A DNA stretch of 64,000 nucleotides from assembly GCA_030447385.1 (NCBI GenBank), contig JAUJOY010000002.1:578081-642080 (forward strand), in the 5' to 3' direction. A program made the position numbers and the translations under genes. Shown here piece after piece: positions 1 to 64,000 of the stretch; the stretch's first letter is position 1; each line of letters starts with the position of its first letter. The notes beneath the pieces are model-generated. The model saw only the letters and a list, made by a program, of their open reading frames with translations. It was not told the DNA's origin and ran no database searches. The DNA is from Mycobacteriales bacterium (GTDB lineage: Bacteria > Actinomycetota > Actinomycetes > Mycobacteriales > SCTD01).

Positions 1-1232
1 ACGGAGACGACGCTCTGCTCCGCCCCGCCGTCGAACGTGATGGTCAACCGGCGGGAGTCGGTCTTGCCGGTCGAGTTGGTGACGGTGACCTTGTGCTGCG
101 CCAGGCTCCCGGCCGGCGCCGTGGCTGGGCTGAGCACGCTCACCGTGTAGCCAGGAGCCGGCTCGCCGACGGGTGTGGGGCTGGTGCCCCAGCGGTTGCG
201 GACGGCGGTCCAGACGGCGGGGTCCTCCCCGCCGCCAGAACGCGGCGGCGGCCAGGGCGTGCTTGTCGACCACGGCGAGGCGGGCGGTGACCGACTGCGC
301 GTCGGCGTAGTAGACGGTGTGCGCGCTGCCGCCGCTGGTGTAGCTGAAGGTCGGCTCGGCGGCGGCGCTGTCCCAGGTGCGCGTGGCCCCGAAGCTCGTG
401 AGCCGGCTGGTGACGACGTCGTGGGTGACGCCCTCACCGCGACCGCCGACCCAGTCGTAGCCGTACAGGCTCATCCCGAGCTCGACCTTGGCCGCCGGGA
501 TCTGGGTGACCGCGAAGGCGGCGACGCTGTCGACCCAGCTCAAGGGCGCGATCGGGCCGGCCGGGCTGGTCTCCCACGAGTAGTCGTAGGCCATCAGGCG
601 CACCCGGTCAGCGGCCGCGCCGATGGCTTTGTAGTTCTGGGCCTGCGGGCCGCTCCACGTGCCCGGCTCGGCGGTCTTGGCGTGCACCGCGACGCTGAGC
701 AGCCGGCCCTGGGCGTGCAGGGCTGAGGCGAGCTCGTCGACGAAGGCCGAGAACCGGTCCCGGTCGGCCGCCGCCATGCCCTCGTAGTCCACGTCGATCC
801 CGTCGTAGCCCTTCGCGGCGGCCAGGTCCGTCAGGGCCCGGATGTGGGCCGCCCGGGAGGTCGCGGTCGCCAGCATCGTGCTACGCGTACCGGGTCGAAG
901 TCGTTGGTGATCGTCGGGAGGACCTGCACGCCCTTGCCGCGGATCCCGCTCAGGACGGTCGCGTCCTCCGCCCCCGGGTAACGGCTGATCCCACCAGTGG
1001 TGCTCATCTCGTACCAGAACGGCGACACCGAGGAGTACAGGTCGGCGTTCGCCAGGAACGACTGCAACCCGCGCGCCTGGTCCCAGTAGGGCAGCCACCC
1101 GGTCACCTTGCGCGGGCTCGCCACCGTCTCGGCGGAGGCGGCGGCGGGGGGCCAGCTCAGCACCGAGGCGAGCAGCATCAGAGCCAGCGCCGGCAGACAC
1201 AGGCACCGCGGCCATACGCCGAAGACGGGCAT
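1..1232 (-). pseudogene. Secreted GH18-like glycosyl hydrolase (chitinase/YaaH-type barrel); reading frame broken twice; 3' end beyond window
   Basis: ORF 831-1232 gives a signal peptide plus GWLPYWDQ...SPFWYEM. The continuation with the DGIDVDYE catalytic-type motif (781-804, minus strand) lies in a second frame, switching around 880-900. The FWRRG-EDPAVW barrel end plus an Ig-like tail lies in a third frame, switching at the C-run around 222-231. Confidence 0.65.
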
Positions 1233-1526
1233 GTCCCTTCTGTCGGCACGCGGGGCGGCCGGGTGAAGGGCGTCGACCGGGTAGCGCCCTTACGCGCCCA
1301 GCGAGCCGCCCGGCCTCGTGCAGCGGCACCGCATCGGCCGGGCAACGTGGCGCTCAGTGTGCTTGCTGTCACGTTCCGTCATGTTGAGGCCTGCGGCTCA
1401 AGGGGTGACATCGCGCGGCGTCGGCTACCCCGGTCGCGCCTTCAGAATGCGCTGCTTGCGAAGTTTGCCTGCGCGGAACCGGGCGACGATCTACCGTCGC
1501 GGGAGGTCCGCGGTGAAGGGGACGGC

Positions 1527-2768
1527 ATGGTGCTCGCGCAACGACAGGAGCGGTCAGCAGCCCCCCGAGCCAGTGCCGTGGTCATGGGTGACACCGACCT
1601 GCTGCGGCCACTCGGCATGAGCGGGGTGCGGGCGGCGGTGGTAGCGCCTGCGTCGTCGCCGGCCCATCAATCTCGCTTCGCTGCCGGGCGCATCCCCTGG
1701 TCCGGCGCCTGGGAGGAGTCAGAGGCGCTCGTGGAGGAGCTTCTGCGATTCGCGGAGGACAACTTCGATGAGCCGGTTCCGCTGTTCTACCAGTACGACA
1801 GGCACCTGCTGCTCGTGTCGCGGCACAGGGGACGGCTGGCGGAGCGCTACCGCTTCGTCCTGCCACCTGGGGAACTGGTCGAGGATCTCGTCGACAAGGT
1901 GCGCTTCGAAGCCCTGGCCCGGCGAATGAGTCTGCCTGTCCCGGCGACAACCATCCTGGCCGCCGACCACGACCCGCCAGAACCGGGAAGGCTGAGCTTC
2001 CCGGTGCTGCTCAAGCCGGGGATCCATCTCGGCGACGCCTGGCTGCTGGTGGAACCCGAGGCCAAGGCGGTGCTGGTCCACTCGTGGGAGGAGCTCAGGA
2101 GTCTCTGGCCGCGAGTGCGCGCGTCGGGTGTAGCGATGCTTGCGCAGGAGGTGGTGCCGGGACCCGAGTCGCGCATCGAGAGCTACCACAGCTACGTCGA
2201 TGCGGCCGGTTCGCTTGTTGCGGAGTTCACCGGGAGGAAGATCAGAACTCGGCCGGCCCAGTTCGGCTACACCACAGCTCTGAGCATCACCGAGGCTGAG
2301 GACGTCCGGGTGCTCGGTCGGCAGCTCGTGGCGGCCCTGAACCTGCGGGGGGTGGCAAAGCTGGACTTCAAGCGCACGCCGGACGGATCCCTTCGCCTGC
2401 TCGAGGTCAACCCGCGGTTCAACCTCTGGCACCATCCGGCCGCTGTCGCCGGAGTGAACCTGCCAGCGATGGTCTGGGCAGATCTGACGGGCGGTCCCCG
2501 TCCGCCGTCGTTCCACGCTCGGCCCGGAGTGCGCTGGAGCAATCCATGGCAGGACCAGGCGGCCGCCCGGGAGACCGGGGTAGGTGGCCTGCAGTGGGCC
2601 TGGTGGACGCTGCGCTGCGAGTCCAGGCACGTGGTCTCGCGCGATGACCTTCGGCCTCTCGTCCACGGCATCGGTGTCCGCGGGCGCCGGGCGCTGCTTC
2701 GAGCGTTCGCCCGTCTTCGCCGGCAGGAGAGCCCTGCACCCGCGACCATGACGCTCGGGCAGTCCTGA
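1527..2768 (+). CDS. ATP-grasp domain carboxylate-amine ligase-like protein
   Basis: Lies within ORF 1263-2768. ATG 1527 follows a GGTGAAGGGGA RBS-like stretch. Motif strings FPVLLKP, AQEVVPG, ESYHSYVD and LEVNPRF fit the ATP-grasp fold. High GC3. Confidence 0.65.
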   Translation: MVLAQRQERSAAPRASAVVMGDTDLLRPLGMSGVRAAVVAPASSPAHQSRFAAGRIPWSGAWEESEALVEELLRFAEDNFDEPVPLFYQYDRHLLLVSRHRGRLAERYRFVLPPGELVEDLVDKVRFEALARRMSLPVPATTILAADHDPPEPGRLSFPVLLKPGIHLGDAWLLVEPEAKAVLVHSWEELRSLWPRVRASGVAMLAQEVVPGPESRIESYHSYVDAAGSLVAEFTGRKIRTRPAQFGYTTALSITEAEDVRVLGRQLVAALNLRGVAKLDFKRTPDGSLRLLEVNPRFNLWHHPAAVAGVNLPAMVWADLTGGPRPPSFHARPGVRWSNPWQDQAAARETGVGGLQWAWWTLRCESRHVVSRDDLRPLVHGIGVRGRRALLRAFARLRRQESPAPATMTLGQS

Positions 2769-2777
2769 GAGGCCAGC

Positions 2778-3578
2778 ATGCGCTACGGGCTCATCTCGGA
2801 CGTCCACGCCAACCTCGCTGCGTTGGAGGTGGCGGTGAACGTTCTGGCACGGGAGAGCGTCACCGCGCTCCTGTGTGCCGGTGACATCGTGGGCTACGGC
2901 CCGCAGCCAAACGAGTGCATCGGGCTGCTGGGCGAGGCGCGGGCCACCTGCGTCGCCGGCAACCACGACCTGCTGGCCCTCGGACAGCTCGACGACCGGC
3001 GCAGCGGCACGTTGGCTAAGAGCACATCGGCCTGGACACGCGCCCAGTTGGGATCAGCCGAACGTGACTACCTGGCCGGCCTTCCACTCGTAGCCCACGC
3101 GGCCGGCCTCGTGATGGCGCACGGCTCCACAGACAACCCCGAGAAGTACGTGTGGCCAGGCGCTTCGGCCAACGCGGAGTTGAGGGTGGCCGGCCGGCGG
3201 TGGCCGTCCAGCCACTTCCTGGTTCTCGGTCACACGCATCGCCAGGCCGTCATCGGTCAGACGACCGGGACGCATCGGCTGCGCGGTGACACCACGATCC
3301 TCCTGCCGCCCGCCGAGCGGACCCTGATCAACCCGGGCAGCGTCGGCCAGTCCCGGGAACGGGAGGCGCGTCCACGCGTCCGCTTTGCGCTTCTCGACAC
3401 CGACGGGTGGTGCGTGACCACCTTCAGCCGGGACTACGACGTAGCCGCTACACGCAGCCTGTTGACCGCTCACGGCCTACCCGAGTCGTCACTGCACCTG
3501 CGCCCGACGAACCGGGGTGTTGCCCTCAGGGCGGTACGACGCTCGGCGGTCGCCGTAGCGGGGCGTGGACGTGCCTGA
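2778..3578 (+). CDS. Calcineurin-like metallophosphoesterase
   Basis: Ordered motifs SDVHAN, GDIVGYG, GNHD and GHTH. Confidence 0.8.
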   Translation: MRYGLISDVHANLAALEVAVNVLARESVTALLCAGDIVGYGPQPNECIGLLGEARATCVAGNHDLLALGQLDDRRSGTLAKSTSAWTRAQLGSAERDYLAGLPLVAHAAGLVMAHGSTDNPEKYVWPGASANAELRVAGRRWPSSHFLVLGHTHRQAVIGQTTGTHRLRGDTTILLPPAERTLINPGSVGQSREREARPRVRFALLDTDGWCVTTFSRDYDVAATRSLLTAHGLPESSLHLRPTNRGVALRAVRRSAVAVAGRGRA

Positions 3579-4935
3579 CGCACCGATGCCGCAACGGACA
3601 GGGCTCTACCCACGGCTTCTCAGCCACGCGACGCGGTTGCTCGTCGAGCCGGCGCTGCGAGCTCCATACCTGTCGACCGTCGATTGGCTGCATGCCTTCT
3701 ACGGGCTGTCCCCCGACCAGCGGCAGATATGGCAGCGGGCTCGCCTCGACGAGGTCCTCACCCACGCGAGTTCCGACGTACCGCGCTACCGCTCGTGGGC
3801 CGGTTCAGGCAACAGGCTGGCTCTGGAGAGCTTGCCGGTGGTGAGCAAAGACGTTATCCGGCAGGATATGACGTCCTTCCTCTCCGCGGCTCGGCCGTTG
3901 CCGCCATACGTGGCCAAGTGGACGAGCGGGACGACCGGGGAGTGCTGGAGCTATCCGCTCGACCGGCGCGCGTGGACCCAGACCTACGCCGCCTGGCTGT
4001 TCTTCCTGGGGCTCACCGGCTACCACTACGGTGAGCCGCTGGTGGTGCTGGGTCCGCATGGCACCCGCACCCGTGCCCAGTCTCCTCCACTCGACGTGCT
4101 GCGCGAGAAGGCCGAGCGGCGCCACGTAGTACGGGAGGGGGCCGATCTTGGAACCGCGAACTCAGAGCGGCGCGTGCTTGAGGCATCTCGCCGCGCGTCG
4201 GCGCTCTGGTACGGCTATCCGGGCATCCTGGCGGCGATGGCGCGGGCGGTGGCCGATCGGGAGAGCCGGGGGGCGCCCCTTGCGGTAGGTCGGCCGACGG
4301 CGATCGTCACCAGTGGTGAGATGCTCCACCCTGGGTGGCGGCTGCAGATCGAGCAGGCTTTCGGGGCGCCTGTTTACGATCAGTACGGCTGCAACGACGG
4401 GGGCGTGCTGACGCAGACGTGCTCCGCCGGTCGGTTCCACGTCGCCGAGAACCTCTCCATCGTCGAGGTTCTCCAGGACGGGCAACCATGTGCGCCTGGT
4501 GTGGAGGGGTCGATCACGGTCACGAACCTGCATGCGTTCGTGCTGCCATTCCTGCGGTACGACACGGGCGACCGCGGCAGCCTGGGTGTTGGCACCTGCC
4601 CGTGCGGGCGCCCTGGACAGACACTTCAGGCGGTGCGTGGACGCGCCTGGCCGTCGGTCCTGCTCCCGGACGGAAGGGAAGTCAACTCGCTCGATCTCAG
4701 TCTTGAGCTGATAGACGCACCCCATGTGCGTCGCATCCAGCTCCTGCAGCGCGATACGAACGAACTGCGCGTGCGCCTGGACGTGTCCCCGGGATTCAGT
4801 GCGGCTGAGGAGGAGCGTATCCGCACATTTATCTCCCGGCAGTGCCAGCACGCGCTGCGCGTGACCGTGCTCACCGACGAGGAGATGGAGCTCACGAGAG
4901 GAGGAAAGCACCCCTTCGTCATCCGCCGGGTATGA
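3565..4935 (+). CDS. Phenylacetate-CoA ligase-like adenylate-forming enzyme (CapK / F390-synthetase family)
   Basis: TSGTTGE AMP-binding motif, YGCNDGG, C-terminal GGKHPFV. Alternative start at ATG 3586. Paralogue remnant at 20948-22339. Confidence 0.7.
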   Translation: MDVPDAPMPQRTGLYPRLLSHATRLLVEPALRAPYLSTVDWLHAFYGLSPDQRQIWQRARLDEVLTHASSDVPRYRSWAGSGNRLALESLPVVSKDVIRQDMTSFLSAARPLPPYVAKWTSGTTGECWSYPLDRRAWTQTYAAWLFFLGLTGYHYGEPLVVLGPHGTRTRAQSPPLDVLREKAERRHVVREGADLGTANSERRVLEASRRASALWYGYPGILAAMARAVADRESRGAPLAVGRPTAIVTSGEMLHPGWRLQIEQAFGAPVYDQYGCNDGGVLTQTCSAGRFHVAENLSIVEVLQDGQPCAPGVEGSITVTNLHAFVLPFLRYDTGDRGSLGVGTCPCGRPGQTLQAVRGRAWPSVLLPDGREVNSLDLSLELIDAPHVRRIQLLQRDTNELRVRLDVSPGFSAAEEERIRTFISRQCQHALRVTVLTDEEMELTRGGKHPFVIRRV

Positions 4936-5157
4936 CCGCGCGGCCAGATCTGGGACCAGGCGCTGCGGGCCAGCTCAGGCGCCTGAGCACGCTCTGTGGC
5001 GATTCGGGGGGTTTCCGAGCATGACGCTCACCCTCTGTTCTTGCTGTCGCGCTCCGCTCCCGCCTTTGCGTTACGACCCGAATCCGCATGTATGGTGTGC
5101 CAACCGCCCGCCTGTCCGCAATGAGGTTCCTCTGTGTGCACCCCCCGCCGGCACGTC

Positions 5158-5895
5158 ATGAAGCGCGCCAGTGCGATCTGCGTGGTCATGGCTGTCACCC
5201 TGCTGGCCGGTCTCACGGGAGCAGCCTCATCATCTGCAGAGGCCGGGCGCACCTACGCCGGCCGCCAGTTGACGGTCAACGAGACGATCAAGATCGCCTA
5301 CGACGCAGGCTTCCGCAGCGAGCGTCAGCTCCTGGTCGTCACATCTATTGCGATCGCGGAGTCATCCCTGTACACCCGCGCCCGCAGATGGCACCCCGAG
5401 TACGGGTACCGGCCGGCCGGCACCGAAGTGGGTGTCGAGGGTCCATCCTCGATGTGGAGCGGGGACCGGCAGGTTCATTCTGATCGAGGCATCTTCCAGA
5501 TCAGCTCTCGCTCCTGGCCCGACTACAGCGACGCGATGACGGACGACCCGGCGCGGGCGGCCCGGTTGGTGATGGCGATCTCCAAGGACGGGACCGATTT
5601 CACCCCCTGGGACGCCTACAAGTCCGGGAGTGCTGAGCGCCACTGGGATGCGTCCTACAACGGCTGGCCGGCCCTTCGCCCGCTGGTCCGGAAGTTCCTG
5701 GCGGTCAGCGGTGAGTCCGGGGCGTCCACGGGCGAGGCGACCGGCATGAGACACCCCGTCGCCGCCGGCGAGACGTTGTTCCGGCTCGCCGTCAGGTACT
5801 ACGGCAACGGGGAGCACTGGACCCGCATCGCCGGCCACAACGGCATCCGCGATCCCGGATCCCTCGAAGTCGGGCAGATCATCTACATTCCCTAG
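5158..5895 (+). CDS. Secreted lytic-transglycosylase-like domain protein with C-terminal LysM
   Basis: Signal peptide from MKRASAI. AIAESS and DRGIFQIS resemble the SLT/goose-lysozyme catalytic region. The C-terminal HPVAAGETLFRLAVRYYG...GQIIYIP is a LysM repeat. Confidence 0.7.
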   Translation: MKRASAICVVMAVTLLAGLTGAASSSAEAGRTYAGRQLTVNETIKIAYDAGFRSERQLLVVTSIAIAESSLYTRARRWHPEYGYRPAGTEVGVEGPSSMWSGDRQVHSDRGIFQISSRSWPDYSDAMTDDPARAARLVMAISKDGTDFTPWDAYKSGSAERHWDASYNGWPALRPLVRKFLAVSGESGASTGEATGMRHPVAAGETLFRLAVRYYGNGEHWTRIAGHNGIRDPGSLEVGQIIYIP

Positions 5896-6037
5896 CCGGC
5901 GTGGCGGCACGATGATCGACGAGGTCGTCATCGTCACTCGCGCACGAGCTGCACGCCGGCCCGGTCGAGCAGCGTGGTCGGTTGCTTCCCACCCCGGCGG
6001 GGCCGCGGGAGTTCCGACGGTCGCTCATCTCCCTGTC

Positions 6038-7942
6038 TCACCCCCTGGCGGGGGAGGTCCAGAAGTCGCGGATCCGCGCCGCGAGCCCGGTCCGCGGGGG
6101 CTCGACGCGCACGTTGACGTCCCGGACGGCCCGAAGCTCGTCCTCGACATCGACGCCGCCGACGTTCCACTTGCCGTCGTCATTCGACTCGAGCTCGACA
6201 CCCGGCGCCCCGGCCACCATGATCTTCGTGGTCGCGTCGCGCGCCAGCGGCTGCGGGACCAGCCGGAGGCGGTAGCTGCGCCCGTCGAGGGGGACGCGGT
6301 AGCGCAGCTCCCAGACCACCGACTCGCCACGGTCCAGCTCGGTGACCGCCCGGATCACAGAGGCGCCCAGCTCACGTGACACTCTGGCCGTCTCGGGCTG
6401 GCCGTCGCGCGTCAGGCTCTGCAGCTCGGCGTCCTTGTCGACGTACATGCTGACCAGCTCGCTGACCCGTCCGGGAACCGTGAAGCCGGCGACGTAGGTG
6501 CCGAGCCCCTCCGGTGCGTTGTTGCTCAGCTCCACTCGCTGCGTCACCTCAGCGGTGCCGTCCAGACCGATCACCGCAGTGACCGCGATCCTGCGGCGTA
6601 CGTAGTAGTCGAGCTTGTTGCCCTCCCCGGGGCCACCACCCCCCAGGTGACCCGGCCCACCCAGGTTGTGGGCCGTCACCATCGACAGGTCCATGTCCCG
6701 GGTGTCGACGGCGCCGGCTGCTCCAGCCGCCACCAGGGAAGCCTGCTCGGCGCGGTCCGCGGACCACAGGGTGAGGTGGCGGCCGGAGACCGCCTTCGAC
6801 AGCCGCCGGCTCAACGGCCCCGGATCGGCCTCTCCGCCGAGGATCCTGCGCAGCGCCCCATCAGCGGCCGCTCGCAGCACCCGGCGCCGCTCCTTCCCGG
6901 TGAACTCGAGGCCCTCGTAGCTCGTGACGTACAGCTCCTCCGCCAGCTCGTCCGACGTCAGCTCGGTGCCGTCCGGTAGCTTCACCGACCCCAGCGCGGC
7001 CGCGATCTGTGCCATGGCCCGAACGTCGAGGGAGAGGACGACGTCGATCTCCCGTCCGAGGGAGCGGCTGGCTACGGCCGCAAGGACGGCGTTGGAGGAG
7101 GGGCCGTCCGGCGACATGTTGGCGTTCTTCCACAGCGTGGTGTTCGCAAGGAAGGGGCCGTACTGCTCGGCGAAGTCCGGGTCGGCCGCCACCCGTTCGG
7201 CCGCTTCCGGCGTGTCCGCGACGTCGACGACATCGCGGAAGGGCTCGAGCTTCAGCCTTCCGCGGTCAGCCGTTCCGGTGGTGAAGGTCGAGATCACTCC
7301 GCCTGTGCCGCGCAGCTCAGCGTTGTTCTGCAGGACCACGAGGACCGTCCGGGGTCGGGTCGCGCCCAGCAGGCCGGGGAGGGCTTCGGTCAGGGCTGCC
7401 GCGCGGCGGGCCTGGATCTCGGCACCGAGCAGCTCGTCCTGCGCTTCCTGCACCCGGCGGGCCACGGGCGCGGGCAGCAGCGTCGGGTCGACCGCAGCCA
7501 GTCGCTGCAGCGGCGGCCCCATGGCCAGTGCCGCGGCGTCGAGCACCTGCTGCAGTTCGCGTACAGCCTCCAGATCGAGTCGCCCGTCCTGGAGCAGCTC
7601 CCGCTCCTCGAGCACCCCGGCGGCGGATCGCGCGCTGCTGACCGTGGCGACGACGCTCTCGGTGACGATCCGAGCCGCCCGCGTCGTCCGTCCCAGCACG
7701 GGGACTGCCTGGGAGAGCAGCGGGCCGGGTTGGCGCAGCATCTGCTCGGCATGCTTGGCCAGCTCCTCCGCCTGCGCCAGGGTTGAGGGATCTGCCGCCG
7801 CTTCCTGGGAGGCCGTCAGCAGTGACCGTGCCCGGGTGAGGTCTCGCGCAGCGAGCGCGCCGGCCACTGCGGCCCACACCAGCACCAGAAGCAGAAATGC
7901 CAGAGCGCCGGCCGCGATGCGCGCAGCCAGGCGGGCAGTCAT
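6038..7942 (-). CDS. DUF4012 domain membrane-anchored protein (common in actinobacterial glycan loci)
   Basis: N-terminal TM helix and a long helical region. The LQNNAELRGTGGVIS signature is typical of DUF4012. Confidence 0.7.
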   Translation of the reverse strand: MTARLAARIAAGALAFLLLVLVWAAVAGALAARDLTRARSLLTASQEAAADPSTLAQAEELAKHAEQMLRQPGPLLSQAVPVLGRTTRAARIVTESVVATVSSARSAAGVLEERELLQDGRLDLEAVRELQQVLDAAALAMGPPLQRLAAVDPTLLPAPVARRVQEAQDELLGAEIQARRAAALTEALPGLLGATRPRTVLVVLQNNAELRGTGGVISTFTTGTADRGRLKLEPFRDVVDVADTPEAAERVAADPDFAEQYGPFLANTTLWKNANMSPDGPSSNAVLAAVASRSLGREIDVVLSLDVRAMAQIAAALGSVKLPDGTELTSDELAEELYVTSYEGLEFTGKERRRVLRAAADGALRRILGGEADPGPLSRRLSKAVSGRHLTLWSADRAEQASLVAAGAAGAVDTRDMDLSMVTAHNLGGPGHLGGGGPGEGNKLDYYVRRRIAVTAVIGLDGTAEVTQRVELSNNAPEGLGTYVAGFTVPGRVSELVSMYVDKDAELQSLTRDGQPETARVSRELGASVIRAVTELDRGESVVWELRYRVPLDGRSYRLRLVPQPLARDATTKIMVAGAPGVELESNDDGKWNVGGVDVEDELRAVRDVNVRVEPPRTGLAARIRDFWTSPARG

Positions 7943-8132
7943 GGCTCCACCCTACGGTCTTCGGGCTGCACCGGCCGGTCGGCGCAGTGACGAACAGTGA
8001 CGACGAAGTGTGCCCGTATGTCCGCTTTAGAGAGATAAACCCGTCATCTTGTGCGTTCTCGGCGCCGTACAGGGGAGAATCCAATCCGGTGCGGAGTCGT
8101 TGTGGCTTCTGAACCGGACTGGAGGGGGTGGC

Positions 8133-9161
8133 ATGCGGGTCGGCGTCGTGGGCTGCGGCTATTGGGGATCAAAGCACGTGCGCGTCCTGTCCATGAACCC
8201 CAGGGTCGAGCAGGTCGTGGTCATCGATCCCCGCAGCGAGCGCCGCCAGGACCTGCTGCGCGCCTTCCCCGCTGCGGCGTCGGCCGGCACTCTGGCAGAG
8301 GCACTGCCCAAGGTAGATGCCGTGATCATCGCGACGCCTCCGTCCTCGCACGCCGAGCTCGCGCTGCGGGCTGTGGCGGCCGGCAAGCACGTCCTGGTCG
8401 AGAAGCCGATGACGACGTCGGTCGTCGACGCCCGCCGTCTGATCGATGCCGCTGCAGCTGCAGGCGTCGTCCTCATGGCCGGCCACACCTTCGAGTACAA
8501 CGCCGCCGTCTGGGCGCTGCGTGACGCGGTGCGCAACGGGGACCTGGGCGCGGTCTACTACCTCGACAGCGCGCGGCTGAACCTCGGCCTCTACCAGAGC
8601 AACATCAACGTCGTGTGGGACCTCGCGCCCCACGACATCTCCATCTTCAACCACATCCTCGGTGCCAGGCCCGACTCGGTGTCCGCCTGGGGGGGTTCGC
8701 ACGCCCACCGCTACCTCGAGGACGTCGCCTACGTGCGCCTCGGCTACAAGGAGCTGGACGTGGCGGCGCAGGTGCACGTGAGCTGGTTGGACCCGTGCAA
8801 GGTGCGCCGGGTCACGGTGGTCGGATCACGCCAGATGGCCGTCTACAACGACATGTCGGGTGACGAGAAGCTGCGCATCTACGACAAGGGCGTCTCGTCG
8901 TCCGGGCATGAGCCGCCCGCCACCGGCGAGGCCATGCACGACATCCCGGTGACCTATCGCTACGGCGGCATCTCTTCGCCTTACCTTCCCGTGCAGGAGC
9001 CCCTGGCCGTGCAGGACCACCACTTCACCGACTGCGTCGCCTCCGGCAGCACACCAGACACCGACGGTGCGAACGGGCTCGCTGTGGTGCAGGTGCTCGT
9101 GGCCAGCGACCTCTCGCTGCGCGAGCGACGCTCCGTCTCGCTCGACGAGGTCGAAGGCTGA
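8133..9161 (+). CDS. Gfo/Idh/MocA family NAD-dependent sugar oxidoreductase (WbpB-like role inferred)
   Basis: MRVGVVGCGYWG Rossmann start preceded by GGAGGGGG; EKP motif (VLVEKPM). Confidence 0.8.
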   Translation: MRVGVVGCGYWGSKHVRVLSMNPRVEQVVVIDPRSERRQDLLRAFPAAASAGTLAEALPKVDAVIIATPPSSHAELALRAVAAGKHVLVEKPMTTSVVDARRLIDAAAAAGVVLMAGHTFEYNAAVWALRDAVRNGDLGAVYYLDSARLNLGLYQSNINVVWDLAPHDISIFNHILGARPDSVSAWGGSHAHRYLEDVAYVRLGYKELDVAAQVHVSWLDPCKVRRVTVVGSRQMAVYNDMSGDEKLRIYDKGVSSSGHEPPATGEAMHDIPVTYRYGGISSPYLPVQEPLAVQDHHFTDCVASGSTPDTDGANGLAVVQVLVASDLSLRERRSVSLDEVEG

Positions 9162-9164
9162 GCT

Positions 9165-10310
9165 GTGACAGATCCGCGGTCCGCCGGTGCTCCCATCCCC
9201 TTCCTTGATCTGGCGGCGAGCCATGAGGAGGTGGCCGAGGAGATAGCGCTGGCCTGGCGGCAGATCGTTGCTGCCTCCACGTTCATCGGCGGCGAGCACG
9301 TGGACCGCTTCGAGCAGGAGTGGGCGACCTACTGCCACAGCCGACATGCCGTAGGGGTGGCCAACGGAACCGATGCCCTGCTGCTGGCTCTGCGCGCCCT
9401 GGGGGTCGGTCCCGGTGACGAGGTCATCCTTCCGGCCAACACCTTCGTGGCCACCGCCGAGGCGGTGGTCCTGGCGGGCGCGGTCCCGCACTTCGTGGAC
9501 GTCGACCCCGACACGCTGCTCATGACGGCCGCGCACGTCGAGGCCGGGCTGACGGACCGCACTGCCGCGGTCATCGCTGTCCACCTGTACGGGCAGATGT
9601 GCGACATGGATGCGCTCGGCCGCACCTGCCGGCGTGCCGGCATCGCTCTTGTGGAGGACGCGGCGCAGGCCCACGGGGCCACGTGGCAGGGGCGGCGCGC
9701 CGGCTCGATCGGGGACGTCGGCTGCTTCAGCTTCTACCCGGGGAAGAACCTGGGCGCGCTGGGCGACGCGGGAGCGGTCGTCACCCAGGACGCGGTGCTC
9801 GCTGAGCGGATCAGGTCCCTGGGGGACCACGGCCGCCGGACCGGTGCAAAGCACCTGCACGACGTCGTCGGCACCAACAGCCGGCTTGACGCGGTGCAGG
9901 CGGCGGCGCTGCGGGTCAAGCTGCGTCACCTCGACGGCTGGAACGCCGTCCGGCGGCGCGCCATGCAGTGGTACGACGAGGTGTTGACCGGACTCGACGC
10001 GGAGCTGGTCCGCGTCTCCCCGCACGCCGAGAGCGTGCACCACATCGCCGCGGTGCTCGTCCCGCGGCGCGAGGCAGTTCGGGCCGCGCTCGCTGGCATG
10101 GGGGTCGCCTCCGGGGTGCACTATCCCGTCCCCTGCCACCTCCAGCAGGCATACGCGGCGTACCGCATCGCCCCGTTGCCGGTGTGCGAGCAGGTGGCTG
10201 ATCAGCTGCTGTCCCTGCCCCTCTTCCCCACGATCACGTACGAGCAGGTCGTCCGGGTAGGTCGGGCCCTCGAGGCGGCGCTGGCTTCCGGGGTGCGCCG
10301 TGCCGGCTGA
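9165..10310 (+). CDS. DegT/DnrJ/EryC1/StrS family sugar aminotransferase
   Basis: GVANGTDAL, FSFYPGKNLGALGDAG (PLP-lysine region) and SLPLFP. Starts 4 nt after the upstream stop. Confidence 0.85.
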   Translation: MTDPRSAGAPIPFLDLAASHEEVAEEIALAWRQIVAASTFIGGEHVDRFEQEWATYCHSRHAVGVANGTDALLLALRALGVGPGDEVILPANTFVATAEAVVLAGAVPHFVDVDPDTLLMTAAHVEAGLTDRTAAVIAVHLYGQMCDMDALGRTCRRAGIALVEDAAQAHGATWQGRRAGSIGDVGCFSFYPGKNLGALGDAGAVVTQDAVLAERIRSLGDHGRRTGAKHLHDVVGTNSRLDAVQAAALRVKLRHLDGWNAVRRRAMQWYDEVLTGLDAELVRVSPHAESVHHIAAVLVPRREAVRAALAGMGVASGVHYPVPCHLQQAYAAYRIAPLPVCEQVADQLLSLPLFPTITYEQVVRVGRALEAALASGVRRAG

Positions 10311-10935
10311 GTGCCTGGGGGCGCAGGACCTGCTGGCCGACGAGGGCGTTCAGGTGGGTTATCCCTGCGACCGGCCGGTTGCCGAACCGCTGCGACTGGG
10401 GCCCTCGGCCCGCCTGCGCAGCGGGACGGTGCTCTACGTCGGCTCGGTGATCGGAGCCCGGTTCAGCACCGGCCACAACGTGGTCATCCGAGAGGAGTCG
10501 ACGCTGGGGGACGACGTGAGCGTCTGGAGCAACAGCGTCGTCGACTACGGCTGCCGCGTCGGGCACCGGGTCAAGATCCACGCTGGTTGCTACGTGGCGC
10601 AGTTCAGCGAGATCGACGACGAGGCATTTCTCGCGCCCGGCGTCTGCTTCGCCAACGACCTGTACCCGGGCTCGGAGGCTTCCGCTGCGGCCATGCGCGG
10701 GCCGCGCGTGGGCGCAGGGGCGCAGCTGGGCGTGAACGTGACGGTCCTGCCCTACGTCCGCATCGGCCCCGGCGCCATCATCGGCGCCGGATCGGTGGTG
10801 GTGCATGACGTCCCGGCGGGCAAGGTGGCCGTCGGCTCGCCGGCTCGAGTGGTCGGAGACGTCCCGGACGCGGCGGCGGTCGAGCAGCGCCTGGCTTCCC
10901 TGCCGGCTGCGCTCGAGGGGATGAGGCCACGATGA
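10300..10935 (+). CDS. Hexapeptide-repeat (left-handed beta-helix) sugar N-acetyltransferase
   Basis: Repeated [LIV]G-x4 hexapeptide pattern. Overlaps both neighbours. Confidence 0.75.
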   Translation: MPAECLGAQDLLADEGVQVGYPCDRPVAEPLRLGPSARLRSGTVLYVGSVIGARFSTGHNVVIREESTLGDDVSVWSNSVVDYGCRVGHRVKIHAGCYVAQFSEIDDEAFLAPGVCFANDLYPGSEASAAAMRGPRVGAGAQLGVNVTVLPYVRIGPGAIIGAGSVVVHDVPAGKVAVGSPARVVGDVPDAAAVEQRLASLPAALEGMRPR

Positions 10936-11729
10936 CCAGGCGGGTCGTGCCGGCCGCGGCCCAGCGCAGGGCGTCCTGGGACACAGCACGCCACGTGGCC
11001 CTGCTGCGTACCGCCCGCGCCGCCCCTGATCTGGCCACGTCGGATCAGGATGCCCAGAGCCCGCAGCGTCCTCGAGGTCACAGGCCTCCTCCGCAGCAGG
11101 GCGGCTACCTGCTCGCCAAGCGCAGCCTCGACATCGCCGTGTCCGCTGTCCTGCTGCTCCTGCTGCTCCCCGCACTCCTGCTGATCGCCGCCGCCGTGCG
11201 GCTGACCAGCCCCGGTCCGTCACTGTTCCGGCAGGTGCGCGTCGGCCGGGACGGGCAGCCGTTCGTGATGCTGAAGTTCCGCTCCATGCGGGTCAACAGC
11301 GACGACGCCGCGCACCGCGCCTACGTGCGGGCCCTGCTGGTCGAGGACGCACCACCGGACGGGGGCCTTCCCGGGGTCTACAAGCTGGCCCGGGATCCGC
11401 GCGTCACGCCCGTCGGCGTGCTGCTGCGCCGGACGAGCCTGGATGAGCTGCCCCAGCTGTTCAACGTGCTCCGGGGCCAGATGTCGCTCGTCGGGCCCAG
11501 GCCTGCCCTGGCGTGGGAAGTGGAGCTGTACGAGCCGGAGCATCGCCGCCGACTGGACGTCCTGCCTGGGCTCACCGGCCTGTGGCAGGTGAGCGGCCGA
11601 AGCACGCTCACCATGAGGGAGGCCCTGGATCTGGACGTCCAGTACGCTGCCAGGTGTGGCTGGTCGCTAGACCTGCGCATCCTGTGCCGTACTCCTGCGG
11701 CGTTGCGAGGCCGCTCCGGTGCCAGATAG
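10932..11729 (+). CDS. Polyprenyl-phosphate sugar-phosphate transferase (bacterial sugar transferase, WbaP/PglC-like)
   Basis: KRSLDIAVSAVLLLLLLP TM hairpin, MLKFRSM, DELPQLFNVLRGQMSLVGPRP. ATGA start/stop overlap with the acetyltransferase. Confidence 0.8.
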   Translation: MTRRVVPAAAQRRASWDTARHVALLRTARAAPDLATSDQDAQSPQRPRGHRPPPQQGGYLLAKRSLDIAVSAVLLLLLLPALLLIAAAVRLTSPGPSLFRQVRVGRDGQPFVMLKFRSMRVNSDDAAHRAYVRALLVEDAPPDGGLPGVYKLARDPRVTPVGVLLRRTSLDELPQLFNVLRGQMSLVGPRPALAWEVELYEPEHRRRLDVLPGLTGLWQVSGRSTLTMREALDLDVQYAARCGWSLDLRILCRTPAALRGRSGAR

Positions 11730-13215
11730 AGCCGGGCCCACGGATCCCCCGGAGGCGGGTGTCGTGTCATCGGCCAGCTGGGCCCCACGACCCGACGTGA
11801 CCCCGCGGGCCGAGGCCAGGGTGCAGGCAACCGAGCCGGAGACCGAGGACGACCAGGAACCCTTCAGCGACATCGGCTGGGAGGCTTCCGGGTGGAATCT
11901 GCTCCCCCCGCCGGTTGAAGGTCCGCCTCCCACCGCGCAGCCGCAGGCTGCCGCGGGGGACAGGCTGGACCATGTGGACCCGCCGTGGGCGGTTGGGCAG
12001 ACCGGGAGTGGTTGGCCGACGCAGACGGGCACCGTAGAGCCCGACAGCCTCGCCGAGGTAGCCGCACCCGCAACGGCGGACCGCGACAACCTGGACCGTG
12101 ACAGTCCAGGCCGATCCGCACCACAGGACGCCGCTCCGCCCCGGGAGGTCCAGCACAGTTTGCCGCTGTCCCACACGAGCACTCGGGACCCCGACCAGCG
12201 GCGCCCAGCTCAGGTAGAGCCTATGTCGACGCAGGCTGTGCGGGCGCCCTTCGAGGTCGATCCGCCGGGAAGAAGCGACCCCACGACGTCGTCGCTGCAG
12301 GAGCCCGGCGTCGCGAGACCCCGCCGCGCCCCCCGGTTCGGGCTGGGCATCCAGTCCTGGTCGGTGCGCCGCCTGGCCATAATGAGCACTCTCGTCCTCG
12401 TGCTCGCCGTGCTCACCGGCTACCTCGCCAGTGCCGTTCAGCCAACCGTCTACGCGGCTCAAGCCGACGTACTCTACGAGGTCACCGGGAGTGCCCAGGA
12501 AGGCGAGCGCCAACTGGCGACCCAGGAGGTGCTGCTCGGCAGCCGCGGGGTCCTCGCGCCCGCCGCAGAGCGCTTCGACGTCCCCCTCCGCGAGCTCACG
12601 CGCTCGCAACGGGTCGAGCAGATCGCGGGCAGCCAGGTTCTTCGGACCGAGGTCCGGAACCAGGATCCCGCTTTGGCTGTGCAGCTGGCGCAAGCCATCG
12701 CGGACAGCTACGTCGGCTCGGTCTCGAGTGGCGAGCTGGACACCGGGGTGGAGCAGGAGCGGCGCCTTCGTGACGAGATCACCGACCTGTCCATCACGGT
12801 GGCGACCGGGCGCGCACGGCTCGAGCAGATCGCCGCTGCCCGGGCGGCCGCGGTGGGTCAGGGGGGCGCCCTCGCGGCCACCCCTGAGGAACGTCAGCTG
12901 CAACTGCAGGACACCGGCCTCTCCCAGCGCATCAGCGCCCTGCAGGCCCAGCTGACAGAGATCCTCGTGGCGCGCGAGAACGCCAACAGTGCGCGAGTCC
13001 TCACGCCGGCCTACCTGCTCGATGAGCCGGTCGGGCCGCGTCCCCTGCGCGCCGCGGCGGCCGGGGCCCTGCTCGGGATCCTCCTGATCGCCGGCCTGCT
13101 CGCGCTGGCCTCCAGGAGGCGCCCCGGGGAGCCTGGAGCCGTGACCCATCGGCGCGAACCGGCCAGCTTCGCAGCCGGAGCCGGCAGGGGCAGCACCGCC
13201 GGGCGGCCTTCTTGA
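11719..13215 (+). CDS. Polysaccharide chain-length determinant-like (Wzz/PCP) protein with Pro-rich N-terminal extension
   Basis: Two TM segments bracket a coiled-coil extracytoplasmic region. No kinase domain. Start uncertain. Confidence 0.5.
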   Translation: MPDRAGPTDPPEAGVVSSASWAPRPDVTPRAEARVQATEPETEDDQEPFSDIGWEASGWNLLPPPVEGPPPTAQPQAAAGDRLDHVDPPWAVGQTGSGWPTQTGTVEPDSLAEVAAPATADRDNLDRDSPGRSAPQDAAPPREVQHSLPLSHTSTRDPDQRRPAQVEPMSTQAVRAPFEVDPPGRSDPTTSSLQEPGVARPRRAPRFGLGIQSWSVRRLAIMSTLVLVLAVLTGYLASAVQPTVYAAQADVLYEVTGSAQEGERQLATQEVLLGSRGVLAPAAERFDVPLRELTRSQRVEQIAGSQVLRTEVRNQDPALAVQLAQAIADSYVGSVSSGELDTGVEQERRLRDEITDLSITVATGRARLEQIAAARAAAVGQGGALAATPEERQLQLQDTGLSQRISALQAQLTEILVARENANSARVLTPAYLLDEPVGPRPLRAAAAGALLGILLIAGLLALASRRRPGEPGAVTHRREPASFAAGAGRGSTAGRPS

Positions 13216-14714
13216 GCGTCGCAGCGCCGTACCGCTCGGCAGGCTCCCCGGAGACCGTGCGAGCTGCCACCTCCACCGACACAGCAGTGGCCGCTTCGCG
13301 CCCGTCCGGGTCGCCGACGGTCGGCATACTCGCCACCGCCTGCGTCGCCGGGCTGCTGGCCGCATGGTCGCCCCTGCTGTCGGTCGCTCTCGGCTTCGTC
13401 CTGCTGCTCGTCGCGATCGTCGCCGTTCGCCCAGTCGTCGGGACCTACCTCGTCCTGGGGCTGACGCCCCTGCTGGCCGGCATGGATCGCGGAGTGCTGG
13501 TTCCGCTGCTGCGCCCCAATGAGGCTCTGGCGGCGTTCGTCGGCGGGATCCTCATCGTCCGCGTCGTGGTTCTCTGGCTGCGCGGCCGTCGCTGGCGGCC
13601 GAGGGTGCGCCGCATCGACCTGGCGCTGCTCCTGCTCGCGTTCACCTCCTCGGTCCTGCCCGTCCTGTGGCTGGCTGCCCGGGGCGCAGACCTGACGGGC
13701 GACGACCTCCAGTACTCCGTCATGTTGTGGAAGTACTTCTTCCTGTACCTGCTCGTCCGCTGCACCGTGCGCACGGGGCGCGCGGTCGAACGGTGTCTGT
13801 GGATCGTCCTGCTCACCGCAGCGATGGTGGCCGCGGTCGCCATCCTGCAGTCTCTGCAGGTGCCCGGCGTCCTGTCGTTGGTCTCGACCTTCTACGCCCC
13901 GTTCGGCGACCAGGGCGCGGTGACCAACCAGCGCGGCACGTCCACCCTGGCGTCCTCGATCGCAGTCGGTGACGTCATGGCCTACTCCTTGGCCATCGGC
14001 CTCGGCTGGTTGCTGACCGGAGGCCGGCATCGGGGACTCCTCGTCGCCCTGTGTATCCTGCTCGTGCTCGGCGGGCTCGGGTCCGGGCAGTTCTCCGGCG
14101 TGATCGCGCTGGTTGTTGCGGTGGGCGCCGTCGGCTTCATCACCGGCCGGCTGCGGCGGGCTGCGGTGGCAGCCGTGCCTGCGGCCGCCGTGGGAGCGCT
14201 GCTGCTGCGGCCTGTCATCGAGCGACGGCTCGAGGGCTTCTCCTCCCGAGAGGGCCTGCCGAGCAGCTGGGTCGGCCGCTTGGAGAACCTCCAGACGTTC
14301 TTCTGGCCGGAGCTCTTCTCCAACTTCAACTTCCTGCTGGGTGTGCGCCCGTCGGCCCGAGTTCCCGCCCCGGAGACCTGGCGCGACTTCGTCTGGATCG
14401 AGAGCGGGCACACGTGGTTGCTCTGGTCGGGCGGAGTTCCGCTGTTCCTGGCCTTCTTCTACTTCCTGTGGACCGCCCTGCGCGACGTCGGCAGGGTCGC
14501 GCGCCAGCGCACGGACGCCATCGGGACGGCGGCGGTGGGGTGCTTCGCCGCGCTGTGCGTGCTCGGGGTGCTCATGACCCTTGACCTTCACCTTACGCTG
14601 CGTGGCTCCGCCGACCTGCTCTTCCCCCTGCTGGCACTGGCCCTGACGCGGCCCGAGTCTTCTTCAGCGAGCGGCAGAGCCGTCGTCTCGAGGCCCGTAG
14701 CCGCGCCGGTGTGA
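13212..14714 (+). CDS. O-antigen polymerase/ligase-like (Wzy family) polytopic membrane protein
   Basis: About 10-12 hydrophobic helices with one large loop. Start overlaps the upstream stop. Confidence 0.55.
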   Translation: MSVAAPYRSAGSPETVRAATSTDTAVAASRPSGSPTVGILATACVAGLLAAWSPLLSVALGFVLLLVAIVAVRPVVGTYLVLGLTPLLAGMDRGVLVPLLRPNEALAAFVGGILIVRVVVLWLRGRRWRPRVRRIDLALLLLAFTSSVLPVLWLAARGADLTGDDLQYSVMLWKYFFLYLLVRCTVRTGRAVERCLWIVLLTAAMVAAVAILQSLQVPGVLSLVSTFYAPFGDQGAVTNQRGTSTLASSIAVGDVMAYSLAIGLGWLLTGGRHRGLLVALCILLVLGGLGSGQFSGVIALVVAVGAVGFITGRLRRAAVAAVPAAAVGALLLRPVIERRLEGFSSREGLPSSWVGRLENLQTFFWPELFSNFNFLLGVRPSARVPAPETWRDFVWIESGHTWLLWSGGVPLFLAFFYFLWTALRDVGRVARQRTDAIGTAAVGCFAALCVLGVLMTLDLHLTLRGSADLLFPLLALALTRPESSSASGRAVVSRPVAAPV

Positions 14715-15922
14715 GCGGACGCCGCGCGGACCGGCGGCGCAGGGTGCTCATCCTGCTGGAGAACCTGCCGCTGGAGAAGGACCCGAGGGTGCGCCGCGAG
14801 TGCACCGCACTGCTCGCAGCCGGGTATGCCGTGTCCGTCGTCTGCCCAGCCGGTTCCGGCACCGGCCTCGACGGCCTGCAGGCGGTGTCCCTGCATGCCT
14901 ACCCGCCTCCGCCGGAGGCCCGCGGCCCGTGGGGGTTCGTCTACGAGTTCGGCTACTCGTGGGTCATGACCGCCATGCTCACACTCAGGGCGTTCCTGGT
15001 CGAGGGCTTCGCCGTCATCCAGGGCTGCAACCCGCCCGACACGGCTTTCGCCATCGCGTGGCCGTACCGGCTGATCGGCATCCCCTACGTCTTCGACCAC
15101 CACGATCTCAGTCCTGAAGTATTCACGGCGAAGTACGGCAAGACCTCCGGGCGGGTGCTCGAGGCGCTCCTGATGCTGGAGCGGGCGACCTACCGCACGG
15201 CTGACCACGTCATCGCCACCAACGACGCCTTCCGCCAGGTGGCGATGGAGCGCGGCAACAAGAGCGCCCAGCAGATCACCGTTGTGCGCAACGGTCCGGA
15301 GCTGTCGAAGGCTGTCCGGCGGGAGCCGCGGCCGGAGTTGCGCCGTGGGCGCGCCCACCTGTGCTGCTGGCTCGGCCTGATGTTCGCCGACGACGGGCTG
15401 GAGCTGGCGCTGCAGGCTGTCGCCGAGCTCGTGCACGTCCGCCGTCGGCAGGACTGCCACTTCGCGTTCGTGGGTGACGGTGAGAAGATCACCGCGGTGC
15501 GGGAGCAGGCCCGGCGCCTCGACGTCGAGGACTGGGTGAGCTTTCCAGGCTGGATCCCGTTGCACGACGCCTTCGACTACCTGTCGACTGCCGACCTGGG
15601 GCTCTCTCCCAACCCGAAGAGCCCACGGCTGGATGTCTCGACGAGCATGAAGGTCATGGAGTACATGGCGTTCGACCTGCCTGTCGTGGCCTTCGACGTC
15701 GACGAGACCCGCTACTCAGCTGGAGACGCAGCCGTCTACGCGACCGGCAACGACCCGAGCGAGTACGCCCGGCTGATCGACGAGCTGCTCGACGACCCTG
15801 CGCAGCGCGCACGCATGGGGCTGGCCGGCCGCGCCAGGGTCGAGGACGGCCTGGCGTGGGATCACCAGCGGCTCGCCTACGTCAAGGTGTACGAACGACT
15901 GATCGGGCACCCCACAGGCTGA
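14711..15922 (+). CDS. GT4 family glycosyltransferase
   Basis: GTGA overlap with the upstream gene. GT-B layout with a C-terminal E-x7-E-like region (MKVMEYMAFDLPVVA). Confidence 0.8.
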   Translation: MSGRRADRRRRVLILLENLPLEKDPRVRRECTALLAAGYAVSVVCPAGSGTGLDGLQAVSLHAYPPPPEARGPWGFVYEFGYSWVMTAMLTLRAFLVEGFAVIQGCNPPDTAFAIAWPYRLIGIPYVFDHHDLSPEVFTAKYGKTSGRVLEALLMLERATYRTADHVIATNDAFRQVAMERGNKSAQQITVVRNGPELSKAVRREPRPELRRGRAHLCCWLGLMFADDGLELALQAVAELVHVRRRQDCHFAFVGDGEKITAVREQARRLDVEDWVSFPGWIPLHDAFDYLSTADLGLSPNPKSPRLDVSTSMKVMEYMAFDLPVVAFDVDETRYSAGDAAVYATGNDPSEYARLIDELLDDPAQRARMGLAGRARVEDGLAWDHQRLAYVKVYERLIGHPTG

Positions 15923-16108
15923 GCGGTTGACGGCCTTCCGCTCCGCGCGGGTTCGGCGGAGCTGCCGCGGTCACGTCGCGGTCGGGCGCCGGCGCAGTTG
16001 CGCCGGAGCCTTCAGTGCCGGCCGGGGATTCCCGAAGACACGAGGAGCGGCGCCCGGTCCTGGCGCCCAGACCTGCGCTGCTGCGCGGTGCCTTCCTGAG
16101 GAGCTCCG

Positions 16109-18426
16109 ATGTTCTCCGTACGCTCAAACGACCTGTGGTCTACCGGCGCGGCCCGGGCCGCAGCGGTGTTGGTCGCTCTGGCTCTGATGCTCACCGCCCT
16201 ACCGGCTCTGGCCACACCAGCATCCGCAGCCCCGGTTCTTCAGCTGTCAGCCTCCAGCGGCCCATCTGGTTCCGCTGTCACCGTATCCGGCAACGGCTAC
16301 CCCAAGCGGTCGAGCGGAAGCGTCGTCGTCGGAACCGCCACCTTGGCGAAGTTCAGGACCTCGCCTCAGGGCAGATTCTCGGTGAGCACCAGCATCCCGA
16401 CGACTGCTACGGGAAGGGTGACGGTGATCGGCGTCGTCGGCGTGGCCAGCGCCTCCGCGTTCTTCGACGTCATCAGCCCGGAGCCGGTGGTGGAGCCGGT
16501 GGTGGAGCCGGTGGTGGAGCCGGTGGTGGAGCCGGTGGTGGAGCCGGTGGGTCGGGTGGCGCCGCGTCGGGTGGTGGGGGTGCAGGGTCCTAGTGGGGTG
16601 GGTTCGTCGTATGTGGTGGTGACCTGGGATCGCAGTGATGTGGCGGCGTCGGGTTATGAGGTGTCTCGGGACGGTGTGCTGGTCGGGTCGGTGTCGGTGT
16701 CGGGGGATGCTTGGGATGATCTGGATTTCGTTGATGGGTCGGTGCCGGGGTCGCGCGGTTATGACTATCGGGTGCGGGCGAGGTTCGGCGATGGTTCGTG
16801 GAGTGCTTGGTCGTCACCGGCTCGGGTGTTCGTGAGGTCGGATGCGGATCTGGGGTCGGGGCGGGTGTTCTTGGTTGATGGCTTCGGCGGTTCTGATCGT
16901 GAGCGGGTGCAGGCTGCGGTGAATGCGGCGGTGTCGGCTGGTGGTGGGGTGGTGCAGTTCGGGGCGCGGACGTATGCGCTGGATGCGCCGGTGGAGGTGA
17001 CAGCGGCGGACAATGTGGTGTTGCGGGGGCGGGGATGGAGCGCACGTTCGTGCAGCCCTCGTTCGCGGGGGAGTCGGCGACGTGTGGGTCGGGGGGCCGG
17101 TTGATCGGGTTCACCGGGAAGCGGACGACGTTGGCGGCGAAGCTGACCTCGCCGGTGGCGGTGGGGGACCGGGTGTTGCGGGTGGACTCGACCAGTGGTT
17201 TCGCGGTGGGTCGCCGGCTGGTGCTGTTCGAGCCGTCGCCGGTCAGTGATGGCTCTCCGTTTGACTATGCCGCTGCCGGTGTGGTGCAGGATCCGGGGAC
17301 AGGTCGGGATGAGCGGCATCGTTGGGATGCCTCGCAGATCGTGGCGGTGGACAGCACGGCCAAGACGGTGACGCTCAAGGACGCGTTGTCGCAGTCGTTC
17401 AGCACTGCGGTGCCGTTGGTGTGGCTGGAGAAGGGCAATGGCAACGGGTTGGAGTCGATGACCGTGCAGGGTCGTTCGGCGAGCGAGACCACGCACTACC
17501 GCCTGGTCGACCTCAACCATCAGGGCGGGTTCCGGATGGCGGAGGTGCAGGGTCGTTGGGCGAACCGCAACTATGTGCGGGCCAATGGCTACGACATCTC
17601 GGTGGTGGGGTTCCGCGGTCCGTTGGGTGACCCGGGGGGCACTGACGGGACGTGCAAGTACAAGTTCAGCGTGTGGCGCTCGGCGAACTTCACCTTCGTC
17701 AACGGGGTGATGGGGGAGCAGACGCACAGCCAGAACACCTCGTTCATCACCACCCAGCGCGCTCAGCGCACGCTGGTGCGCAACTCGGTCTTCCACGGCA
17801 ACCGCACCTACGCGTTCAACGAGCACGGCCTGGGCTCACGGCACTACGTGTTCGAGAACAACTACGTCGCGGTCGGTGCGCTGGCCAAGGCCGGGGTGTT
17901 CGTGGGCAACAGCTCGTGGGGCTTCTCCGGCGCCGGGATCATCCGTAACAACACGTTCTCCGGCAACAGCCGCGACATCGCGATGCAGGAGAACGGCTAC
18001 GAGATCCGGATCCTGGACAACACCATGCGCGGCACCATCGACCGGGTCGTGACCGGCTATGGCTGGGGCGCTCCGTTCACCGCTCCCGCCCTGCACGGGT
18101 CACTGCGCTGGACCATCAGCGGCAACCGCATCGAGGGCGCCAAGAAGGACGGCATCGTGCTGGGTGAAGCCACCAGCCCCTGGTACCCCTACGGCGGCGT
18201 CAAGGACCTGGTCATCACCGGCAACCACCTCGACGTGCCCGGAACCGCGATCCACCTGGCCGGCACCAGCACCACCACCAACCGCCTCCAGGTCAGCAAC
18301 AACACCGGCACCAACCGCTACCTCAAGCCACCCCTGACAACAGGCAGCCTGTGGACCGGCAACGCCGACAACATCACCTACGGCTCACCCACCGCCGTCC
18401 CCTGGACCCAACCCTACTTCCCCTGA
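16109..18426 (+). pseudogene. Secreted Ig-like + FN3-like + right-handed beta-helix (pectate-lyase-fold) protein, split by a 1-nt frame change
   Basis: Signal peptide, Ig/IPT-like module (SGPSGSAVTVSGNGY), (PVVE)5 linker and FN3-like module. The beta-helix begins GGVVQFGARTYAL...NVVLRG, and the frame changes inside G-runs at 17025-17034 before MERTFVQP. Repeated NN-x-F/I-x-GN turns run to the stop at 18426. Confidence 0.6.
16481..16552 (+). repeat. 12-bp in-frame tandem repeat gagccggtggtg (five perfect units plus one partial; PVVE linker)
   Basis: Read directly from the sequence. Confidence 0.95.
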
Positions 18427-18442
18427 CCCCCCCGCCGCCTCC
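16505..18442. repeat. Direct repeat copy 1 (about 1.94 kb)
   Basis: Translations in several frames are identical to those of 19069-21004 (offsets 2562-2564). Confidence 0.9.
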
Positions 18443-18622
18443 TGAGGACGTCGTCCCCTGCCCGGCGGGGTGACGGTCTGCGTCGGACTGTGGTGGCTCG
18501 CCTCAAGATGGGAAGCGACGATGCCGAACAGGTGGGAGATCTCACCCTCACGTCATGGGTATGAGCAGGCGGACCACCTGGAAGCGGGCGGCCGCCGGAC
18601 AAGAGCAGTGGAGGAGCAGCGG

Positions 18623-20989
18623 ATGCCTGGTCAACCGGTTCGCCGTGCCAGAGCTGCTGCTGGCCTGCTCGCGCTGCTGCTGATGTGTGTCGGGGCGCTC
18701 GGGGCCTTGGAGATCCGCCCGACCAGTGCGGCCGAAACCGCAGTGCCCCGGCTCGCGCTGACCCCTCCTCAGCCGCGGCGGGCACATCGGTGCTCGCCAC
18801 CGGAACCGGCTTCGAGGCCGGCATGGTGGGCGTAGTGAGCATCCTCGAGCAGAAACCTCCTCGACACGCTACGACTCCCCGGACGGCTCGGTCGGCATCA
18901 GCGCGCACAGCGTGAACGCGCGGCAGCCTGGCCACCTTCCTGACCGGTGCCGAGGGCGGCTTCAGCGTCACCGTGACGATGCCCACTGGACTGACCGGCA
19001 GTGCGACCCTGCGGGCTGCGACGCCTGGCGGGGCTGCACAGGCGAGCTTCACCGTGCAGAGCGTGCCTCCGCCGGTGGTGGAGCCGGTGGTGGAGCCGGT
19101 GGTGGAGCCGGTGGGTCGGGTGGCGCCGCGTCGGGTGGTGGGGGTGCAGGGTCCTAGTGGGGTGGGTTCGTCGTATGTGGTGGTGACCTGGGATCGCAGT
19201 GATGTGGCGGCGTCGGGTTATGAGGTGTCTCGGGACGGTGTGCTGGTCGGGTCGGTGTCGGTGTCGGGGGATGCTTGGGATGATCTGGATTTCGTTGATG
19301 GGTCGGTGCCGGGGTCGCGCGGTTATGACTATCGGGTGCGGGCGAGGTTCGGCGATGGTTCGTGGAGTGCTTGGTCGTCACCGGCTCGGGTGTTCGTGAG
19401 GTCGGATGCGGATCTGGGGTCGGGGCGGGTGTCTTGGTTGATGGCTTCGGCGGTTCTGATCGTGAGCGGGTGCAGGCTGCGGTGAATGCGGCGGTGTCGG
19501 CTGGTGGTGGGGTGGTGCAGTTCGGGGCGCGGACGTATGCGCTGGATGCGCCGGTGGAGGTGACAGCGGCGGACAATGTGGTGTTGCGGGGGCGGGGATG
19601 GAGCGCACGTTCGTGCAGCCCTCGTTCGCGGGGGAGTCGGCGACGTGTGGGTCGGGGGGCCGGTTGATCGGGTTCACCGGGAAGCGGACGACGTTGGCGG
19701 CGAAGCTGACCTCGCCGGTGGCGGTGGGGGACCGGGTGTTGCGGGTGGACTCGACCAGTGGTTTCGCGGTGGGTCGCCGGCTGGTGCTGTTCGAGCCGTC
19801 GCCGGTCAGTGATGGCTCTCCGTTTGACTATGCCGCTGCCGGTGTGGTGCAGGATCCGGGGACAGGTCGGGATGAGCGGCATCGTTGGGATGCCTCGCAG
19901 ATCGTGGCGGTGGACAGCACGGCCAAGACGGTGACGCTCAAGGACGCGTTGTCGCAGTCGTTCAGCACTGCGGTGCCGTTGGTGTGGCTGGAGAAGGGCA
20001 ATGGCAACGGGTTGGAGTCGATGACCGTGCAGGGTCGTTCGGCGAGCGAGACCACGCACTACCGCCTGGTCGACCTCAACCATCAGGGCGGGTTCCGGAT
20101 GGCGGAGGTGCAGGGTCGTTGGGCGAACCGCAACTATGTGCGGGCCAATGGCTACGACATCTCGGTGGTGGGGTTCCGCGGTCCGTTGGGTGACCCGGGG
20201 GCACTGACGGGACGTGCAAGTACAAGTTCAGCGTGTGGCGCTCGGCGAACTTCACCTTCGTCAACGGGGTGATGGGGGAGCAGACGCACAGCCAGAACAC
20301 CTCGTTCATCACCACCCAGCGCGCTCAGCGCACGCTGGTGCGCAACTCGGTCTTCCACGGCAACCGCACCTACGCGTTCAACGAGCACGGCCTGGGCTCA
20401 CGGCACTACGTGTTCGAGAACAACTACGTCGCGGTCGGTGCGCTGGCCAAGGCCGGGGTGTTCGTGGGCAACATACTCGTGGGGCTTCTCCGGCGCCGGG
20501 ATCATCCGTAACAACACGTTCTCCGGCAACAGCCGCGACATCGCGATGCAGGAGAACGGCTACGAGATCCGGATCCTGGACAACACCATGCGCGGCACCA
20601 TCGACCGGGTCGTGACCGGCTATGGCTGGGGCGCTCCGTTCACCGCTCCCGCCCTGCACGGGTCACTGCGCTGGACCATCAGCGGCAACCGCATCGAGGG
20701 CGCCAAGAAGGACGGCATCGTGCTGGGTGAAGCCACCAGCCCCTGGTACCCCTACGGCGGCGTCAAGGACCTGGTCATCACCGGCAACCACCTCGACGTG
20801 CCCGGAACCGCGATCCACCTGGCCGGCACCAGCACCACCACCAACCGCCTCCAGGTCAGCAACAACACCGGCACCAACCGCTACCTCAAGCCACCCCTGA
20901 CAACAGGCAGCCTGTGGACCGGCAACGCCGACAACATCACCTACGGCTCACCCACCGCCGTCCCCTGGACCCAACCCTACTTCCCCTGA
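18623..20989 (+). pseudogene. Decayed paralogue of the beta-helix protein (multiple frameshifts and one in-frame stop)
   Basis: GGAGGAG RBS plus ATG 18623 and a signal peptide. A diverged Ig-like module is spread over three frames with TGA at 18913-18915. The 3' 1.9 kb is near-identical to 16505-18442 but has extra indels near 19440, 20197-20201 and 20473-20475. Confidence 0.65.
19069..19116 (+). repeat. Same 12-bp tandem repeat, shorter array (two perfect units plus partial flanks)
   Basis: Read directly from the sequence. Confidence 0.95.
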
Positions 20990-21004
20990 CCCCCCCGCCG
21001 CCTC
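19069..21004. repeat. Direct repeat copy 2 (about 1.94 kb)
   Basis: Same as copy 1 apart from three small indels. It ends 16 bp after the shared stop codon. Confidence 0.9.
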
Positions 21005-22339
21005 GTCGTAGGTACGGAGCACCACGCGATGCTTGCCGGCACGGGTCCGCAGGATGGGCTCCGAGGTCGCCAGCTCCACCACGACCCGTGAGCCGCACCG
21101 GTCACGGAAGTAGCCCCGCAACAGCTGGGTCTCGCCCTCGGACAACTTGCCGTCCACCTCGAGCCGCACCGTGATCCGGTCAGGCGCTTCCTGCACGACC
21201 TGCCACAGGCGCACGTTCGGGCAACGCTTGAAGACAGCCCCGAAAGCGAGGGCGGACAGCTCGCGACCGTCTGGCAGCAGGATGCGGTCCCCCTGCCGCC
21301 CGGCGATCCGCTGCAGGGTCGTGCCGGGGCGCCCGCACGGACAAGCACCTTCCACTGCAGTGGCACGATCACCCACCTGGTAGCGCAGGAAGGGCAGGAC
21401 ACGGGTGTGCAGGTTCGTCACCGTGATCTCCCCTCGGCTCCCGGGGGGCAGCGTCTGCCATGATCGTCGAGCACCTCGACGATGGACAGGTTGTCGGCCA
21501 CGTGGAACCGGTCAGCGGTGCAGGTCTGCGCCAGCACCCCACCGTCGTTGCAGCCGTACTCGTCAGCGACGCGCACCCCGAACGCGGTCTCGATCTGCGT
21601 GCGCCACTCCGGCAGGAGGACCTCGAACTGGACAGGATCGCCTTGGGCGGCCGGACCCGCCGACCCTCCTTCAGGACGGCGGCTGCCATGGCCGCCAAGG
21701 TCCCGGCGTAGCCGTACCAGAGGGCGGCACGTGCGTCCGAGGCGAGTCGGGCACGGTGGAGGCTGGTGGCGTGGTCGACGTCGAGGCCGGCGGTCGTGGT
21801 GACCCTGCGCTCGAGGCGGTACCGCAGCGAGGTCTTCCAGCCGGTGCCCCCGGGGCCAGCGACTGCGGCGTGCCGACGAGCACGACGCGCTCACCGTACC
21901 GATAGCCCAGATCTTCTCGGAAGCGCAGCGCAGCGCCGTAGATCTGGCCCCAGCCGTCCTTCCCGAGCGGGTAGCGCCAGGGATCACCCGTGGTGCCGCC
22001 CGTGTGCTTGAGGATGTGGGGAATCTGCTGCCAGTCCTGGCTGAGGAACGCCGACATCGACGGGCGGATCCGGGCCTTGTCCACGACCGGCAGATCCTGC
22101 AGATCGACACTGTTGCGCCCCGCGAGCAGCTCTCGGTAGAAGGGCACGTTGCGCCGGGCATGGTCCACCACGGCAGCGAGCCGCTGCTCCTGCCACTCCG
22201 TCCGGCGCTCACCCGGCCAGGTGTCGAACTCCCGTAGCCATCGGGCGGTGCTGAGGTAGCGCGCCCCGACCGTCGGCTCGATCAGCCGGCGGGTGGTCAT
22301 GCCCAGCAGTGGGACGTACAGGTCGTCGAGGTTCAACAT
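20948..22339 (-). pseudogene. Second CapK-like adenylate-forming enzyme, three frameshifts and altered 3' end
   Basis: Homologous along its full length to the 3565-4935 product (HTGGTTGD, YGCNDGG, VTNLH..LPFLRY, CPCGR). It is spread over three frames, with switches near 21847-21851, about 21620-21635 and 21430-21433. The last 20 codons read into the 1.94-kb repeat. Confidence 0.7.
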
Positions 22340-24075
22340 CAGGCCGACCCACTGCGTCGGCCGAGAGCTCCTTGCGGAGCAGGGCGAGCTCGGGAGATCT
22401 CCACAGGACGTGAACCGCCAGGTAGGCGAGCGTCCCGACGAGTGCCGACAGCAGCAGCGACGTCACCGCCGCGATGCCGTCCCACGGAACCGCGGGCACA
22501 TGCACCGCCGCGACATATGCCGGACCGGCCATGACCGCAGAGGCGACGACCGCGCGGAGGACCGGTGGCCAGCGCGCGAGCCCCCGGGCGGAAGCCCCTT
22601 GCGAACGCTGCGCCCCAGCACGGCCGCGCCCGCCGCACTGCCCAGGGTCACCGACAGGCCTAGCACGACCAGCACAGCTGCTCCCTCGACCATGGCGAGC
22701 GCAAGGGCGATCCCGCCAGCAGCCACGATGCACTTCACCAGCATCGCGCGTAAAGGCGCCTGAGCGTCGTGTCTGGCGTACGAAGCGTAGGTGCCCACGA
22801 CGAACGAGCTCTCCGCGACGACTCCCGCGGCCAACGCGACGAGGGAGAGGGCGATGAGCTCGATGCCCTCCGGTGTCGCCATCTCGCCGAGTGCGGCTGC
22901 TCGCGCCAGGGGGAAGGCCAGCACGGCGTAGGCCACTCCGGCCGGGATCACGAAGAACATGGCGAGGGATGCGCCGCGGGCCAGCTCGTCGCGGAACTGC
23001 CCGCCAGCGTTCCGGTGGTGGGTGCGGGACAGCCGCGGCAGCATCGCCGTGGCCACCGGGCGTGCGCAGGCGGCGACGGGCAGGTGGAAGAAGCTCAGGG
23101 CCAGGTGGAAGGCGACCACGCCGCCCGGCACCCGGTTGGCGACAACGAGAACCCCCAGCACCCGCAACGAGTTGAGGCCGGCGTACCCGAGTGAGGGCAC
23201 CGCCCGCCGGAGCACCCGTCGTACCTCGGCGTCACGCCAGCCGGCGCGGGGCCGCAACAGGACGCCGACCCGTCGTGCCCCCCACCACTGCACACCCGCA
23301 TGCAGAGCGACGGAGGCAGTGGTGCCGGCACCGAGGAGGATGAGCTGACCCAAACCAACCTCCGCCACGTCTGCGCCGGTGCCGAACAGCACGGCGACCA
23401 GTGCCATCGTCGCGATGACCCCGAGGCTCTCGAACGCGGGAGCGGCGGCGGCAAGGGCGAACCTGCCGTGAGCGTTCTGCACGGCCGCGCCGGTTGCCGC
23501 GACGCCGTAGAGGACCACCTGCGGCATGAGCAGGAGGAGCAGGACCCCACCGACCCTGCGCTGGTCGGCCGCCACGGCGGCGTCGTCGACACCCACAGTG
23601 AGCACTCGCATGATCAGGGGAGCCGCCAGCATGAGGCCGGCGGTCACCGCGGTGAAGCCGAGCAGCACCACCCCCAGGAACCCCCGGCAGTCCGGGCGAG
23701 GGCACCCGCGTCGCCATCGTCCACGTGTCGAACGAGCGAGGGGACGAGCAGGGAGGTGAACAGCGCACCGGTCAGGAACTCGTAGGTCAGGTTGGGCACC
23801 AGGTTCGCGGCCTGGAAGACGTTGCCGAAATAGGTCGGCCCCAGGACGGCCGCAACCGTCAGCAGCCGCAACAGGCCGACGAGGCGGCTGACCAGGGTCC
23901 AGAGCGCCACGGAGGCCGACTCGCGCGCCAGCCCGTCCGGCAGAGAGGCCTGGGCAGAGGCGGGCGCCCCCCTGGCGGGTTCGCTGCCAGCCCCAGCGCT
24001 CACCTCGACCGGAGCCGCCAGGAGAGCAGGATCCGGGCTGTGCCGGGCGTCATCGGTCGCGAAGACGCCGGCCAT
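22339..24075 (-). pseudogene. MurJ/MviN-family (MOP) flippase-like protein, at least two frameshifts
   Basis: The N-terminal LVSRLVGLLRLLTVAAVLGPTYFGNVFQAANLVPNL fits the MurJ signature. The frame changes at the C-run 23681-23685 and again around 22590-22630. The likely stop TGA overlaps the ATG at 22339. Confidence 0.6.
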
Positions 24076-24156
24076 CCGGTGTCGTCAAGCGCATCTAGGC
24101 GCCGGCCCCACGGCGCAGCGGACGACAACTGCGGGGCCTGGCTCGTGCGGCTGAGA

Positions 24157-24480
24157 TCAGGCAGTAGCAGGCGTGCGCCGACGACCAGCCACCACGAGCG
24201 CGGTGCCACCGGCCAGCGTGCCTGCACCGAGCAGGCTCAGCAGGACGATGTCCCCACCGGTGAAGGGGAGCGTGTTCGGAGTGGTCCGGCCGGAGACGGT
24301 GCCGGCCCCCTGGTTGCCGGCCCCCTGGTTGACCTGTTCGTCCTGCACCCCGCCGATCGGGGTGCAGGTCCGGGCGTAGGCTTCACAGGCAACCTCCTGG
24401 GCGGAGGCCGCGGGAACACCGGCGAAGCCGACGACACCCAGGACAACGGCACCAGTGGCGAGGCGAGCGGTACGGCGCAT
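24157..24480 (-). CDS. Small LPXTG-anchored cell-wall protein
   Basis: Signal peptide, LPFTGG motif, hydrophobic segment and RRR tail. Confidence 0.7.
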   Translation of the reverse strand: MRRTARLATGAVVLGVVGFAGVPAASAQEVACEAYARTCTPIGGVQDEQVNQGAGNQGAGTVSGRTTPNTLPFTGGDIVLLSLLGAGTLAGGTALVVAGRRRTPATA

Positions 24481-24588
24481 GAGGTTCTCCCAGATGGTTA
24501 CGTGCTGTTACGCCGCACCGTACCACTAGGGACCCGTCTGAACCGCCCGAGATGTCGGAACTTCATCACCCGACCGGGTGAACTTTGC

Positions 24589-25461
24589 TCAGTCGAGGAT
24601 GTCCGGGTTGTCCCGGCGGATCCGCTCCCAGATCGGCTGGAACTGGAACCACCCGGCGAGCTCGAACCCGACCTGCCCGCGGGTGGCCTCGGCCTCGATC
24701 GGATCGATCCGGATCGGGGCGCTGCCGAGCCCGGCAGCCGCCGAGTAGGCCATCAGCTGGGACTGGCAGGTCCGCTCGAGGGTCAGGAACCACCACGCGG
24801 CGCTGTCCACGCTCTCCCCGACGGTCAGCATCCCGTGGTTGCGCAGGATGACGGCCTTGTGCGGGCCGAGGGCGCGGCCGATCCGCGCGCCCTCCTCACT
24901 GTCGAGCACCACGCCCCGGTAGTCGGCGTAGACGCCCACGTCGTCGTAGAAGGCGCACGAGTCCTGCGTCAGGGGCTCGATCGTCATGTCCAGGCTTGAC
25001 AACGTCTTGCCGTACGGCCCGTGCGCGTGAGCGGCGGCCACCACCTCCGGACGAGCGGCGTGCACGGCGCAGTGGATGGCGACGGCAGCACCGTTGACGG
25101 CGCGGGAGCCCTCCACGACGGTCCCGGTGTGGTCCACCCGCACCAGGTCGCTGCTCCTGATCATGCTGAAGTGCATGCCGAACGGGTTCACCCAGAAGGA
25201 GTCGGGGAACTCCGGATCACGCACCGTGACGTGCCCGGCCACCCCCTCGTCCAGGCCGGCCTTGGAGAACATCCGGAACGCTGCCGCCAGCTTGGCCTTG
25301 CGGTGCGCTCGCTCCTGCTCGACGGACGCGAAGGTCTCCGGGAGGGGGAGGTAGAGGCCGGCGCCCACGGACAAGGCCATCGGGCTGCCGGTCTCGGCCT
25401 TCGTCACCAGCTCGTTCGCGTGCTGGGCAGCGACCTCGGCGGGCTGCTCGGTGATGCTCAC
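24589..25461 (-). CDS. Class II aldolase/adducin family protein
   Basis: GHVTVRD, HCAVHAARPEV and AAAHAHGPYG metal-binding His pattern. Confidence 0.75.
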   Translation of the reverse strand: MSITEQPAEVAAQHANELVTKAETGSPMALSVGAGLYLPLPETFASVEQERAHRKAKLAAAFRMFSKAGLDEGVAGHVTVRDPEFPDSFWVNPFGMHFSMIRSSDLVRVDHTGTVVEGSRAVNGAAVAIHCAVHAARPEVVAAAHAHGPYGKTLSSLDMTIEPLTQDSCAFYDDVGVYADYRGVVLDSEEGARIGRALGPHKAVILRNHGMLTVGESVDSAAWWFLTLERTCQSQLMAYSAAAGLGSAPIRIDPIEAEATRGQVGFELAGWFQFQPIWERIRRDNPDILD

Positions 25462-25547
25462 GAAGGCTCCTCCCGTGGCCGGAGCCGGCCGTGCGACCGC
25501 TTCCAGGTCCTGCCAGTGTGCCCCGGGCCGGCGCCGACGTCACCGGG

Positions 25548-26438
25548 TCAGCCCGCCTGCCGGGCTGCCTCGACGGCGGCCCGCTGGTGCGGCAGCGGGT
25601 CCTCAGGTCCGGGAACCCGCTCGGGCCACGGCAGCGGGGTGCCGCCGAACGCCGGGCACAGGGACTGGTGGTCACACCACTCGCACAGCCGGCTCGGCCG
25701 GGGCAGGAACTCCCGCCGCTGCGTGGCGCGCTCGATGGCCTCCCAGAGTGCGAGCAGCTTGCGCTCCGTGGCCCTCAGGTCGGCCTCATCGGGGGAGTAG
25801 CGCAGGATCTCCCGGTCGCCCAGGTACATCAGCTGCAGGACGCGCGGGAGCACGCCGCGGGTGCGCCACAGGACCAGCGCGTAGAACTTCATCTGGAACA
25901 GCGCCTTGCCCTCGAACATCTCCCCGGGCGCTCGACCGGTCTTGTAGTCGACGACGCGCAGGTCGCCGGACGGGGCGAGGTCCAGCCGGTCGACGATGCC
26001 GCGCAGCCGCAGCCCTCCGGCCAGGACCACCTCGACGAGCTGCTCCCGCTCGGCGGGCTCGAGCCGCGTCGGGTCCTCCAGCGTGAAGTAGCCGGCGAGC
26101 AGCTCCCGCGCTTCACCCAGCCAGGCCCTCCGCTCGGCCTCGTCGGTGAACAGCCCGGCCACCTCCGGCTCGGCCGCGACCAGCCGCTCCCACTCCGGCT
26201 GAAGCAGCGCGACCGCCGCGTCCAGCGTGCGCCCCGCGGCGGGCAGGTCGTACAGCCGCTCGAGGACCGAGTGCACCACGGTGCCGCGGGTAGCGGCGGG
26301 TGACGGAGCGGACGGCAGCCGGTCGATGGTGCGGTAGCGGAACAGCAGCGGGCAGGTCATGAAGTCGCCGGCCCGCGAGGGGGACAGGGAGCCCAGCACC
26401 GGCAGCGGCAGGTCCACGGGAGCGGTCGGTGCGGTCAT
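25548..26438 (-). CDS. RecB-family (PD-D/ExK) nuclease with C-terminal Cys cluster
   Basis: SPSRAGDFMTCPLLFRYR, VDYKTG, CEWCDHQSLC. Confidence 0.7.
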   Translation of the reverse strand: MTAPTAPVDLPLPVLGSLSPSRAGDFMTCPLLFRYRTIDRLPSAPSPAATRGTVVHSVLERLYDLPAAGRTLDAAVALLQPEWERLVAAEPEVAGLFTDEAERRAWLGEARELLAGYFTLEDPTRLEPAEREQLVEVVLAGGLRLRGIVDRLDLAPSGDLRVVDYKTGRAPGEMFEGKALFQMKFYALVLWRTRGVLPRVLQLMYLGDREILRYSPDEADLRATERKLLALWEAIERATQRREFLPRPSRLCEWCDHQSLCPAFGGTPLPWPERVPGPEDPLPHQRAAVEAARQAG

Positions 26439-26550
26439 GACGGCAGGCTAGGTCGCCCGTGCGACAGTCTCGGGCTCCCACGCCGGGCCTGGGCACGCCG
26501 GTCCCGGGGCGGCCCCGTCGAGCGGCCCCGAGAGTCGTACTGTCCGACGC

Positions 26551-27690
26551 ATGTCCTCCGGTGGGTCGCAGGCGAAGGGGCGCGTGGCCCGCCAGACCCA
26601 CGTCGGCATCCCCCCCAGCCTGGTCGAGGAGGAGCACGGCCGCGAGGCCTTCGCCGGACCGGTCAGCCACCTCTACCGGAGCCAGCCCCCGACGGCGTGG
26701 GTGGAGGTGGACGGCCCGCTGCGACCGCTCGCGCTGGACCTCAACGGGCTGACGCCGGGGGACGCCGCCGACCCCGAGGCCGGCCGGGCGCTGGTGCTGG
26801 CCAACGAGGACCTGCGGGTGGAGGTCAGCCGACTGGCTGCTCCGATGCCTTTCGCCTACCGCAACGGCGACGCCGACGAGGTCGTCTTCGTGCACCAGGG
26901 CAGCGGCGTGCTGCAGACCGACTACGGCCCGCTCGTGTTCACCGCGCAGGACTACCTCGTCCTGCCGCGGGGCACCGCCCACCGCTTCGTGCCCGCAGAG
27001 CCCTGCTTCCTCTACGTCGTCAGCTCGGTGGCGCCGGCGAGCCGCCCGGACTTCGGGCTGCTCGGACGCCACGCCGTCGTCGACCCGCGGGTGCTCGTGA
27101 CGCCCGAGCCGTACGCCGAGCCGCCCGAGGACTGGGCCGCTGACGCCGACGGGCGCTGGCGCCTCCGGGTGCGGCGGCGGGGGCAGTGGACGACGTTCCG
27201 CTACCCGCACAACCCGTTCAACGCGGTGGGCTGGGCGGGCGACCTGTCGCCGTACCGGCTCTCGGTGCGCGACATCCGCCCGGTGACGGCGCCGGGCTTC
27301 CACCTGCCGCCGAGCGTCCACACGACGTTCCGCTGCGGCGCGTTCGACATCGCCACCTTCGTGCCGCGGCCTTTCGAGACCGACCCGGAGGCACTGCGGG
27401 TGCCGTTCTTCCACGCCAACGTCGACAACGACGAGGTGATCTTCTACAGCCGCGGGCACTTCTTCAGCCGCAAGGGGATCGGGCAGGGCTGGCTGACGCT
27501 GCACCCCGCGGGGGTGCAGCACGGCCCGCAGCCGGGCGCCGCGGAGTCCGCCGCCGCGCTCGAGGGGACCAGCGAGGTGGCCGTGATGATCGAGTGCCGC
27601 GACCCGCTGACCGTGGACGACGGGGCCGCCGCGTGTGAGGACCCCGCCTACACCACCTCGTGGGCCCGCGGCCTGGGGCTGCTCGACTGA
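26551..27690 (+). CDS. Homogentisate 1,2-dioxygenase-family cupin protein
   Basis: FFHANVDNDEVIF...LTLHPAGVQHGPQPG resembles the HGD C-terminal signature. A convergent FAH-family neighbour is present. TACTGT sits 7 nt before the ATG, suggesting a leaderless transcript. Confidence 0.6.
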   Translation: MSSGGSQAKGRVARQTHVGIPPSLVEEEHGREAFAGPVSHLYRSQPPTAWVEVDGPLRPLALDLNGLTPGDAADPEAGRALVLANEDLRVEVSRLAAPMPFAYRNGDADEVVFVHQGSGVLQTDYGPLVFTAQDYLVLPRGTAHRFVPAEPCFLYVVSSVAPASRPDFGLLGRHAVVDPRVLVTPEPYAEPPEDWAADADGRWRLRVRRRGQWTTFRYPHNPFNAVGWAGDLSPYRLSVRDIRPVTAPGFHLPPSVHTTFRCGAFDIATFVPRPFETDPEALRVPFFHANVDNDEVIFYSRGHFFSRKGIGQGWLTLHPAGVQHGPQPGAAESAAALEGTSEVAVMIECRDPLTVDDGAAACEDPAYTTSWARGLGLLD

Positions 27691-27710
27691 GCGCTGCGAG
27701 CGACGGCGCC

Positions 27711-28643
27711 TCAGTGCCGCCGCACGACCCGGTTGGTCACCTCCCCGAGGCCGTCGACCCGCAGCGTCACCCGCACGTCAGGGCCGATCCAGCGGTCCAG
27801 GTCGAGGCCGCATCCGCCGCCGAACGTCCCGGAGCCCAGCACGTCCGTGGGATAGAGGTCCTCGTCCCGCGAGGCCCACGCGAGCATCTCGGCGAAGGTC
27901 CATCGCCGGCCCGCCGTGGAGCCGGTCGCCCACGCCTCCCCGTCCACGAGGACCTGCATGAGGTGCGCCTGCTCGGGCGACCACTCGTCCGGGGTCACCA
28001 GCCAGGGCCCGAGCGTGGTCGCGAAGTCCTTGCCCTTGGCCGGGCCGAGCCAGCAGGTCATCTCCTCGCGCTGCACGTCGCGCGCCGACCAGTCGTTCAT
28101 GATCGTGTAGCCGAAGACGGACCCTTCCGCCGCGCCGAGGTCCAGGTCGCGGCCGCGGCGCCCGACCACCGCGGCGACTTCGCACTCGAAGTCCATCTGC
28201 TCGGTGTACGACGGCCAGGGCACCAGGTCACCCGGCCCCACGACCGAACGTCGGTTGCCCTTGTAGAACACCGGGATGCGGTCCCAGGCCGGCGGCACAG
28301 GAGCACCCCTGCGCCGCGCACCGCGCTGCACGTGGTCGGGGAAGGTGAGGAAGTCGCGCAGCGAGTTCGGTTCCCGCAGCGGGGCCAGCAGGCGTACGTC
28401 CTCCGCGCGCAGCCAGGCCGCGCCGCCGCGCGGTGCGGACCGCACGAGCTCGGTCACCCGGGCCTGAGTCGCGGGTCCTGACTCCACCAGGTCGACCAGG
28501 TCAGGAGGCGTGATCGTGCCCTGGAGCTCCCCCCAGACGCCGACGTCGAGGACAGCGGCGCGGACGCCGCTGGAGCGCCCGTTCACCGCACCGAGCCGCG
28601 GGAGGCCGCCCCGAGGGACGGTCGTGAAGGAGCACCAGCGCAC
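27711..28643 (-). CDS. Fumarylacetoacetate hydrolase (FAH) family protein
   Basis: GTG 28643 is preceded by GGAGG. MRWCSF-type N-terminus; FECEVAAVVG, MNDWSARD, GTFGGG. Confidence 0.75.
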   Translation of the reverse strand: MRWCSFTTVPRGGLPRLGAVNGRSSGVRAAVLDVGVWGELQGTITPPDLVDLVESGPATQARVTELVRSAPRGGAAWLRAEDVRLLAPLREPNSLRDFLTFPDHVQRGARRRGAPVPPAWDRIPVFYKGNRRSVVGPGDLVPWPSYTEQMDFECEVAAVVGRRGRDLDLGAAEGSVFGYTIMNDWSARDVQREEMTCWLGPAKGKDFATTLGPWLVTPDEWSPEQAHLMQVLVDGEAWATGSTAGRRWTFAEMLAWASRDEDLYPTDVLGSGTFGGGCGLDLDRWIGPDVRVTLRVDGLGEVTNRVVRRH

Positions 28644-28707
28644 GGTCGGGAACCTCCGGGAGGAAGTGGGCGGGAGGCATCGTGGCAGAGGTGGGACGGT
28701 TGCCGTC

Positions 28708-29070
28708 GTGGAGGGAGCGCAGGTGGAGGACCCCGTGCTCGCCGCCGTGCTCTCGGCACTGGCCGGCCCCCGGACCGGGGACGCGGTGGCCGCCGTCGGC
28801 GTCGGACCGATGGTCGTGCGGTCGCTGCTGGCGGCCTCCCAGACCGAGGAGCTGGTGGACGCCGACGCCCGGGTCGTGGTCGCCGGGGCGGCGTTCGACG
28901 TCCCGACCGCCCTCCTCCGGCTGGCCCCGGGCGGGCGGCTGGTGGCGGTCGCCGCCGACGCCGGCGCGGCCGGGCGGGTGGCTGCCGCGGCCGGGCTGGA
29001 GATGCGCTCGGTGCAACCGATCGGCCGGAGGGTCGCGTGGTCGGCCATGCGTCCCGACCGTGGCGACTAG
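28708..29070 (+). CDS. Small hypothetical protein with methyltransferase-fold-like remnants
   Basis: Very high third-position GC. VGVGPM and LRLAPGGRLVAV strings. Start uncertain. Confidence 0.35.
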   Translation: MEGAQVEDPVLAAVLSALAGPRTGDAVAAVGVGPMVVRSLLAASQTEELVDADARVVVAGAAFDVPTALLRLAPGGRLVAVAADAGAAGRVAAAAGLEMRSVQPIGRRVAWSAMRPDRGD

Positions 29071-29079
29071 GTTCGGGCC

Positions 29080-30213
29080 GTGACTGCTCCGGCTCCCGAC
29101 GCCCTGCTGGGGCGCGGCAGCCTGCGGGTGGGCCGGGTGCTCGGGGTCCCGATCTTCGTCTCCCGGAGCTGGCTGCTGTTCGCCGCCTTCATCCTGATCA
29201 GCTTCGGCCCCAGCCTGGCCTCGGACTACGGCACCACCCGCGGCTACATCGCCGCCGGCGCCTTCGCCGTCCTGCTGCTGATCAGCGTGCTGCTGCACGA
29301 GATCGGCCACTGCGTCGTCGCGCGCGCCTTCGACCTGCCGGTCCGCAGCATCACGGTCACCTTCCTCGCCGGGCTCACCGAGATCACCGAGCCACCGCAG
29401 ACTCCCGCCCGCGAGTCCGCCGTCGCCGTCGTCGGGCCGCTCGTGTCCCTGCTGCTGGGCGGGCTCGGGTGGGCCAGTCTCCAGCTGTTCGAGCCGGGCT
29501 CCCTGCCGTACCTGCTGTGCGCCATCGTGGCGATCTCCAACGCCCTCGTGGCCGGCTTCAACCTGCTGCCCGGCCTGCCGCTCGACGGCGGACGGGTGCT
29601 GCGGGCCGCCATCTGGAAGGCGACCGGCGATCCGGGCCGCTCCACCCGGACCGCCGCCTGGGCCGGCCGGGTCGTGGCTGTGGTGGTGGTGCCGGGCCTG
29701 CTGCTGGGGGTCCTGCCCGCCGTCGGCCTGAGCGAGGCGAGCCTGGGCACCGTCGTGTTCACCGGGCTGATCGCGGCCTTCATCTACGCGGGCGCGACTG
29801 CGTCCCTGCAGCGGGCGCGGCTGGTCGAACGGCTGCCTCAGGTGACGATCGCCTCCCTGGCCCGCCCCGCCCTGGCCGTGCCGGCCGACCTCCCGCTCGC
29901 CGAGGCCGTACGCCGGGCGCAGGCGGCCGACGTACGCGCCGTCGTGGTGATGGACTCCAACGGCGAGCCGGAGTCGGTCGTCAGCGAGGCGGCCGTGCTC
30001 GCGACCCCGGAGGACCGCCGCCCCTGGGTGGCGGTGAGCACGGTGGCCCGCCACCTCGCCGACGGGATGGTGCTGGAGCCCTCCCTCGCCGGGGAGGCGC
30101 TCCTGGACGCGATGCGCCGGGTGCCCGCGTCGGAGTACGTCGTGCACGACCGGGCGAGCGGGGCCGTGCGCGTGCTGGCGACGGAGGACGTCGTCGCGGT
30201 CGTCACCCCGTAG
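29080..30213 (+). CDS. M50 site-2 protease family zinc metalloprotease with C-terminal CBS-like region
   Basis: HEIGHCVVA and NLLPGLPLDGGRVL motifs, with multiple TM helices. Confidence 0.8.
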   Translation: MTAPAPDALLGRGSLRVGRVLGVPIFVSRSWLLFAAFILISFGPSLASDYGTTRGYIAAGAFAVLLLISVLLHEIGHCVVARAFDLPVRSITVTFLAGLTEITEPPQTPARESAVAVVGPLVSLLLGGLGWASLQLFEPGSLPYLLCAIVAISNALVAGFNLLPGLPLDGGRVLRAAIWKATGDPGRSTRTAAWAGRVVAVVVVPGLLLGVLPAVGLSEASLGTVVFTGLIAAFIYAGATASLQRARLVERLPQVTIASLARPALAVPADLPLAEAVRRAQAADVRAVVVMDSNGEPESVVSEAAVLATPEDRRPWVAVSTVARHLADGMVLEPSLAGEALLDAMRRVPASEYVVHDRASGAVRVLATEDVVAVVTP

Positions 30214-30216
30214 CCT

Positions 30217-31128
30217 GTGCTGCTCGTGACTCCAGGAGCGGACCGGCGCCGGGGGCCGCTGCGCGCGGGCGACCAGGTGCAGCTGACCGACCCCAAGGGC
30301 CGGATGCACACGATCACCCTCGAGCCGGCGCGGCAGTTCCACACCCACAAGGGGATCCTCGAGCACGACAGCCTGCTCGGCGGCCCCGAGGGCGTCGTCG
30401 TGATGATCGGCGGAACCGCCTACCTCGCGCTGCGCCCCCTGCTCAGCGACTACGTGCTGTCGATGCCGCGTGGTGCGCAGGTGGTCTATCCGAAGGACGC
30501 CGGCTCGATCGTGCAGATGGCCGACATCTTCCCCGGCGCGCACGTCGTCGAGGCGGGCGTCGGATCGGGCGCGCTGTCGATGTCGCTGCTCAGGGCGGTG
30601 GGGGAGTCGGGGCGTCTCACGTCGTACGAGCGGCGGGCGGAGTTCGCGGAGATCGCCGTCGCCAACGTCGAGCGCTTCTTCGGCGGACCGCACCCGGCCT
30701 GGACGGTGAAGGTGGGCGACCTCGTGACGGCCCTGAACGAGACCGACGTCGACCGGGTCGTGCTCGACATGCTGGCTCCGTGGGAGGTGGTCGACGCGGT
30801 GTCCGCTGCCCTGCGGCCCGGCGGGCTGGTGTGCTGCTACCTCGCGACGACGACCCAGCTGTCGGCCACCGTGGAGACGCTGCGCTCGCACGGCACCTTC
30901 ACCGAGCCGCAGTCGTGGGAGTCGCTGGTGCGCGGCTGGCACGTCGAGGGGCTCGCCGTCCGGCCCGAGCACCGGATGGTCGGGCACACCGGCTTCCTGT
31001 GCACCGCCCGCCGGCTGGCCGACGGCGTGCAGCCACCGGTACGCCGCAGGCGGCCCAGCAAGGGAGCACCCGCAGAGCCCGGCGCCTCGCCGGAGCGGGC
31101 CGAGCCGCTGCGCCCCGAGCTGCCCTAG
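30217..31128 (+). CDS. trmI: tRNA (adenine58-N1)-methyltransferase
   Basis: [12 protein letters not shown]...FHTHKG N-domain and [14 protein letters not shown] motif. Conserved position upstream of arc. Confidence 0.85.
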
Positions 31129-31270
31129 GGCTTCGCCGGTGCCGGCCGGGGAAGGTCGTCCCCCCGCCGCGCGACCCGCTGTTGTCCGGGTAAGGGGGGC
31201 GCGAACGGGCTCGACGTACATAGGATGCGACCAGTACGGCAGTCTCCCTCGGATCAGGGTGGTGAGGTAC

Positions 31271-33046
31271 GTGGCAGGAGCGCGCGGAAGCGCCTCGGGC
31301 GACGACGCCCAGGCCAGGAAGAACCTCGAGCTCGCGGAGCTCACGGCGCAGATCGGCTACCTCGAGCAGGAGGTCGCGGTCCTGCGGCGCAAGCTGTCGG
31401 ACACCCCGATGCAGGTGCGGGTCCTCGAGGAGTCCCTCGCCCAGGCGCGCGCCAGCCTGGCCGGCGTCAGCGGCCAGAACGACCGCCTCGTCGGCACGCT
31501 GCGCGAGGCGCGCGCCCAGATCGTCGCCCTCAAGGAGGAGGTCGAGCGGCTGGCCCTGCCGCCCAGCGGCTACGGCATCTTCCTGTCGAGGCACGACGAC
31601 GGCACCGTCGACATCTTCACCGGCGGCCGCAAGCTCCGGGTGACCGTGAGCCCGACCGTCGAGGTCGACGACCTCCAGCGCGGCCAGGAGGTCATGCTCA
31701 ACGAGACGCTCAACGTCGTCCTGGCCCTGGCCTTCGAGCGTCAGGGCGAGGTCGTGCTGCTCAAGGAGCTGCTCGAGGGCGGCGACCGCGCGCTGGTGAT
31801 CGGGCAGACCGACCAGGAGCGGGTCGTGATGCTCGCCGAGTCCCTTGCCGACTCGCCGCTCAAGGCGGGCGACTCGCTGCTGCTCGAGACCCGCAGCGGC
31901 TACGTCTACGAGCGCATCCCGAAGTCCGAGGTCGAGGAGCTGGTCCTCGAGGAGGTGCCCGACATCGACTACGGCGACATCGGCGGCCTCGCCGCGCAGA
32001 TCGAGCAGATCCGGGACGCCGTCGAGCTGCCGTTCCTGCACAAGGAGCTGTTCAAGGAGCACCAGCTGCGTCCGCCGAAGGGCGTGCTGCTCTACGGGCC
32101 CCCCGGGTGTGGGAAGACGCTCATCGCCAAGGCCGTCGCGAACAGCCTGGCCAAGAAGGTGGCGCTGGTCACCGGCAAGCCGGACGGTCGGGCCTTCTTC
32201 CTCAACATCAAGGGTCCGGAGCTGCTCAACAAGTACGTCGGCGAGACCGAGCGGCACATCCGCCTGGTCTTCCAGCGGGCCCGGGAGAAGGCCTCGGAGG
32301 GCACCCCGGTCATCGTCTTCTTCGACGAGATGGACTCCATCTTCCGCACCCGCGGGTCCGGCATCTCCTCCGACGTCGAGACCACGATCGTGCCGCAGCT
32401 GCTGTCGGAGATCGACGGGGTCGAGACGCTCGAGAACGTCGTCGTGATCGGCGCCTCCAACCGCGAGGACATGATCGACCCGGCGATCCTGCGGCCGGGT
32501 CGGCTGGACGTGAAGATCAAGATCGAGCGCCCGGACGCCGAGGCGGCGAAGGACATCTTCGGCAAGTACATCCGTACCGACCTGCCCCTGCACGAGGACG
32601 ACCTGGCAGAGCACGACGGGTCCCGGGAGGCGACGGTCGCGGCGATGATCCAGCGCACCGTGGAGCGCATCTACACCGAGGACGAGGACAACCGCTTCCT
32701 CGAGGTCACCTACGCCAACGGCGACAAGGAGGTCCTGTACTTCAAGGACTTCAACTCCGGCGCCATGATCGAGAACATCGTGGCGCGGGCCAAGAAGATG
32801 GCGATCAAGGACTTCCTCGAGACCGGCGGCAAGGGGTTGCGGTTGCAGCACCTGATGACCGCGTGCATCGACGAGTTCAAGGAGAACGAGGACCTGCCCA
32901 ACACGACCAACCCCGACGACTGGGCCCGGATCTCGGGCAAGAAGGGGGAGCGGATCGTCTACATCCGCACCCTGGTCACCAGCGCGAAGGGCTCGGAGAC
33001 CGGCCGGTCCATCGACACCGTCGCCAACACCGGGCAGTACCTCTAG
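31271..33046 (+). CDS. arc: Proteasome-associated AAA ATPase ARC/Mpa
   Basis: Coiled-coil N-terminus, [18 protein letters not shown]-terminal GQYL. GTG 31271 follows GGTGAGG; start approximate. Confidence 0.9.
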
Positions 33047-33066
33047 CCGCGACCTAGGGTGGCCTC

Positions 33067-34602
33067 ATGACCACGCGGCGCGTGATGGGGATCGAGACCG
33101 AGTACGGCGTGTCCATCCCCGGCCAGCCGGCGAGCGGTGCGATGGCCGCCTCCAGCCAGGTCGTCAACGGCTACGCGAGCGGCATGGCGGACGGCCCGGC
33201 CCGCGGGCGCCGCACGAGGTGGGACTTCGAGGAGGAGAACCCGCTCCGCGACGCGCGCGGGTTCGACGTCGGTCCCGCCGGGTCCGACCACCTCGCCGGT
33301 GAGCCGGATGACGAACTCGGTCTGGCCAACGTCATCCTGACCAACGGCGCCCGCCTCTACGTGGACCACGCGCACCCGGAGTACTCCTCGCCGGAGGTGA
33401 CCAACCCGCGCGACGCGGTGCTGTGGGACAAGGCGGGCGAGCGGGTCATGGCCCTGGCGGCGGAGCGCGCGCTGACGGTGCCAGGCACCTCCCGGATCCT
33501 GCTGTACAAGAACAACACCGACAACAAGGGCGCCTCCTACGGGACGCACGAGAACTACCTGATGGCCAGGCGGACCCCGTTCGCGGACATCGTGCGCCAC
33601 CTGACCCCCTTCTTCGTCAGCCGCCAGGTGGTGACCGGGGCCGGCCGGGTGGGGATCGGCCAGGACGGACGTGGTGACGGGTTCCAGCTCAGCCAGCGGG
33701 CGGACTACTTCGAGGTCGAGGTCGGCCTGGAGACCACGCTGAAGCGCCCCATCATCAACACCCGCGACGAGCCGCACGCCGACCCCGACAAGTACCGGCG
33801 CCTGCACGTGATCCTCGGTGACGCCAACCTGGCCGAGATCTCCACCTACCTCAAGGTCGGCACGACCGCCCTGGTCCTGTCGATGATCGAGGACGGCTGG
33901 TTGAGCCAGAACGGCATCGACCTGGGCGTGCTGTTCCCGGTCGCCTCGCTGCAAGCCGTCTCGCACGACCCCGCCCTGCGCACCACGATCGAGCTCCGCA
34001 ACGGCCGCCGGCTCACGGCGGTGCAGCTGCAGATGGAATACCTCGAGCAGGCCCGCAAGCACGTCGAGGACCGGCTCGGGAGTGACGCCGACGCCGTCAC
34101 GCTCGACGTGCTCGCCCGCTGGGAGTCCGTGCTCGACCGCCTCACCTCGGACCCGATGTCCTTGGCGGGCGAGCTCGACTGGGTCGCCAAGCTGTCGCTG
34201 CTCGAAGGCTTCCGCGAGCGCGAGAAGCTCGGATGGAACGCGCCGAAGCTGCACCTGGTCGACCTGCAGTACGCCGACGTGCGCCCCGAGAAGGGGCTCT
34301 ACAACCGGCTCGTCGCTCGCGGGCGGATGCAGCGCCTCGTGCGCGAGGACGAGGTGGCGCGGGCGGTCTTCGCGCCGCCGGAGGACACGCGCGCGTACTT
34401 CCGCGGCACCTGCCTCGCGCGCTACCCGACCGAGGTGGCCGCCGCCTCCTGGGACTCGGTCATCTTCGACCTGGGCCGGGAGTCGCTGCAGCGCGTGCCG
34501 ACGCTGGAGCCGCTGCGCGGCACGAAGGCCCATGTGGGAGGGCTCCTGGAGTCCTCGACGAGCGCCGCCCAGCTCGTCGAGAGCCTGTCCCGCCGGCGGT
34601 AG
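33067..34602 (+). CDS. dop: Pup deamidase/depupylase Dop
   Basis: [10 protein letters not shown] start, and position between arc and pup. Confidence 0.9.
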
Positions 34603-34615
34603 CCCCCAGTCGCGC

Positions 34616-35545
34616 TCAGCCGCGGCGCAGCCTGTCCAGCGTGCTCCGGGCCGCCTCCGCCTCGTCCTGCGCCCGCTGGACGGCCTGCAGCGCCTCGTCG
34701 TGCTCCTCCTGCGCCCGCTCCAGGGCGGCCCGGGCCGCGGTCCGCTCCTGCTCGGCCGCGTCGAGCACTGTCCGCGCTCTGCCGGCCGCCGTCTCCGCAG
34801 CGCGGAGGGCCGAGGACGCGGCCGCAAGCCGGCGGGTCCGCGTCTGCGAGGCGCGTACGGCGTCGTCGAGGCCTCCGGCGGTGCGGTGGGCGGCCACCTC
34901 CGCGGCGCGGACCGCCTCGAGCCGCTCCACCTCGAGCCGCTCCGCCTCGAGCGGCTTCGCCTCGAGCCGCTCCGCCTCGAGCGGCTTCGCCTCCGGCGCC
35001 GCCGCCTGCCGGCGATCCGGCGTCGGGGTCTTCCCTCCCGGGTGGCTCCTCGTCTGCTGTCCGGCGTGCGCCGCGACCGCGCCGGCGAGGTCCACCGCCC
35101 CGAAGCCCGCGTAGGACAGCGGCCGGATCAGCCGCCGGGAGCGGACCGCCTCCGCGCTGGCGGGGTCGGCAAGGGCAGCCTCCAGGGTGCCGGCGACCTC
35201 CTCGCGTACCGCTGCGGTGACCGGGCGTCCGGCGGCGGAGGCGGCTGTGTCGGTCACCGCCTCGACGAGCTGGCGGCGCTGTGCCCCGAGCGCGCGCAGG
35301 TCCTCCGCCCGACCGCTGGCCTGCGCCTTCGCGAGCGCAGGACCGAGCGCCAGCAGCGAGTCGAGCAGGTCCCCCTGCTCGGCGGCGAGGCGGTTGACCA
35401 GCCATGCCGACACCGACGGCTTGCGCAAGCCGGCGATGGCCTTCGCGCCCGCCGCGTCTCCCTGTCCCTTCAACGATTTCGCCGAGCGGTCCCGCGCGGC
35501 GATGAACTCCTCGGGAGGGAGCTGGTACAGCGTCTCGGCGTCCAT
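34616..35545 (-). CDS. Hypothetical Ala/Arg/Glu-rich coiled-coil protein, antisense between dop and pup
   Basis: 309-aa ORF with a plausible globular N-terminus (MDAETLYQLPPEEFIAARD...) and an internal EAKPLEAERL repeat. Confidence 0.55.
   Translation of the reverse strand: MDAETLYQLPPEEFIAARDRSAKSLKGQGDAAGAKAIAGLRKPSVSAWLVNRLAAEQGDLLDSLLALGPALAKAQASGRAEDLRALGAQRRQLVEAVTDTAASAAGRPVTAAVREEVAGTLEAALADPASAEAVRSRRLIRPLSYAGFGAVDLAGAVAAHAGQQTRSHPGGKTPTPDRRQAAAPEAKPLEAERLEAKPLEAERLEVERLEAVRAAEVAAHRTAGGLDDAVRASQTRTRRLAAASSALRAAETAAGRARTVLDAAEQERTAARAALERAQEEHDEALQAVQRAQDEAEAARSTLDRLRRG
34916..34990 (-). repeat. 15-bp in-frame tandem repeat x5 (perfect 30-bp duplication 34931-34960 / 34961-34990)
   Basis: ctcgagccgctccgc / ctcgagcggcttcgc units, read directly. 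Confidence 0.9.
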
Positions 35546-35663
35546 GCCCGCACCTTGCCCTGCCGGACCCTGCAGCGGGCGTCGGGGCGCCCGAACGCGG
35601 ATGCAGATCGGGTCGCGCGGATAGGGTCGAGGCAGGAAGCGGACGAGGACAGGGAGCGCAGCG

Positions 35664-35873
35664 ATGGCAACCAGGGACAGCGGCGGTCAGGACCGGGCGA
35701 GCCGGCGCAGCGAGGAGACCGAGGAGGTCGCCGCCGAGGAGGCCAGTGACGTCCAGGAGCGGGTCGGCAAGCTGACCGACGACGTGGACGCCCTGCTGGA
35801 CGACATCGACGAGGCGCTCGAGACCAACGCCGAGGACTTCGTGAAGGCGTTCGTGCAGAAGGGCGGGCAGTAG
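35664..35873 (+). CDS. pup: Prokaryotic ubiquitin-like protein Pup
   Basis: Acidic 69-aa protein ending FVQKGGQ. Confidence 0.95.
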
Positions 35874-36012
35874 CCGGCTGCCGAGCCGACCGGCCCACCC
35901 GGGGACGCGGCAGGGCCGTGGTGTGCTGTGCTGCTGCCGCACCTGTACAGCCGGCCGCCGCCGCGGTCCCGCGGCACGGTGAGCCGGCGAGCGAGAATGG
36001 GGAGATCACCAC

Positions 36013-36834
36013 ATGGCACGGGACGCAGGACTGCACGGGCGGCTGCCTGCGCACTTCACCGCGCCGGGGAGCGCGTCGTTCACCGAGTTTCTCGGCCGCG
36101 TGGCGCCTGAGCTGCTGCCGATGAACCGGGCGCTGCCTCCCGGTGTTCTCGACGTCCCCCACGGCACGACGATCGTTGCCGTCGTGCACGCCAGCGGCGT
36201 GATCATGGCCGGGGACCGCCGGGCCACCACCGGCAACGTCATCGCCCAGCGCGACATCGAGAAGGTCTTCCCCGCCGACGACTACTCGGTCGTGGGCATC
36301 GCCGGGGCCGCCGGGATCGCGGTGGAGATGGTGCGCCTGTTCCAGATGGAGCTCGAGCACTACGAGAAGATGGAGGGCCACGTGCTGTCCCTGGACGGCA
36401 AGGCCAACCGGCTGTCGGCGATGATCCGGGGCAACCTCGCGATGGCGATGCAGGGGCTGGCTGTCGTCCCGCTGTTCGCCGGTTTCGACCTCGACGGCTC
36501 GGTGGGCCGCATCTTCTCCTACGACGTCACCGGTGGCCGCTACGAGGAGCACTCCTTCCACGCGGTGGGCTCGGGCAGCAGCTTCGCGCGCAGCGCGATG
36601 AAGAAGCGCTACCGGGACGGCGTCTCGGAGGCTGAGGGCGTCAAGCTCGCCGTCGACGCCCTCTACGACGCGGCTGACGACGACTCAGCCACCGGCGGTC
36701 CCGACCTGACCCGCCGGATCTGGCCGGTGGTCATGAGCGTCACGGACGTCGGGGGCCGGCGGCTGCCCGACGACGAGGTTGCCGGCGTCGTCGAGACGGT
36801 CGTGGCCGAGCGCATGGTCCACCCGGGCGGCTGA
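36013..36834 (+). CDS. prcB: 20S proteasome beta subunit
   Basis: Propeptide followed by HG/TTIVA (Thr1 site). Confidence 0.9.
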
Positions 36835-36931
36835 GCGCCCCTTCCGCCGGCCGGCCCAGCCGCCCCGACGCTCGCCGTCCCACTGGTCCGAAGACCCCGA
36901 CAGCCCCACCCGCAGGTCCGAGGAGGCCCCG

Positions 36932-37639
36932 ATGACGCAGCCCTTCTACGTCTCACCCGAGCAGGTGATGAAGGACAAGAGCGACTACGCCCGCAAGGGG
37001 ATCGCGCGGGGCCGCTCCGTCCTGACCCTGGCGTACGGCGACGGCATCCTGTTCGTGGGGGAGAACCCCAGCAACGCGCTGCACAAGATCAGCGAGATCT
37101 ACGACCGGATCGCCTTCGCCGCGGTCGGCAAGTACAACGAGTTCGAGAACCTGCGGCTGGCGGGGGTGCGCTACGCCGACCTGCGGGGCTACCAGTACGA
37201 CCGGCGTGACGTCACGAGCCGGGGCCTCGCCAACGCCTACGCGCAGACGCTCGGCACCATCTTCACCGAGTCGGGCAAGCCGTACGAGGTGGAGCTCGTC
37301 GTCGCGGAGGTCGGCGAGCGGACGGCGGACGACCAGCTCTACCGACTCACCTACGACGGCTCCGTAGCGGAGGAGCACGGCTTCGTCGTGATGGGCGGCA
37401 ACAGCGAGCCGATTAGCAACTACGTCAAGGAGCGGCACGACCCCGGGGCTGCCCTGGACGTCGTGCTCCAGCTCGGCGTCACGGCGCTGTCGCAAGGCCC
37501 GGACGGCACCAGCCGCACCATCTCCGCCGACGACCTGGAGGCGGCCGTGCTGGATCGCACCCGCCCCCGGCGGGCCTTCCAGCGACTGGTCGGCGCGCGC
37601 CTCGAGCGACTGCTCGGGGTCGAGGCGCCGTCAGCATGA
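36932..37639 (+). CDS. prcA: 20S proteasome alpha subunit
   Basis: [16 protein letters not shown] start after a GAGGAGG RBS. Confidence 0.9.
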
Positions 37640-38202
37640 GGCGCTGCGGCGTGTCGCTGCGCATCGTGGGGTCCCTGGCTGCCGGCGGACTCTGCCTGTC
37701 CGCCTGTGGCGGCTCAGGCGACGACAAGGCGGCTTCGGACCGCCCGACTCCGGGCCCGGCATCGCCAGCGACCTGCCCGATCTCGGCGGTCGAGGTCGCG
37801 CCGCCGCCCGGGGCGAGCACCGAGCTCGCCGCCAAGCCGGTGGTGCCTCCCGCCACCGGGCCGCCGCCGGCCCAGCTGCAGTACGCCGACCTTGCGGAGG
37901 GCACGGGCGCCGAGGCGGTCCCCGGCAGCCAGGTCGAGGTCAAGTACGTCGGCGCGTTCTACGAGACCGGCCAGGAGTTCGACTCCTCCTGGAGCCGCGG
38001 CGCCAACTCGACCCTGCCGTTCGGCATCTGCCAGCGGGGGGTCATCCCCGGGTTCGCCGTCGGCCCCACCGGGATGAAGGTCGGCGGACGGCGGACCATC
38101 ACCATCCCGAGCGAGCTGGGCTACGGCGCCCAGGGCTCACCCCCCAAGATCCCGCCCGGCGCCACCCTCGTGTTCGTCGTCGACCTCGTGAGGGTGCGGT
38201 AG
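37636..38202 (+). CDS. FKBP-type peptidyl-prolyl isomerase lipoprotein
   Basis: ATGA overlap with prcA, LSAC lipobox, and C-terminal FKBP core ([17 protein letters not shown]...[10 protein letters not shown]). Confidence 0.85.
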
Positions 38203-38273
38203 CGCCGCCGCCGCCCGTTCCGCCTCGTTTTGCGCGCGCCGCGCGGGGCATCGGTGGAAGCGGAGGTGGGTCC

Positions 38274-38711
38274 GTGCCGAAGACCACAGGAGACGGACAG
38301 CCAAAGCGGGACGAGCTGCCGTCCACCCTGCAGCGCTCACCGTCGAAGGCGCAGCGCACCTTCGCCAAGACCTACGACTCGGCAGCCGAGACCTACGACG
38401 GGAACGAGGAGCGGGCCTCGCGCACCGCCTACGCCGCCCTCAAGCACTCCTTCGAGAAGGTGGGCGACCACTGGGAGCCCAAGAAGTCGAAGGGGCCGAG
38501 CGACGAGCGCAGCGCGCGCAGCGGCCCCGCGGCGCGAGACAGCAGGATCCCCACCGCGGGCGGTGTGGACGCCAACGCGAGCAAGAAGCACCTGTACGAG
38601 ATCGCGCAGCGCCTGGACGTCCCCGGGCGCTCCGCCATGAGCAAGGCCGAGCTCGTGACGGCGATCGGCCGCGCCAACGACCGCGCCACCGCCCGGGCCC
38701 GGCGGGACTGA
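38274..38711 (+). CDS. ChaB-like domain protein with C-terminal Rho-N/SAP-like helix-extended-helix
   Basis: DELPSTLQRSP...AYAALKHSFEKVGDHW, then KHLYEIAQRLDVPGRSAMSKAELVTAI. Confidence 0.55.
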   Translation: MPKTTGDGQPKRDELPSTLQRSPSKAQRTFAKTYDSAAETYDGNEERASRTAYAALKHSFEKVGDHWEPKKSKGPSDERSARSGPAARDSRIPTAGGVDANASKKHLYEIAQRLDVPGRSAMSKAELVTAIGRANDRATARARRD

Positions 38712-38736
38712 CCGGCCTCGCGGCCCGAGCCGGACG

Positions 38737-39396
38737 CTAGCGGTCGGCGCGCAGCACCCGCAGGATGTCGGCCTCGTCGCTGATCACGCCCGTCACCCCC
38801 AGCGCGAGGACCTCCTCGAGCGCTCCCGGGTCGTTGACCGGCCAGGTCATCACCACCTCGACCCGCTCGTGCAGCTCGGCGACCAGCGCACGGCTCAGCA
38901 GCGACCGGTGCAGGCTCACGCCGTAGGGCGGTTCGGCCCGGCGCACCCGCATCCGCAGCTGCTGCATCTCAGCGCGGTTGCGCGCCGACAGGACCGGAGA
39001 AGCCCACGACTGCCCGAAGAAGGGGCGCACGCCCGGCCACCACCGCGAGCAGACGAGCATCGGCTGGTCCGGTAGCCGCTCGTGCATCAGCCGCGCGACG
39101 TGCACGCCCACGGTCCCGGGCCCCTTCAGGTCGACCATCAGCTGGACCGGCTCGGCCAGGGCATCGAGGGCGTCCAGGAGCTGGACCAGCTCGAGCCGGG
39201 GAAGCGATGCAGCCGGGATCAGCTCCCACTTCTCCCAGAGCCACGGCAGCGGGCCGAGCGACTTCTCGTGCCGGACCTCCAGCCGCCCGCCGTAGGCGTG
39301 GACGTCGGCCTCGAAGACGTCGGCACCCACCTCGGCCGCAGCCTGCAGCGCAGGCAGGGAGTTGCCCGCACGGTGCGCGATCGCGAGCACCCTCAC
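38737..39396 (-). CDS. Glycerophosphodiester phosphodiesterase-like protein
   Basis: IAHRAGN, FEADVH and EVRHEK strings. GTG start chosen downstream of the neighbour's stop. Confidence 0.5.
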   Translation of the reverse strand: MRVLAIAHRAGNSLPALQAAAEVGADVFEADVHAYGGRLEVRHEKSLGPLPWLWEKWELIPAASLPRLELVQLLDALDALAEPVQLMVDLKGPGTVGVHVARLMHERLPDQPMLVCSRWWPGVRPFFGQSWASPVLSARNRAEMQQLRMRVRRAEPPYGVSLHRSLLSRALVAELHERVEVVMTWPVNDPGALEEVLALGVTGVISDEADILRVLRADR

Positions 39397-39406
39397 CCGG
39401 GAGGGA

Positions 39407-40276
39407 TCACGCGGTGGCCGTACTGCCCGATGCGGGTCCCGCCTCGAAGCTCTCCTCGGCGGGGCGGCGCTGACCGGGCAGGTTCGGCACCGTCCCGGAG
39501 GCACCCGGGCAGGGCGGTGCAGCGGCCGCGCTGTCGGCGCCCTCGCCCGCGGTGCCCCGCTTCTCGATCCACAAGGCGATTGTCCAACCCGCGAGCCCGA
39601 ACGCCGCGCCGACCAGGACGTCGAGGACGTAGTGGTTGGCGGTCACGATGGTGGCCGCCGCCATCAGCATCGGCATCAGGCATCCGATCATGCGGATCAG
39701 CCAGGTCGTGGCGACGGCGACGAGAGCCATGCCGACCAGCAGGTCCCAGCCGACGTGCAGGCTCGGCATCGCGGCGTACTGGTTGACGAAGGCCGGTGGT
39801 TGAAGGACACGGTAGGAGTTGGAGGACTCGGTGATCGTGTCGACGAACCCCAGCCCGGCCAGCCGTGGCGGCGCGACGGGGTAGGTCGTGTAGACGCACA
39901 GGCCCAGCGCACCGGAGGCGATCATCGCGTTGCGCAGGCGCCGGAAGACCACGCGGTTGTGGGTGGCGAGCCACAGCAGCGTCGCCACGATGACGGGCCA
40001 GTGGCCCCAGATGTAGATCCAGTTGGCCACGGTGGTGACCGCATCGAGGTCCACGAGCGCGCTCTGGACGCCCTTCTCGACGTCCAGGCCGAGCGTCTTC
40101 TCCAGGCCCAGGATGTCGAGCGCGTGCTCGCGCGCCCTGTCCGGCGCACCGGCCGTCAGCCCCCGCACCCCGAAGTAGACGACGACGCCCGTCAGGACGA
40201 CCGCGACGTCCACGCCGACGACGTGCAGTCGGGTGCGCACCCCCGTGCGCACCCTCTGCGTGAGATCCCTGTCCAT
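39407..40276 (-). CDS. PAP2_C / inositolphosphotransferase-like polytopic membrane protein
   Basis: Six or so TM helices with the YAAMPSLHVGW motif. Confidence 0.55.
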   Translation of the reverse strand: MDRDLTQRVRTGVRTRLHVVGVDVAVVLTGVVVYFGVRGLTAGAPDRAREHALDILGLEKTLGLDVEKGVQSALVDLDAVTTVANWIYIWGHWPVIVATLLWLATHNRVVFRRLRNAMIASGALGLCVYTTYPVAPPRLAGLGFVDTITESSNSYRVLQPPAFVNQYAAMPSLHVGWDLLVGMALVAVATTWLIRMIGCLMPMLMAAATIVTANHYVLDVLVGAAFGLAGWTIALWIEKRGTAGEGADSAAAAPPCPGASGTVPNLPGQRRPAEESFEAGPASGSTATA

Positions 40277-40334
40277 GTCGCACCACCCCCAGCAAGGCCA
40301 GTGTGACTCATCCCGAAGCCGGTGAACAGCCGTT

Positions 40335-41213
40335 TCAGCAGGCTGGAGCCGCCGCGGAGCTGCGGGACGTGAGGCGCCTGGCCAGGAGCAGGCTCACCCC
40401 TCCGAGCAGCAGCGCGGGCAACCAGGCCACCACCGCCTTCAGCGCCACCGCGCCCAGCGCCGCCTGCCACGGCAGCCCGAGCCCCGCCAGCGCCACGACC
40501 AGCGCACCGTCGCGCGGGCTGGCGCCGTGGGGGCCGGGTACGGCTCCGGCCAGCTGGCTGGCACCGAACGCCCCCAGCAGGGCCAACGGCCCGAGGGTGT
40601 GCCCGGTGGCAGCGACAGCTCCCAGCAGCAGTAGGCAGATGGAGAGCTGGTAGGCCGCGGAGAGCGCGATCCCCAACGCCACCTTGCGCGGCGCGGGAAG
40701 GCGGCGGTGCGGCACCAGGTCCGGCCGTCGCCTGCCCACGAGAAGCGCGACGGCCACGGCGACCGCAGCGACCGCCAGAGCGCTGAGCAGCATCCTGGCG
40801 GGAAGGGCGGTGGCCGAGAACCCGACGAAGGCGGCGAGCCCCAGCGCGCCGACCAACCGGTCCAGGCCGGCTTCGGCCACCGCGTCGGGGGTGGTCATCC
40901 CCGTACCGGTCAGCCGGCGTACGCGCCACGCGTCGGCCCCGACGTGCCCCGGGGTCAGGAGCCCGCACAGCTCCGCCTCGGCGTAGGCCCTGATGTGCCA
41001 GCGGCGGGAGCGGCCGCTCTCGGACAGCGCGTGCCACCGCAGGGGGCAGAGCAGGTACTTGCCCACGATCCAGGGCGCGAGCCCCAGCACCACCGGCAGC
41101 CAGGACAGGCGGGGGAGGGTCGGCAGGGTCAGCAGAGGAACCGCGACGGCCACCACCACGGTGGCGGACGCGAGCAGGACCCGCCGGCGCCCGTGCAGCA
41201 GCGAGATCGGCAC
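40335..41213 (-). CDS. UPF0104 (lysyl-PG synthase TM-region-like / flippase-like) membrane protein
   Basis: Polytopic, with GKYLLCPLRWHAL and LTPGHVGADAWR strings. Confidence 0.5.
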   Translation of the reverse strand: MPISLLHGRRRVLLASATVVVAVAVPLLTLPTLPRLSWLPVVLGLAPWIVGKYLLCPLRWHALSESGRSRRWHIRAYAEAELCGLLTPGHVGADAWRVRRLTGTGMTTPDAVAEAGLDRLVGALGLAAFVGFSATALPARMLLSALAVAAVAVAVALLVGRRRPDLVPHRRLPAPRKVALGIALSAAYQLSICLLLLGAVAATGHTLGPLALLGAFGASQLAGAVPGPHGASPRDGALVVALAGLGLPWQAALGAVALKAVVAWLPALLLGGVSLLLARRLTSRSSAAAPAC

Positions 41214-41359
41214 GTTCCTCCTCTGTCGGTCTCGCGAGATGTGTCGGCGGGAGAGGTCGCTGCCTTCATCCCTCAGACAGGTGTTGCCCGGTTACGCGGA
41301 CGTCGACTCCTGGACTGTCCCAATCTGCGCCGTTTGGTCGACCGAGGGCGGCAGGGGGC

Positions 41360-42217
41360 TCAGGGTCGGACCTGGACCTGAAGCCGCGCTCCCTGCTGAC
41401 GCACGCGGTAGGACAGCTGTGGCGAGGTGGCCGGCCCCCGCGCGACGCTGCCGTCGGTCAGCCGGAAGGCGCTCCCGTGCCAGGGGCAGATCAGGCAGCC
41501 GTCGTGAACCTCACCCTCGTCGAGCGGGGCCCCGTAGTGACTGCACACCGCTCCCATCGCGTAGACCGACCCGCCACGCCGCGTGAGCACGATCTCCTGG
41601 CCCTCGACCTCGATCCGCAGCAGCGCCCCCTCCTGGACGTCGGCGTCGGCGGCGGCGTCGGTCCAGCCGCGGGGCTGCTTCTGCTCGTCGGCGTTGCGGT
41701 TCATGCCGACCCCCTGGCTGTACGACAGGTGGCCTCCCAGGTACCCGCCCACCGCCATGGTCGCTGCTCCGGCCAGGGCCAGCCTGCGGCCGCGGGTGTC
41801 GTCGCCGCGGCGGCGGGCCAGCCAGCTCGTGCCGAACAGCACCGTCGTGGCGACGTTGGCCAGCGCGTGCACGAGACCCACCCGCTTGGGGCTCTCGAAC
41901 TCGCCGAGCTCGGACCAGTCGGCCAGGCCGGCGGCAGCCGTGGGTGCGACCACGAGCACGCCGGCACCGACCAGCCTCCGGGCGGCGCGCTCGGATCCCC
42001 GCCCACCTGTCAGGTCGAGAAGGAGCGCCCCGGACCACATCCCGATCGGCACCGCCACGAGCAGCGGGTGCAGGGGGTGTCCCAGCCACCGGCCGTGCAG
42101 GGCGTCCTTGACCCTGCCCTGCGGGAGCACTGCCGTGACCACTCCCGTGGCCGCCTTCGTCACCGGGTCCAGCGCCTTCGCGCGCTCGAGCTTGCCCGCC
42201 AGGGTCGACCACCACAT
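41360..42217 (-). CDS. DUF2231-like membrane domain fused to Rieske 2Fe-2S domain
   Basis: ATG 42217 follows GAGGAGG. Four TM helices. C-terminal CSHYG...CPWHGS Rieske ligand pattern. Confidence 0.7.
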   Translation of the reverse strand: MWWSTLAGKLERAKALDPVTKAATGVVTAVLPQGRVKDALHGRWLGHPLHPLLVAVPIGMWSGALLLDLTGGRGSERAARRLVGAGVLVVAPTAAAGLADWSELGEFESPKRVGLVHALANVATTVLFGTSWLARRRGDDTRGRRLALAGAATMAVGGYLGGHLSYSQGVGMNRNADEQKQPRGWTDAAADADVQEGALLRIEVEGQEIVLTRRGGSVYAMGAVCSHYGAPLDEGEVHDGCLICPWHGSAFRLTDGSVARGPATSPQLSYRVRQQGARLQVQVRP

Positions 42218-42355
42218 GTGTCCTCCTCGGGCACGAACGCCAGTGCTGGCATCACCCTGCCGCATCGAGGGAAACATCCCGGAAGCGCCCCGCCGAGGGG
42301 CAGGTGCGCGCGTTGCGCCCTTGGGAATCGCCAGCCGATGGGGCAGGCTGCGCGC

Positions 42356-43129
42356 ATGCGCATCGGACTGTCGGGCAAGGGTGGTGTGGGCAAGTCGACG
42401 ATCTCGGCTGTGCTGTCTCGGAGCCTGGGCCGCTCAGGCCACCAGGTGGTCGCGGTGGACTGCGACTCCGATCCCAACCTCGGGGTCAGCATCGGGCTCG
42501 GGGAGCAGGGCGCGGAGCGCATCCGCTCGATCCTGGACCAGTCCGGCGCGCAGCGGCACGTGCCGACCGACCTCTCGCCCAGCGAGCTCCTGGACCGCTA
42601 CGGCTACGCCGCGCCGGACAACGTGACGGTGATGCTGGCTGCCCGCTCGGAGAAGGCGGGCTCCGGTTGAACGGGCAGCGCCCACGTCACGGTCCGTGAC
42701 TTCATCGACAACGCGAACCGCACCCTGCCCGACGCCATGGTGGTCGCCGACATGGAAGCGGGCCTGGAGCACCTGTCCTGGGCCGGGGGGACCCTGCGCT
42801 ACGCCGACCTGCTGCTCGTGGTCCTCCAGCCGACGGGAAAGGTGATGCTGACGGCGGACCGCATGCATCGCCTTGCCGTCGACCTCGGGATCGCCGACAT
42901 CGCCTTCGTCGGCAACCGCGCGGGTGAGGCCGACCGCCAGCGGCTCGAGGACTTCGCGGCCGAGCGGGGTCGCGAGCTTCTCGCGATCATCCCCGAGGAC
43001 GAGGCGGTGCTGCACGCCGACCAGCAGGGCGTGTGCGTGCTGGACTACGCACCGCAGTCTCCGGCGGTGCGCGCCATCCAGGGGCTGGCCGAGAAGATCG
43101 ACGCCAAGGCCCGGCACGCCCGGTCCTAG
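42356..43129 (+). CDS. CooC/MinD-type P-loop ATPase interrupted by in-frame TGA (42668-42670)
   Basis: GKGGVGKST deviant Walker A in the upstream part and ADMEAGLEHL in the downstream part, both in the same frame. The second part has no independent N-terminus. Confidence 0.6.
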
Positions 43130-43175
43130 GCGCCCCGGGTCCCGCGACGTCGCCTCGCCGAGCCGGACCGGACGG

Positions 43176-44420
43176 TCAGCCGCGGGTGGCGCCCGTCAGG
43201 AAGGTCACCAGCCGGGCCACCGCCTCCTCGGAGCGCTTCGTGCTGGGAGCGGCAGCCACAGGTTCGTGATCCGCCGGCATGCCGGCACCGTTCGGCGCCG
43301 CCTCGCTCACGACGGCGAGCGACGGGCCGGACTTGGGTGCCACGAACGACTCGCCCGCCGGAAGGGCCCCCATCAGGGCCTTCTCGTCCGCTGCCGTGAC
43401 CAGGGTCGCCTTCTCGCCCCGCAGGAACAGCACCGGCACGTCGACCTTGGCGGCCAGCGCCGGCGGGTCGATCGAGAAGATGTCCTTGAGGTACTCCTGG
43501 TTGTCCTTCGGGAAGTAGCCGGTCAGCGACGGCGGGATCGTCGCCGGCAGCGCACCCGTGGCCAGAAGGGTCCCGACGGTCGCGCGCAGTCCGGGTACGT
43601 CGCCGTGCGGAGCCCCGGCGAAGTCGTCGGCAAGAACCTCCAGCAGCGGCCGCCCGGGGGCGGAGATCAGAGCCAGGCCACGGATGCGCGGCTCGCTGGC
43701 CGCGAGCTGCATGGCGGCCAGGCCCCCCTCCTCGTGGCCGATCACGGCAAGGCGCTTGGGGTCGACCTCGGAGCGCTCGGCGAGGAAGCTCACCGCGGCG
43801 CCCGCGTCAGCGACGATGTCCTCGAACCGCAGGGGCGTCCCCGCTGGGAGCTGGCTGCGTCCCGTACCCCGCTTGTCGTAGCGCAGTGTCACGACGCCTT
43901 CCTTGACCAGAGCCTCGCTCAGATCACGGTAGAGCGTGTCGGGGGTCCCGCCCCGCGTGGCCACGCCGTCGCGGGTCGTCGGCCCGAGGCCGTTCAGGAT
44001 GACCACCCCGGCCAGACCTGCCTGCGGTGCGGCCCGGTCCGGCAGCGTGAGCGTGCCGGAGATGCCGACGTCCCCGGCCCCGTCGAACTGCACGCCACGG
44101 CTCTGGACCCCGTCCGCCGCGAGCACCGAGCGGCGGGAGGTCTCAGACCCACCGCTTCCCGTCAGGGACGTCACGGCCACCATCGCCAGCAGCACGGCGA
44201 CGGTCACTCCCGCGACGGGGAGCAGCCAGGCGGGCCGTCCGCGCGGGCTGTTGCGGCCGAGCTGCTCGGTGCAGGCGGTGCACTTGATGCCGACGCTCGT
44301 CGGCACCATGCAGTCCCGGCAGATCGAGGACGAGCACCGTGTGCAGGTCGCCACCGCAGGCTTGCGCGAGTGGCGGCCGCAGGTCCTGCTCGCCTTCTCG
44401 GTGGTGGACGCGGAAGCCAT
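43176..44420 (-). CDS. Zinc-ribbon (B-box-like) - TM - alpha/beta-hydrolase-fold protein lacking the nucleophile Ser
   Basis: CGRH-x8-CTRC-x4-CRDC-x8-KCTAC, one TM helix, and a hydrolase fold with GHEEGG in place of GHSxGG. The ATG overlaps the ftsH stop by 1 nt. Confidence 0.65.
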   Translation of the reverse strand: MASASTTEKASRTCGRHSRKPAVATCTRCSSSICRDCMVPTSVGIKCTACTEQLGRNSPRGRPAWLLPVAGVTVAVLLAMVAVTSLTGSGGSETSRRSVLAADGVQSRGVQFDGAGDVGISGTLTLPDRAAPQAGLAGVVILNGLGPTTRDGVATRGGTPDTLYRDLSEALVKEGVVTLRYDKRGTGRSQLPAGTPLRFEDIVADAGAAVSFLAERSEVDPKRLAVIGHEEGGLAAMQLAASEPRIRGLALISAPGRPLLEVLADDFAGAPHGDVPGLRATVGTLLATGALPATIPPSLTGYFPKDNQEYLKDIFSIDPPALAAKVDVPVLFLRGEKATLVTAADEKALMGALPAGESFVAPKSGPSLAVVSEAAPNGAGMPADHEPVAAAPSTKRSEEAVARLVTFLTGATRG

Positions 44421-46339
44421 CAGCTGCTGACGGCGGCGGTGACCGGCTGAGCGCCGCCGACGGGGAGCAGGAGGGCGTCCAGAACCTCGCCCTCGAGGGT
44501 CTCGGCTTCCATCAGCGCCGTGGCCAGCGCCTCGAGCACGGAGCGCTGCTCGACGAGGACGGCGCGGGCGCGTTCTGCGGAGTCGGCAAGCACCTGCTGC
44601 ACCTCGGCGTCGATCTCCGAGGCGATGCGCTCGGAGAACGCCTGCGTCATGAGCCCCTCCTTCAACGCCGCGTTCTGCAGGGACTGGGCGGTGAACGCGC
44701 CGAGCCGCGTGCCCATGCCGAACTCGGTGACCATGCGCCGCGCCAGCTGGATGGCCGCGTCGAGGTCGCCGGTGGCGCCGGTGGACAGCTCACCCGTGAC
44801 GAGCTCCTCCGCCGCCCGCCCGCCGAGGAGGGCAGCGATCCGATCGAGCAGCTGCGCGCGGGTGATGGAGGTCTGGTCGCCCTCGCTGACCCACCAGGTG
44901 AAGCCGCCGCCGTGGCCGCGCGCCACGATCGAGAGCTTGCCGACCCGGTCGGTGCCCGACAGCGCCGTGGCCACGATGGCGTGACCCGACTCGTGGAAGG
45001 CGATGCGGTGGCGGTCCTGCGGCGACAGGATCCGGGTCTTGCGCTCCGGCCCGGCCACGAGCCGCTCGATCGCCTCGGAGAAGTGGGACTGCTCGATGAT
45101 GGTCGCGCCGCGACGAGCGGCAAGCAGCGCCGCCTCGTTGACGACGTTGGCCAGGTCGGCGCCGGAGAAGCCGGCGGTCCGCTTGGCCACCTCGTCGATG
45201 TTGACATTGTCCGCGAGCGGCTTGCCGCGCGTGTGGATGCCCAGGATGCCCTTGCGGCCGTTGACGTCCGGCCGCTCGACAGCGACCCGCCGGTCGAACC
45301 GGCCCGGGCGCATCAGGGCGGAGTCGAGGATGTCGGGGCGGTTCGTCGCCGCCAGGACGACGACCCCGATCCCGGACTCGAAGCCGTCCATCTCCACCAG
45401 CAGCTGGTTCAGGGTGGCCTCGCGCTCGTCGGTGCCGCCCATCGAGTGGGTGCTGCGGCCACGACCGACTGCGTCGAGCTCATCGATGAAGACGATGCAG
45501 GGCGCAGCGGCCTTGGCCACCTTGAAGAAGTCGCGGATGCGGGCAGCGCCGACACCGACGAAGATCTCGACGAAGTCTGAGCCCGAGATGGAGAAGAAGG
45601 GCACCTCCGACTCCCCTGCGAGGCCGCGCGCGAGAAGCGTCTTGCCGCATCCGGGTGGGCCGGTGAGCAGGATGCCCTTCGGGACCGATGCGCCCATGGC
45701 GAGGAACCGGTCCGGGTTCGAGAGGTAGTCCCGGATCTCGACGAGCTCCTCGATGGCCTCGTCCACGCCGGCGACGTCCGAGAAGGTGATCTTGGCCTCC
45801 CCGGTCTCCATGCGCTTGCCCCGGGAGCGGCTGAACGCCGAGAAGCCGTCGCTGCCGCGGCCGAAGGCCAGGAACAGGATGAACAGGCCGTCGATGATGA
45901 TCAGGGCGGGCAGCAGGAGGCTGACCGGGGTGACCAGGTTCTTCAGCGGCTGCTGCTTGACCGAGTAGGCCACACCCGCGTCCTCCAGCGCGCTCGTGAG
46001 GCGCGCGAAGATGGTCTCGTTGCCCCCCGAGTAGGCGACCCAGTACTGCCCCTCGTCGTAGGTGCCCACCATCCGGTTGTCGGTCTCGAGGATCGTCGCG
46101 TCCTGGATCCGGCCCTGGCGCAGCAGCGTCGTGAACTCGTCGATGCGCAGCTCCTTCCCGGGGCTGCGCGGGTTCGACAGGTACAGCACGAGGATGTAGA
46201 AGCCGACCAGCAGCGGAAGGGCGAGGATGCAGAGGGTCAACGCCCTCTTGCGGTTGTCGCGCTTCGGGTCGTCGTCGGTGTCCTCCGTGCCGGCCGAGCC
46301 GTCCTTGTCCCGCTTGCGGGCGCTACCGAGCATGGCCAT
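44420..46339 (-). CDS. ftsH: FtsH-family AAA+ zinc metalloprotease
   Basis: Two TM helices, [46 protein letters not shown]. Confidence 0.9.
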
Positions 46340-46357
46340 GGAGCTCCTTCGGTCTTC

Positions 46358-47734
46358 TCACGGTTGGAAACGTTCAGTGCAGCTCTGGGCGATCGGAGGC
46401 TTTCCGGGTGACGCCGCATCACCGGCGGCCACCAGGACGCTGCCATCCTTCAGCAGCACCGACGCCTGCTCGCTGCGAGGGCAGGCCATGTCGCCGGCCG
46501 GTAGCCACTCCCCGATGGCGCCGGCCTCGAAGTCGAAGATCTCGGCGCTGGTGAGGGAGCTGCGAGCACCGCGTTGCACGGACTCCCCTCCCACGACGAA
46601 CACCCGTCCGTCGTTCAGCCGCGTTGCCGTGTGCCCGGTACGCGTACTGCCCATCGGGCCGACCGTGCTCCAGGTGCCGGCCCTCGAGTCGAACAGCTCC
46701 GCCGTCGCGAGGGAGATGTCCCCGGCGTCGCCTCCGGACCCTCCGCTCAGGAGGACCGCGTTGTCGCCGAGCAAGACCGCCGCGTGGTTGGTCCGGGCCC
46801 CGTTGAGGTTGCTGGACCCGACGAAGGCCTTCGCCGCCGGGTCGTAGATCTCGGTCGAGGCGAGGGGCTTCTCACTTCCGCCGGCCGCTGCCGGGCCGAG
46901 CCCGCCGGCCACGACCACCCGTCCGTCCCGCAGTCGGGTGGCGGTGTGCTCGAAGCGTCCGGTTGCCATGGAACCGGTCGACGACCAGGTCCCGGTCTTG
47001 GGGTCGAAGAGCTCTGCGGTCGGGGCTGCGGGGATCGGCTGCCCGCCCGTGGCATCCAGCGTGCTGCCCCCGGCCACCAGCACCTGGCCGCTGTTGAGCA
47101 GCGTCAGGGAGTGGCCCAACCGGGCAGCGCCCATAGGCTGCACGGCAGACCACGTGCGGGTCGCTGGGTCGTACACCTCGGCAGATGCCAGCAGCACTCC
47201 GTTAGCCAGGCCCCCGGCCACGAGGACCCGACCGTCGTTGAGCAGGGCCGCCTGATGACCGCGCCGGGGTTGCGCCAGCGGGCCGACCTCCTGCCAGGCC
47301 TGCGCGCCAGGAGTCAGGACCTCGGTGGCCCCTATCGCCAAGGCACCGACACCGCCGCCGGCGACGACCACGCTGCCGTCGCCGAGTACGAGTGCCGTCG
47401 CCGTTCCGCGGATGGCCGAGAGATCGGGGGCGTCGGTCCACACGCCGACCGGCGCGGCCGCGACCTGATCGGCCGGGTCGCTCGACGACGGCCGAAGCGC
47501 CAGGATGGCCACGAGCAGGCCGATGGCCACCAGGGCCCCGCCGATCAGGAGCAGAGGCGTGCGCGACCTCTGGGCCGCGACGCTGGGGCCCGGGACGGGG
47601 GCTGCGCACGTCGCGCACTTCAGGCCTACCTCGGTGCGGTTCATGCACTTCGGGCACAGCGGCTGGCCGCAGTCGACGCAGGTGAGCCTGGTCGCCTCAC
47701 CGTGCGCCTCGCAGCTGCGTGTCTGTGTTGCCAT
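46358..47734 (-). CDS. Zinc-ribbon (B-box-like) - TM - Kelch-repeat beta-propeller protein
   Basis: CEAH-x7-CVDC-x4-CPKC-x8-KCATC, one TM helix, then six or so repeats of the type TW....M...R.GH....L.DGRV.V.GG. Confidence 0.7.
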   Translation of the reverse strand: MATQTRSCEAHGEATRLTCVDCGQPLCPKCMNRTEVGLKCATCAAPVPGPSVAAQRSRTPLLLIGGALVAIGLLVAILALRPSSSDPADQVAAAPVGVWTDAPDLSAIRGTATALVLGDGSVVVAGGGVGALAIGATEVLTPGAQAWQEVGPLAQPRRGHQAALLNDGRVLVAGGLANGVLLASAEVYDPATRTWSAVQPMGAARLGHSLTLLNSGQVLVAGGSTLDATGGQPIPAAPTAELFDPKTGTWSSTGSMATGRFEHTATRLRDGRVVVAGGLGPAAAGGSEKPLASTEIYDPAAKAFVGSSNLNGARTNHAAVLLGDNAVLLSGGSGGDAGDISLATAELFDSRAGTWSTVGPMGSTRTGHTATRLNDGRVFVVGGESVQRGARSSLTSAEIFDFEAGAIGEWLPAGDMACPRSEQASVLLKDGSVLVAAGDAASPGKPPIAQSCTERFQP

Positions 47735-48145
47735 CTCTCGCTTTCCGCGGTGCGCCGGGCGGGCGGTATGACCCGAAGGTCGCTTCCCACCGGATATTAG
47801 TCACGGGTGTGTCCGTCATGCTCTGACGCCTGCCGCCCAGCGACGGCTGCCGCCCGGTGCCTCGTCCGGCTGAGCGCCCGCGGTCCAGGTCGAGCGATGC
47901 CTGGGCACGCTTCCGAGGCGGAGGTGGAGCATCCCCTGACGACCTCCCGCCGGTCGGCGCGCATACCAGCGGCGGGGGCTCAGAAGGCCGGTTCACAGCC
48001 TCGACGAGAACGTCAGGCGTCACACCGAAGAAGCTGTCGTCGTGCAACAACGGGCGACCATCGATATCCGCAGTCAGCGCGAATGTCGAAAGCCTAGTGC
48101 TGTCAGGGGGCTATATGTCAGCGCACTATCAGCAGAGCGCAGTTA

Positions 48146-48174
48146 TTGCCCCTCGGCGGCGGCTCCTTCATAGT
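48146..48174 (+). promoter_or_regulatory. Candidate promoter (TTGCCC-17-CATAGT) upstream of surface-protein gene A
   Basis: The hexamers and the flanking tattgcccc string are conserved at the equivalent position upstream of copy B, although the surrounding sequence has diverged. Confidence 0.25.
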
Positions 48175-48277
48175 CGTGTGCAGGTACGACCCCGGTGCTC
48201 GCTGTTTCGCGCGGCCCCGGATTCGCAGGCGCTGGAGTGCGCAGTCGGCGCCACACCACGGACTAGGAGATTTGCTG

Positions 48278-48868
48278 ATGATCGGCAAGAGGTCCCTCTC
48301 GGTGGCGTTCAGCGCCGCTGTGGCAGGCATGGTTCTGTTCGCCGGCGTCGCCTACGCCTGCACCAACCTGGCGACGCTCAACCTGAGCACCGCGAGCGGC
48401 AGCGTCGGTGACACCGTCACCGTCACCGGCTCCTCGTTCCGCACCCCGGCCAAGGCCACCGATGCGGTGATGCCGGTGTCGCTGAGCTGGAACGGCGCCG
48501 ACGGCCCGGTCCTGGCGCAGACCGTGCCGGACGCCGCGGGCAACATCTCCGCCACCTTCACCGTGCCCGAGGGTCAGGCCGGGTACTACGTGATCCTGGC
48601 CAAGCAGCTCGACGCCAAGGGTGTGGACGCCTACGGCACCCCGGCCCGCGCGGCGTTCCAGATCCTGGGCGCCAACGGTGAGTCCGTGGTGACCCCGCAG
48701 ACCAGCCAGACCCCCGCGGTCAGCGAGGGCAACGGCGCGGGCATCCTGGCCCTGACCGTCGGTCTGGGTGCGCTGGGCCTGAGCCTGTTCGCCGCGGGCT
48801 TCACCGCCTTCGCCCGCCAGGCCCGCCGCCAGGAGGTCCCGGCCACGGCCAAGGTGCGCAACAACTAG
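48278..48868 (+). CDS. Tail-anchored secreted Ig-like surface protein, copy A
   Basis: Signal peptide ending AYA/C, Ig/IPT-like module (SGSVGDTVTVTGSSF), and a C-terminal TM helix with a basic tail. Confidence 0.7.
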   Translation: MIGKRSLSVAFSAAVAGMVLFAGVAYACTNLATLNLSTASGSVGDTVTVTGSSFRTPAKATDAVMPVSLSWNGADGPVLAQTVPDAAGNISATFTVPEGQAGYYVILAKQLDAKGVDAYGTPARAAFQILGANGESVVTPQTSQTPAVSEGNGAGILALTVGLGALGLSLFAAGFTAFARQARRQEVPATAKVRNN

Positions 48869-48900
48869 CCTGCATCACCTCCCACCTCGCGGTGGGACCG

Positions 48901-48936
48901 CCACAACGGGCGCCCCTGCCGGGGCGCCCGTTGTGG
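48901..48936. terminator. 16-bp perfect stem / 4-nt loop hairpin between convergent genes
   Basis: ccacaacgggcgcccc tgcc ggggcgcccgttgtgg, preceded by a smaller cccacc/ggtggg hairpin. No U-tract. Confidence 0.55.
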
Positions 48937-48961
48937 TGTGTACCGATCGCACCGTCCAGCG

Positions 48962-49822
48962 TCAGCCGCGGGTGGAACCCCCGGTCGCCGACGCCGGTGG
49001 GACCTCGACACAGCCCGCATCCGCACCGAGCAGCCGCAGCCCGGCGCGGTCACCGATGCCGAACTCGGCCGTGGGCGACGTGTGTCCGCCCAGTTCCGGA
49101 TACATCAACTGCGCCCGGCCGCTGACGTGTCCCAGGCCGACGACATGACCGAGCTCGTGAAGGATCACGCGACCTCTGGTGACGCCGGCACCGAATCCGT
49201 CCGGCAGTGTGGCTCCGGTATTGCGGTCGATGACCGCGTCGACGTTCAGCTCGAGGACCCCGCTGACGAGGACGTCACCGGCGCGGAGCGGCCGACTGCG
49301 ACCGAGCACGATCACGTCGTCCCCGACCGGGTCCGGGCCCTCTCCCAGACCTAGCTCGGACCAGCCGACGAGAATCGGGGCCCAGCGCTGCCCGTACCGC
49401 TCGGGCTGGTAGGGCCGGCGCGCGATGACCGGCTGCTCGTCCGAGCGTCCCTCTTCGACGAAGGGGATGCCGCTCGCCTCGGACAGCCGCGCGAAGGCCG
49501 CCCGTACGTCCTCGACGCCGCCCGGCGGTGCCAGGGACGCGTTGAGCACGTAGGGGACCGGGGCACATGGGTTGAACCGGGCCGGGAAGCAGCCGTTCTC
49601 ACCGGCCGCGAACAGGAACGTGTAGCCGGTGGCCGGCAGCTGCCTGCGCTCACCGTGGGAAGCACTGCCGATGCGTCCCTCGGCGGGACAGGCCGCCGAA
49701 GGAGGCTCCGGGTCGAGGCGCTCGTCGTCGCCTCCGCCCGCGCGCACCGCGGCTGACAGGGCCACGGCGCCTGCGAGTGCCACTGCGCCCAGTGCCGCAG
49801 CCCGGCCGGAGGGCTTTGTCAC
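48962..49822 (-). CDS. Secreted metzincin (matrixin/M10-like) zinc metalloprotease
   Basis: Signal/TM N-terminus, HELGHVVGLGH, then a Met-turn (QLMYP). Confidence 0.75.
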   Translation of the reverse strand: MTKPSGRAAALGAVALAGAVALSAAVRAGGGDDERLDPEPPSAACPAEGRIGSASHGERRQLPATGYTFLFAAGENGCFPARFNPCAPVPYVLNASLAPPGGVEDVRAAFARLSEASGIPFVEEGRSDEQPVIARRPYQPERYGQRWAPILVGWSELGLGEGPDPVGDDVIVLGRSRPLRAGDVLVSGVLELNVDAVIDRNTGATLPDGFGAGVTRGRVILHELGHVVGLGHVSGRAQLMYPELGGHTSPTAEFGIGDRAGLRLLGADAGCVEVPPASATGGSTRG

Positions 49823-49920
49823 GATCGGGATCCCGACGTCACGGCCGCGCCAGACGGGAGAGGGTCACGAAGACCCCCACCCGTCTGGTTGTGCGTCATG
49901 GCAGTACGTGGCAGCGGCTC

Positions 49921-51750
49921 CTAGACAGTGCGCACGCCCGCCGCGGTCTCGCGTCGACGCACGAGCAGGGCCAGCAGGACGAACAGCAAGCCGACCACCA
50001 GCAGACCGATGACTCCCGCGAGCACGTACTTCAAGGTGCTCGACGTACCGGACTCCAGCTCCTCGAACTGCACGGCCGACATGAAGATGTCCTGGCCCTG
50101 GGTCACGGAGTCGAACATCCGGGTGTCGTCCCAGGCAACGAGTGCGTAGGCCTCGGTCGAGGCGATCCCCGGTGGGCCGTTCAGGTCGAAGTTCTGGGCG
50201 AACACCCCGATGCGGCGGTCGATCGACCTGTCGCTGATCCGGACGTTCTTCGACCAGCTGGCGCCGTTGTCGGACGAGTGCGCGTAGTAGACGTCGTTGC
50301 TGGTGATGCCGGGATCAGCCCGGGTGTCGAACCAGGCCACGTCCAGGCGACCGTCCGGCGCGATGCTCAGGTTGGGAAGGCCGCTGAAGAAGAGTTGCTT
50401 CGGGTCGTCGTCGTTGACCACCATCGGCTCGCTCCAGGTCTGTCCCCGGTCCGTCGATCGACGGTAGAAGACGTCCGCCTCACTGGCGACCTCCGGCGTC
50501 CGGGAGCCCTCGTAGACGAGGTGCAGGGTGCCGTTCTCCCCGCCTTGCGGGCTCCAGACGAGGTCCAGGCCGCCGAAGTTGTTGACGTTGTCCTTGGCGA
50601 ACGGAGTGATCTGGAAGACCTCGGTGGTCTTGCCCTGGTCGGAGGTTCGGGTGATGAAGTGAGCGGGCCGGGTCGTCCCCTTGATGTTCTGGTAGCTCGT
50701 GACCCATGCGGCGTAGGCGGTTCCCTTGTCGTCCACGGCCAACGAGGGGTTGCTGCCTCCGAAGTTCACCTGCTGGTCAGGACTCGAGGCGGGAGAACCG
50801 GGCGGTGGTGGACCGGACGCGGAGGGAGAGGGCCGCGGTGATGGAGAGGGGGAGGCGAGAGGAGACGCCGGCGCCCCTTCGTTCGGCGCAACGGGCGACG
50901 CGCTTGCGGAGGCCGTCGGGGACGCGGCAGCCGAGGCGTTCGGGGACGCAGCAGGGGAGACCCCAGGGGAGGCCCCCGGGGATGCGGCGGCGGCAGGCGC
51001 CGCGGAAGGAGTGGGGGGTACCACGACCTTGAGGGCCTCGGCGCGCACCGCTGGGTCGGCGAACTTCTGGCCGACGAGGTTGATCGGCTCCGAGAAGGTG
51101 GCCCCGCCATCGGTGGACACCGACATGACCGGGATGTTGGGCTTCCGGTTCGGGTCGGTGAGCCGGTTCTGCTGCCGCCAGCTGACGTAGAGCACGTCCT
51201 GCTCACCGCTGGTGTCCACGACGAAACCGGAGATCGGGCGGTTCGGCTCCTGCTTCTCGCCGGTCAGGCCACGGGTGTCCCGGACGATGGTCGTCTGCCA
51301 CGTCTTGCCCATGTCCTCGGAGCGTCCGACCAGCACGCTGCGGTTGGCCGCATCCTGGGTGTCCCAGCCGGCGAGGGCGTAGTAGAGCCGCTTGTCGGAC
51401 CCGAAGGCGAGCTTGCCCTGGATGGTGTGGCTGTTCGTCATCAGGCACAGCGGGTAGTTGTCCGGCGAGGGGGACGACTCGAGCGGCTCCCAGGTCTGAC
51501 CCCCGTCGAAGGACTGCATCGTCCCGCAGACCTGGGTGCGCAGGTCGACAGCCGACGCGAGGATGTGCAGCGGGTCTTCCGGGTCGACGGCGAAGTCCGG
51601 CACGCCGTAGGTCCGTGCGGGGGAGAGGTTGAACTTGGTGGCCTGGACCGGTGCGGTCACCTGCACCCGTTCCTGCGCCAGCACCTGCGTCTGGACCGGG
51701 GCCAGCGTCGCCGCCAGCAGGACACATGCCGCCACAGTCCGCTTCTTCAT
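49921..51750 (-). CDS. BNR/Asp-box repeat beta-propeller protein with C-terminal TM anchor
   Basis: Signal peptide from MKKRTVAAC. Six S-x-D-x-G-x-T-W-type boxes (SFDGGQTW, SEDMGKTW, STDGGATF, TSDQGKTT, STDRGQTW, SSDNGASW). An internal Pro/Ala/Ser-rich insert of about 85 aa. TM plus RRRE tail. Confidence 0.75.
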   Translation of the reverse strand: MKKRTVAACVLLAATLAPVQTQVLAQERVQVTAPVQATKFNLSPARTYGVPDFAVDPEDPLHILASAVDLRTQVCGTMQSFDGGQTWEPLESSPSPDNYPLCLMTNSHTIQGKLAFGSDKRLYYALAGWDTQDAANRSVLVGRSEDMGKTWQTTIVRDTRGLTGEKQEPNRPISGFVVDTSGEQDVLYVSWRQQNRLTDPNRKPNIPVMSVSTDGGATFSEPINLVGQKFADPAVRAEALKVVVPPTPSAAPAAAASPGASPGVSPAASPNASAAASPTASASASPVAPNEGAPASPLASPSPSPRPSPSASGPPPPGSPASSPDQQVNFGGSNPSLAVDDKGTAYAAWVTSYQNIKGTTRPAHFITRTSDQGKTTEVFQITPFAKDNVNNFGGLDLVWSPQGGENGTLHLVYEGSRTPEVASEADVFYRRSTDRGQTWSEPMVVNDDDPKQLFFSGLPNLSIAPDGRLDVAWFDTRADPGITSNDVYYAHSSDNGASWSKNVRISDRSIDRRIGVFAQNFDLNGPPGIASTEAYALVAWDDTRMFDSVTQGQDIFMSAVQFEELESGTSSTLKYVLAGVIGLLVVGLLFVLLALLVRRRETAAGVRTV

Positions 51751-51938
51751 CGTGTAAGTCCCCAGAGGTAGGTCATCCTGGCCGTCCGGACGGACCACCA
51801 GGTAGGTCGGGCGAGGGCTAGCGCCGAGCGCCGCTCGGCTTTCGGGCATGCGGGCGACCAGCCCGTCCGGCGCCCGCTGTCCGGGCTCCTCGCGCGCCGG
51901 GCGGGCCGGGGCATGGTCGTGCGGGTGGCGCTGGTCGG

Positions 51939-51967
51939 CTGCGCGGGCCTCCCACAGGCCCGCGCAG
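51939..51967 (-). terminator. 11-bp stem / 7-nt loop hairpin 23 nt downstream of the 51990 stop
   Basis: ctgcgcgggcc tcccaca ggcccgcgcag. Confidence 0.45.
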
Positions 51968-51989
51968 CTGCCTGCTCTGCTGGTCGGTC

Positions 51990-52574
51990 CTACTTAGCGA
52001 CTGGTGCGGTCTCCGGCTGCGGCCGCCGACGGGTGCTGAAGTAGACACCGGCACCGGCGATGAACAGCGCCACACCCGCGACCCCCACCCCGGCCAGCAC
52101 GAGGGAGCCGGTGCTGACCGGATCGCTCTCCGTCAGGCCCACCGGCCTGTCAGCCGCACCCGCGTTCAGGGGAGCCCCCAGCACCGGGGCACCTCCTGTG
52201 CCCTCGACGCTGACCAGCGCCCGGCTCGGGATGATCGCGAACTTCCCGTCAGCCGACTGCTGGGTCCCGATGAGGACGTAGTTCCCAGGGGCTGTCCCCG
52301 CCGGGATGGTGACCGTGGCATCCAGTCGGTCGCTGACCGGGTCAGGCTGGAAGGTGCCGAGGATCGGCCCGTCGAGGGCGTTGAAGCGCACGACCACCGG
52401 CAGGTCGCCGTTCCAGGAGATGCCGCTGACCTTGACCGAGCTGCCGGCCGGCACACTGCGGGGTTCGGCGGCGAGGGTGGGACCCGCGACGCAGGCCCAC
52501 GCCGCAGCGGCGAACAGCATCACAGCGGCGCCGGTGGCGGCTCCGAGAGTCACGAACTTGCTTTGGCTTCTCAT
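51990..52574 (-). CDS. Tail-anchored secreted Ig-like surface protein, diverged paralogue
   Basis: Signal peptide ending AWA/C, PAGSSVKVSGISW module, and C-terminal TM with RRR tail. Same architecture as 48278-48868. Confidence 0.7.
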   Translation of the reverse strand: MRSQSKFVTLGAATGAAVMLFAAAAWACVAGPTLAAEPRSVPAGSSVKVSGISWNGDLPVVVRFNALDGPILGTFQPDPVSDRLDATVTIPAGTAPGNYVLIGTQQSADGKFAIIPSRALVSVEGTGGAPVLGAPLNAGAADRPVGLTESDPVSTGSLVLAGVGVAGVALFIAGAGVYFSTRRRPQPETAPVAK

Positions 52575-52943
52575 TGTCTACGACCTTCCGAGCGACAGGC
52601 GCTCAATCTGGCTGGCAGTGCGAACACGTTCCAGACGGTGCACTCCATCGTCAGGACGACGTATTCCCGATGAATACCACATTTCTTCGCCGAGGGGCAC
52701 CAGGAGTGACGTGGACGCAAGGCCGCCTCCCGACTGTGCGGGCAGCGGGTCAGCCGACGACAGGCAGGATTGCGCAGCCGGAACCCGCTGTGCAGCAGGA
52801 AGTTCGCACCGCGACGACACGGGTTCCGCTGCACGCACAGCCAGCCGCGGGCGGTCCGGTGCCCACCAGCTTCCGTGATGATTGCCGAAAGCTGAAGGAT
52901 TCTGGCCATTGCTCGTCAGAACACTACAGTCCGGGCACATCTA

Positions 52944-52971
52944 TTGCCCCGGGCCACGGCACCCTGACAAT
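52944..52971 (+). promoter_or_regulatory. Candidate promoter (TTGCCC-16-GACAAT) upstream of surface-protein gene B
   Basis: See the matching element at 48146-48174. Confidence 0.25.
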
Positions 52972-53068
52972 GTGGCGGGCGGTAAGCCGCTCGTGCAGAT
53001 CTTCCGCCGGCGGTCCCACTGCACGCTGAGGCTTCCGCCCCGGCGTTCCACGATCCGGAGGCACGCTG

Positions 53069-53659
53069 ATGATCGGCAAGAGGTCCCTCTCGGTGGCGTT
53101 CAGCGCCGCTGTGGCAGGCATGGTTCTGTTCGCCGGCGTCGCCTACGCCTGCACCAACCTGGCGACGCTCAACCTGAGCACCGCGAGCGGCAGCGTCGGT
53201 GACACCGTCACCGTCACCGGCTCCTCGTTCCGCACCCCGGCCAAGGCCACCGATGCGGTGATGCCGGTGTCGCTGAGCTGGAACGGCGCCGACGGCCCGG
53301 TCCTGGCGCAGACCGTGCCGGACGCCGCGGGCAACATCTCCGCCACCTTCACCGTGCCCGAGGGTCAGGCCGGGTACTACGTGATCCTGGCCAAGCAGCT
53401 CGACGCCAAGGGTGTGGACGCCTACGGCACCCCGGCCCGCGCGGCGTTCCAGATCCTGGGCGCCAACGGTGAGTCCGTGGTGACCCCGCAGACCAGCCAG
53501 ACCCCCGCGGTCAGCGAGGGCAACGGCGCGGGCATCCTGGCCCTGACCGTCGGTCTGGGTGCGCTGGGCCTGAGCCTGTTCGCCGCGGGCTTCACCGCCT
53601 TCGCCCGCCAGGCCCGCCGCCAGGAGGTCCCGGCCACGGCCAAGGTGCGCAACAACTAG
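53069..53659 (+). CDS. Tail-anchored secreted Ig-like surface protein, copy B (identical protein to copy A)
   Basis: The 196-aa translation is identical to 48278-48868. Confidence 0.7.
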   Translation: MIGKRSLSVAFSAAVAGMVLFAGVAYACTNLATLNLSTASGSVGDTVTVTGSSFRTPAKATDAVMPVSLSWNGADGPVLAQTVPDAAGNISATFTVPEGQAGYYVILAKQLDAKGVDAYGTPARAAFQILGANGESVVTPQTSQTPAVSEGNGAGILALTVGLGALGLSLFAAGFTAFARQARRQEVPATAKVRNN

Positions 53660-53691
53660 CCTGCATCACCTCCCACCTCGCGGTGGGACCG

Positions 53692-53727
53692 CCACAACGG
53701 GCGCCCCTGCCGGGGCGTCCGTTGTGG
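53692..53727 (+). terminator. Hairpin, copy of 48901-48936 with one G-U wobble
   Basis: ccacaacgggcgcccc tgcc ggggcgtccgttgtgg. Confidence 0.5.
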
Positions 53728-53784
53728 CGCGCCCGGAACCGGTCCGGATCTCGTCACGTCGTCCCTGTCGGAGGCAGAACACCC

Positions 53785-55437
53785 ATGAGCGAGCATCCAC
53801 AGGCGGTACGGCGGACCCGCTGGGTTCTGGTGTCCGCCCTCACCCTGCTCGCCAGTGGCTGCTCCGGGAACGCGGAGCCACGGCCCCCGGCTCCGATCGC
53901 GAGGGCCGCCGAGCAGCAGCTGCGCGTCGCGGTCGGCGACGACGAGTTCCTGCAGGGCAACCCGCCCGTCGCCAACCTCGGTCTTTTGGCCGAGGGCCTC
54001 AACCCGGGCATCTTCGAGACGCTCACCGTGCTCACGCCGAGTTTCGGGCTCCGGCCCGGTCTCGCGGTGCGATGGCGTGCCGAGTCGCCCACCGAGTGGC
54101 GGTTCGAGCTCCGGCCGGAGGTTCGCTTCCACGACGGCTCACCTCTGACGGCTGCTGCCGTCGTGCAGTCCCTGCGCCGCGTCACCGGCGGCACGAACGA
54201 CACGCCCCGCGGAGAGGTGGCGCTGCGTCCGACCCGTCCTCGCGGCCTGGAACCGGACTCGGCGACGGCGCTCGAGGACCTGGTCGTGCGCATCGTCCTG
54301 TCCGAGCCGAACCTTCGGCTCGCCGAGCAGCTGGCGGGGCCCCGTACCGCCGTCTCGGCGGTGGGGACAGTCCCCGGCGACGGGAAGACGCGGGAGACCA
54401 CGCCGATCGGCACCGGCCCCTTTCGCTTCTCGAGCTACCGCCCGGGAGTCGACCTCGAGGTTCAGGCCTTCCCGGACCACTGGGACGGGCCGCCGGAGCT
54501 CGAGGGGATCACCTTCCGGTTCGGGCCGGAGAAGGACGCCAGCCTGCTGCTCGCCACGGGCAAGGTCGACGCGGTGGGTTACGTCGCGGCCGACGTGCTG
54601 GCCAACGTGAAGGACGGGGAGGACCGGCAGGTGCTGTCGACCCCCGCCAGGGCCACCTTCCTGCTCCTCAACCGCGAAGGGGTGGCGGAGTGGTCCACGT
54701 TGAAGGAGGACCCTGTGCGTGCGGCGGTGGCGCAGGCCATCGACCGAAGCGCGATAGCGGAGAAGGCGTGGCCGGGCCACGGCAGGCCGAGCAGCTCCCT
54801 CATCCCGCCGATCGTGCTGGGTTCGGCGGCGGAGAGCGTACGGCTGGCCCGGCCCGACCCTGCGGCCGCGGGGAAGCTGCTCGACCAGGCGGGGTGGCGG
54901 CCGGGCGCGGACGGGATGCGGGCGCGGAACGGGCGCCCGCTGGTGCTCGACATCCTCGTACGCCAGCCCGGGGAGGGTCTGCCGGCGGCGGCAGCTCTCC
55001 TGCGCGACCAGCTGCGCACAGTCGGGATCGGGACGTCCACCGTCGTCGGGCTCCCCGGAGACCCCACCCCGCTTCAGCGCGTCAACTCGGCGTCCTTCGA
55101 CCTGTTCCTGGATTTGCGTGGGCAGGACGACGCCAACCCGTGCGCGCTGTGTCGGTTCTTCTCCATCCGCCCAGGTGCCGACCTCCAGGTGGCCGGGGTG
55201 GTGGGCGGGGGACCGAAGGCCGACGCGCTGTTCGACCAGGTGCACTCCGCGCCCTCGATCGACTCCGCCCGGCGCGTGGCGGCCGACCTGATGCAGGTGG
55301 CTGTGGTCGAGGAGAACGTCGCTGTGCCGCTGGCCGCGTTGTCCAACGTGTGGCTGCTGTCACCTCAGGTGGAGGGCTTCGAAGCAGCGGCGATCGGTGG
55401 CACCCAGCAGTGGCATCGGGTCTTCCGGTCCCGGTGA
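53785..55437 (+). CDS. ABC-type family-5 (peptide/nickel) solute-binding lipoprotein, no adjacent permease or ATPase
   Basis: GGAGG RBS, LASGC lipobox, WRFELRPEVRFHDGSPLTAAAV typical of SBP_bac_5. Confidence 0.75.
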   Translation: MSEHPQAVRRTRWVLVSALTLLASGCSGNAEPRPPAPIARAAEQQLRVAVGDDEFLQGNPPVANLGLLAEGLNPGIFETLTVLTPSFGLRPGLAVRWRAESPTEWRFELRPEVRFHDGSPLTAAAVVQSLRRVTGGTNDTPRGEVALRPTRPRGLEPDSATALEDLVVRIVLSEPNLRLAEQLAGPRTAVSAVGTVPGDGKTRETTPIGTGPFRFSSYRPGVDLEVQAFPDHWDGPPELEGITFRFGPEKDASLLLATGKVDAVGYVAADVLANVKDGEDRQVLSTPARATFLLLNREGVAEWSTLKEDPVRAAVAQAIDRSAIAEKAWPGHGRPSSSLIPPIVLGSAAESVRLARPDPAAAGKLLDQAGWRPGADGMRARNGRPLVLDILVRQPGEGLPAAAALLRDQLRTVGIGTSTVVGLPGDPTPLQRVNSASFDLFLDLRGQDDANPCALCRFFSIRPGADLQVAGVVGGGPKADALFDQVHSAPSIDSARRVAADLMQVAVVEENVAVPLAALSNVWLLSPQVEGFEAAAIGGTQQWHRVFRSR

Positions 55438-55462
55438 CCCGCGACCCGCGCTGGCCCGCGAG

Positions 55463-55930
55463 CTAGGGCTGGGCCCCGACGCGGCTGGGCGCGGCGGTGC
55501 GAGCCCGGAAGAGCAGGCACCAGCCGACACCGAGCAGCAGCACTGCCAGCCCTGGCGTGCTGTGGTGCAGCGTCGCCCCCCAGGGCGCCTCGCCGCGGGT
55601 GGCCTGCAGGACCAGGGGAAGGTGCGTCGCGTCCATCCAGAGGCCCGCCACCAGGATGACCAGCCCTACACCGAACAGCGGTCCCATCGTGGTCGCGCGG
55701 CGCCCGATCAGCAGCGCGAGCAAGGAGACCACGATGACCAGCGTCCCAGGCACCACGTGGTCGACGAACTCCAGCTGGTCGCCGCGGGGGCCGAGCTCGA
55801 GACGAGGTCCGCCGTACCGGGGCAGCAGCGCCCACGTACCGACCAGGACTCCGAGACCCGCCAGCATCGGGACGGCGGCCAGGCGCCGCCGGGCCAGCGC
55901 CGCATCGGGTGCACTCGTGCTCTTGGTCAT
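55463..55930 (-). CDS. Small four-TM membrane protein
   Basis: Hydrophobic segments. ATGA overlap with the upstream BNR gene. Confidence 0.5.
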   Translation of the reverse strand: MTKSTSAPDAALARRRLAAVPMLAGLGVLVGTWALLPRYGGPRLELGPRGDQLEFVDHVVPGTLVIVVSLLALLIGRRATTMGPLFGVGLVILVAGLWMDATHLPLVLQATRGEAPWGATLHHSTPGLAVLLLGVGWCLLFRARTAAPSRVGAQP

Positions 55931-57459
55931 GCCTCGGCTCCTGTCGGCTGCGTGCGCGGTCGCGCCTGCTTGCGTATCAGCGTAAGGACGGCCACCACCG
56001 CAACCAGGCCGGACAGCAGGATCAGGACGGGGGCCGTACGGCTCAGCGGGCCTCCCGAGCCGAGCGTCACCGTCGCCGCGAAGACGTCCTGTCGGCCGGT
56101 GTTCACGTCGCCCAGCCGCGTGTCGGTCCAGCTGGCGAGTGCTTCCCTCTCGGTGCTCACCAGGCCGAGCCGGGTGCCGAAGTCGGTGCCGTACTCCGGC
56201 CCGAAGGTGGGACCGACGGCCGAGCTGAACGGCTGCGAGGACACCCGCACGTTGGTGAACGTGTCGCGGCCGTTGTCGGACGAGGCGAGGTAAACCTCCG
56301 TCTGCACATCGGCGGGATCGCCGCGGCGGTCGTAGAACAGCACATCCACCCGGCCGTCGGGCGCAACAGCGACGCGCGGGAGGTACTGGCTCGTGCCGTC
56401 TGCCATGGCGTTGTCGTTCACCCTCGTGGCATCGGACCAGGTGCCCCCGCCGTCCTCCGAGCGGCGCAGGAAGACGTCTTCGTTGCCGTTGCGGCCGTCG
56501 GCCCAGGCGACGGAGAGGGAACCGTCCGGGCCGGCCGCGAGCGAGGGGTAGTCCGGCAGGAAGACGAGGAAGCGGCGCGCGGGGACGAAGTTCGACTCGA
56601 TCTCCACGCCCTGGCCGAAGGTCCTGCCGCCGTCGGTGGACCGGGTGACCACCAGCGCGTACGGGTCCTCGGCTACCGGTCCCTGCAGCCCGCCGAAGTT
56701 GCGCCGGTCGTTCTTGAAGTCCTGGTAGAGGACGACGACGTCGCCACCGGAGTCGATGACCGGACTGGCCGCGCCGACCCGCTCGCGGGAGGCATCGCTG
56801 ACCGCCACCGGAGTGGAGAAGGTGCGTCCGCCGTCCCCCGACCGAGCGGTGACGACGCGGGCCGGGCCGACCAGCTGGTTGAGGCCCACAGCCTCGGCGT
56901 CCAGCCAGACGAGGTGGACGCTGCCAGCGTCGTCCACCACGACGCGCGGTTGGAAGGAGAGCTCACCGGCGACGCGGACAGGCTGCTCGAGGGTGCGACC
57001 ACCATCTGTGGAGCGAGCGAGCCAGAGGGCCGCCGGCGTGTTGCCGCGCCCCTGCAGAGAGAGGTAGACGACGTACAAGGTGCCGTCCGGCCCGAAGGCG
57101 ACGTCGGCCGCGAAGGGGCAGGGCTTCTGCTCGGGCGAGGCGGCACACGGCTCGGTGCCGGCGGGCAGGGGGAGCGAGGTCGGCTGCCAGGTGGCACCAC
57201 CGTCCGCGCTCCACTCGAGCAGCGCGGAAAAGCCCGGCCGGTCGATGCGGTGCGCGACGACGGCGCGACGGCGATCGTCCGGATCGGTCGCCACGGTCGG
57301 AGAGTTGTTCACCGAGATGACGCCCGGCGGGTTCACGAGGACGTTGGCGCCGACGGTGGTCTCGCCCCCGGTCCGGTAGAGCGTCGCCGCCGCCACGAGC
57401 GCGGCCACCAACCCGAGGCACATCGCCGCGAGACCCACCGCGGTCTTCCGGTCTGTCAT
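55927..57459 (-). CDS. BNR/Asp-box repeat beta-propeller protein with N- and C-terminal TM segments
   Basis: SADGGATW, STDGGRTL, SGDGGRTF, STDGGRTF, SEDGGGTW, SSDNGRDT. Start taken at MTDRKTAVG. Confidence 0.75.
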   Translation of the reverse strand: MTDRKTAVGLAAMCLGLVAALVAAATLYRTGGETTVGANVLVNPPGVISVNNSPTVATDPDDRRRAVVAHRIDRPGFSALLEWSADGGATWQPTSLPLPAGTEPCAASPEQKPCPFAADVAFGPDGTLYVVYLSLQGRGNTPAALWLARSTDGGRTLEQPVRVAGELSFQPRVVVDDAGSVHLVWLDAEAVGLNQLVGPARVVTARSGDGGRTFSTPVAVSDASRERVGAASPVIDSGGDVVVLYQDFKNDRRNFGGLQGPVAEDPYALVVTRSTDGGRTFGQGVEIESNFVPARRFLVFLPDYPSLAAGPDGSLSVAWADGRNGNEDVFLRRSEDGGGTWSDATRVNDNAMADGTSQYLPRVAVAPDGRVDVLFYDRRGDPADVQTEVYLASSDNGRDTFTNVRVSSQPFSSAVGPTFGPEYGTDFGTRLGLVSTEREALASWTDTRLGDVNTGRQDVFAATVTLGSGGPLSRTAPVLILLSGLVAVVAVLTLIRKQARPRTQPTGAEA

Positions 57460-57646
57460 CGGCGCAGATACTAGGTGCAGGGGTGCCGGCAGAGCGCTAG
57501 ATGCGCTGTGCACCTAGTGATCTCGTGCTCCTGGCTTCGATATGCTCCGTGACCAGCGAGAACCGGAAGCGAGGAGCCACAGGGTGATGTCGACCCGGCG
57601 TGACGGGCGAACCGCGGGCCGACCGGATGCCTCGGGCGGCGGGGTG

Positions 57647-58453
57647 ATGCAGATGCGGCGGACCAACGGCGGTGCCCTGCGGGTGGGTGTCGTCGGCAGC
57701 GGCGGAGTCGGCAAGTCGATGATCTCGGCGAGCCTGGCGCGCATCCTCGCGCGGCGCGGACGTTCCGTGCTCGCTGTGGATCTCGACCCCAATCCCGGGC
57801 TGGCGTACAGCCTCGGCCTGGCTCCCAACGACGACGGGCTGCCGGCGGAGAGCACGGTGCGCGTGGAGAAGGGCGGCCTGTACGGCTGGGCCCCGGCGCC
57901 GGAGGTGGACCTCACGACAGCGGCCCTGACGCTGAGCCGGGTGGCGCCCGATGGTGTGCGCTACCTGAGCCCCGGGAAGATCGATGCCTCCGGGGACGCC
58001 AAGGGCGAGGTCAAGAGGTGCCTGGGCACGGTCCGCCAGATGGTGGACCTCCTAGAGGCCCCCTGGGACGTCGTGGCGGACCTCGAGGCGGGGACCACGA
58101 CGCCCTACGAGGGCTACGCGCGGTTCGCCGACACGATGGTCGTCGTGGCCAGTGGTGCCTGGCGATCGTGCGTGGCCGCGCGTCGGCTGCTGGCGCTGTT
58201 CCCCGACATGCCCGCGGTGGTGGTGGCCACCAAGTCGACACCCGGAGCAAGCGACGCGTCCCGCTGGGGACTGCCCGTACGACACACCATCCCGTTCGAC
58301 CCCGACGTCCTCGAGGCCGAGCGCCACGGTCGTGCTCCGATCGACGTCTGCCCTGATGGTCCCGCTCTGTCGGCAGTGGCAGCACTGGCCGACCTGCTCC
58401 TGGAGACCCGCCCCATGACAGTGTCCGCTCCCCGCGCCGCGGCCCACCGATGA
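57647..58453 (+). CDS. CooC/MinD-type ATPase homologue with degenerate Walker A (signature Lys replaced)
   Basis: VVGSGGVGKS instead of xKGGxGK[ST]; VADLEAG switch region. Start approximate. Confidence 0.6.
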   Translation: MQMRRTNGGALRVGVVGSGGVGKSMISASLARILARRGRSVLAVDLDPNPGLAYSLGLAPNDDGLPAESTVRVEKGGLYGWAPAPEVDLTTAALTLSRVAPDGVRYLSPGKIDASGDAKGEVKRCLGTVRQMVDLLEAPWDVVADLEAGTTTPYEGYARFADTMVVVASGAWRSCVAARRLLALFPDMPAVVVATKSTPGASDASRWGLPVRHTIPFDPDVLEAERHGRAPIDVCPDGPALSAVAALADLLLETRPMTVSAPRAAAHR

Positions 58454-59226
58454 AGATCGTCGTCACCGGGAAGGGAGGCGCCGGCAAGACCACGATCTCC
58501 GGCGCGCTCGCCCGGCTGCTCGCTCGCGGTGGCCATCGCGTCGTCGCGCTCGACTGCGACCCGAGCCCGGGGCTCGGCATTTCCCTGGGGCTCGGTCCGG
58601 AGGCGACCGAGGCCGCGCCTGCCGTCCTGAACAGCCTCGTCGCCCTGGGGCACACCCACAACGACCCGGACCCGGACCCGGAGGACCTGCTCACCCGGTT
58701 CGGGGTCGACGGCCCGGACGGGGTGCGCCTGCTCGTGGGTGGCAAGGTGGAGCAGCTCGCAGGGGCGTGCGTCTGCTGTGGCTCGCACAGCACGACCCGC
58801 AAGCTGTTCAGCAACCTGCCGCATGAAGGCCGGGTGGTGCTGGCCGACCTGGAGGCCGGGCTGAACGACCTGATCTGGGCCTCACCGAAGGCCGACGACA
58901 TCGTGATCGCCCTGGCCGAGCCGAGCGCCAAGGGCTTCGAGATCGCTCGCCGCGCCTGCGAGCTGGCGGAGACGATGGGGGTCGGTCAGCGCATCGTCGT
59001 GGCCAACCGGGCCAACGGGGCTGACGTGGAGACGCTGTCCGAGCTCACCGGGCTGGCCGCCGTGGCCGTCCCGGACGATCCCGCCGTCGCGCAGGCCGAC
59101 CGCGAGGGGCTGGCCCCGATCGACGTCGACCCGCAGTCGCCGGCGCTGCTCGCCATCGCCTCCCTGGCTGAGCAGCTGGGGCTCGTGCCGGCGCTGGCGG
59201 CAGCGCAGCCCGAACGACGAGGGTGA
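58450..59226 (+). CDS. CooC/MinD-type P-loop ATPase with C-x-C-C motif
   Basis: ATGA overlap; VTGKGGAGKTT, GACVCCGSHS, LADLEAGLNDL. Confidence 0.7.
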   Translation: MKIVVTGKGGAGKTTISGALARLLARGGHRVVALDCDPSPGLGISLGLGPEATEAAPAVLNSLVALGHTHNDPDPDPEDLLTRFGVDGPDGVRLLVGGKVEQLAGACVCCGSHSTTRKLFSNLPHEGRVVLADLEAGLNDLIWASPKADDIVIALAEPSAKGFEIARRACELAETMGVGQRIVVANRANGADVETLSELTGLAAVAVPDDPAVAQADREGLAPIDVDPQSPALLAIASLAEQLGLVPALAAAQPERRG

Positions 59227-60920
59227 CCCTCACCGGTCCGGCGAGCGGCCGGCTCCCTGCCAGGACCGGCAGCATCACGTTCCCCCACGCGGCGGCCTTC
59301 TGGCTCGGGACCGCCGCGGTAACGGTGGGCGTGCTGCTGCATCTGCCCATGTACCTCAGCGGCAGCGACATGGGCTACCTGCTCGTGGGGATGCCGATCG
59401 ACCGGCCGATGATGGCGGGGATGGCGCTGATCGTCGCGGGGCTGGCCGCCACCGCGTACGGCCTGCTGCCGCCGTTGTCACGCCAGCGACCCGAGGCGGC
59501 GTTCCTGCGGGTGAAGACCCTCGACGACGCCGCGCTCTCCCGGGCCCACCTCGGCCTGCTGCTGGTGCTCGCGGCCGCGGTCACCATCGATGTCATGAAG
59601 CCGGTGACGCTCGGCTTCGTGGTCCCGGGCATGGGCAAGGAGTACGGCCTGCAGTCGGCGCTGAACCCGACGGGAGGTCTCCCGGTAGCGCTCCTGCCCC
59701 TGGCCGGGATCACGGGCACGGTGCTGGGCTCCCTGGTGTGGGGCTGGCTCGGCGACCGGATCGGCCGTCGACCCGCCATCCTGCTGGCCGGGATCATCTT
59801 CATCGCGACGTCCATCTGCGGGTCGATGCCGAGCTTCAGCCTGAACCTGCTCATGTGCTTCATCATGGGGCTCGGCGCCGGCGGCATGCTGCCGATCACC
59901 TTCGCGCTGATGGCAGAGGCTGTCCCCGCGCGACATCGCGGCTGGCTGATGGTGCTCATCGGCGGGGATGTCGCGGGTGCCTACATCCTCGTGAGCTGGC
60001 TGGCGGCCGAGCTCACCCCGACCTACTCGTGGCGGATCCTGTGGCTCCTCGGGCTTCCCACGGGCGTGCTGCTGCTCCTGCTCAACCGGTGGATCCCGGA
60101 GTCTCCCCGCTACCTCATCCAGAACGGACGTGACGCCGAGGCGCGCGCCGTGCTGTCCCGCTACGGCGCCACCGTGGTGGTGGAGCAGCACCACGAGCTC
60201 ACGGTCGAGGAAGGCGTGCGCAGCGGCTGGGGGCAGCTCTTCGCAAAGCCCTTCGGGGGACTGGCCCTCGTCGTCGGCCTCTTCGGTCTGGGCGTCGGGT
60301 TGGTCACCTTCGGCTTTCAGCTGTGGATCCCGTCCAACCTGCAGAAGCTGGGTTTCTCAGAGGTCACCTCGGCCACCATCCTTCGTGACTCGGCCCTGCT
60401 CGGACTGCCCGCCACCTTCGTCATCGCCTGGCTCTACGGGTTCTGGAGCAGCCGGAAGACGATGATCCTGCTTGCCCTCGTCACAGCAGGTTCCCTGCTC
60501 TGCTTCGTCGTCCTCGGCGACGCCGTGGTGGAGAACCGGACACGGCTCTACCTGCTGCTGATCCTGCCGATCACCGGGATCAGCTCCATCCTCGCGGTGC
60601 TCCTGGCGTACGCCTCGGAGAGCTTTCCGACCCGGGTGCGCTCGCGCGGCGCGGGCCTCGCGGCAGGGGCCAGCAAGCTGGGCGGCGTGGGTGTCATCGC
60701 CCTGGTGGTGGCGGGCACAGCGCCTCCCTCGATCGCCAGCACGGCTCTGCTGGGGGCGGTCCCGCTGCTGCTCGCTGCACTGGCCATGGCGGTGTACGGC
60801 GTGGAGACGCACCGGCGCCGGCTCGAGGACATCACCGCCGAGGAGCTGCGCCTTCACCGTGCGCCGGAAGGAAGATGGGTCGCCGCAGCGAGCCAGGGCG
60901 ACAGTGCCGAAAGCCCGTGA
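59223..60920 (+). CDS. MFS transporter with N-terminal extension
   Basis: GTGA overlap; GWLGDRIGRRPAIL (motif A). About 14 helices. Confidence 0.75.
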   Translation: MTLTGPASGRLPARTGSITFPHAAAFWLGTAAVTVGVLLHLPMYLSGSDMGYLLVGMPIDRPMMAGMALIVAGLAATAYGLLPPLSRQRPEAAFLRVKTLDDAALSRAHLGLLLVLAAAVTIDVMKPVTLGFVVPGMGKEYGLQSALNPTGGLPVALLPLAGITGTVLGSLVWGWLGDRIGRRPAILLAGIIFIATSICGSMPSFSLNLLMCFIMGLGAGGMLPITFALMAEAVPARHRGWLMVLIGGDVAGAYILVSWLAAELTPTYSWRILWLLGLPTGVLLLLLNRWIPESPRYLIQNGRDAEARAVLSRYGATVVVEQHHELTVEEGVRSGWGQLFAKPFGGLALVVGLFGLGVGLVTFGFQLWIPSNLQKLGFSEVTSATILRDSALLGLPATFVIAWLYGFWSSRKTMILLALVTAGSLLCFVVLGDAVVENRTRLYLLLILPITGISSILAVLLAYASESFPTRVRSRGAGLAAGASKLGGVGVIALVVAGTAPPSIASTALLGAVPLLLAALAMAVYGVETHRRRLEDITAEELRLHRAPEGRWVAAASQGDSAESP

Positions 60921-60932
60921 AATCATGCCGCT

Positions 60933-61898
60933 ATGTCCTCCCCGAACCGGATCGGCGGGACCGTGGACTCTGACCGGATGAGCGCCCCCGAGCTGGCGAA
61001 GGTGGCGCCGGCACCGGCCGCGCCGCCGTCGTCGCTGCGCCGCAACGTGCCGGCGGCCCTCGGCCTGCTCGGGCTGCTCGCGAGCGCCCTGATCGGCGGG
61101 AACGTCCTCGGGCTGCGTGAGCGCCTCCTGGGGTCGGAGACACCGGTTGAACGCCCCGCCGCGGTCAGTCGCGCCAGTGAAGCAGCGGGTGCCGTGCCCG
61201 CGGCCAGCGCACCGCCCACGCAGACCGTCCTGCGCTCCCAGCCCTGGTGGCAGCGCGTGACCACGCTGGAGGGCACCGGGTCGCAGCCCGCCGCCCCCTT
61301 CGCCGTCGGGTCCGATGCCATCCAGTGGCGGGTCGAATCGACGTGCCAGACCGGGCGCCTGCTCGCCCGTCTGCCCGGTGCTTCGCGTCCGGTGCTGGAC
61401 ACCGCCTGCCCGGCGACGCCGACCGGCTACGGCACCCGCAAGGGCAGCGTGATGCTCGACGTCACCGCGGACGGCCCGTGGCAGATGCGCGTGGACCAGC
61501 AGGTCGACGTCCCCCTGGTCGAGCCGCCGCTGCCGGCGATGACCGCGCCTGGCGCGGTGAAGGTGGCCACCGGGTCCGTCTACCGCGTGGACCAGGTGGG
61601 GATGGGGACGGCGACGGTCTACCGCCTGCCTGACGGCAGCCACGCCCTGCGGCTCGACGACTTCTTCGTCACGCCCAACACCGACCTGGAGCTCCAGCTG
61701 AGCCCCCTCGAGGCCCCGCGGACGACCGAGGAGGTGACCAACGCCCGGTCGGGCACCATCGCGGCGCTCGACGTGACGGCCGGCGCCATGAACTTTCCGG
61801 TGCCGCCGGAGATCGACCCCGCGAAGTTTCGCTCCCTGGTCATCTGGTGCGAGCTCACCCGCAACGCCTACGCCGCGGTGAGCCTGAAGCCGGTATGA
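60933..61898 (+). CDS. Membrane-anchored DM13 domain protein
   Basis: N-terminal TM helix. The C-terminal ...HALRLDDFFVTPNTDLELQL...FRSLVIWCELTRNAYAAVSL fits the DM13 pattern. Confidence 0.6.
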   Translation: MSSPNRIGGTVDSDRMSAPELAKVAPAPAAPPSSLRRNVPAALGLLGLLASALIGGNVLGLRERLLGSETPVERPAAVSRASEAAGAVPAASAPPTQTVLRSQPWWQRVTTLEGTGSQPAAPFAVGSDAIQWRVESTCQTGRLLARLPGASRPVLDTACPATPTGYGTRKGSVMLDVTADGPWQMRVDQQVDVPLVEPPLPAMTAPGAVKVATGSVYRVDQVGMGTATVYRLPDGSHALRLDDFFVTPNTDLELQLSPLEAPRTTEEVTNARSGTIAALDVTAGAMNFPVPPEIDPAKFRSLVIWCELTRNAYAAVSLKPV

Positions 61899-63043
61899 CC
61901 ACGACAGCGAGCATCACGTCCTCACCCCCCACTGGCCCCACCCTCACGTGGCGGGGCGAGGTCATCCCGGTCGTGCTGCCCTCGCCCCGCGATCCGCGGC
62001 TGAAGCTGTCCGCGGTCATCATGACGCTGCACGTGCTCGGTCAGACCCTGCTCGACTTCAAGGTCTCGATCGCCCAGATCGTGGTCACCATCGCCTTCTG
62101 CGCGCTCATCGAGGCAGCAGTCACGTTCCGCAACGCGCGCAGGCTCGTGTGGCCGGCGAGCGGAATCCTGACCGGCAGCAGCGTGGTCTTCATCCTTCGG
62201 GCCTCGGGCACCCAGCACGGCGACTGGTGGAGCCTGAACGGCATCGAGTTCTTCCTGCTGGCCGGGCTCATCGCACTGCTGTCCAAGCACCTCATCCGTC
62301 CGCAGGGCCGCCACCTGTTCAACCCGTCCAACGTCGGGATCGTGTGGTGCCTGCTCGTGATCGGCCCCAACCACGTCTTCGCGCAGTACCTGTGGTGGGG
62401 GCCGAACACGCTCGGCGTCGTCTTGGCGTACGCCGTCATCATCGCCGGGGCACTGTGGATCCTCAGGGCCGTGCGGATGATCCCGATGGCGGTCTCGTTC
62501 CTCGTCACGTTCGCCGTGCTGATCGGGATCCTCGCGGCGATGGGCAACAGCTTCATCGCCATCTGGCACGTCGGCCCGATCAGCGGGTTGTCCTACTGGG
62601 CCACCATCGCCCTCTCGCCCGAGACACTCGTCTTCGTCTTCTTCATGATGTCCGACCCGCAGACAGCGCCCAAGGCAGCCCGCGGACGGATCATCTACGG
62701 TGCCGCGACGGCCATGGTCGCTGCCGCGCTGATCTCCGTGCAGCCGGCTGAGTTCGGCATCAAGGTGGCTATTCTCAGCAGCCTGACCGTGGTGTGCGCG
62801 CTGGTCCCGCTGATCGAGGCAGCCGCGCGCCGCATGCAGGTGCCCGTGGTTGCGGGCGGAGCGGAGCGGCGTGCCGACGCGGTTCCGCTGGCCACCCGCT
62901 GGGCAGCGGCCGTCCGCCGCCCGGCCGTGCTGGCTGCGCTCATCATCGCCGTGGCTGCCCCGGTCGACACGGCCGTGCTGGCCGGCAACGAGCAGGTGAT
63001 CCTCATCGAGCGGGGGCAGGCCGGCCCGCTCAATGCGCAGTGA
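61895..63043 (+). CDS. RnfD/NqrB-superfamily-like polytopic membrane protein
   Basis: ATGA overlap; HLFNPSN and FFMMSDPQT strings resemble RnfD/NqrB conserved segments. Confidence 0.5.
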   Translation: MTTTASITSSPPTGPTLTWRGEVIPVVLPSPRDPRLKLSAVIMTLHVLGQTLLDFKVSIAQIVVTIAFCALIEAAVTFRNARRLVWPASGILTGSSVVFILRASGTQHGDWWSLNGIEFFLLAGLIALLSKHLIRPQGRHLFNPSNVGIVWCLLVIGPNHVFAQYLWWGPNTLGVVLAYAVIIAGALWILRAVRMIPMAVSFLVTFAVLIGILAAMGNSFIAIWHVGPISGLSYWATIALSPETLVFVFFMMSDPQTAPKAARGRIIYGAATAMVAAALISVQPAEFGIKVAILSSLTVVCALVPLIEAAARRMQVPVVAGGAERRADAVPLATRWAAAVRRPAVLAALIIAVAAPVDTAVLAGNEQVILIERGQAGPLNAQ

Positions 63044-63163
63044 CTTTCGGCTGGCCCGGACCGGATCGGGTAGGGCTGTGCCCGCAGAACCTACGGCCGC
63101 CCCGCACGTAATGCCGTCGTCCCTTCGTACCGAGTCCCTCCAGAAACCAAGGAGCTCCTTGAC

Positions 63164-63772
63164 ATGCGCCCCTCCCTGAACCGGGTCCGGACCTCCCGCA
63201 GCGCCGTGCTGGCCGCGGCTGCCCTCCTCGCGCTGACGCTGTCCGCCTGCGGAGGAGACGAGGGCAGCGGCGCGACCAGTGGTTCCAACAGCAGGAGCAC
63301 AGCGGTAGGAGCGGTCGACAAGCAGCACAACGACGCCGACATCGCCTTCGTGAAGGAGATGACGCCGCACCACGAGAGCGCGGTGGCGATGTCCGAGCTG
63401 GCGCGGGACCGGTCGGACAACCCGGCAGTCACGGCGCTCGCCACCCGGATCGCCGGTGCCCAGGAGCCGGAGATCGCGCAGATGCGGAAGATGGCCAAGG
63501 CATGGGGTGTGGATCTGGGAGCCGGCCACTCCAGCGGCTCGCACACGGGCATGGACATGACCGGCGCCACGACGCTGGAACCCCTGAAGGGGCCGGCCTT
63601 CGACCGCGCCTTCCTCACCGAGATGATCGCCCACCACGAGTCGGCGCTGCCGATGTCGAAGGCAGTGCTCGATCAGGGCGCCAACCCGCAGGCCAAGGTC
63701 CTGGCGCAGCAGATCGTCGCGACGCAGACCGCCGAGATCGCCGAGATGAAGCAGCTGCTCACGACGGTCTGA
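63164..63772 (+). CDS. DUF305 family lipoprotein (duplicated HH-motif four-helix unit)
   Basis: LSAC lipobox. D-x-x-F-x-x-M-x-x-HH-x-x-A occurs twice. Confidence 0.75.
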   Translation: MRPSLNRVRTSRSAVLAAAALLALTLSACGGDEGSGATSGSNSRSTAVGAVDKQHNDADIAFVKEMTPHHESAVAMSELARDRSDNPAVTALATRIAGAQEPEIAQMRKMAKAWGVDLGAGHSSGSHTGMDMTGATTLEPLKGPAFDRAFLTEMIAHHESALPMSKAVLDQGANPQAKVLAQQIVATQTAEIAEMKQLLTTV

Positions 63773-63956
63773 GCAGTCCGGGGGTCGGGCGCCCGGAAGG
63801 AGGAGCTGGCCGCCGAGCGCCGCGCTGCCCCTCCGGGAACGTCCCACGCTGCCGGACGTGGTTGGCTGACCGGGACCCCTGATCTGTCCACAGGAAGGCG
63901 ACCATGGCGACGACGCGGCAGCGCTGCCGGTCGCAGGCGCACGGCGGAACTGCCTG

Positions 63957-64000
63957 ATGGAGCGCCGGATCATGGGGATCGAGAACGAGTACGGCGTGAC
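63957..64000 (+). CDS. pafA: Pup-protein ligase PafA, first 14 codons only
   Basis: MERRIMGIENEYGV matches the PafA/Dop N-terminal signature, and Dop is already present at 33067. Confidence 0.7.
   Translation, partial: MERRIMGIENEYGV

What the first reader, a model, noticed from the sequence alone, without database searches (positions are those of the whole stretch)
57647..63043. Tightly coupled five-gene operon: CooC/MinD-type ATPase pair + MFS transporter + DM13 protein + RnfD/NqrB-like membrane protein
The start/stop junctions are ATGA (58450), GTGA (59223), a 12-nt gap (60921-60932) and ATGA (61895), so the five genes look co-translated. The set combines a nucleotide-dependent metallochaperone-type dimer, a transporter, a secreted or anchored DM13 module (a domain proposed to act in electron transfer) and a membrane protein with RnfD/NqrB-like segments. 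A DUF305 metal-binding-type lipoprotein follows. No client metalloenzyme (CODH, hydrogenase, urease, nitrile hydratase) is present in the window. I cannot assign this gene set to a known pathway. A membrane redox or metal-cofactor delivery module is my inference.
Basis: partly seen in the sequence, partly recalled or inferred. Interest (0 to 1): 0.7.

Follow-up and report, generated by a model that had tools for sequence, protein, structure and literature searches.

The report
Flavin-less RnfD-like membrane module
The five genes are real and tightly packed, but the conserved unit is an uncharacterised membrane machine (DM13 protein, a flavin-less RnfD-fold protein, an MFS transporter and a BNR propeller) found only in uncultured soil bacteria, and the CooC-type ATPase pair is an occasional add-on.

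Summary
All five ORFs, the ATGA/GTGA/12-nt/ATGA junctions and every domain call were confirmed. Across 73 related loci, all from MAGs of Actinomycetota, Dormibacterota and Chloroflexota, the collinear five-gene layout occurs only on this genome's own contig, and DUF305 never recurs. The conserved core is DM13 followed by the RnfD-like gene: directly adjacent in 53 of 62 loci, spacing ≤20 nt in 60 of 63. The MFS (28 loci) and the upstream BNR propeller (21 loci) belong to the same machine, because elsewhere they are fused to the RnfD-like module in single polypeptides (P0328, P0248). The RnfD-like protein has the RnfD/NqrB fold, but the loop carrying the FMN-threonine is deleted. No Rnf/Nqr partner, ApbE, FMN_bind or NAD-binding domain is present, so a redox role is unsupported. 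The ATPases are true CooC relatives; ATPase2 keeps the CxC site and ATPase1 is degenerate. They are enriched near the module (14 of 73 loci) but also occur in unrelated contexts. A third CooC-like gene in the window (42356-43129) carries a conserved in-frame TGA at the CxC cysteine plus a covarying hairpin, making it a likely selenoprotein. My best guess, at modest confidence, is a binding-domain-dependent secondary transport complex.

The parts
61895..63043 (+). Core gene 1: RnfD/NqrB-fold polytopic membrane protein (382 aa, about 11 TM) lacking the FMN-threonine loop. It has an invariant extracytoplasmic C-terminal tail, LIERGxxGxxNAQ.
   Evidence: Pfam PF03116 29.6 bits. AF2 pLDDT 85. Foldseek to RnfD/NqrB chains. 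FMN loop absent by hhalign against E. coli RsxD. 55-89% identity across three phyla.
60933..61898 (+). Core gene 2: membrane-anchored ectoprotein with a TM helix at about residues 39-55, a disordered linker, a novel beta-sandwich (105-191, invariant C138/C159) and a DM13 beta-sandwich (209-317, invariant C306). Its stop overlaps the RnfD-like start (ATGA).
   Evidence: Pfam DM13 33.9 bits. AF2 model. Alignment A3. Directly upstream of the RnfD-like gene in 53 of 62 loci. Spacing ≤20 nt in 60 of 63 loci.
59223..60920 (+). 14-TM MFS transporter of the SV2/sugar-porter/AAHS type, with a conserved extra N-terminal two-helix extension (HLPMY, MxxDxxMxxxM).
   Evidence: Pfam and NCBIfam. Best PDB hits are SV2A, GlcP and OCTN2. 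Present in 28 of 73 loci at 65-81% identity. Fused to the RnfD-like module in P0328, 46% identity over 520 aa.
55927..57513 (-). BNR/Asp-box beta-propeller ectoprotein anchored by N- and C-terminal TM helices, transcribed divergently from the ATPase genes.
   Evidence: Pfam BNR_2. Homologues in 21 of 73 loci. 47% identical (E 1e-112) to the BNR half of the BNR-RnfD-like fusion P0248.
55463..55930 (-). Small (155 aa) multi-TM protein with invariant E-x-V-D-H, T-H and H residues, overlapping the BNR gene stop. It has no Pfam family.
   Evidence: no family. Alignment of 10 homologues. Found in 14 of 73 loci, next to the BNR or ATPase genes.
58450..59226 (+). ATPase2: CooC-family P-loop ATPase with intact deviant Walker A (GKGGAGKT) and a C-V-C-C motif aligned to the CooC1 Ni-binding C112-x-C114.
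   Evidence: Best PDB hit CooC1 3kje, E 4.7e-14, with the alignment shown. Motif survey. IMG names the orthologues 'CO dehydrogenase maturation factor'.
57647..58453 (+). ATPase1: degenerate partner ATPase. The Walker A is GSGGVGKS (signature Lys lost) and there is no CxC motif.
   Evidence: The same degenerate-plus-CxC pairing is seen in L009 and L022, and an ATPase pair with a 4-nt overlap is seen in L082/L083.
42356..43129 (+). Third CooC-like ATPase of the island, with an in-frame TGA (42668-42670) at the CxC position and a conserved hairpin at 42686-42700. It is a candidate selenoprotein.
   Evidence: See Noticed in passing.
44420..46339 (-). FtsH paralogue. FtsH homologues recur near the core in 7 other loci.
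   Evidence: Pfam. Recurrence.
46358..47734 (-). B-box zinc finger plus Kelch beta-propeller protein, recurring in 6 loci.
49921..51849 (-). Second, more divergent BNR propeller protein (642 aa).
53069..53659 (+). Secreted Ig-like protein with a C-terminal TM anchor, recurring in 8 loci. Further copies lie at about 48278-48868 (+) and 51990-52574 (-).
63164..63772 (+). DUF305/CopM-type lipoprotein. This is a neighbour, NOT part of the conserved unit.
   Evidence: Present next to the core only in this genome (1 of 73). Separated by a 120-nt gap with its own ribosome-binding site.

Best explanation
The locus encodes an uncharacterised cytoplasmic-membrane complex. Its obligatory pair is a membrane-anchored DM13 double-beta-sandwich ectoprotein and an RnfD/NqrB-fold polytopic protein that has lost the covalent-flavin loop. 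This pair works with a dedicated 14-TM SV2/sugar-porter-type MFS and a doubly anchored BNR beta-propeller. I propose, by inference, that it acts as a binding-domain-dependent secondary transporter or uptake-and-processing complex. In this model the Trp-rich ectodomains (DM13, BNR; in other lineages fused FG-GAP/ASPIC propellers, a NosD-type beta-helix or an alpha/beta domain) capture or process an extracytoplasmic ligand. The RnfD-fold subunit serves as the membrane docking platform and possibly an ion path; it keeps the superfamily's FNP(S/A) and (S/T)DPxT motifs but not the redox loop. The MFS moves the cargo across the membrane. The two CooC-family ATPases would form an asymmetric cytoplasmic heterodimer: ATPase2 with an intact Walker A and CxC thiolate site, ATPase1 with the signature lysine lost. 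They are a lineage-variable accessory, acting as an assembly, loading or regulatory factor. In this genome they have become translationally coupled to the MFS. What is shown: gene structure, folds, loss of the flavin site, synteny, the fusions and the CooC motif. What is inferred: complex formation, direction of transport, cargo and ATPase role.
For: Core pair: DM13 lies directly upstream of the RnfD-like gene in 53 of 62 loci with enough flank, with 5 more in a shuffled order. Spacing is ≤20 nt in 60 of 63 loci, with a 4-nt overlap in 38. One machine: P0328 is MFS + RnfD-like + FG-GAP/ASPIC propeller in one polypeptide, and its MFS is 46% identical over 520 aa to the window's MFS, including the N-terminal extension. 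P0248 is BNR + RnfD-like, with its BNR half 47% identical (E 1e-112) to the window's BNR; its contig again reads DM13 -> fusion -> MFS. At least ten other RnfD-like proteins are fused to FG-GAP/ASPIC propellers or a beta-helix, and none of about 20 inspected carries a redox domain. Fold: RnfD/NqrB, with AmtB channels as the next-best tier. The flavin loop is deleted. The topology is consistent with ectodomains outside and the fusion linkers inside. Trp is enriched among conserved positions in the RnfD-like (p=0.03), DM13 (p=0.003) and BNR (p=0.004) families, as expected for ligand or interface surfaces. ATPases: CooC1 is the best solved relative and the CxC motif aligns. They are near the core in 14 of 73 loci, which I estimate is far above chance for a family with a few copies per genome (the chance estimate is my own, not computed).
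Against: No substrate clue was found: no riboswitch, no catabolic or regulatory genes consistently linked, and no catalytic motif identified in the BNR or DM13 domains. The only known function of the RnfD/NqrB fold is in redox-driven ion pumps, so a non-redox role is an extrapolation. About half of the loci lack a nearby MFS. Complex formation was not modelled (no multimer prediction was available). The ATPase role is unexplained, and the presence of Cys/Sec sites hints at metal or redox chemistry that this model does not require. All carriers are uncultured, so there is no experimental anchor.
Confidence: 0.35

Rival explanations
1. Metal or metal-cofactor trafficking module. The MFS/RnfD-like complex moves a thiophilic metal or metal chelate. 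The CooC-type Cys/Sec ATPases hand it over in the cytoplasm, and the small His-bearing membrane protein and the ectodomains are donors or acceptors.
For: ATPase2 and the Sec-containing paralogue keep the CooC Ni-site position, and the ATPases are translationally coupled to the MFS here. The small membrane protein has invariant E/D/His residues. The MFS extension has invariant MxxDxxMxxxM and a ≥90% conserved HLPM. This window has a CopM/DUF305 gene downstream and an orphan NikA/CntA-like binding protein upstream, the latter also seen in L058. One ATPase/BNR cluster lies beside HycI and NifU maturation genes.
Against: Conserved Met/Cys/His are not enriched in the MFS (p=0.19), the RnfD-like protein or the BNR protein, and DM13 has only three invariant Cys and no His. 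ATPases are absent from most loci (59 of 73) and also occur in unrelated contexts. DUF305 is not conserved. No client metalloenzyme is linked.
Confidence: 0.2
2. Transmembrane electron-transfer module. The RnfD-like protein conducts electrons to the DM13 ectodomain, as in the two-subunit Nqr/Rnf-like complexes.
For: The RnfD/NqrB fold is confirmed. The architecture, a TM subunit plus an anchored ectosubunit, parallels the published Nqr/Rnf-like complex, which also lacks the Thr (PMC11334425). DM13 has been proposed on contextual grounds to act in electron transfer (Pfam name). Redox-type selenoproteins (an AhpD-like CxxU protein and the CooC-like UxC protein) are in the wider neighbourhood.
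Against: The FMN-Thr loop is deleted. There is no NAD-binding domain, FMN_bind partner, ApbE, Fe-S, cytochrome or cupredoxin in the window, in 73 loci or in about 20 fusion architectures. The only nearby Rieske protein does not recur. DM13 has no conserved metal or haem ligands.
Confidence: 0.15
3. Cell-envelope assembly or quality-control machine rather than a transporter. The propellers, DM13, Ig-like anchored proteins, Kelch proteins and a dedicated FtsH would build, remodel or survey a surface glycan or protein layer, with the ATPases acting as MinD/BcsQ-like positioning factors.
For: FtsH (7 loci), B-box-Kelch (6) and anchored Ig-like proteins (8) recur near the core. The ectodomain types (BNR, FG-GAP, CASH/NosD beta-helix, and DM13 as in insect Knickkopf, PMC4140639) are typical of glycan-interacting proteins. 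For ATPase2, the best NCBIfam alignment over its full length is to BcsQ.
Against: These extra genes are each present in ≤11% of loci. No glycosyltransferase or polymerase is linked to the core. The BcsQ score is far below cut-off (56 against 158 bits). The CxC/Sec site is not a feature of positioning ATPases.
Confidence: 0.15
4. The five-gene 'operon' is a recent, genome-specific juxtaposition. The ATPase pair belongs functionally with the divergent BNR/small-membrane-protein genes or acts elsewhere, and is only physically, not functionally, coupled to MFS-DM13-RnfD-like.
For: The collinear arrangement is unique to this genome. In L009 the same ATPase pair is on the opposite strand, next to BNR and the small membrane protein. 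In other loci the ATPases cluster with BNR, the small membrane protein, PadR and the AhpD-like gene rather than with DM13/RnfD-like. Orthologous pairs occur with no membrane module at all.
Against: The GTGA overlap between ATPase2 and the MFS implies co-transcription and probable co-translation here. BNR is itself fused to the RnfD-like module elsewhere, so the two sub-modules are linked anyway.
Confidence: 0.15

Closest known systems
RnfD / NqrB subunits of the Rnf and Na+-NQR redox-driven ion pumps (e.g. PDB 9eri_D, 7zc6_D, 8ahx_D, 7xk3_B; E. coli RsxD)
   Same: Same membrane fold (Foldseek probability 1.0, TM 0.52-0.64). Shares the FNP(S/A) and (S/T)DPxT motifs and the C-terminal helices. 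Reaches the Pfam PF03116 gathering score.
   Different: Only 15-19% identity. The roughly 60-residue extracytoplasmic loop with the FMN-threonine (RsxD T187) is deleted and replaced by an invariant VF(A/P)QYLWWGP loop. It has an extra C-terminal TM helix and a conserved tail. No RnfA/B/C/E/G or NqrA/C/D/E/F genes are present. Its partners are DM13, an MFS and beta-propellers. NCBIfam rnfD scores 15.6 against a cut-off of 207.
Two-subunit 'Nqr/Rnf-like' complexes (Huang et al., mSystems 2024, PMC11334425)
   Same: An NqrB/RnfD-like membrane subunit that lacks the flavinylated Thr, paired with a single membrane-anchored extracytosolic subunit.
   Different: In the published system the membrane subunit carries a cytosolic NAD-binding domain (PF00175) and its partner is a flavinylated NqrC/RnfG-like FMN_bind protein. 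Here there is no NAD-binding domain and the partner is DM13 with no flavinylation motif.
CooC (Ni-insertion ATPase for CODH; C. hydrogenoformans CooC1, PDB 3kje)
   Same: Best solved-structure match for ATPase2 (E 4.7e-14) and for the Sec-containing paralogue (E 7e-19). Same deviant Walker A. The CxC (or UxC/UxG) motif is aligned to C112-x-C114.
   Different: No CODH/ACS in the window or in related loci. ATPase1 lacks both the signature Lys and the CxC motif. The family is expanded (up to 7 or more copies per locus) and linked to BNR, PadR and small membrane proteins. No NCBIfam equivalog is reached.
Binding-protein-dependent secondary transporters (TRAP DctPQM, TTT TctABC). This is a functional analogy only, from my own knowledge of these systems.
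   Same: The same concept: an extracytoplasmic receptor plus an accessory membrane subunit plus a secondary carrier.
   Different: No sequence or fold relationship. The receptor here is DM13 or a beta-propeller, the carrier is an MFS and the accessory subunit has the RnfD fold.
SV2 / sugar-porter / AAHS-type MFS carriers (SV2A 9okf, GlcP 4lds, PcaK)
   Same: Closest relatives of the MFS gene by sequence. The PESPR and GRR motifs are present.
   Different: All NCBIfam scores are far below family cut-offs. It has an extra conserved N-terminal two-helix extension. It is fused or linked to an RnfD-fold module.

Membership tests
RnfD/NqrB subunit of an Rnf or Na+-NQR complex | RnfD/NqrB transmembrane fold | tested here: met
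   AF2 model pLDDT 85 and pTM 0.84. Foldseek probability 1.0 to RnfD and NqrB chains.
RnfD/NqrB subunit of an Rnf or Na+-NQR complex | Covalent FMN attached to a conserved Thr in the S(G/Q)AT loop | tested here: not met
   In hhalign of the family profile against E. coli RsxD, residues around T187 (GISQATPLD) align to a gap. No [ST]GA[TS] motif is present in the protein (sequence).
RnfD/NqrB subunit of an Rnf or Na+-NQR complex | Co-encoded partner subunits (RnfA/B/C/E/G or NqrA/C/D/E/F) and ApbE | tested here: not met
   None in the 64-kb window or among the recurrent neighbours in 73 loci. ApbE elsewhere in the genome could not be tested.
RnfD/NqrB subunit of an Rnf or Na+-NQR complex | Curated family model reached | tested here: inconclusive
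   Pfam PF03116 scores 29.6 against GA 27.7 (met, borderline). NCBIfam TIGR01946 rnfD scores 15.6 against 207 (not met).
Two-subunit Nqr/Rnf-like complex (PMC11334425) | RnfD-like membrane domain lacking the flavinylated Thr | tested here: met
Two-subunit Nqr/Rnf-like complex (PMC11334425) | C-terminal cytosolic NAD-binding domain (PF00175) on the membrane subunit | tested here: not met
   Only PF03116 is found in the window protein and in about 20 relatives.
Two-subunit Nqr/Rnf-like complex (PMC11334425) | Flavinylated NqrC/RnfG-like (FMN_bind) extracytosolic partner | tested here: not met
   The partner is a DM13 protein, and no FMN_bind hit is found.
CooC metallochaperone ATPase | Deviant Walker A GKGGxGK[ST] with signature Lys | tested here: met
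   Met for ATPase2 (VTGKGGAGKTT). NOT met for ATPase1 (VVGSGGVGKSM).
CooC metallochaperone ATPase | C-x-C metal-binding motif at the dimer interface | tested here: met
   Met for ATPase2: GACVCCG aligns to CooC1 C112-x-C114. Absent in ATPase1. U-x-G/C at this position in the third paralogue.
CooC metallochaperone ATPase | Genomic association with Ni-CODH/ACS (the client) | tested here: not met
   No CODH/ACS in the window or in 80 related loci.
CooC metallochaperone ATPase | Ni binding and ATP-dependent Ni insertion | not testable with these tools
   Requires biochemistry.
DM13 domain family (PF10517) | Profile match above gathering score | tested here: met
   33.9 against 25 bits, residues 224-318. 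The family's function is not experimentally defined in bacteria.
Bacterial selenoprotein (for the third CooC-like gene, 42356-43129) | Conserved in-frame TGA with conserved coding sequence on both sides | tested here: met
   Seen in the window and six loci from different lineages.
Bacterial selenoprotein (for the third CooC-like gene, 42356-43129) | Cys-containing homologues with Cys at the TGA position | tested here: met
   ATPase2, the L009, L054 and L058 paralogues, and CooC1 C112.
Bacterial selenoprotein (for the third CooC-like gene, 42356-43129) | SECIS-type hairpin shortly downstream of UGA | tested here: met
   A 6-bp hairpin lies at +18 to +33. Three pairs show compensatory double changes, and only the loop-closing pair is unpaired in 2 of 7 sequences. 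The loop contains G-U. The single-sequence energy is not exceptional (z -0.06).
Bacterial selenoprotein (for the third CooC-like gene, 42356-43129) | selA/selB/selC/selD present in the genome | not testable with these tools
   No tRNA in the window. The rest of the genome is not available.

The most novel reading that the evidence does not exclude
This is a previously unrecognised class of composite membrane transporter. A flavin-less RnfD/NqrB-fold subunit, an evolutionary offshoot of the redox-driven ion pumps, has been repurposed to couple an SV2-type MFS carrier to extracytoplasmic DM13 or beta-propeller receptors. The complex is serviced by a CooC-derived family of Cys/selenocysteine P-loop ATPases. 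It is widespread in the uncultured Actinomycetota, Dormibacterota and Chloroflexota found in soils, many of them arid or polar.
Probability: 0.25. Interest if true: 0.8.

Novelty: new variant of a known kind. Interest (0 to 1): 0.62.

Why it matters
RnfD and NqrB are known only as flavinylated subunits of respiratory ion pumps. This work defines a large branch of that superfamily: 289 representative clusters at E ≤ 1e-30 and 914 at E ≤ 1e-10. The branch has lost the flavin site and is repeatedly fused or linked to an MFS carrier and to beta-propeller or DM13 ectodomains. That means the fold has a second, undescribed job. Every carrier found is an uncultured soil lineage (Acidimicrobiales, Mycobacteriales, Solirubrobacterales, Dormibacterota, Chloroflexota), many from desert or Antarctic soils, whose physiology is inferred almost entirely from genomes. 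Current annotation as 'RnfABCDGE subunit D' would wrongly credit these organisms with an Rnf complex in metabolic reconstructions. The associated CooC-family ATPases with selenocysteine at the metal-binding cysteine would, if confirmed, be a new selenoprotein family and a natural probe of how the CooC site works.

Tried and rejected
1. Flavinylation motif: absent, because the loop is deleted.
2. Identity with the published Nqr/Rnf-like two-subunit complex: rejected, as there is no NAD-binding domain and no FMN_bind partner.
3. DUF305/CopM as part of the unit: rejected, 1 of 73 loci.
4. The upstream Rieske-DUF2231 protein as an electron donor: does not recur, 1 of 73 loci at 37% identity.
5. 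Soft-metal pathway inferred from Met/Cys/His motifs: enrichment is not significant.
6. Riboswitch or known RNA leader: none in 40-64 kb at E ≤ 0.1, nor in 7 related loci.
7. Sigma-70 promoter and intrinsic terminator scans: nothing, which is uninformative in 71% GC DNA.
8. Fold search of the DM13 protein against the PDB: only generic beta-sandwich and cupin hits with low TM.
9. Sequence and profile search of the paralogues' C-terminal ectodomain against the PDB: no hit.
11. Literature searches for bacterial DM13, RnfD-like combined with FG-GAP/BNR/DM13, and selenoprotein CooC: nothing relevant beyond PMC11334425.
12. BNR protein as a sialidase: only Asp-box-level similarity, E > 0.01.
13. No NCBIfam model reaches its cut-off for any component.

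Full report
**1. Observation**

The five + strand ORFs exist exactly as described. The junctions were read from the sequence:
- ATGA at 58450.
- GTGA at 59223.
- MFS stop at 60918-60920, followed by a 12-nt spacer and ATG at 60933.
- ATGA at 61895.

Pfam confirms CbiA-type P-loop ATPases twice, MFS_1/Sugar_tr, DM13 (33.9 bits against GA 25) and NQR2_RnfD_RnfE (29.6 against 27.7). The next gene is DUF305 and also matches the CopM metallochaperone model. The window is a near-copy of contig JAUJMM010000002.1 of MAG GCA_030446855.1, where independent gene calls give the same five genes. I annotated the rest of the window:
- 1-24 kb holds a surface-polysaccharide cluster.
- 24-38 kb holds housekeeping genes plus mpa, dop, prcB and prcA.
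- 39-64 kb is the island described here, which ends just before pafA.

The window contains no CODH, hydrogenase, urease, nitrile hydratase, ApbE, FMN_bind or further Rnf/Nqr subunit.

**2. What is conserved**

The RnfD-like protein has hundreds of close homologues at 64-89% identity. A scan of species-representative genomes returned 74 loci. All are from MAGs of Acidimicrobiales, Mycobacteriales, Propionibacteriales, Solirubrobacterales/Thermoleophilia, Nitriliruptorales, Dormibacterota and Chloroflexota, many from desert or Antarctic soils. I analysed these with tblastn using the window's proteins and with an unbiased clustering of all neighbourhood ORFs. Across 73 non-redundant loci:
- DM13 lies directly upstream on the same strand in 53 of the 62 loci with enough flank. 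Five more have it in a shuffled order.
- The DM13 stop and the RnfD-like start are ≤20 nt apart in 60 of 63 loci, with a 4-nt overlap in 38. This measure favours short spacings, but the independent gene calls in L002, L003 and L079 agree.
- The MFS is present in 28 loci at 65-81% identity, in three different positions.
- A homologue of the upstream, divergently transcribed BNR protein (55927-57513, minus strand) is present in 21 loci.
- CooC-like ATPases are present in 14 loci, in one to five copies and either orientation.
- A small membrane protein (55463-55930, minus strand) is present in 14 loci.
- DUF305 is present only in this genome.
- The collinear ATPase-ATPase-MFS-DM13-RnfD-like order occurs only on this genome's own contig.

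The 'five-gene operon' is therefore a lineage-specific packaging of a two-gene core plus variable accessories.

**3. Fusion proteins tie the parts together**

An exhaustive profile search found 1959 representative proteins at E ≤ 1e-3 and 289 at E ≤ 1e-30. Many are 500-1550 aa long. Their architectures are as follows:
- RnfD-like + FG-GAP/UnbV_ASPIC beta-propeller, in many proteins.
- RnfD-like + NosD-type beta-helix (P0324).
- BNR + RnfD-like (P0248).
- MFS + RnfD-like + FG-GAP/ASPIC (P0328).

The BNR half of P0248 is 47% identical to the window's BNR protein (E 1e-112). Its contig again reads DM13 -> fusion -> MFS, flanked by two more BNR genes and FtsH. The MFS part of P0328 is 46% identical over 520 residues to the window's MFS, including its unusual N-terminal two-helix extension. 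The common ~530-aa forms add one TM helix and a ~180-aa extracytoplasmic domain with no Pfam or PDB match. None of the roughly 20 architectures inspected contains a redox domain. MFS, RnfD-like protein and an extracytoplasmic beta-rich domain are thus parts of one machine. In the window that machine is split into separate genes: MFS, DM13, RnfD-like and BNR.

**4. The RnfD-like protein**

A confident AF2 model (pLDDT 85, pTM 0.84) matches RnfD chains at Foldseek probability 1.0, TM 0.52-0.64 and 15-19% identity. NqrB chains come next, and AmtB channels follow distantly. At sequence level only the C-terminal helices resemble RnfD. A profile alignment with E. coli RsxD shows that the ~60-residue loop carrying FMN-Thr187 (GISQATPLD) falls in a gap. 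In its place the family has the invariant loop VF(A/P)QYLWWGP.

The published two-subunit 'Nqr/Rnf-like' complexes also lack the Thr. However, they have a cytosolic NAD-binding domain and a flavinylated NqrC/RnfG-like partner (PMC11334425), and neither is present here. Current database names such as 'RnfABCDGE subunit D' are therefore misleading for this family.

**5. DM13, BNR and MFS**

- **DM13 protein:** It has an N-terminal TM anchor, a disordered linker and two confident beta-sandwiches. The second is the DM13 domain. The PDB offers no informative match. Its invariant residues are three Cys (two probably forming a disulfide, which is my inference), Trp and polar residues, with no His.
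- **BNR protein:** It is anchored at both ends and resembles sialidases only through its Asp-boxes.
- **MFS:** It is nearest to SV2A, GlcP and OCTN2 and reaches no NCBIfam cut-off.

I tested the idea that conserved Met/Cys/His residues mark a soft-metal path. The enrichment is not significant in the MFS (p=0.19) and is absent in the RnfD-like and BNR proteins. Trp, by contrast, is enriched among conserved positions in the RnfD-like, DM13 and BNR families.

**6. The ATPases**

ATPase2 is a CooC relative. Its best PDB hit is CooC1 (3kje, E 4.7e-14), it has an intact GKGGAGKT Walker A, and its C-V-C-C motif aligns to the CooC1 C112-x-C114 nickel site. ATPase1 has GSGGVGKS, so the signature Lys is lost, and it has no CxC motif. 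The same degenerate-plus-CxC pairing is seen in L009 and L022.

I estimate the ATPases are enriched near the core well above chance (14 of 73 loci); this is an informal estimate, not a computed one. Where they occur, they sit next to BNR and the small membrane protein more often than next to DM13/RnfD-like. Contexts anchored on ATPase2 orthologues are heterogeneous:
- One locus (L081) has at least seven CooC-like genes, together with BNR, PadR and an M10 peptidase, beside HycI and NifU.
- Two loci (L082, L083) have only an ATPase pair next to a ferredoxin and a sigma factor.

The pair is thus a mobile accessory unit and not a defining part of the membrane module.

**7. A likely selenoprotein in the same island**

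The window's third CooC-like gene (42356-43129) has an in-frame TGA at 42668, at exactly the first Cys position of the CxC motif. Six related loci have the same feature, in the conserved context G-x-G-U-x-[C/G]-x-x-H-A-x-V-R. With U written as C, the protein's best PDB match is again CooC1 (E 7e-19), and U aligns to C112.

A 6-bp hairpin lies 18-33 nt after the UGA in all seven genes. Three of its pairs show compensatory double changes that also alter the encoded amino acids, and only the loop-closing pair is unpaired in two of the seven sequences. Next to these ATPases in four loci there is also an AhpD-like gene with a conserved in-frame TGA (NRCHY-U-LSSHVWFLQLQG). That gene is not present in the window. 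I found no report of a Sec-containing CooC-type ATPase in the paper library.

**8. Mechanism**

The evidence best fits a cytoplasmic-membrane complex in which anchored, Trp-rich ectodomains (DM13, BNR) work with an RnfD-fold membrane subunit and an MFS carrier. In functional terms this is a binding-domain-dependent secondary transporter or uptake-and-processing complex. The CooC-type heterodimer would be an optional cytoplasmic assembly, loading or regulatory factor.

The steps that are shown are gene structure, folds, loss of the flavin site, synteny, the fusions and the ATPase motifs. The steps that are inferred are physical assembly, cargo, direction of transport and ATPase role. I put this explanation at 0.35. 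The rivals are:
- Metal trafficking (0.2). It is supported mainly by the ATPases, the invariant His/Asp/Glu residues of the small membrane protein and a local MxxxM motif in the MFS.
- Transmembrane electron transfer (0.15). It has the right fold but no cofactor site or partner.
- An envelope assembly or quality-control machine (0.15). It is supported by the recurrence of FtsH, Kelch and Ig-like neighbours.
- A merely physical juxtaposition of the ATPase pair with the membrane genes (0.15).

**9. Novelty and verdict**

No curated family, solved structure or paper found here covers the DM13/RnfD-like/MFS/BNR module. It is a new, sizeable and misannotated branch of the RnfD/NqrB superfamily in a new architectural context, so I rate it a new variant of a known kind. 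Its function is unknown and all carriers are uncultured. That limits immediate testability. Even so, the fusion evidence, the cross-phylum conservation (55-89% identity) and the associated Sec/Cys CooC family make it worth follow-up. Interest: 0.62.

Noticed in passing
window 42356-43129 (+); TGA at 42668-42670; hairpin 42686-42700: A third CooC-like ATPase gene has an in-frame TGA exactly at the first Cys of the CooC CxC metal site. The same TGA is found in six related loci (L033, L037, L043, L052, L054, L063). Cys-containing paralogues exist, and a covarying 6-bp hairpin lies downstream. This is a candidate new selenoprotein family; gene callers split it into two ORFs.
   Followed up: yes
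L041 11145-11771 (+), L054 5050-5652 (+), L052 2932-3516 (+), L043 11095-11700 (-): An AhpD/CMD-like gene has a conserved in-frame TGA giving a C-H-Y-U (CxxU) motif, with a conserved palindrome (CCTGCAGTTGCAGG) about 27 nt downstream. It is adjacent to the CooC-like ATPase clusters. It is not present in the window.
   Followed up: partly
window 55463-55930 (-): A 155-aa multi-TM protein with no Pfam family has invariant E-x-V-D-H-x-x-P, T-H and H residues across 10 homologues. It always lies beside BNR or CooC-like genes. This may be an intramembrane metal or cofactor site.
   Followed up: partly
window 48274-48573 and 53065-53364: A 300-nt direct repeat at 100% identity covers the 5' part of two copies of the anchored Ig-like protein gene. 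This is either a recent duplication or a MAG scaffolding artefact. The window also differs from sister contig L001 upstream of about 55.4 kb (the SBP gene is only 96% identical and the upstream gene content differs).
   Followed up: partly
window 17035-18426 and 19598-20272: Two NosD/beta-helix ORFs start with an identical N-terminal sequence of at least 50 residues (MERTFVQPSFAGESATCGSGG...). The second appears truncated, and unannotated gaps surround both. This may be a duplication or an assembly problem within the polysaccharide cluster.
   Followed up: no
window 31139-37639 and beyond 64000 (L001 12080-20135): The 39-64 kb island sits inside the conserved actinobacterial Pup-proteasome region. 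The genes mpa, dop, prcB and prcA lie upstream, and pafA, pafBC-like WYL genes, tatA, tatC and helY lie downstream on the sister contig.
   Followed up: partly
window 53683-55437 (+); also L058 14436-16133: An orphan NikA/CntA-like family-5 solute-binding protein, with no ABC permease or ATPase genes, lies next to the module in this genome and in a Dormibacteria MAG.
   Followed up: no
window 43176-44420 (-) and 46358-47734 (-): Two proteins begin with a B-box-type zinc finger. One is followed by an alpha/beta-hydrolase domain and the other by a Kelch propeller. They flank an FtsH paralogue (44420-46339). The arrangement is reminiscent of anti-sigma or regulated-proteolysis systems. The Kelch form recurs in 6 loci and FtsH in 7.
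   Followed up: partly
L081 (GCA_046590575.1, JBKJUS010000107.1) 2780-18744: A cluster of at least seven CooC-like ATPase genes, two of them split like the Sec type, lies with two PadR regulators, an M10 peptidase and two BNR proteins. It is adjacent to a HycI hydrogenase-maturation protease and a NifU-like gene, which may hint at the ATPases' client.
   Followed up: no
window 41360-42277 (-): A membrane protein combining DUF2231 with a Rieske [2Fe-2S] domain lies next to the Sec-CooC gene. It does not recur near the core in other genomes (1 of 73).
   Followed up: yes
L079 7503-9091: Five consecutive small ORFs (93-129 aa, no Pfam) and a GAF-histidine kinase/LuxR response-regulator pair lie immediately upstream of DM13 in the contig carrying the BNR-RnfD-like fusion.
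   Followed up: no
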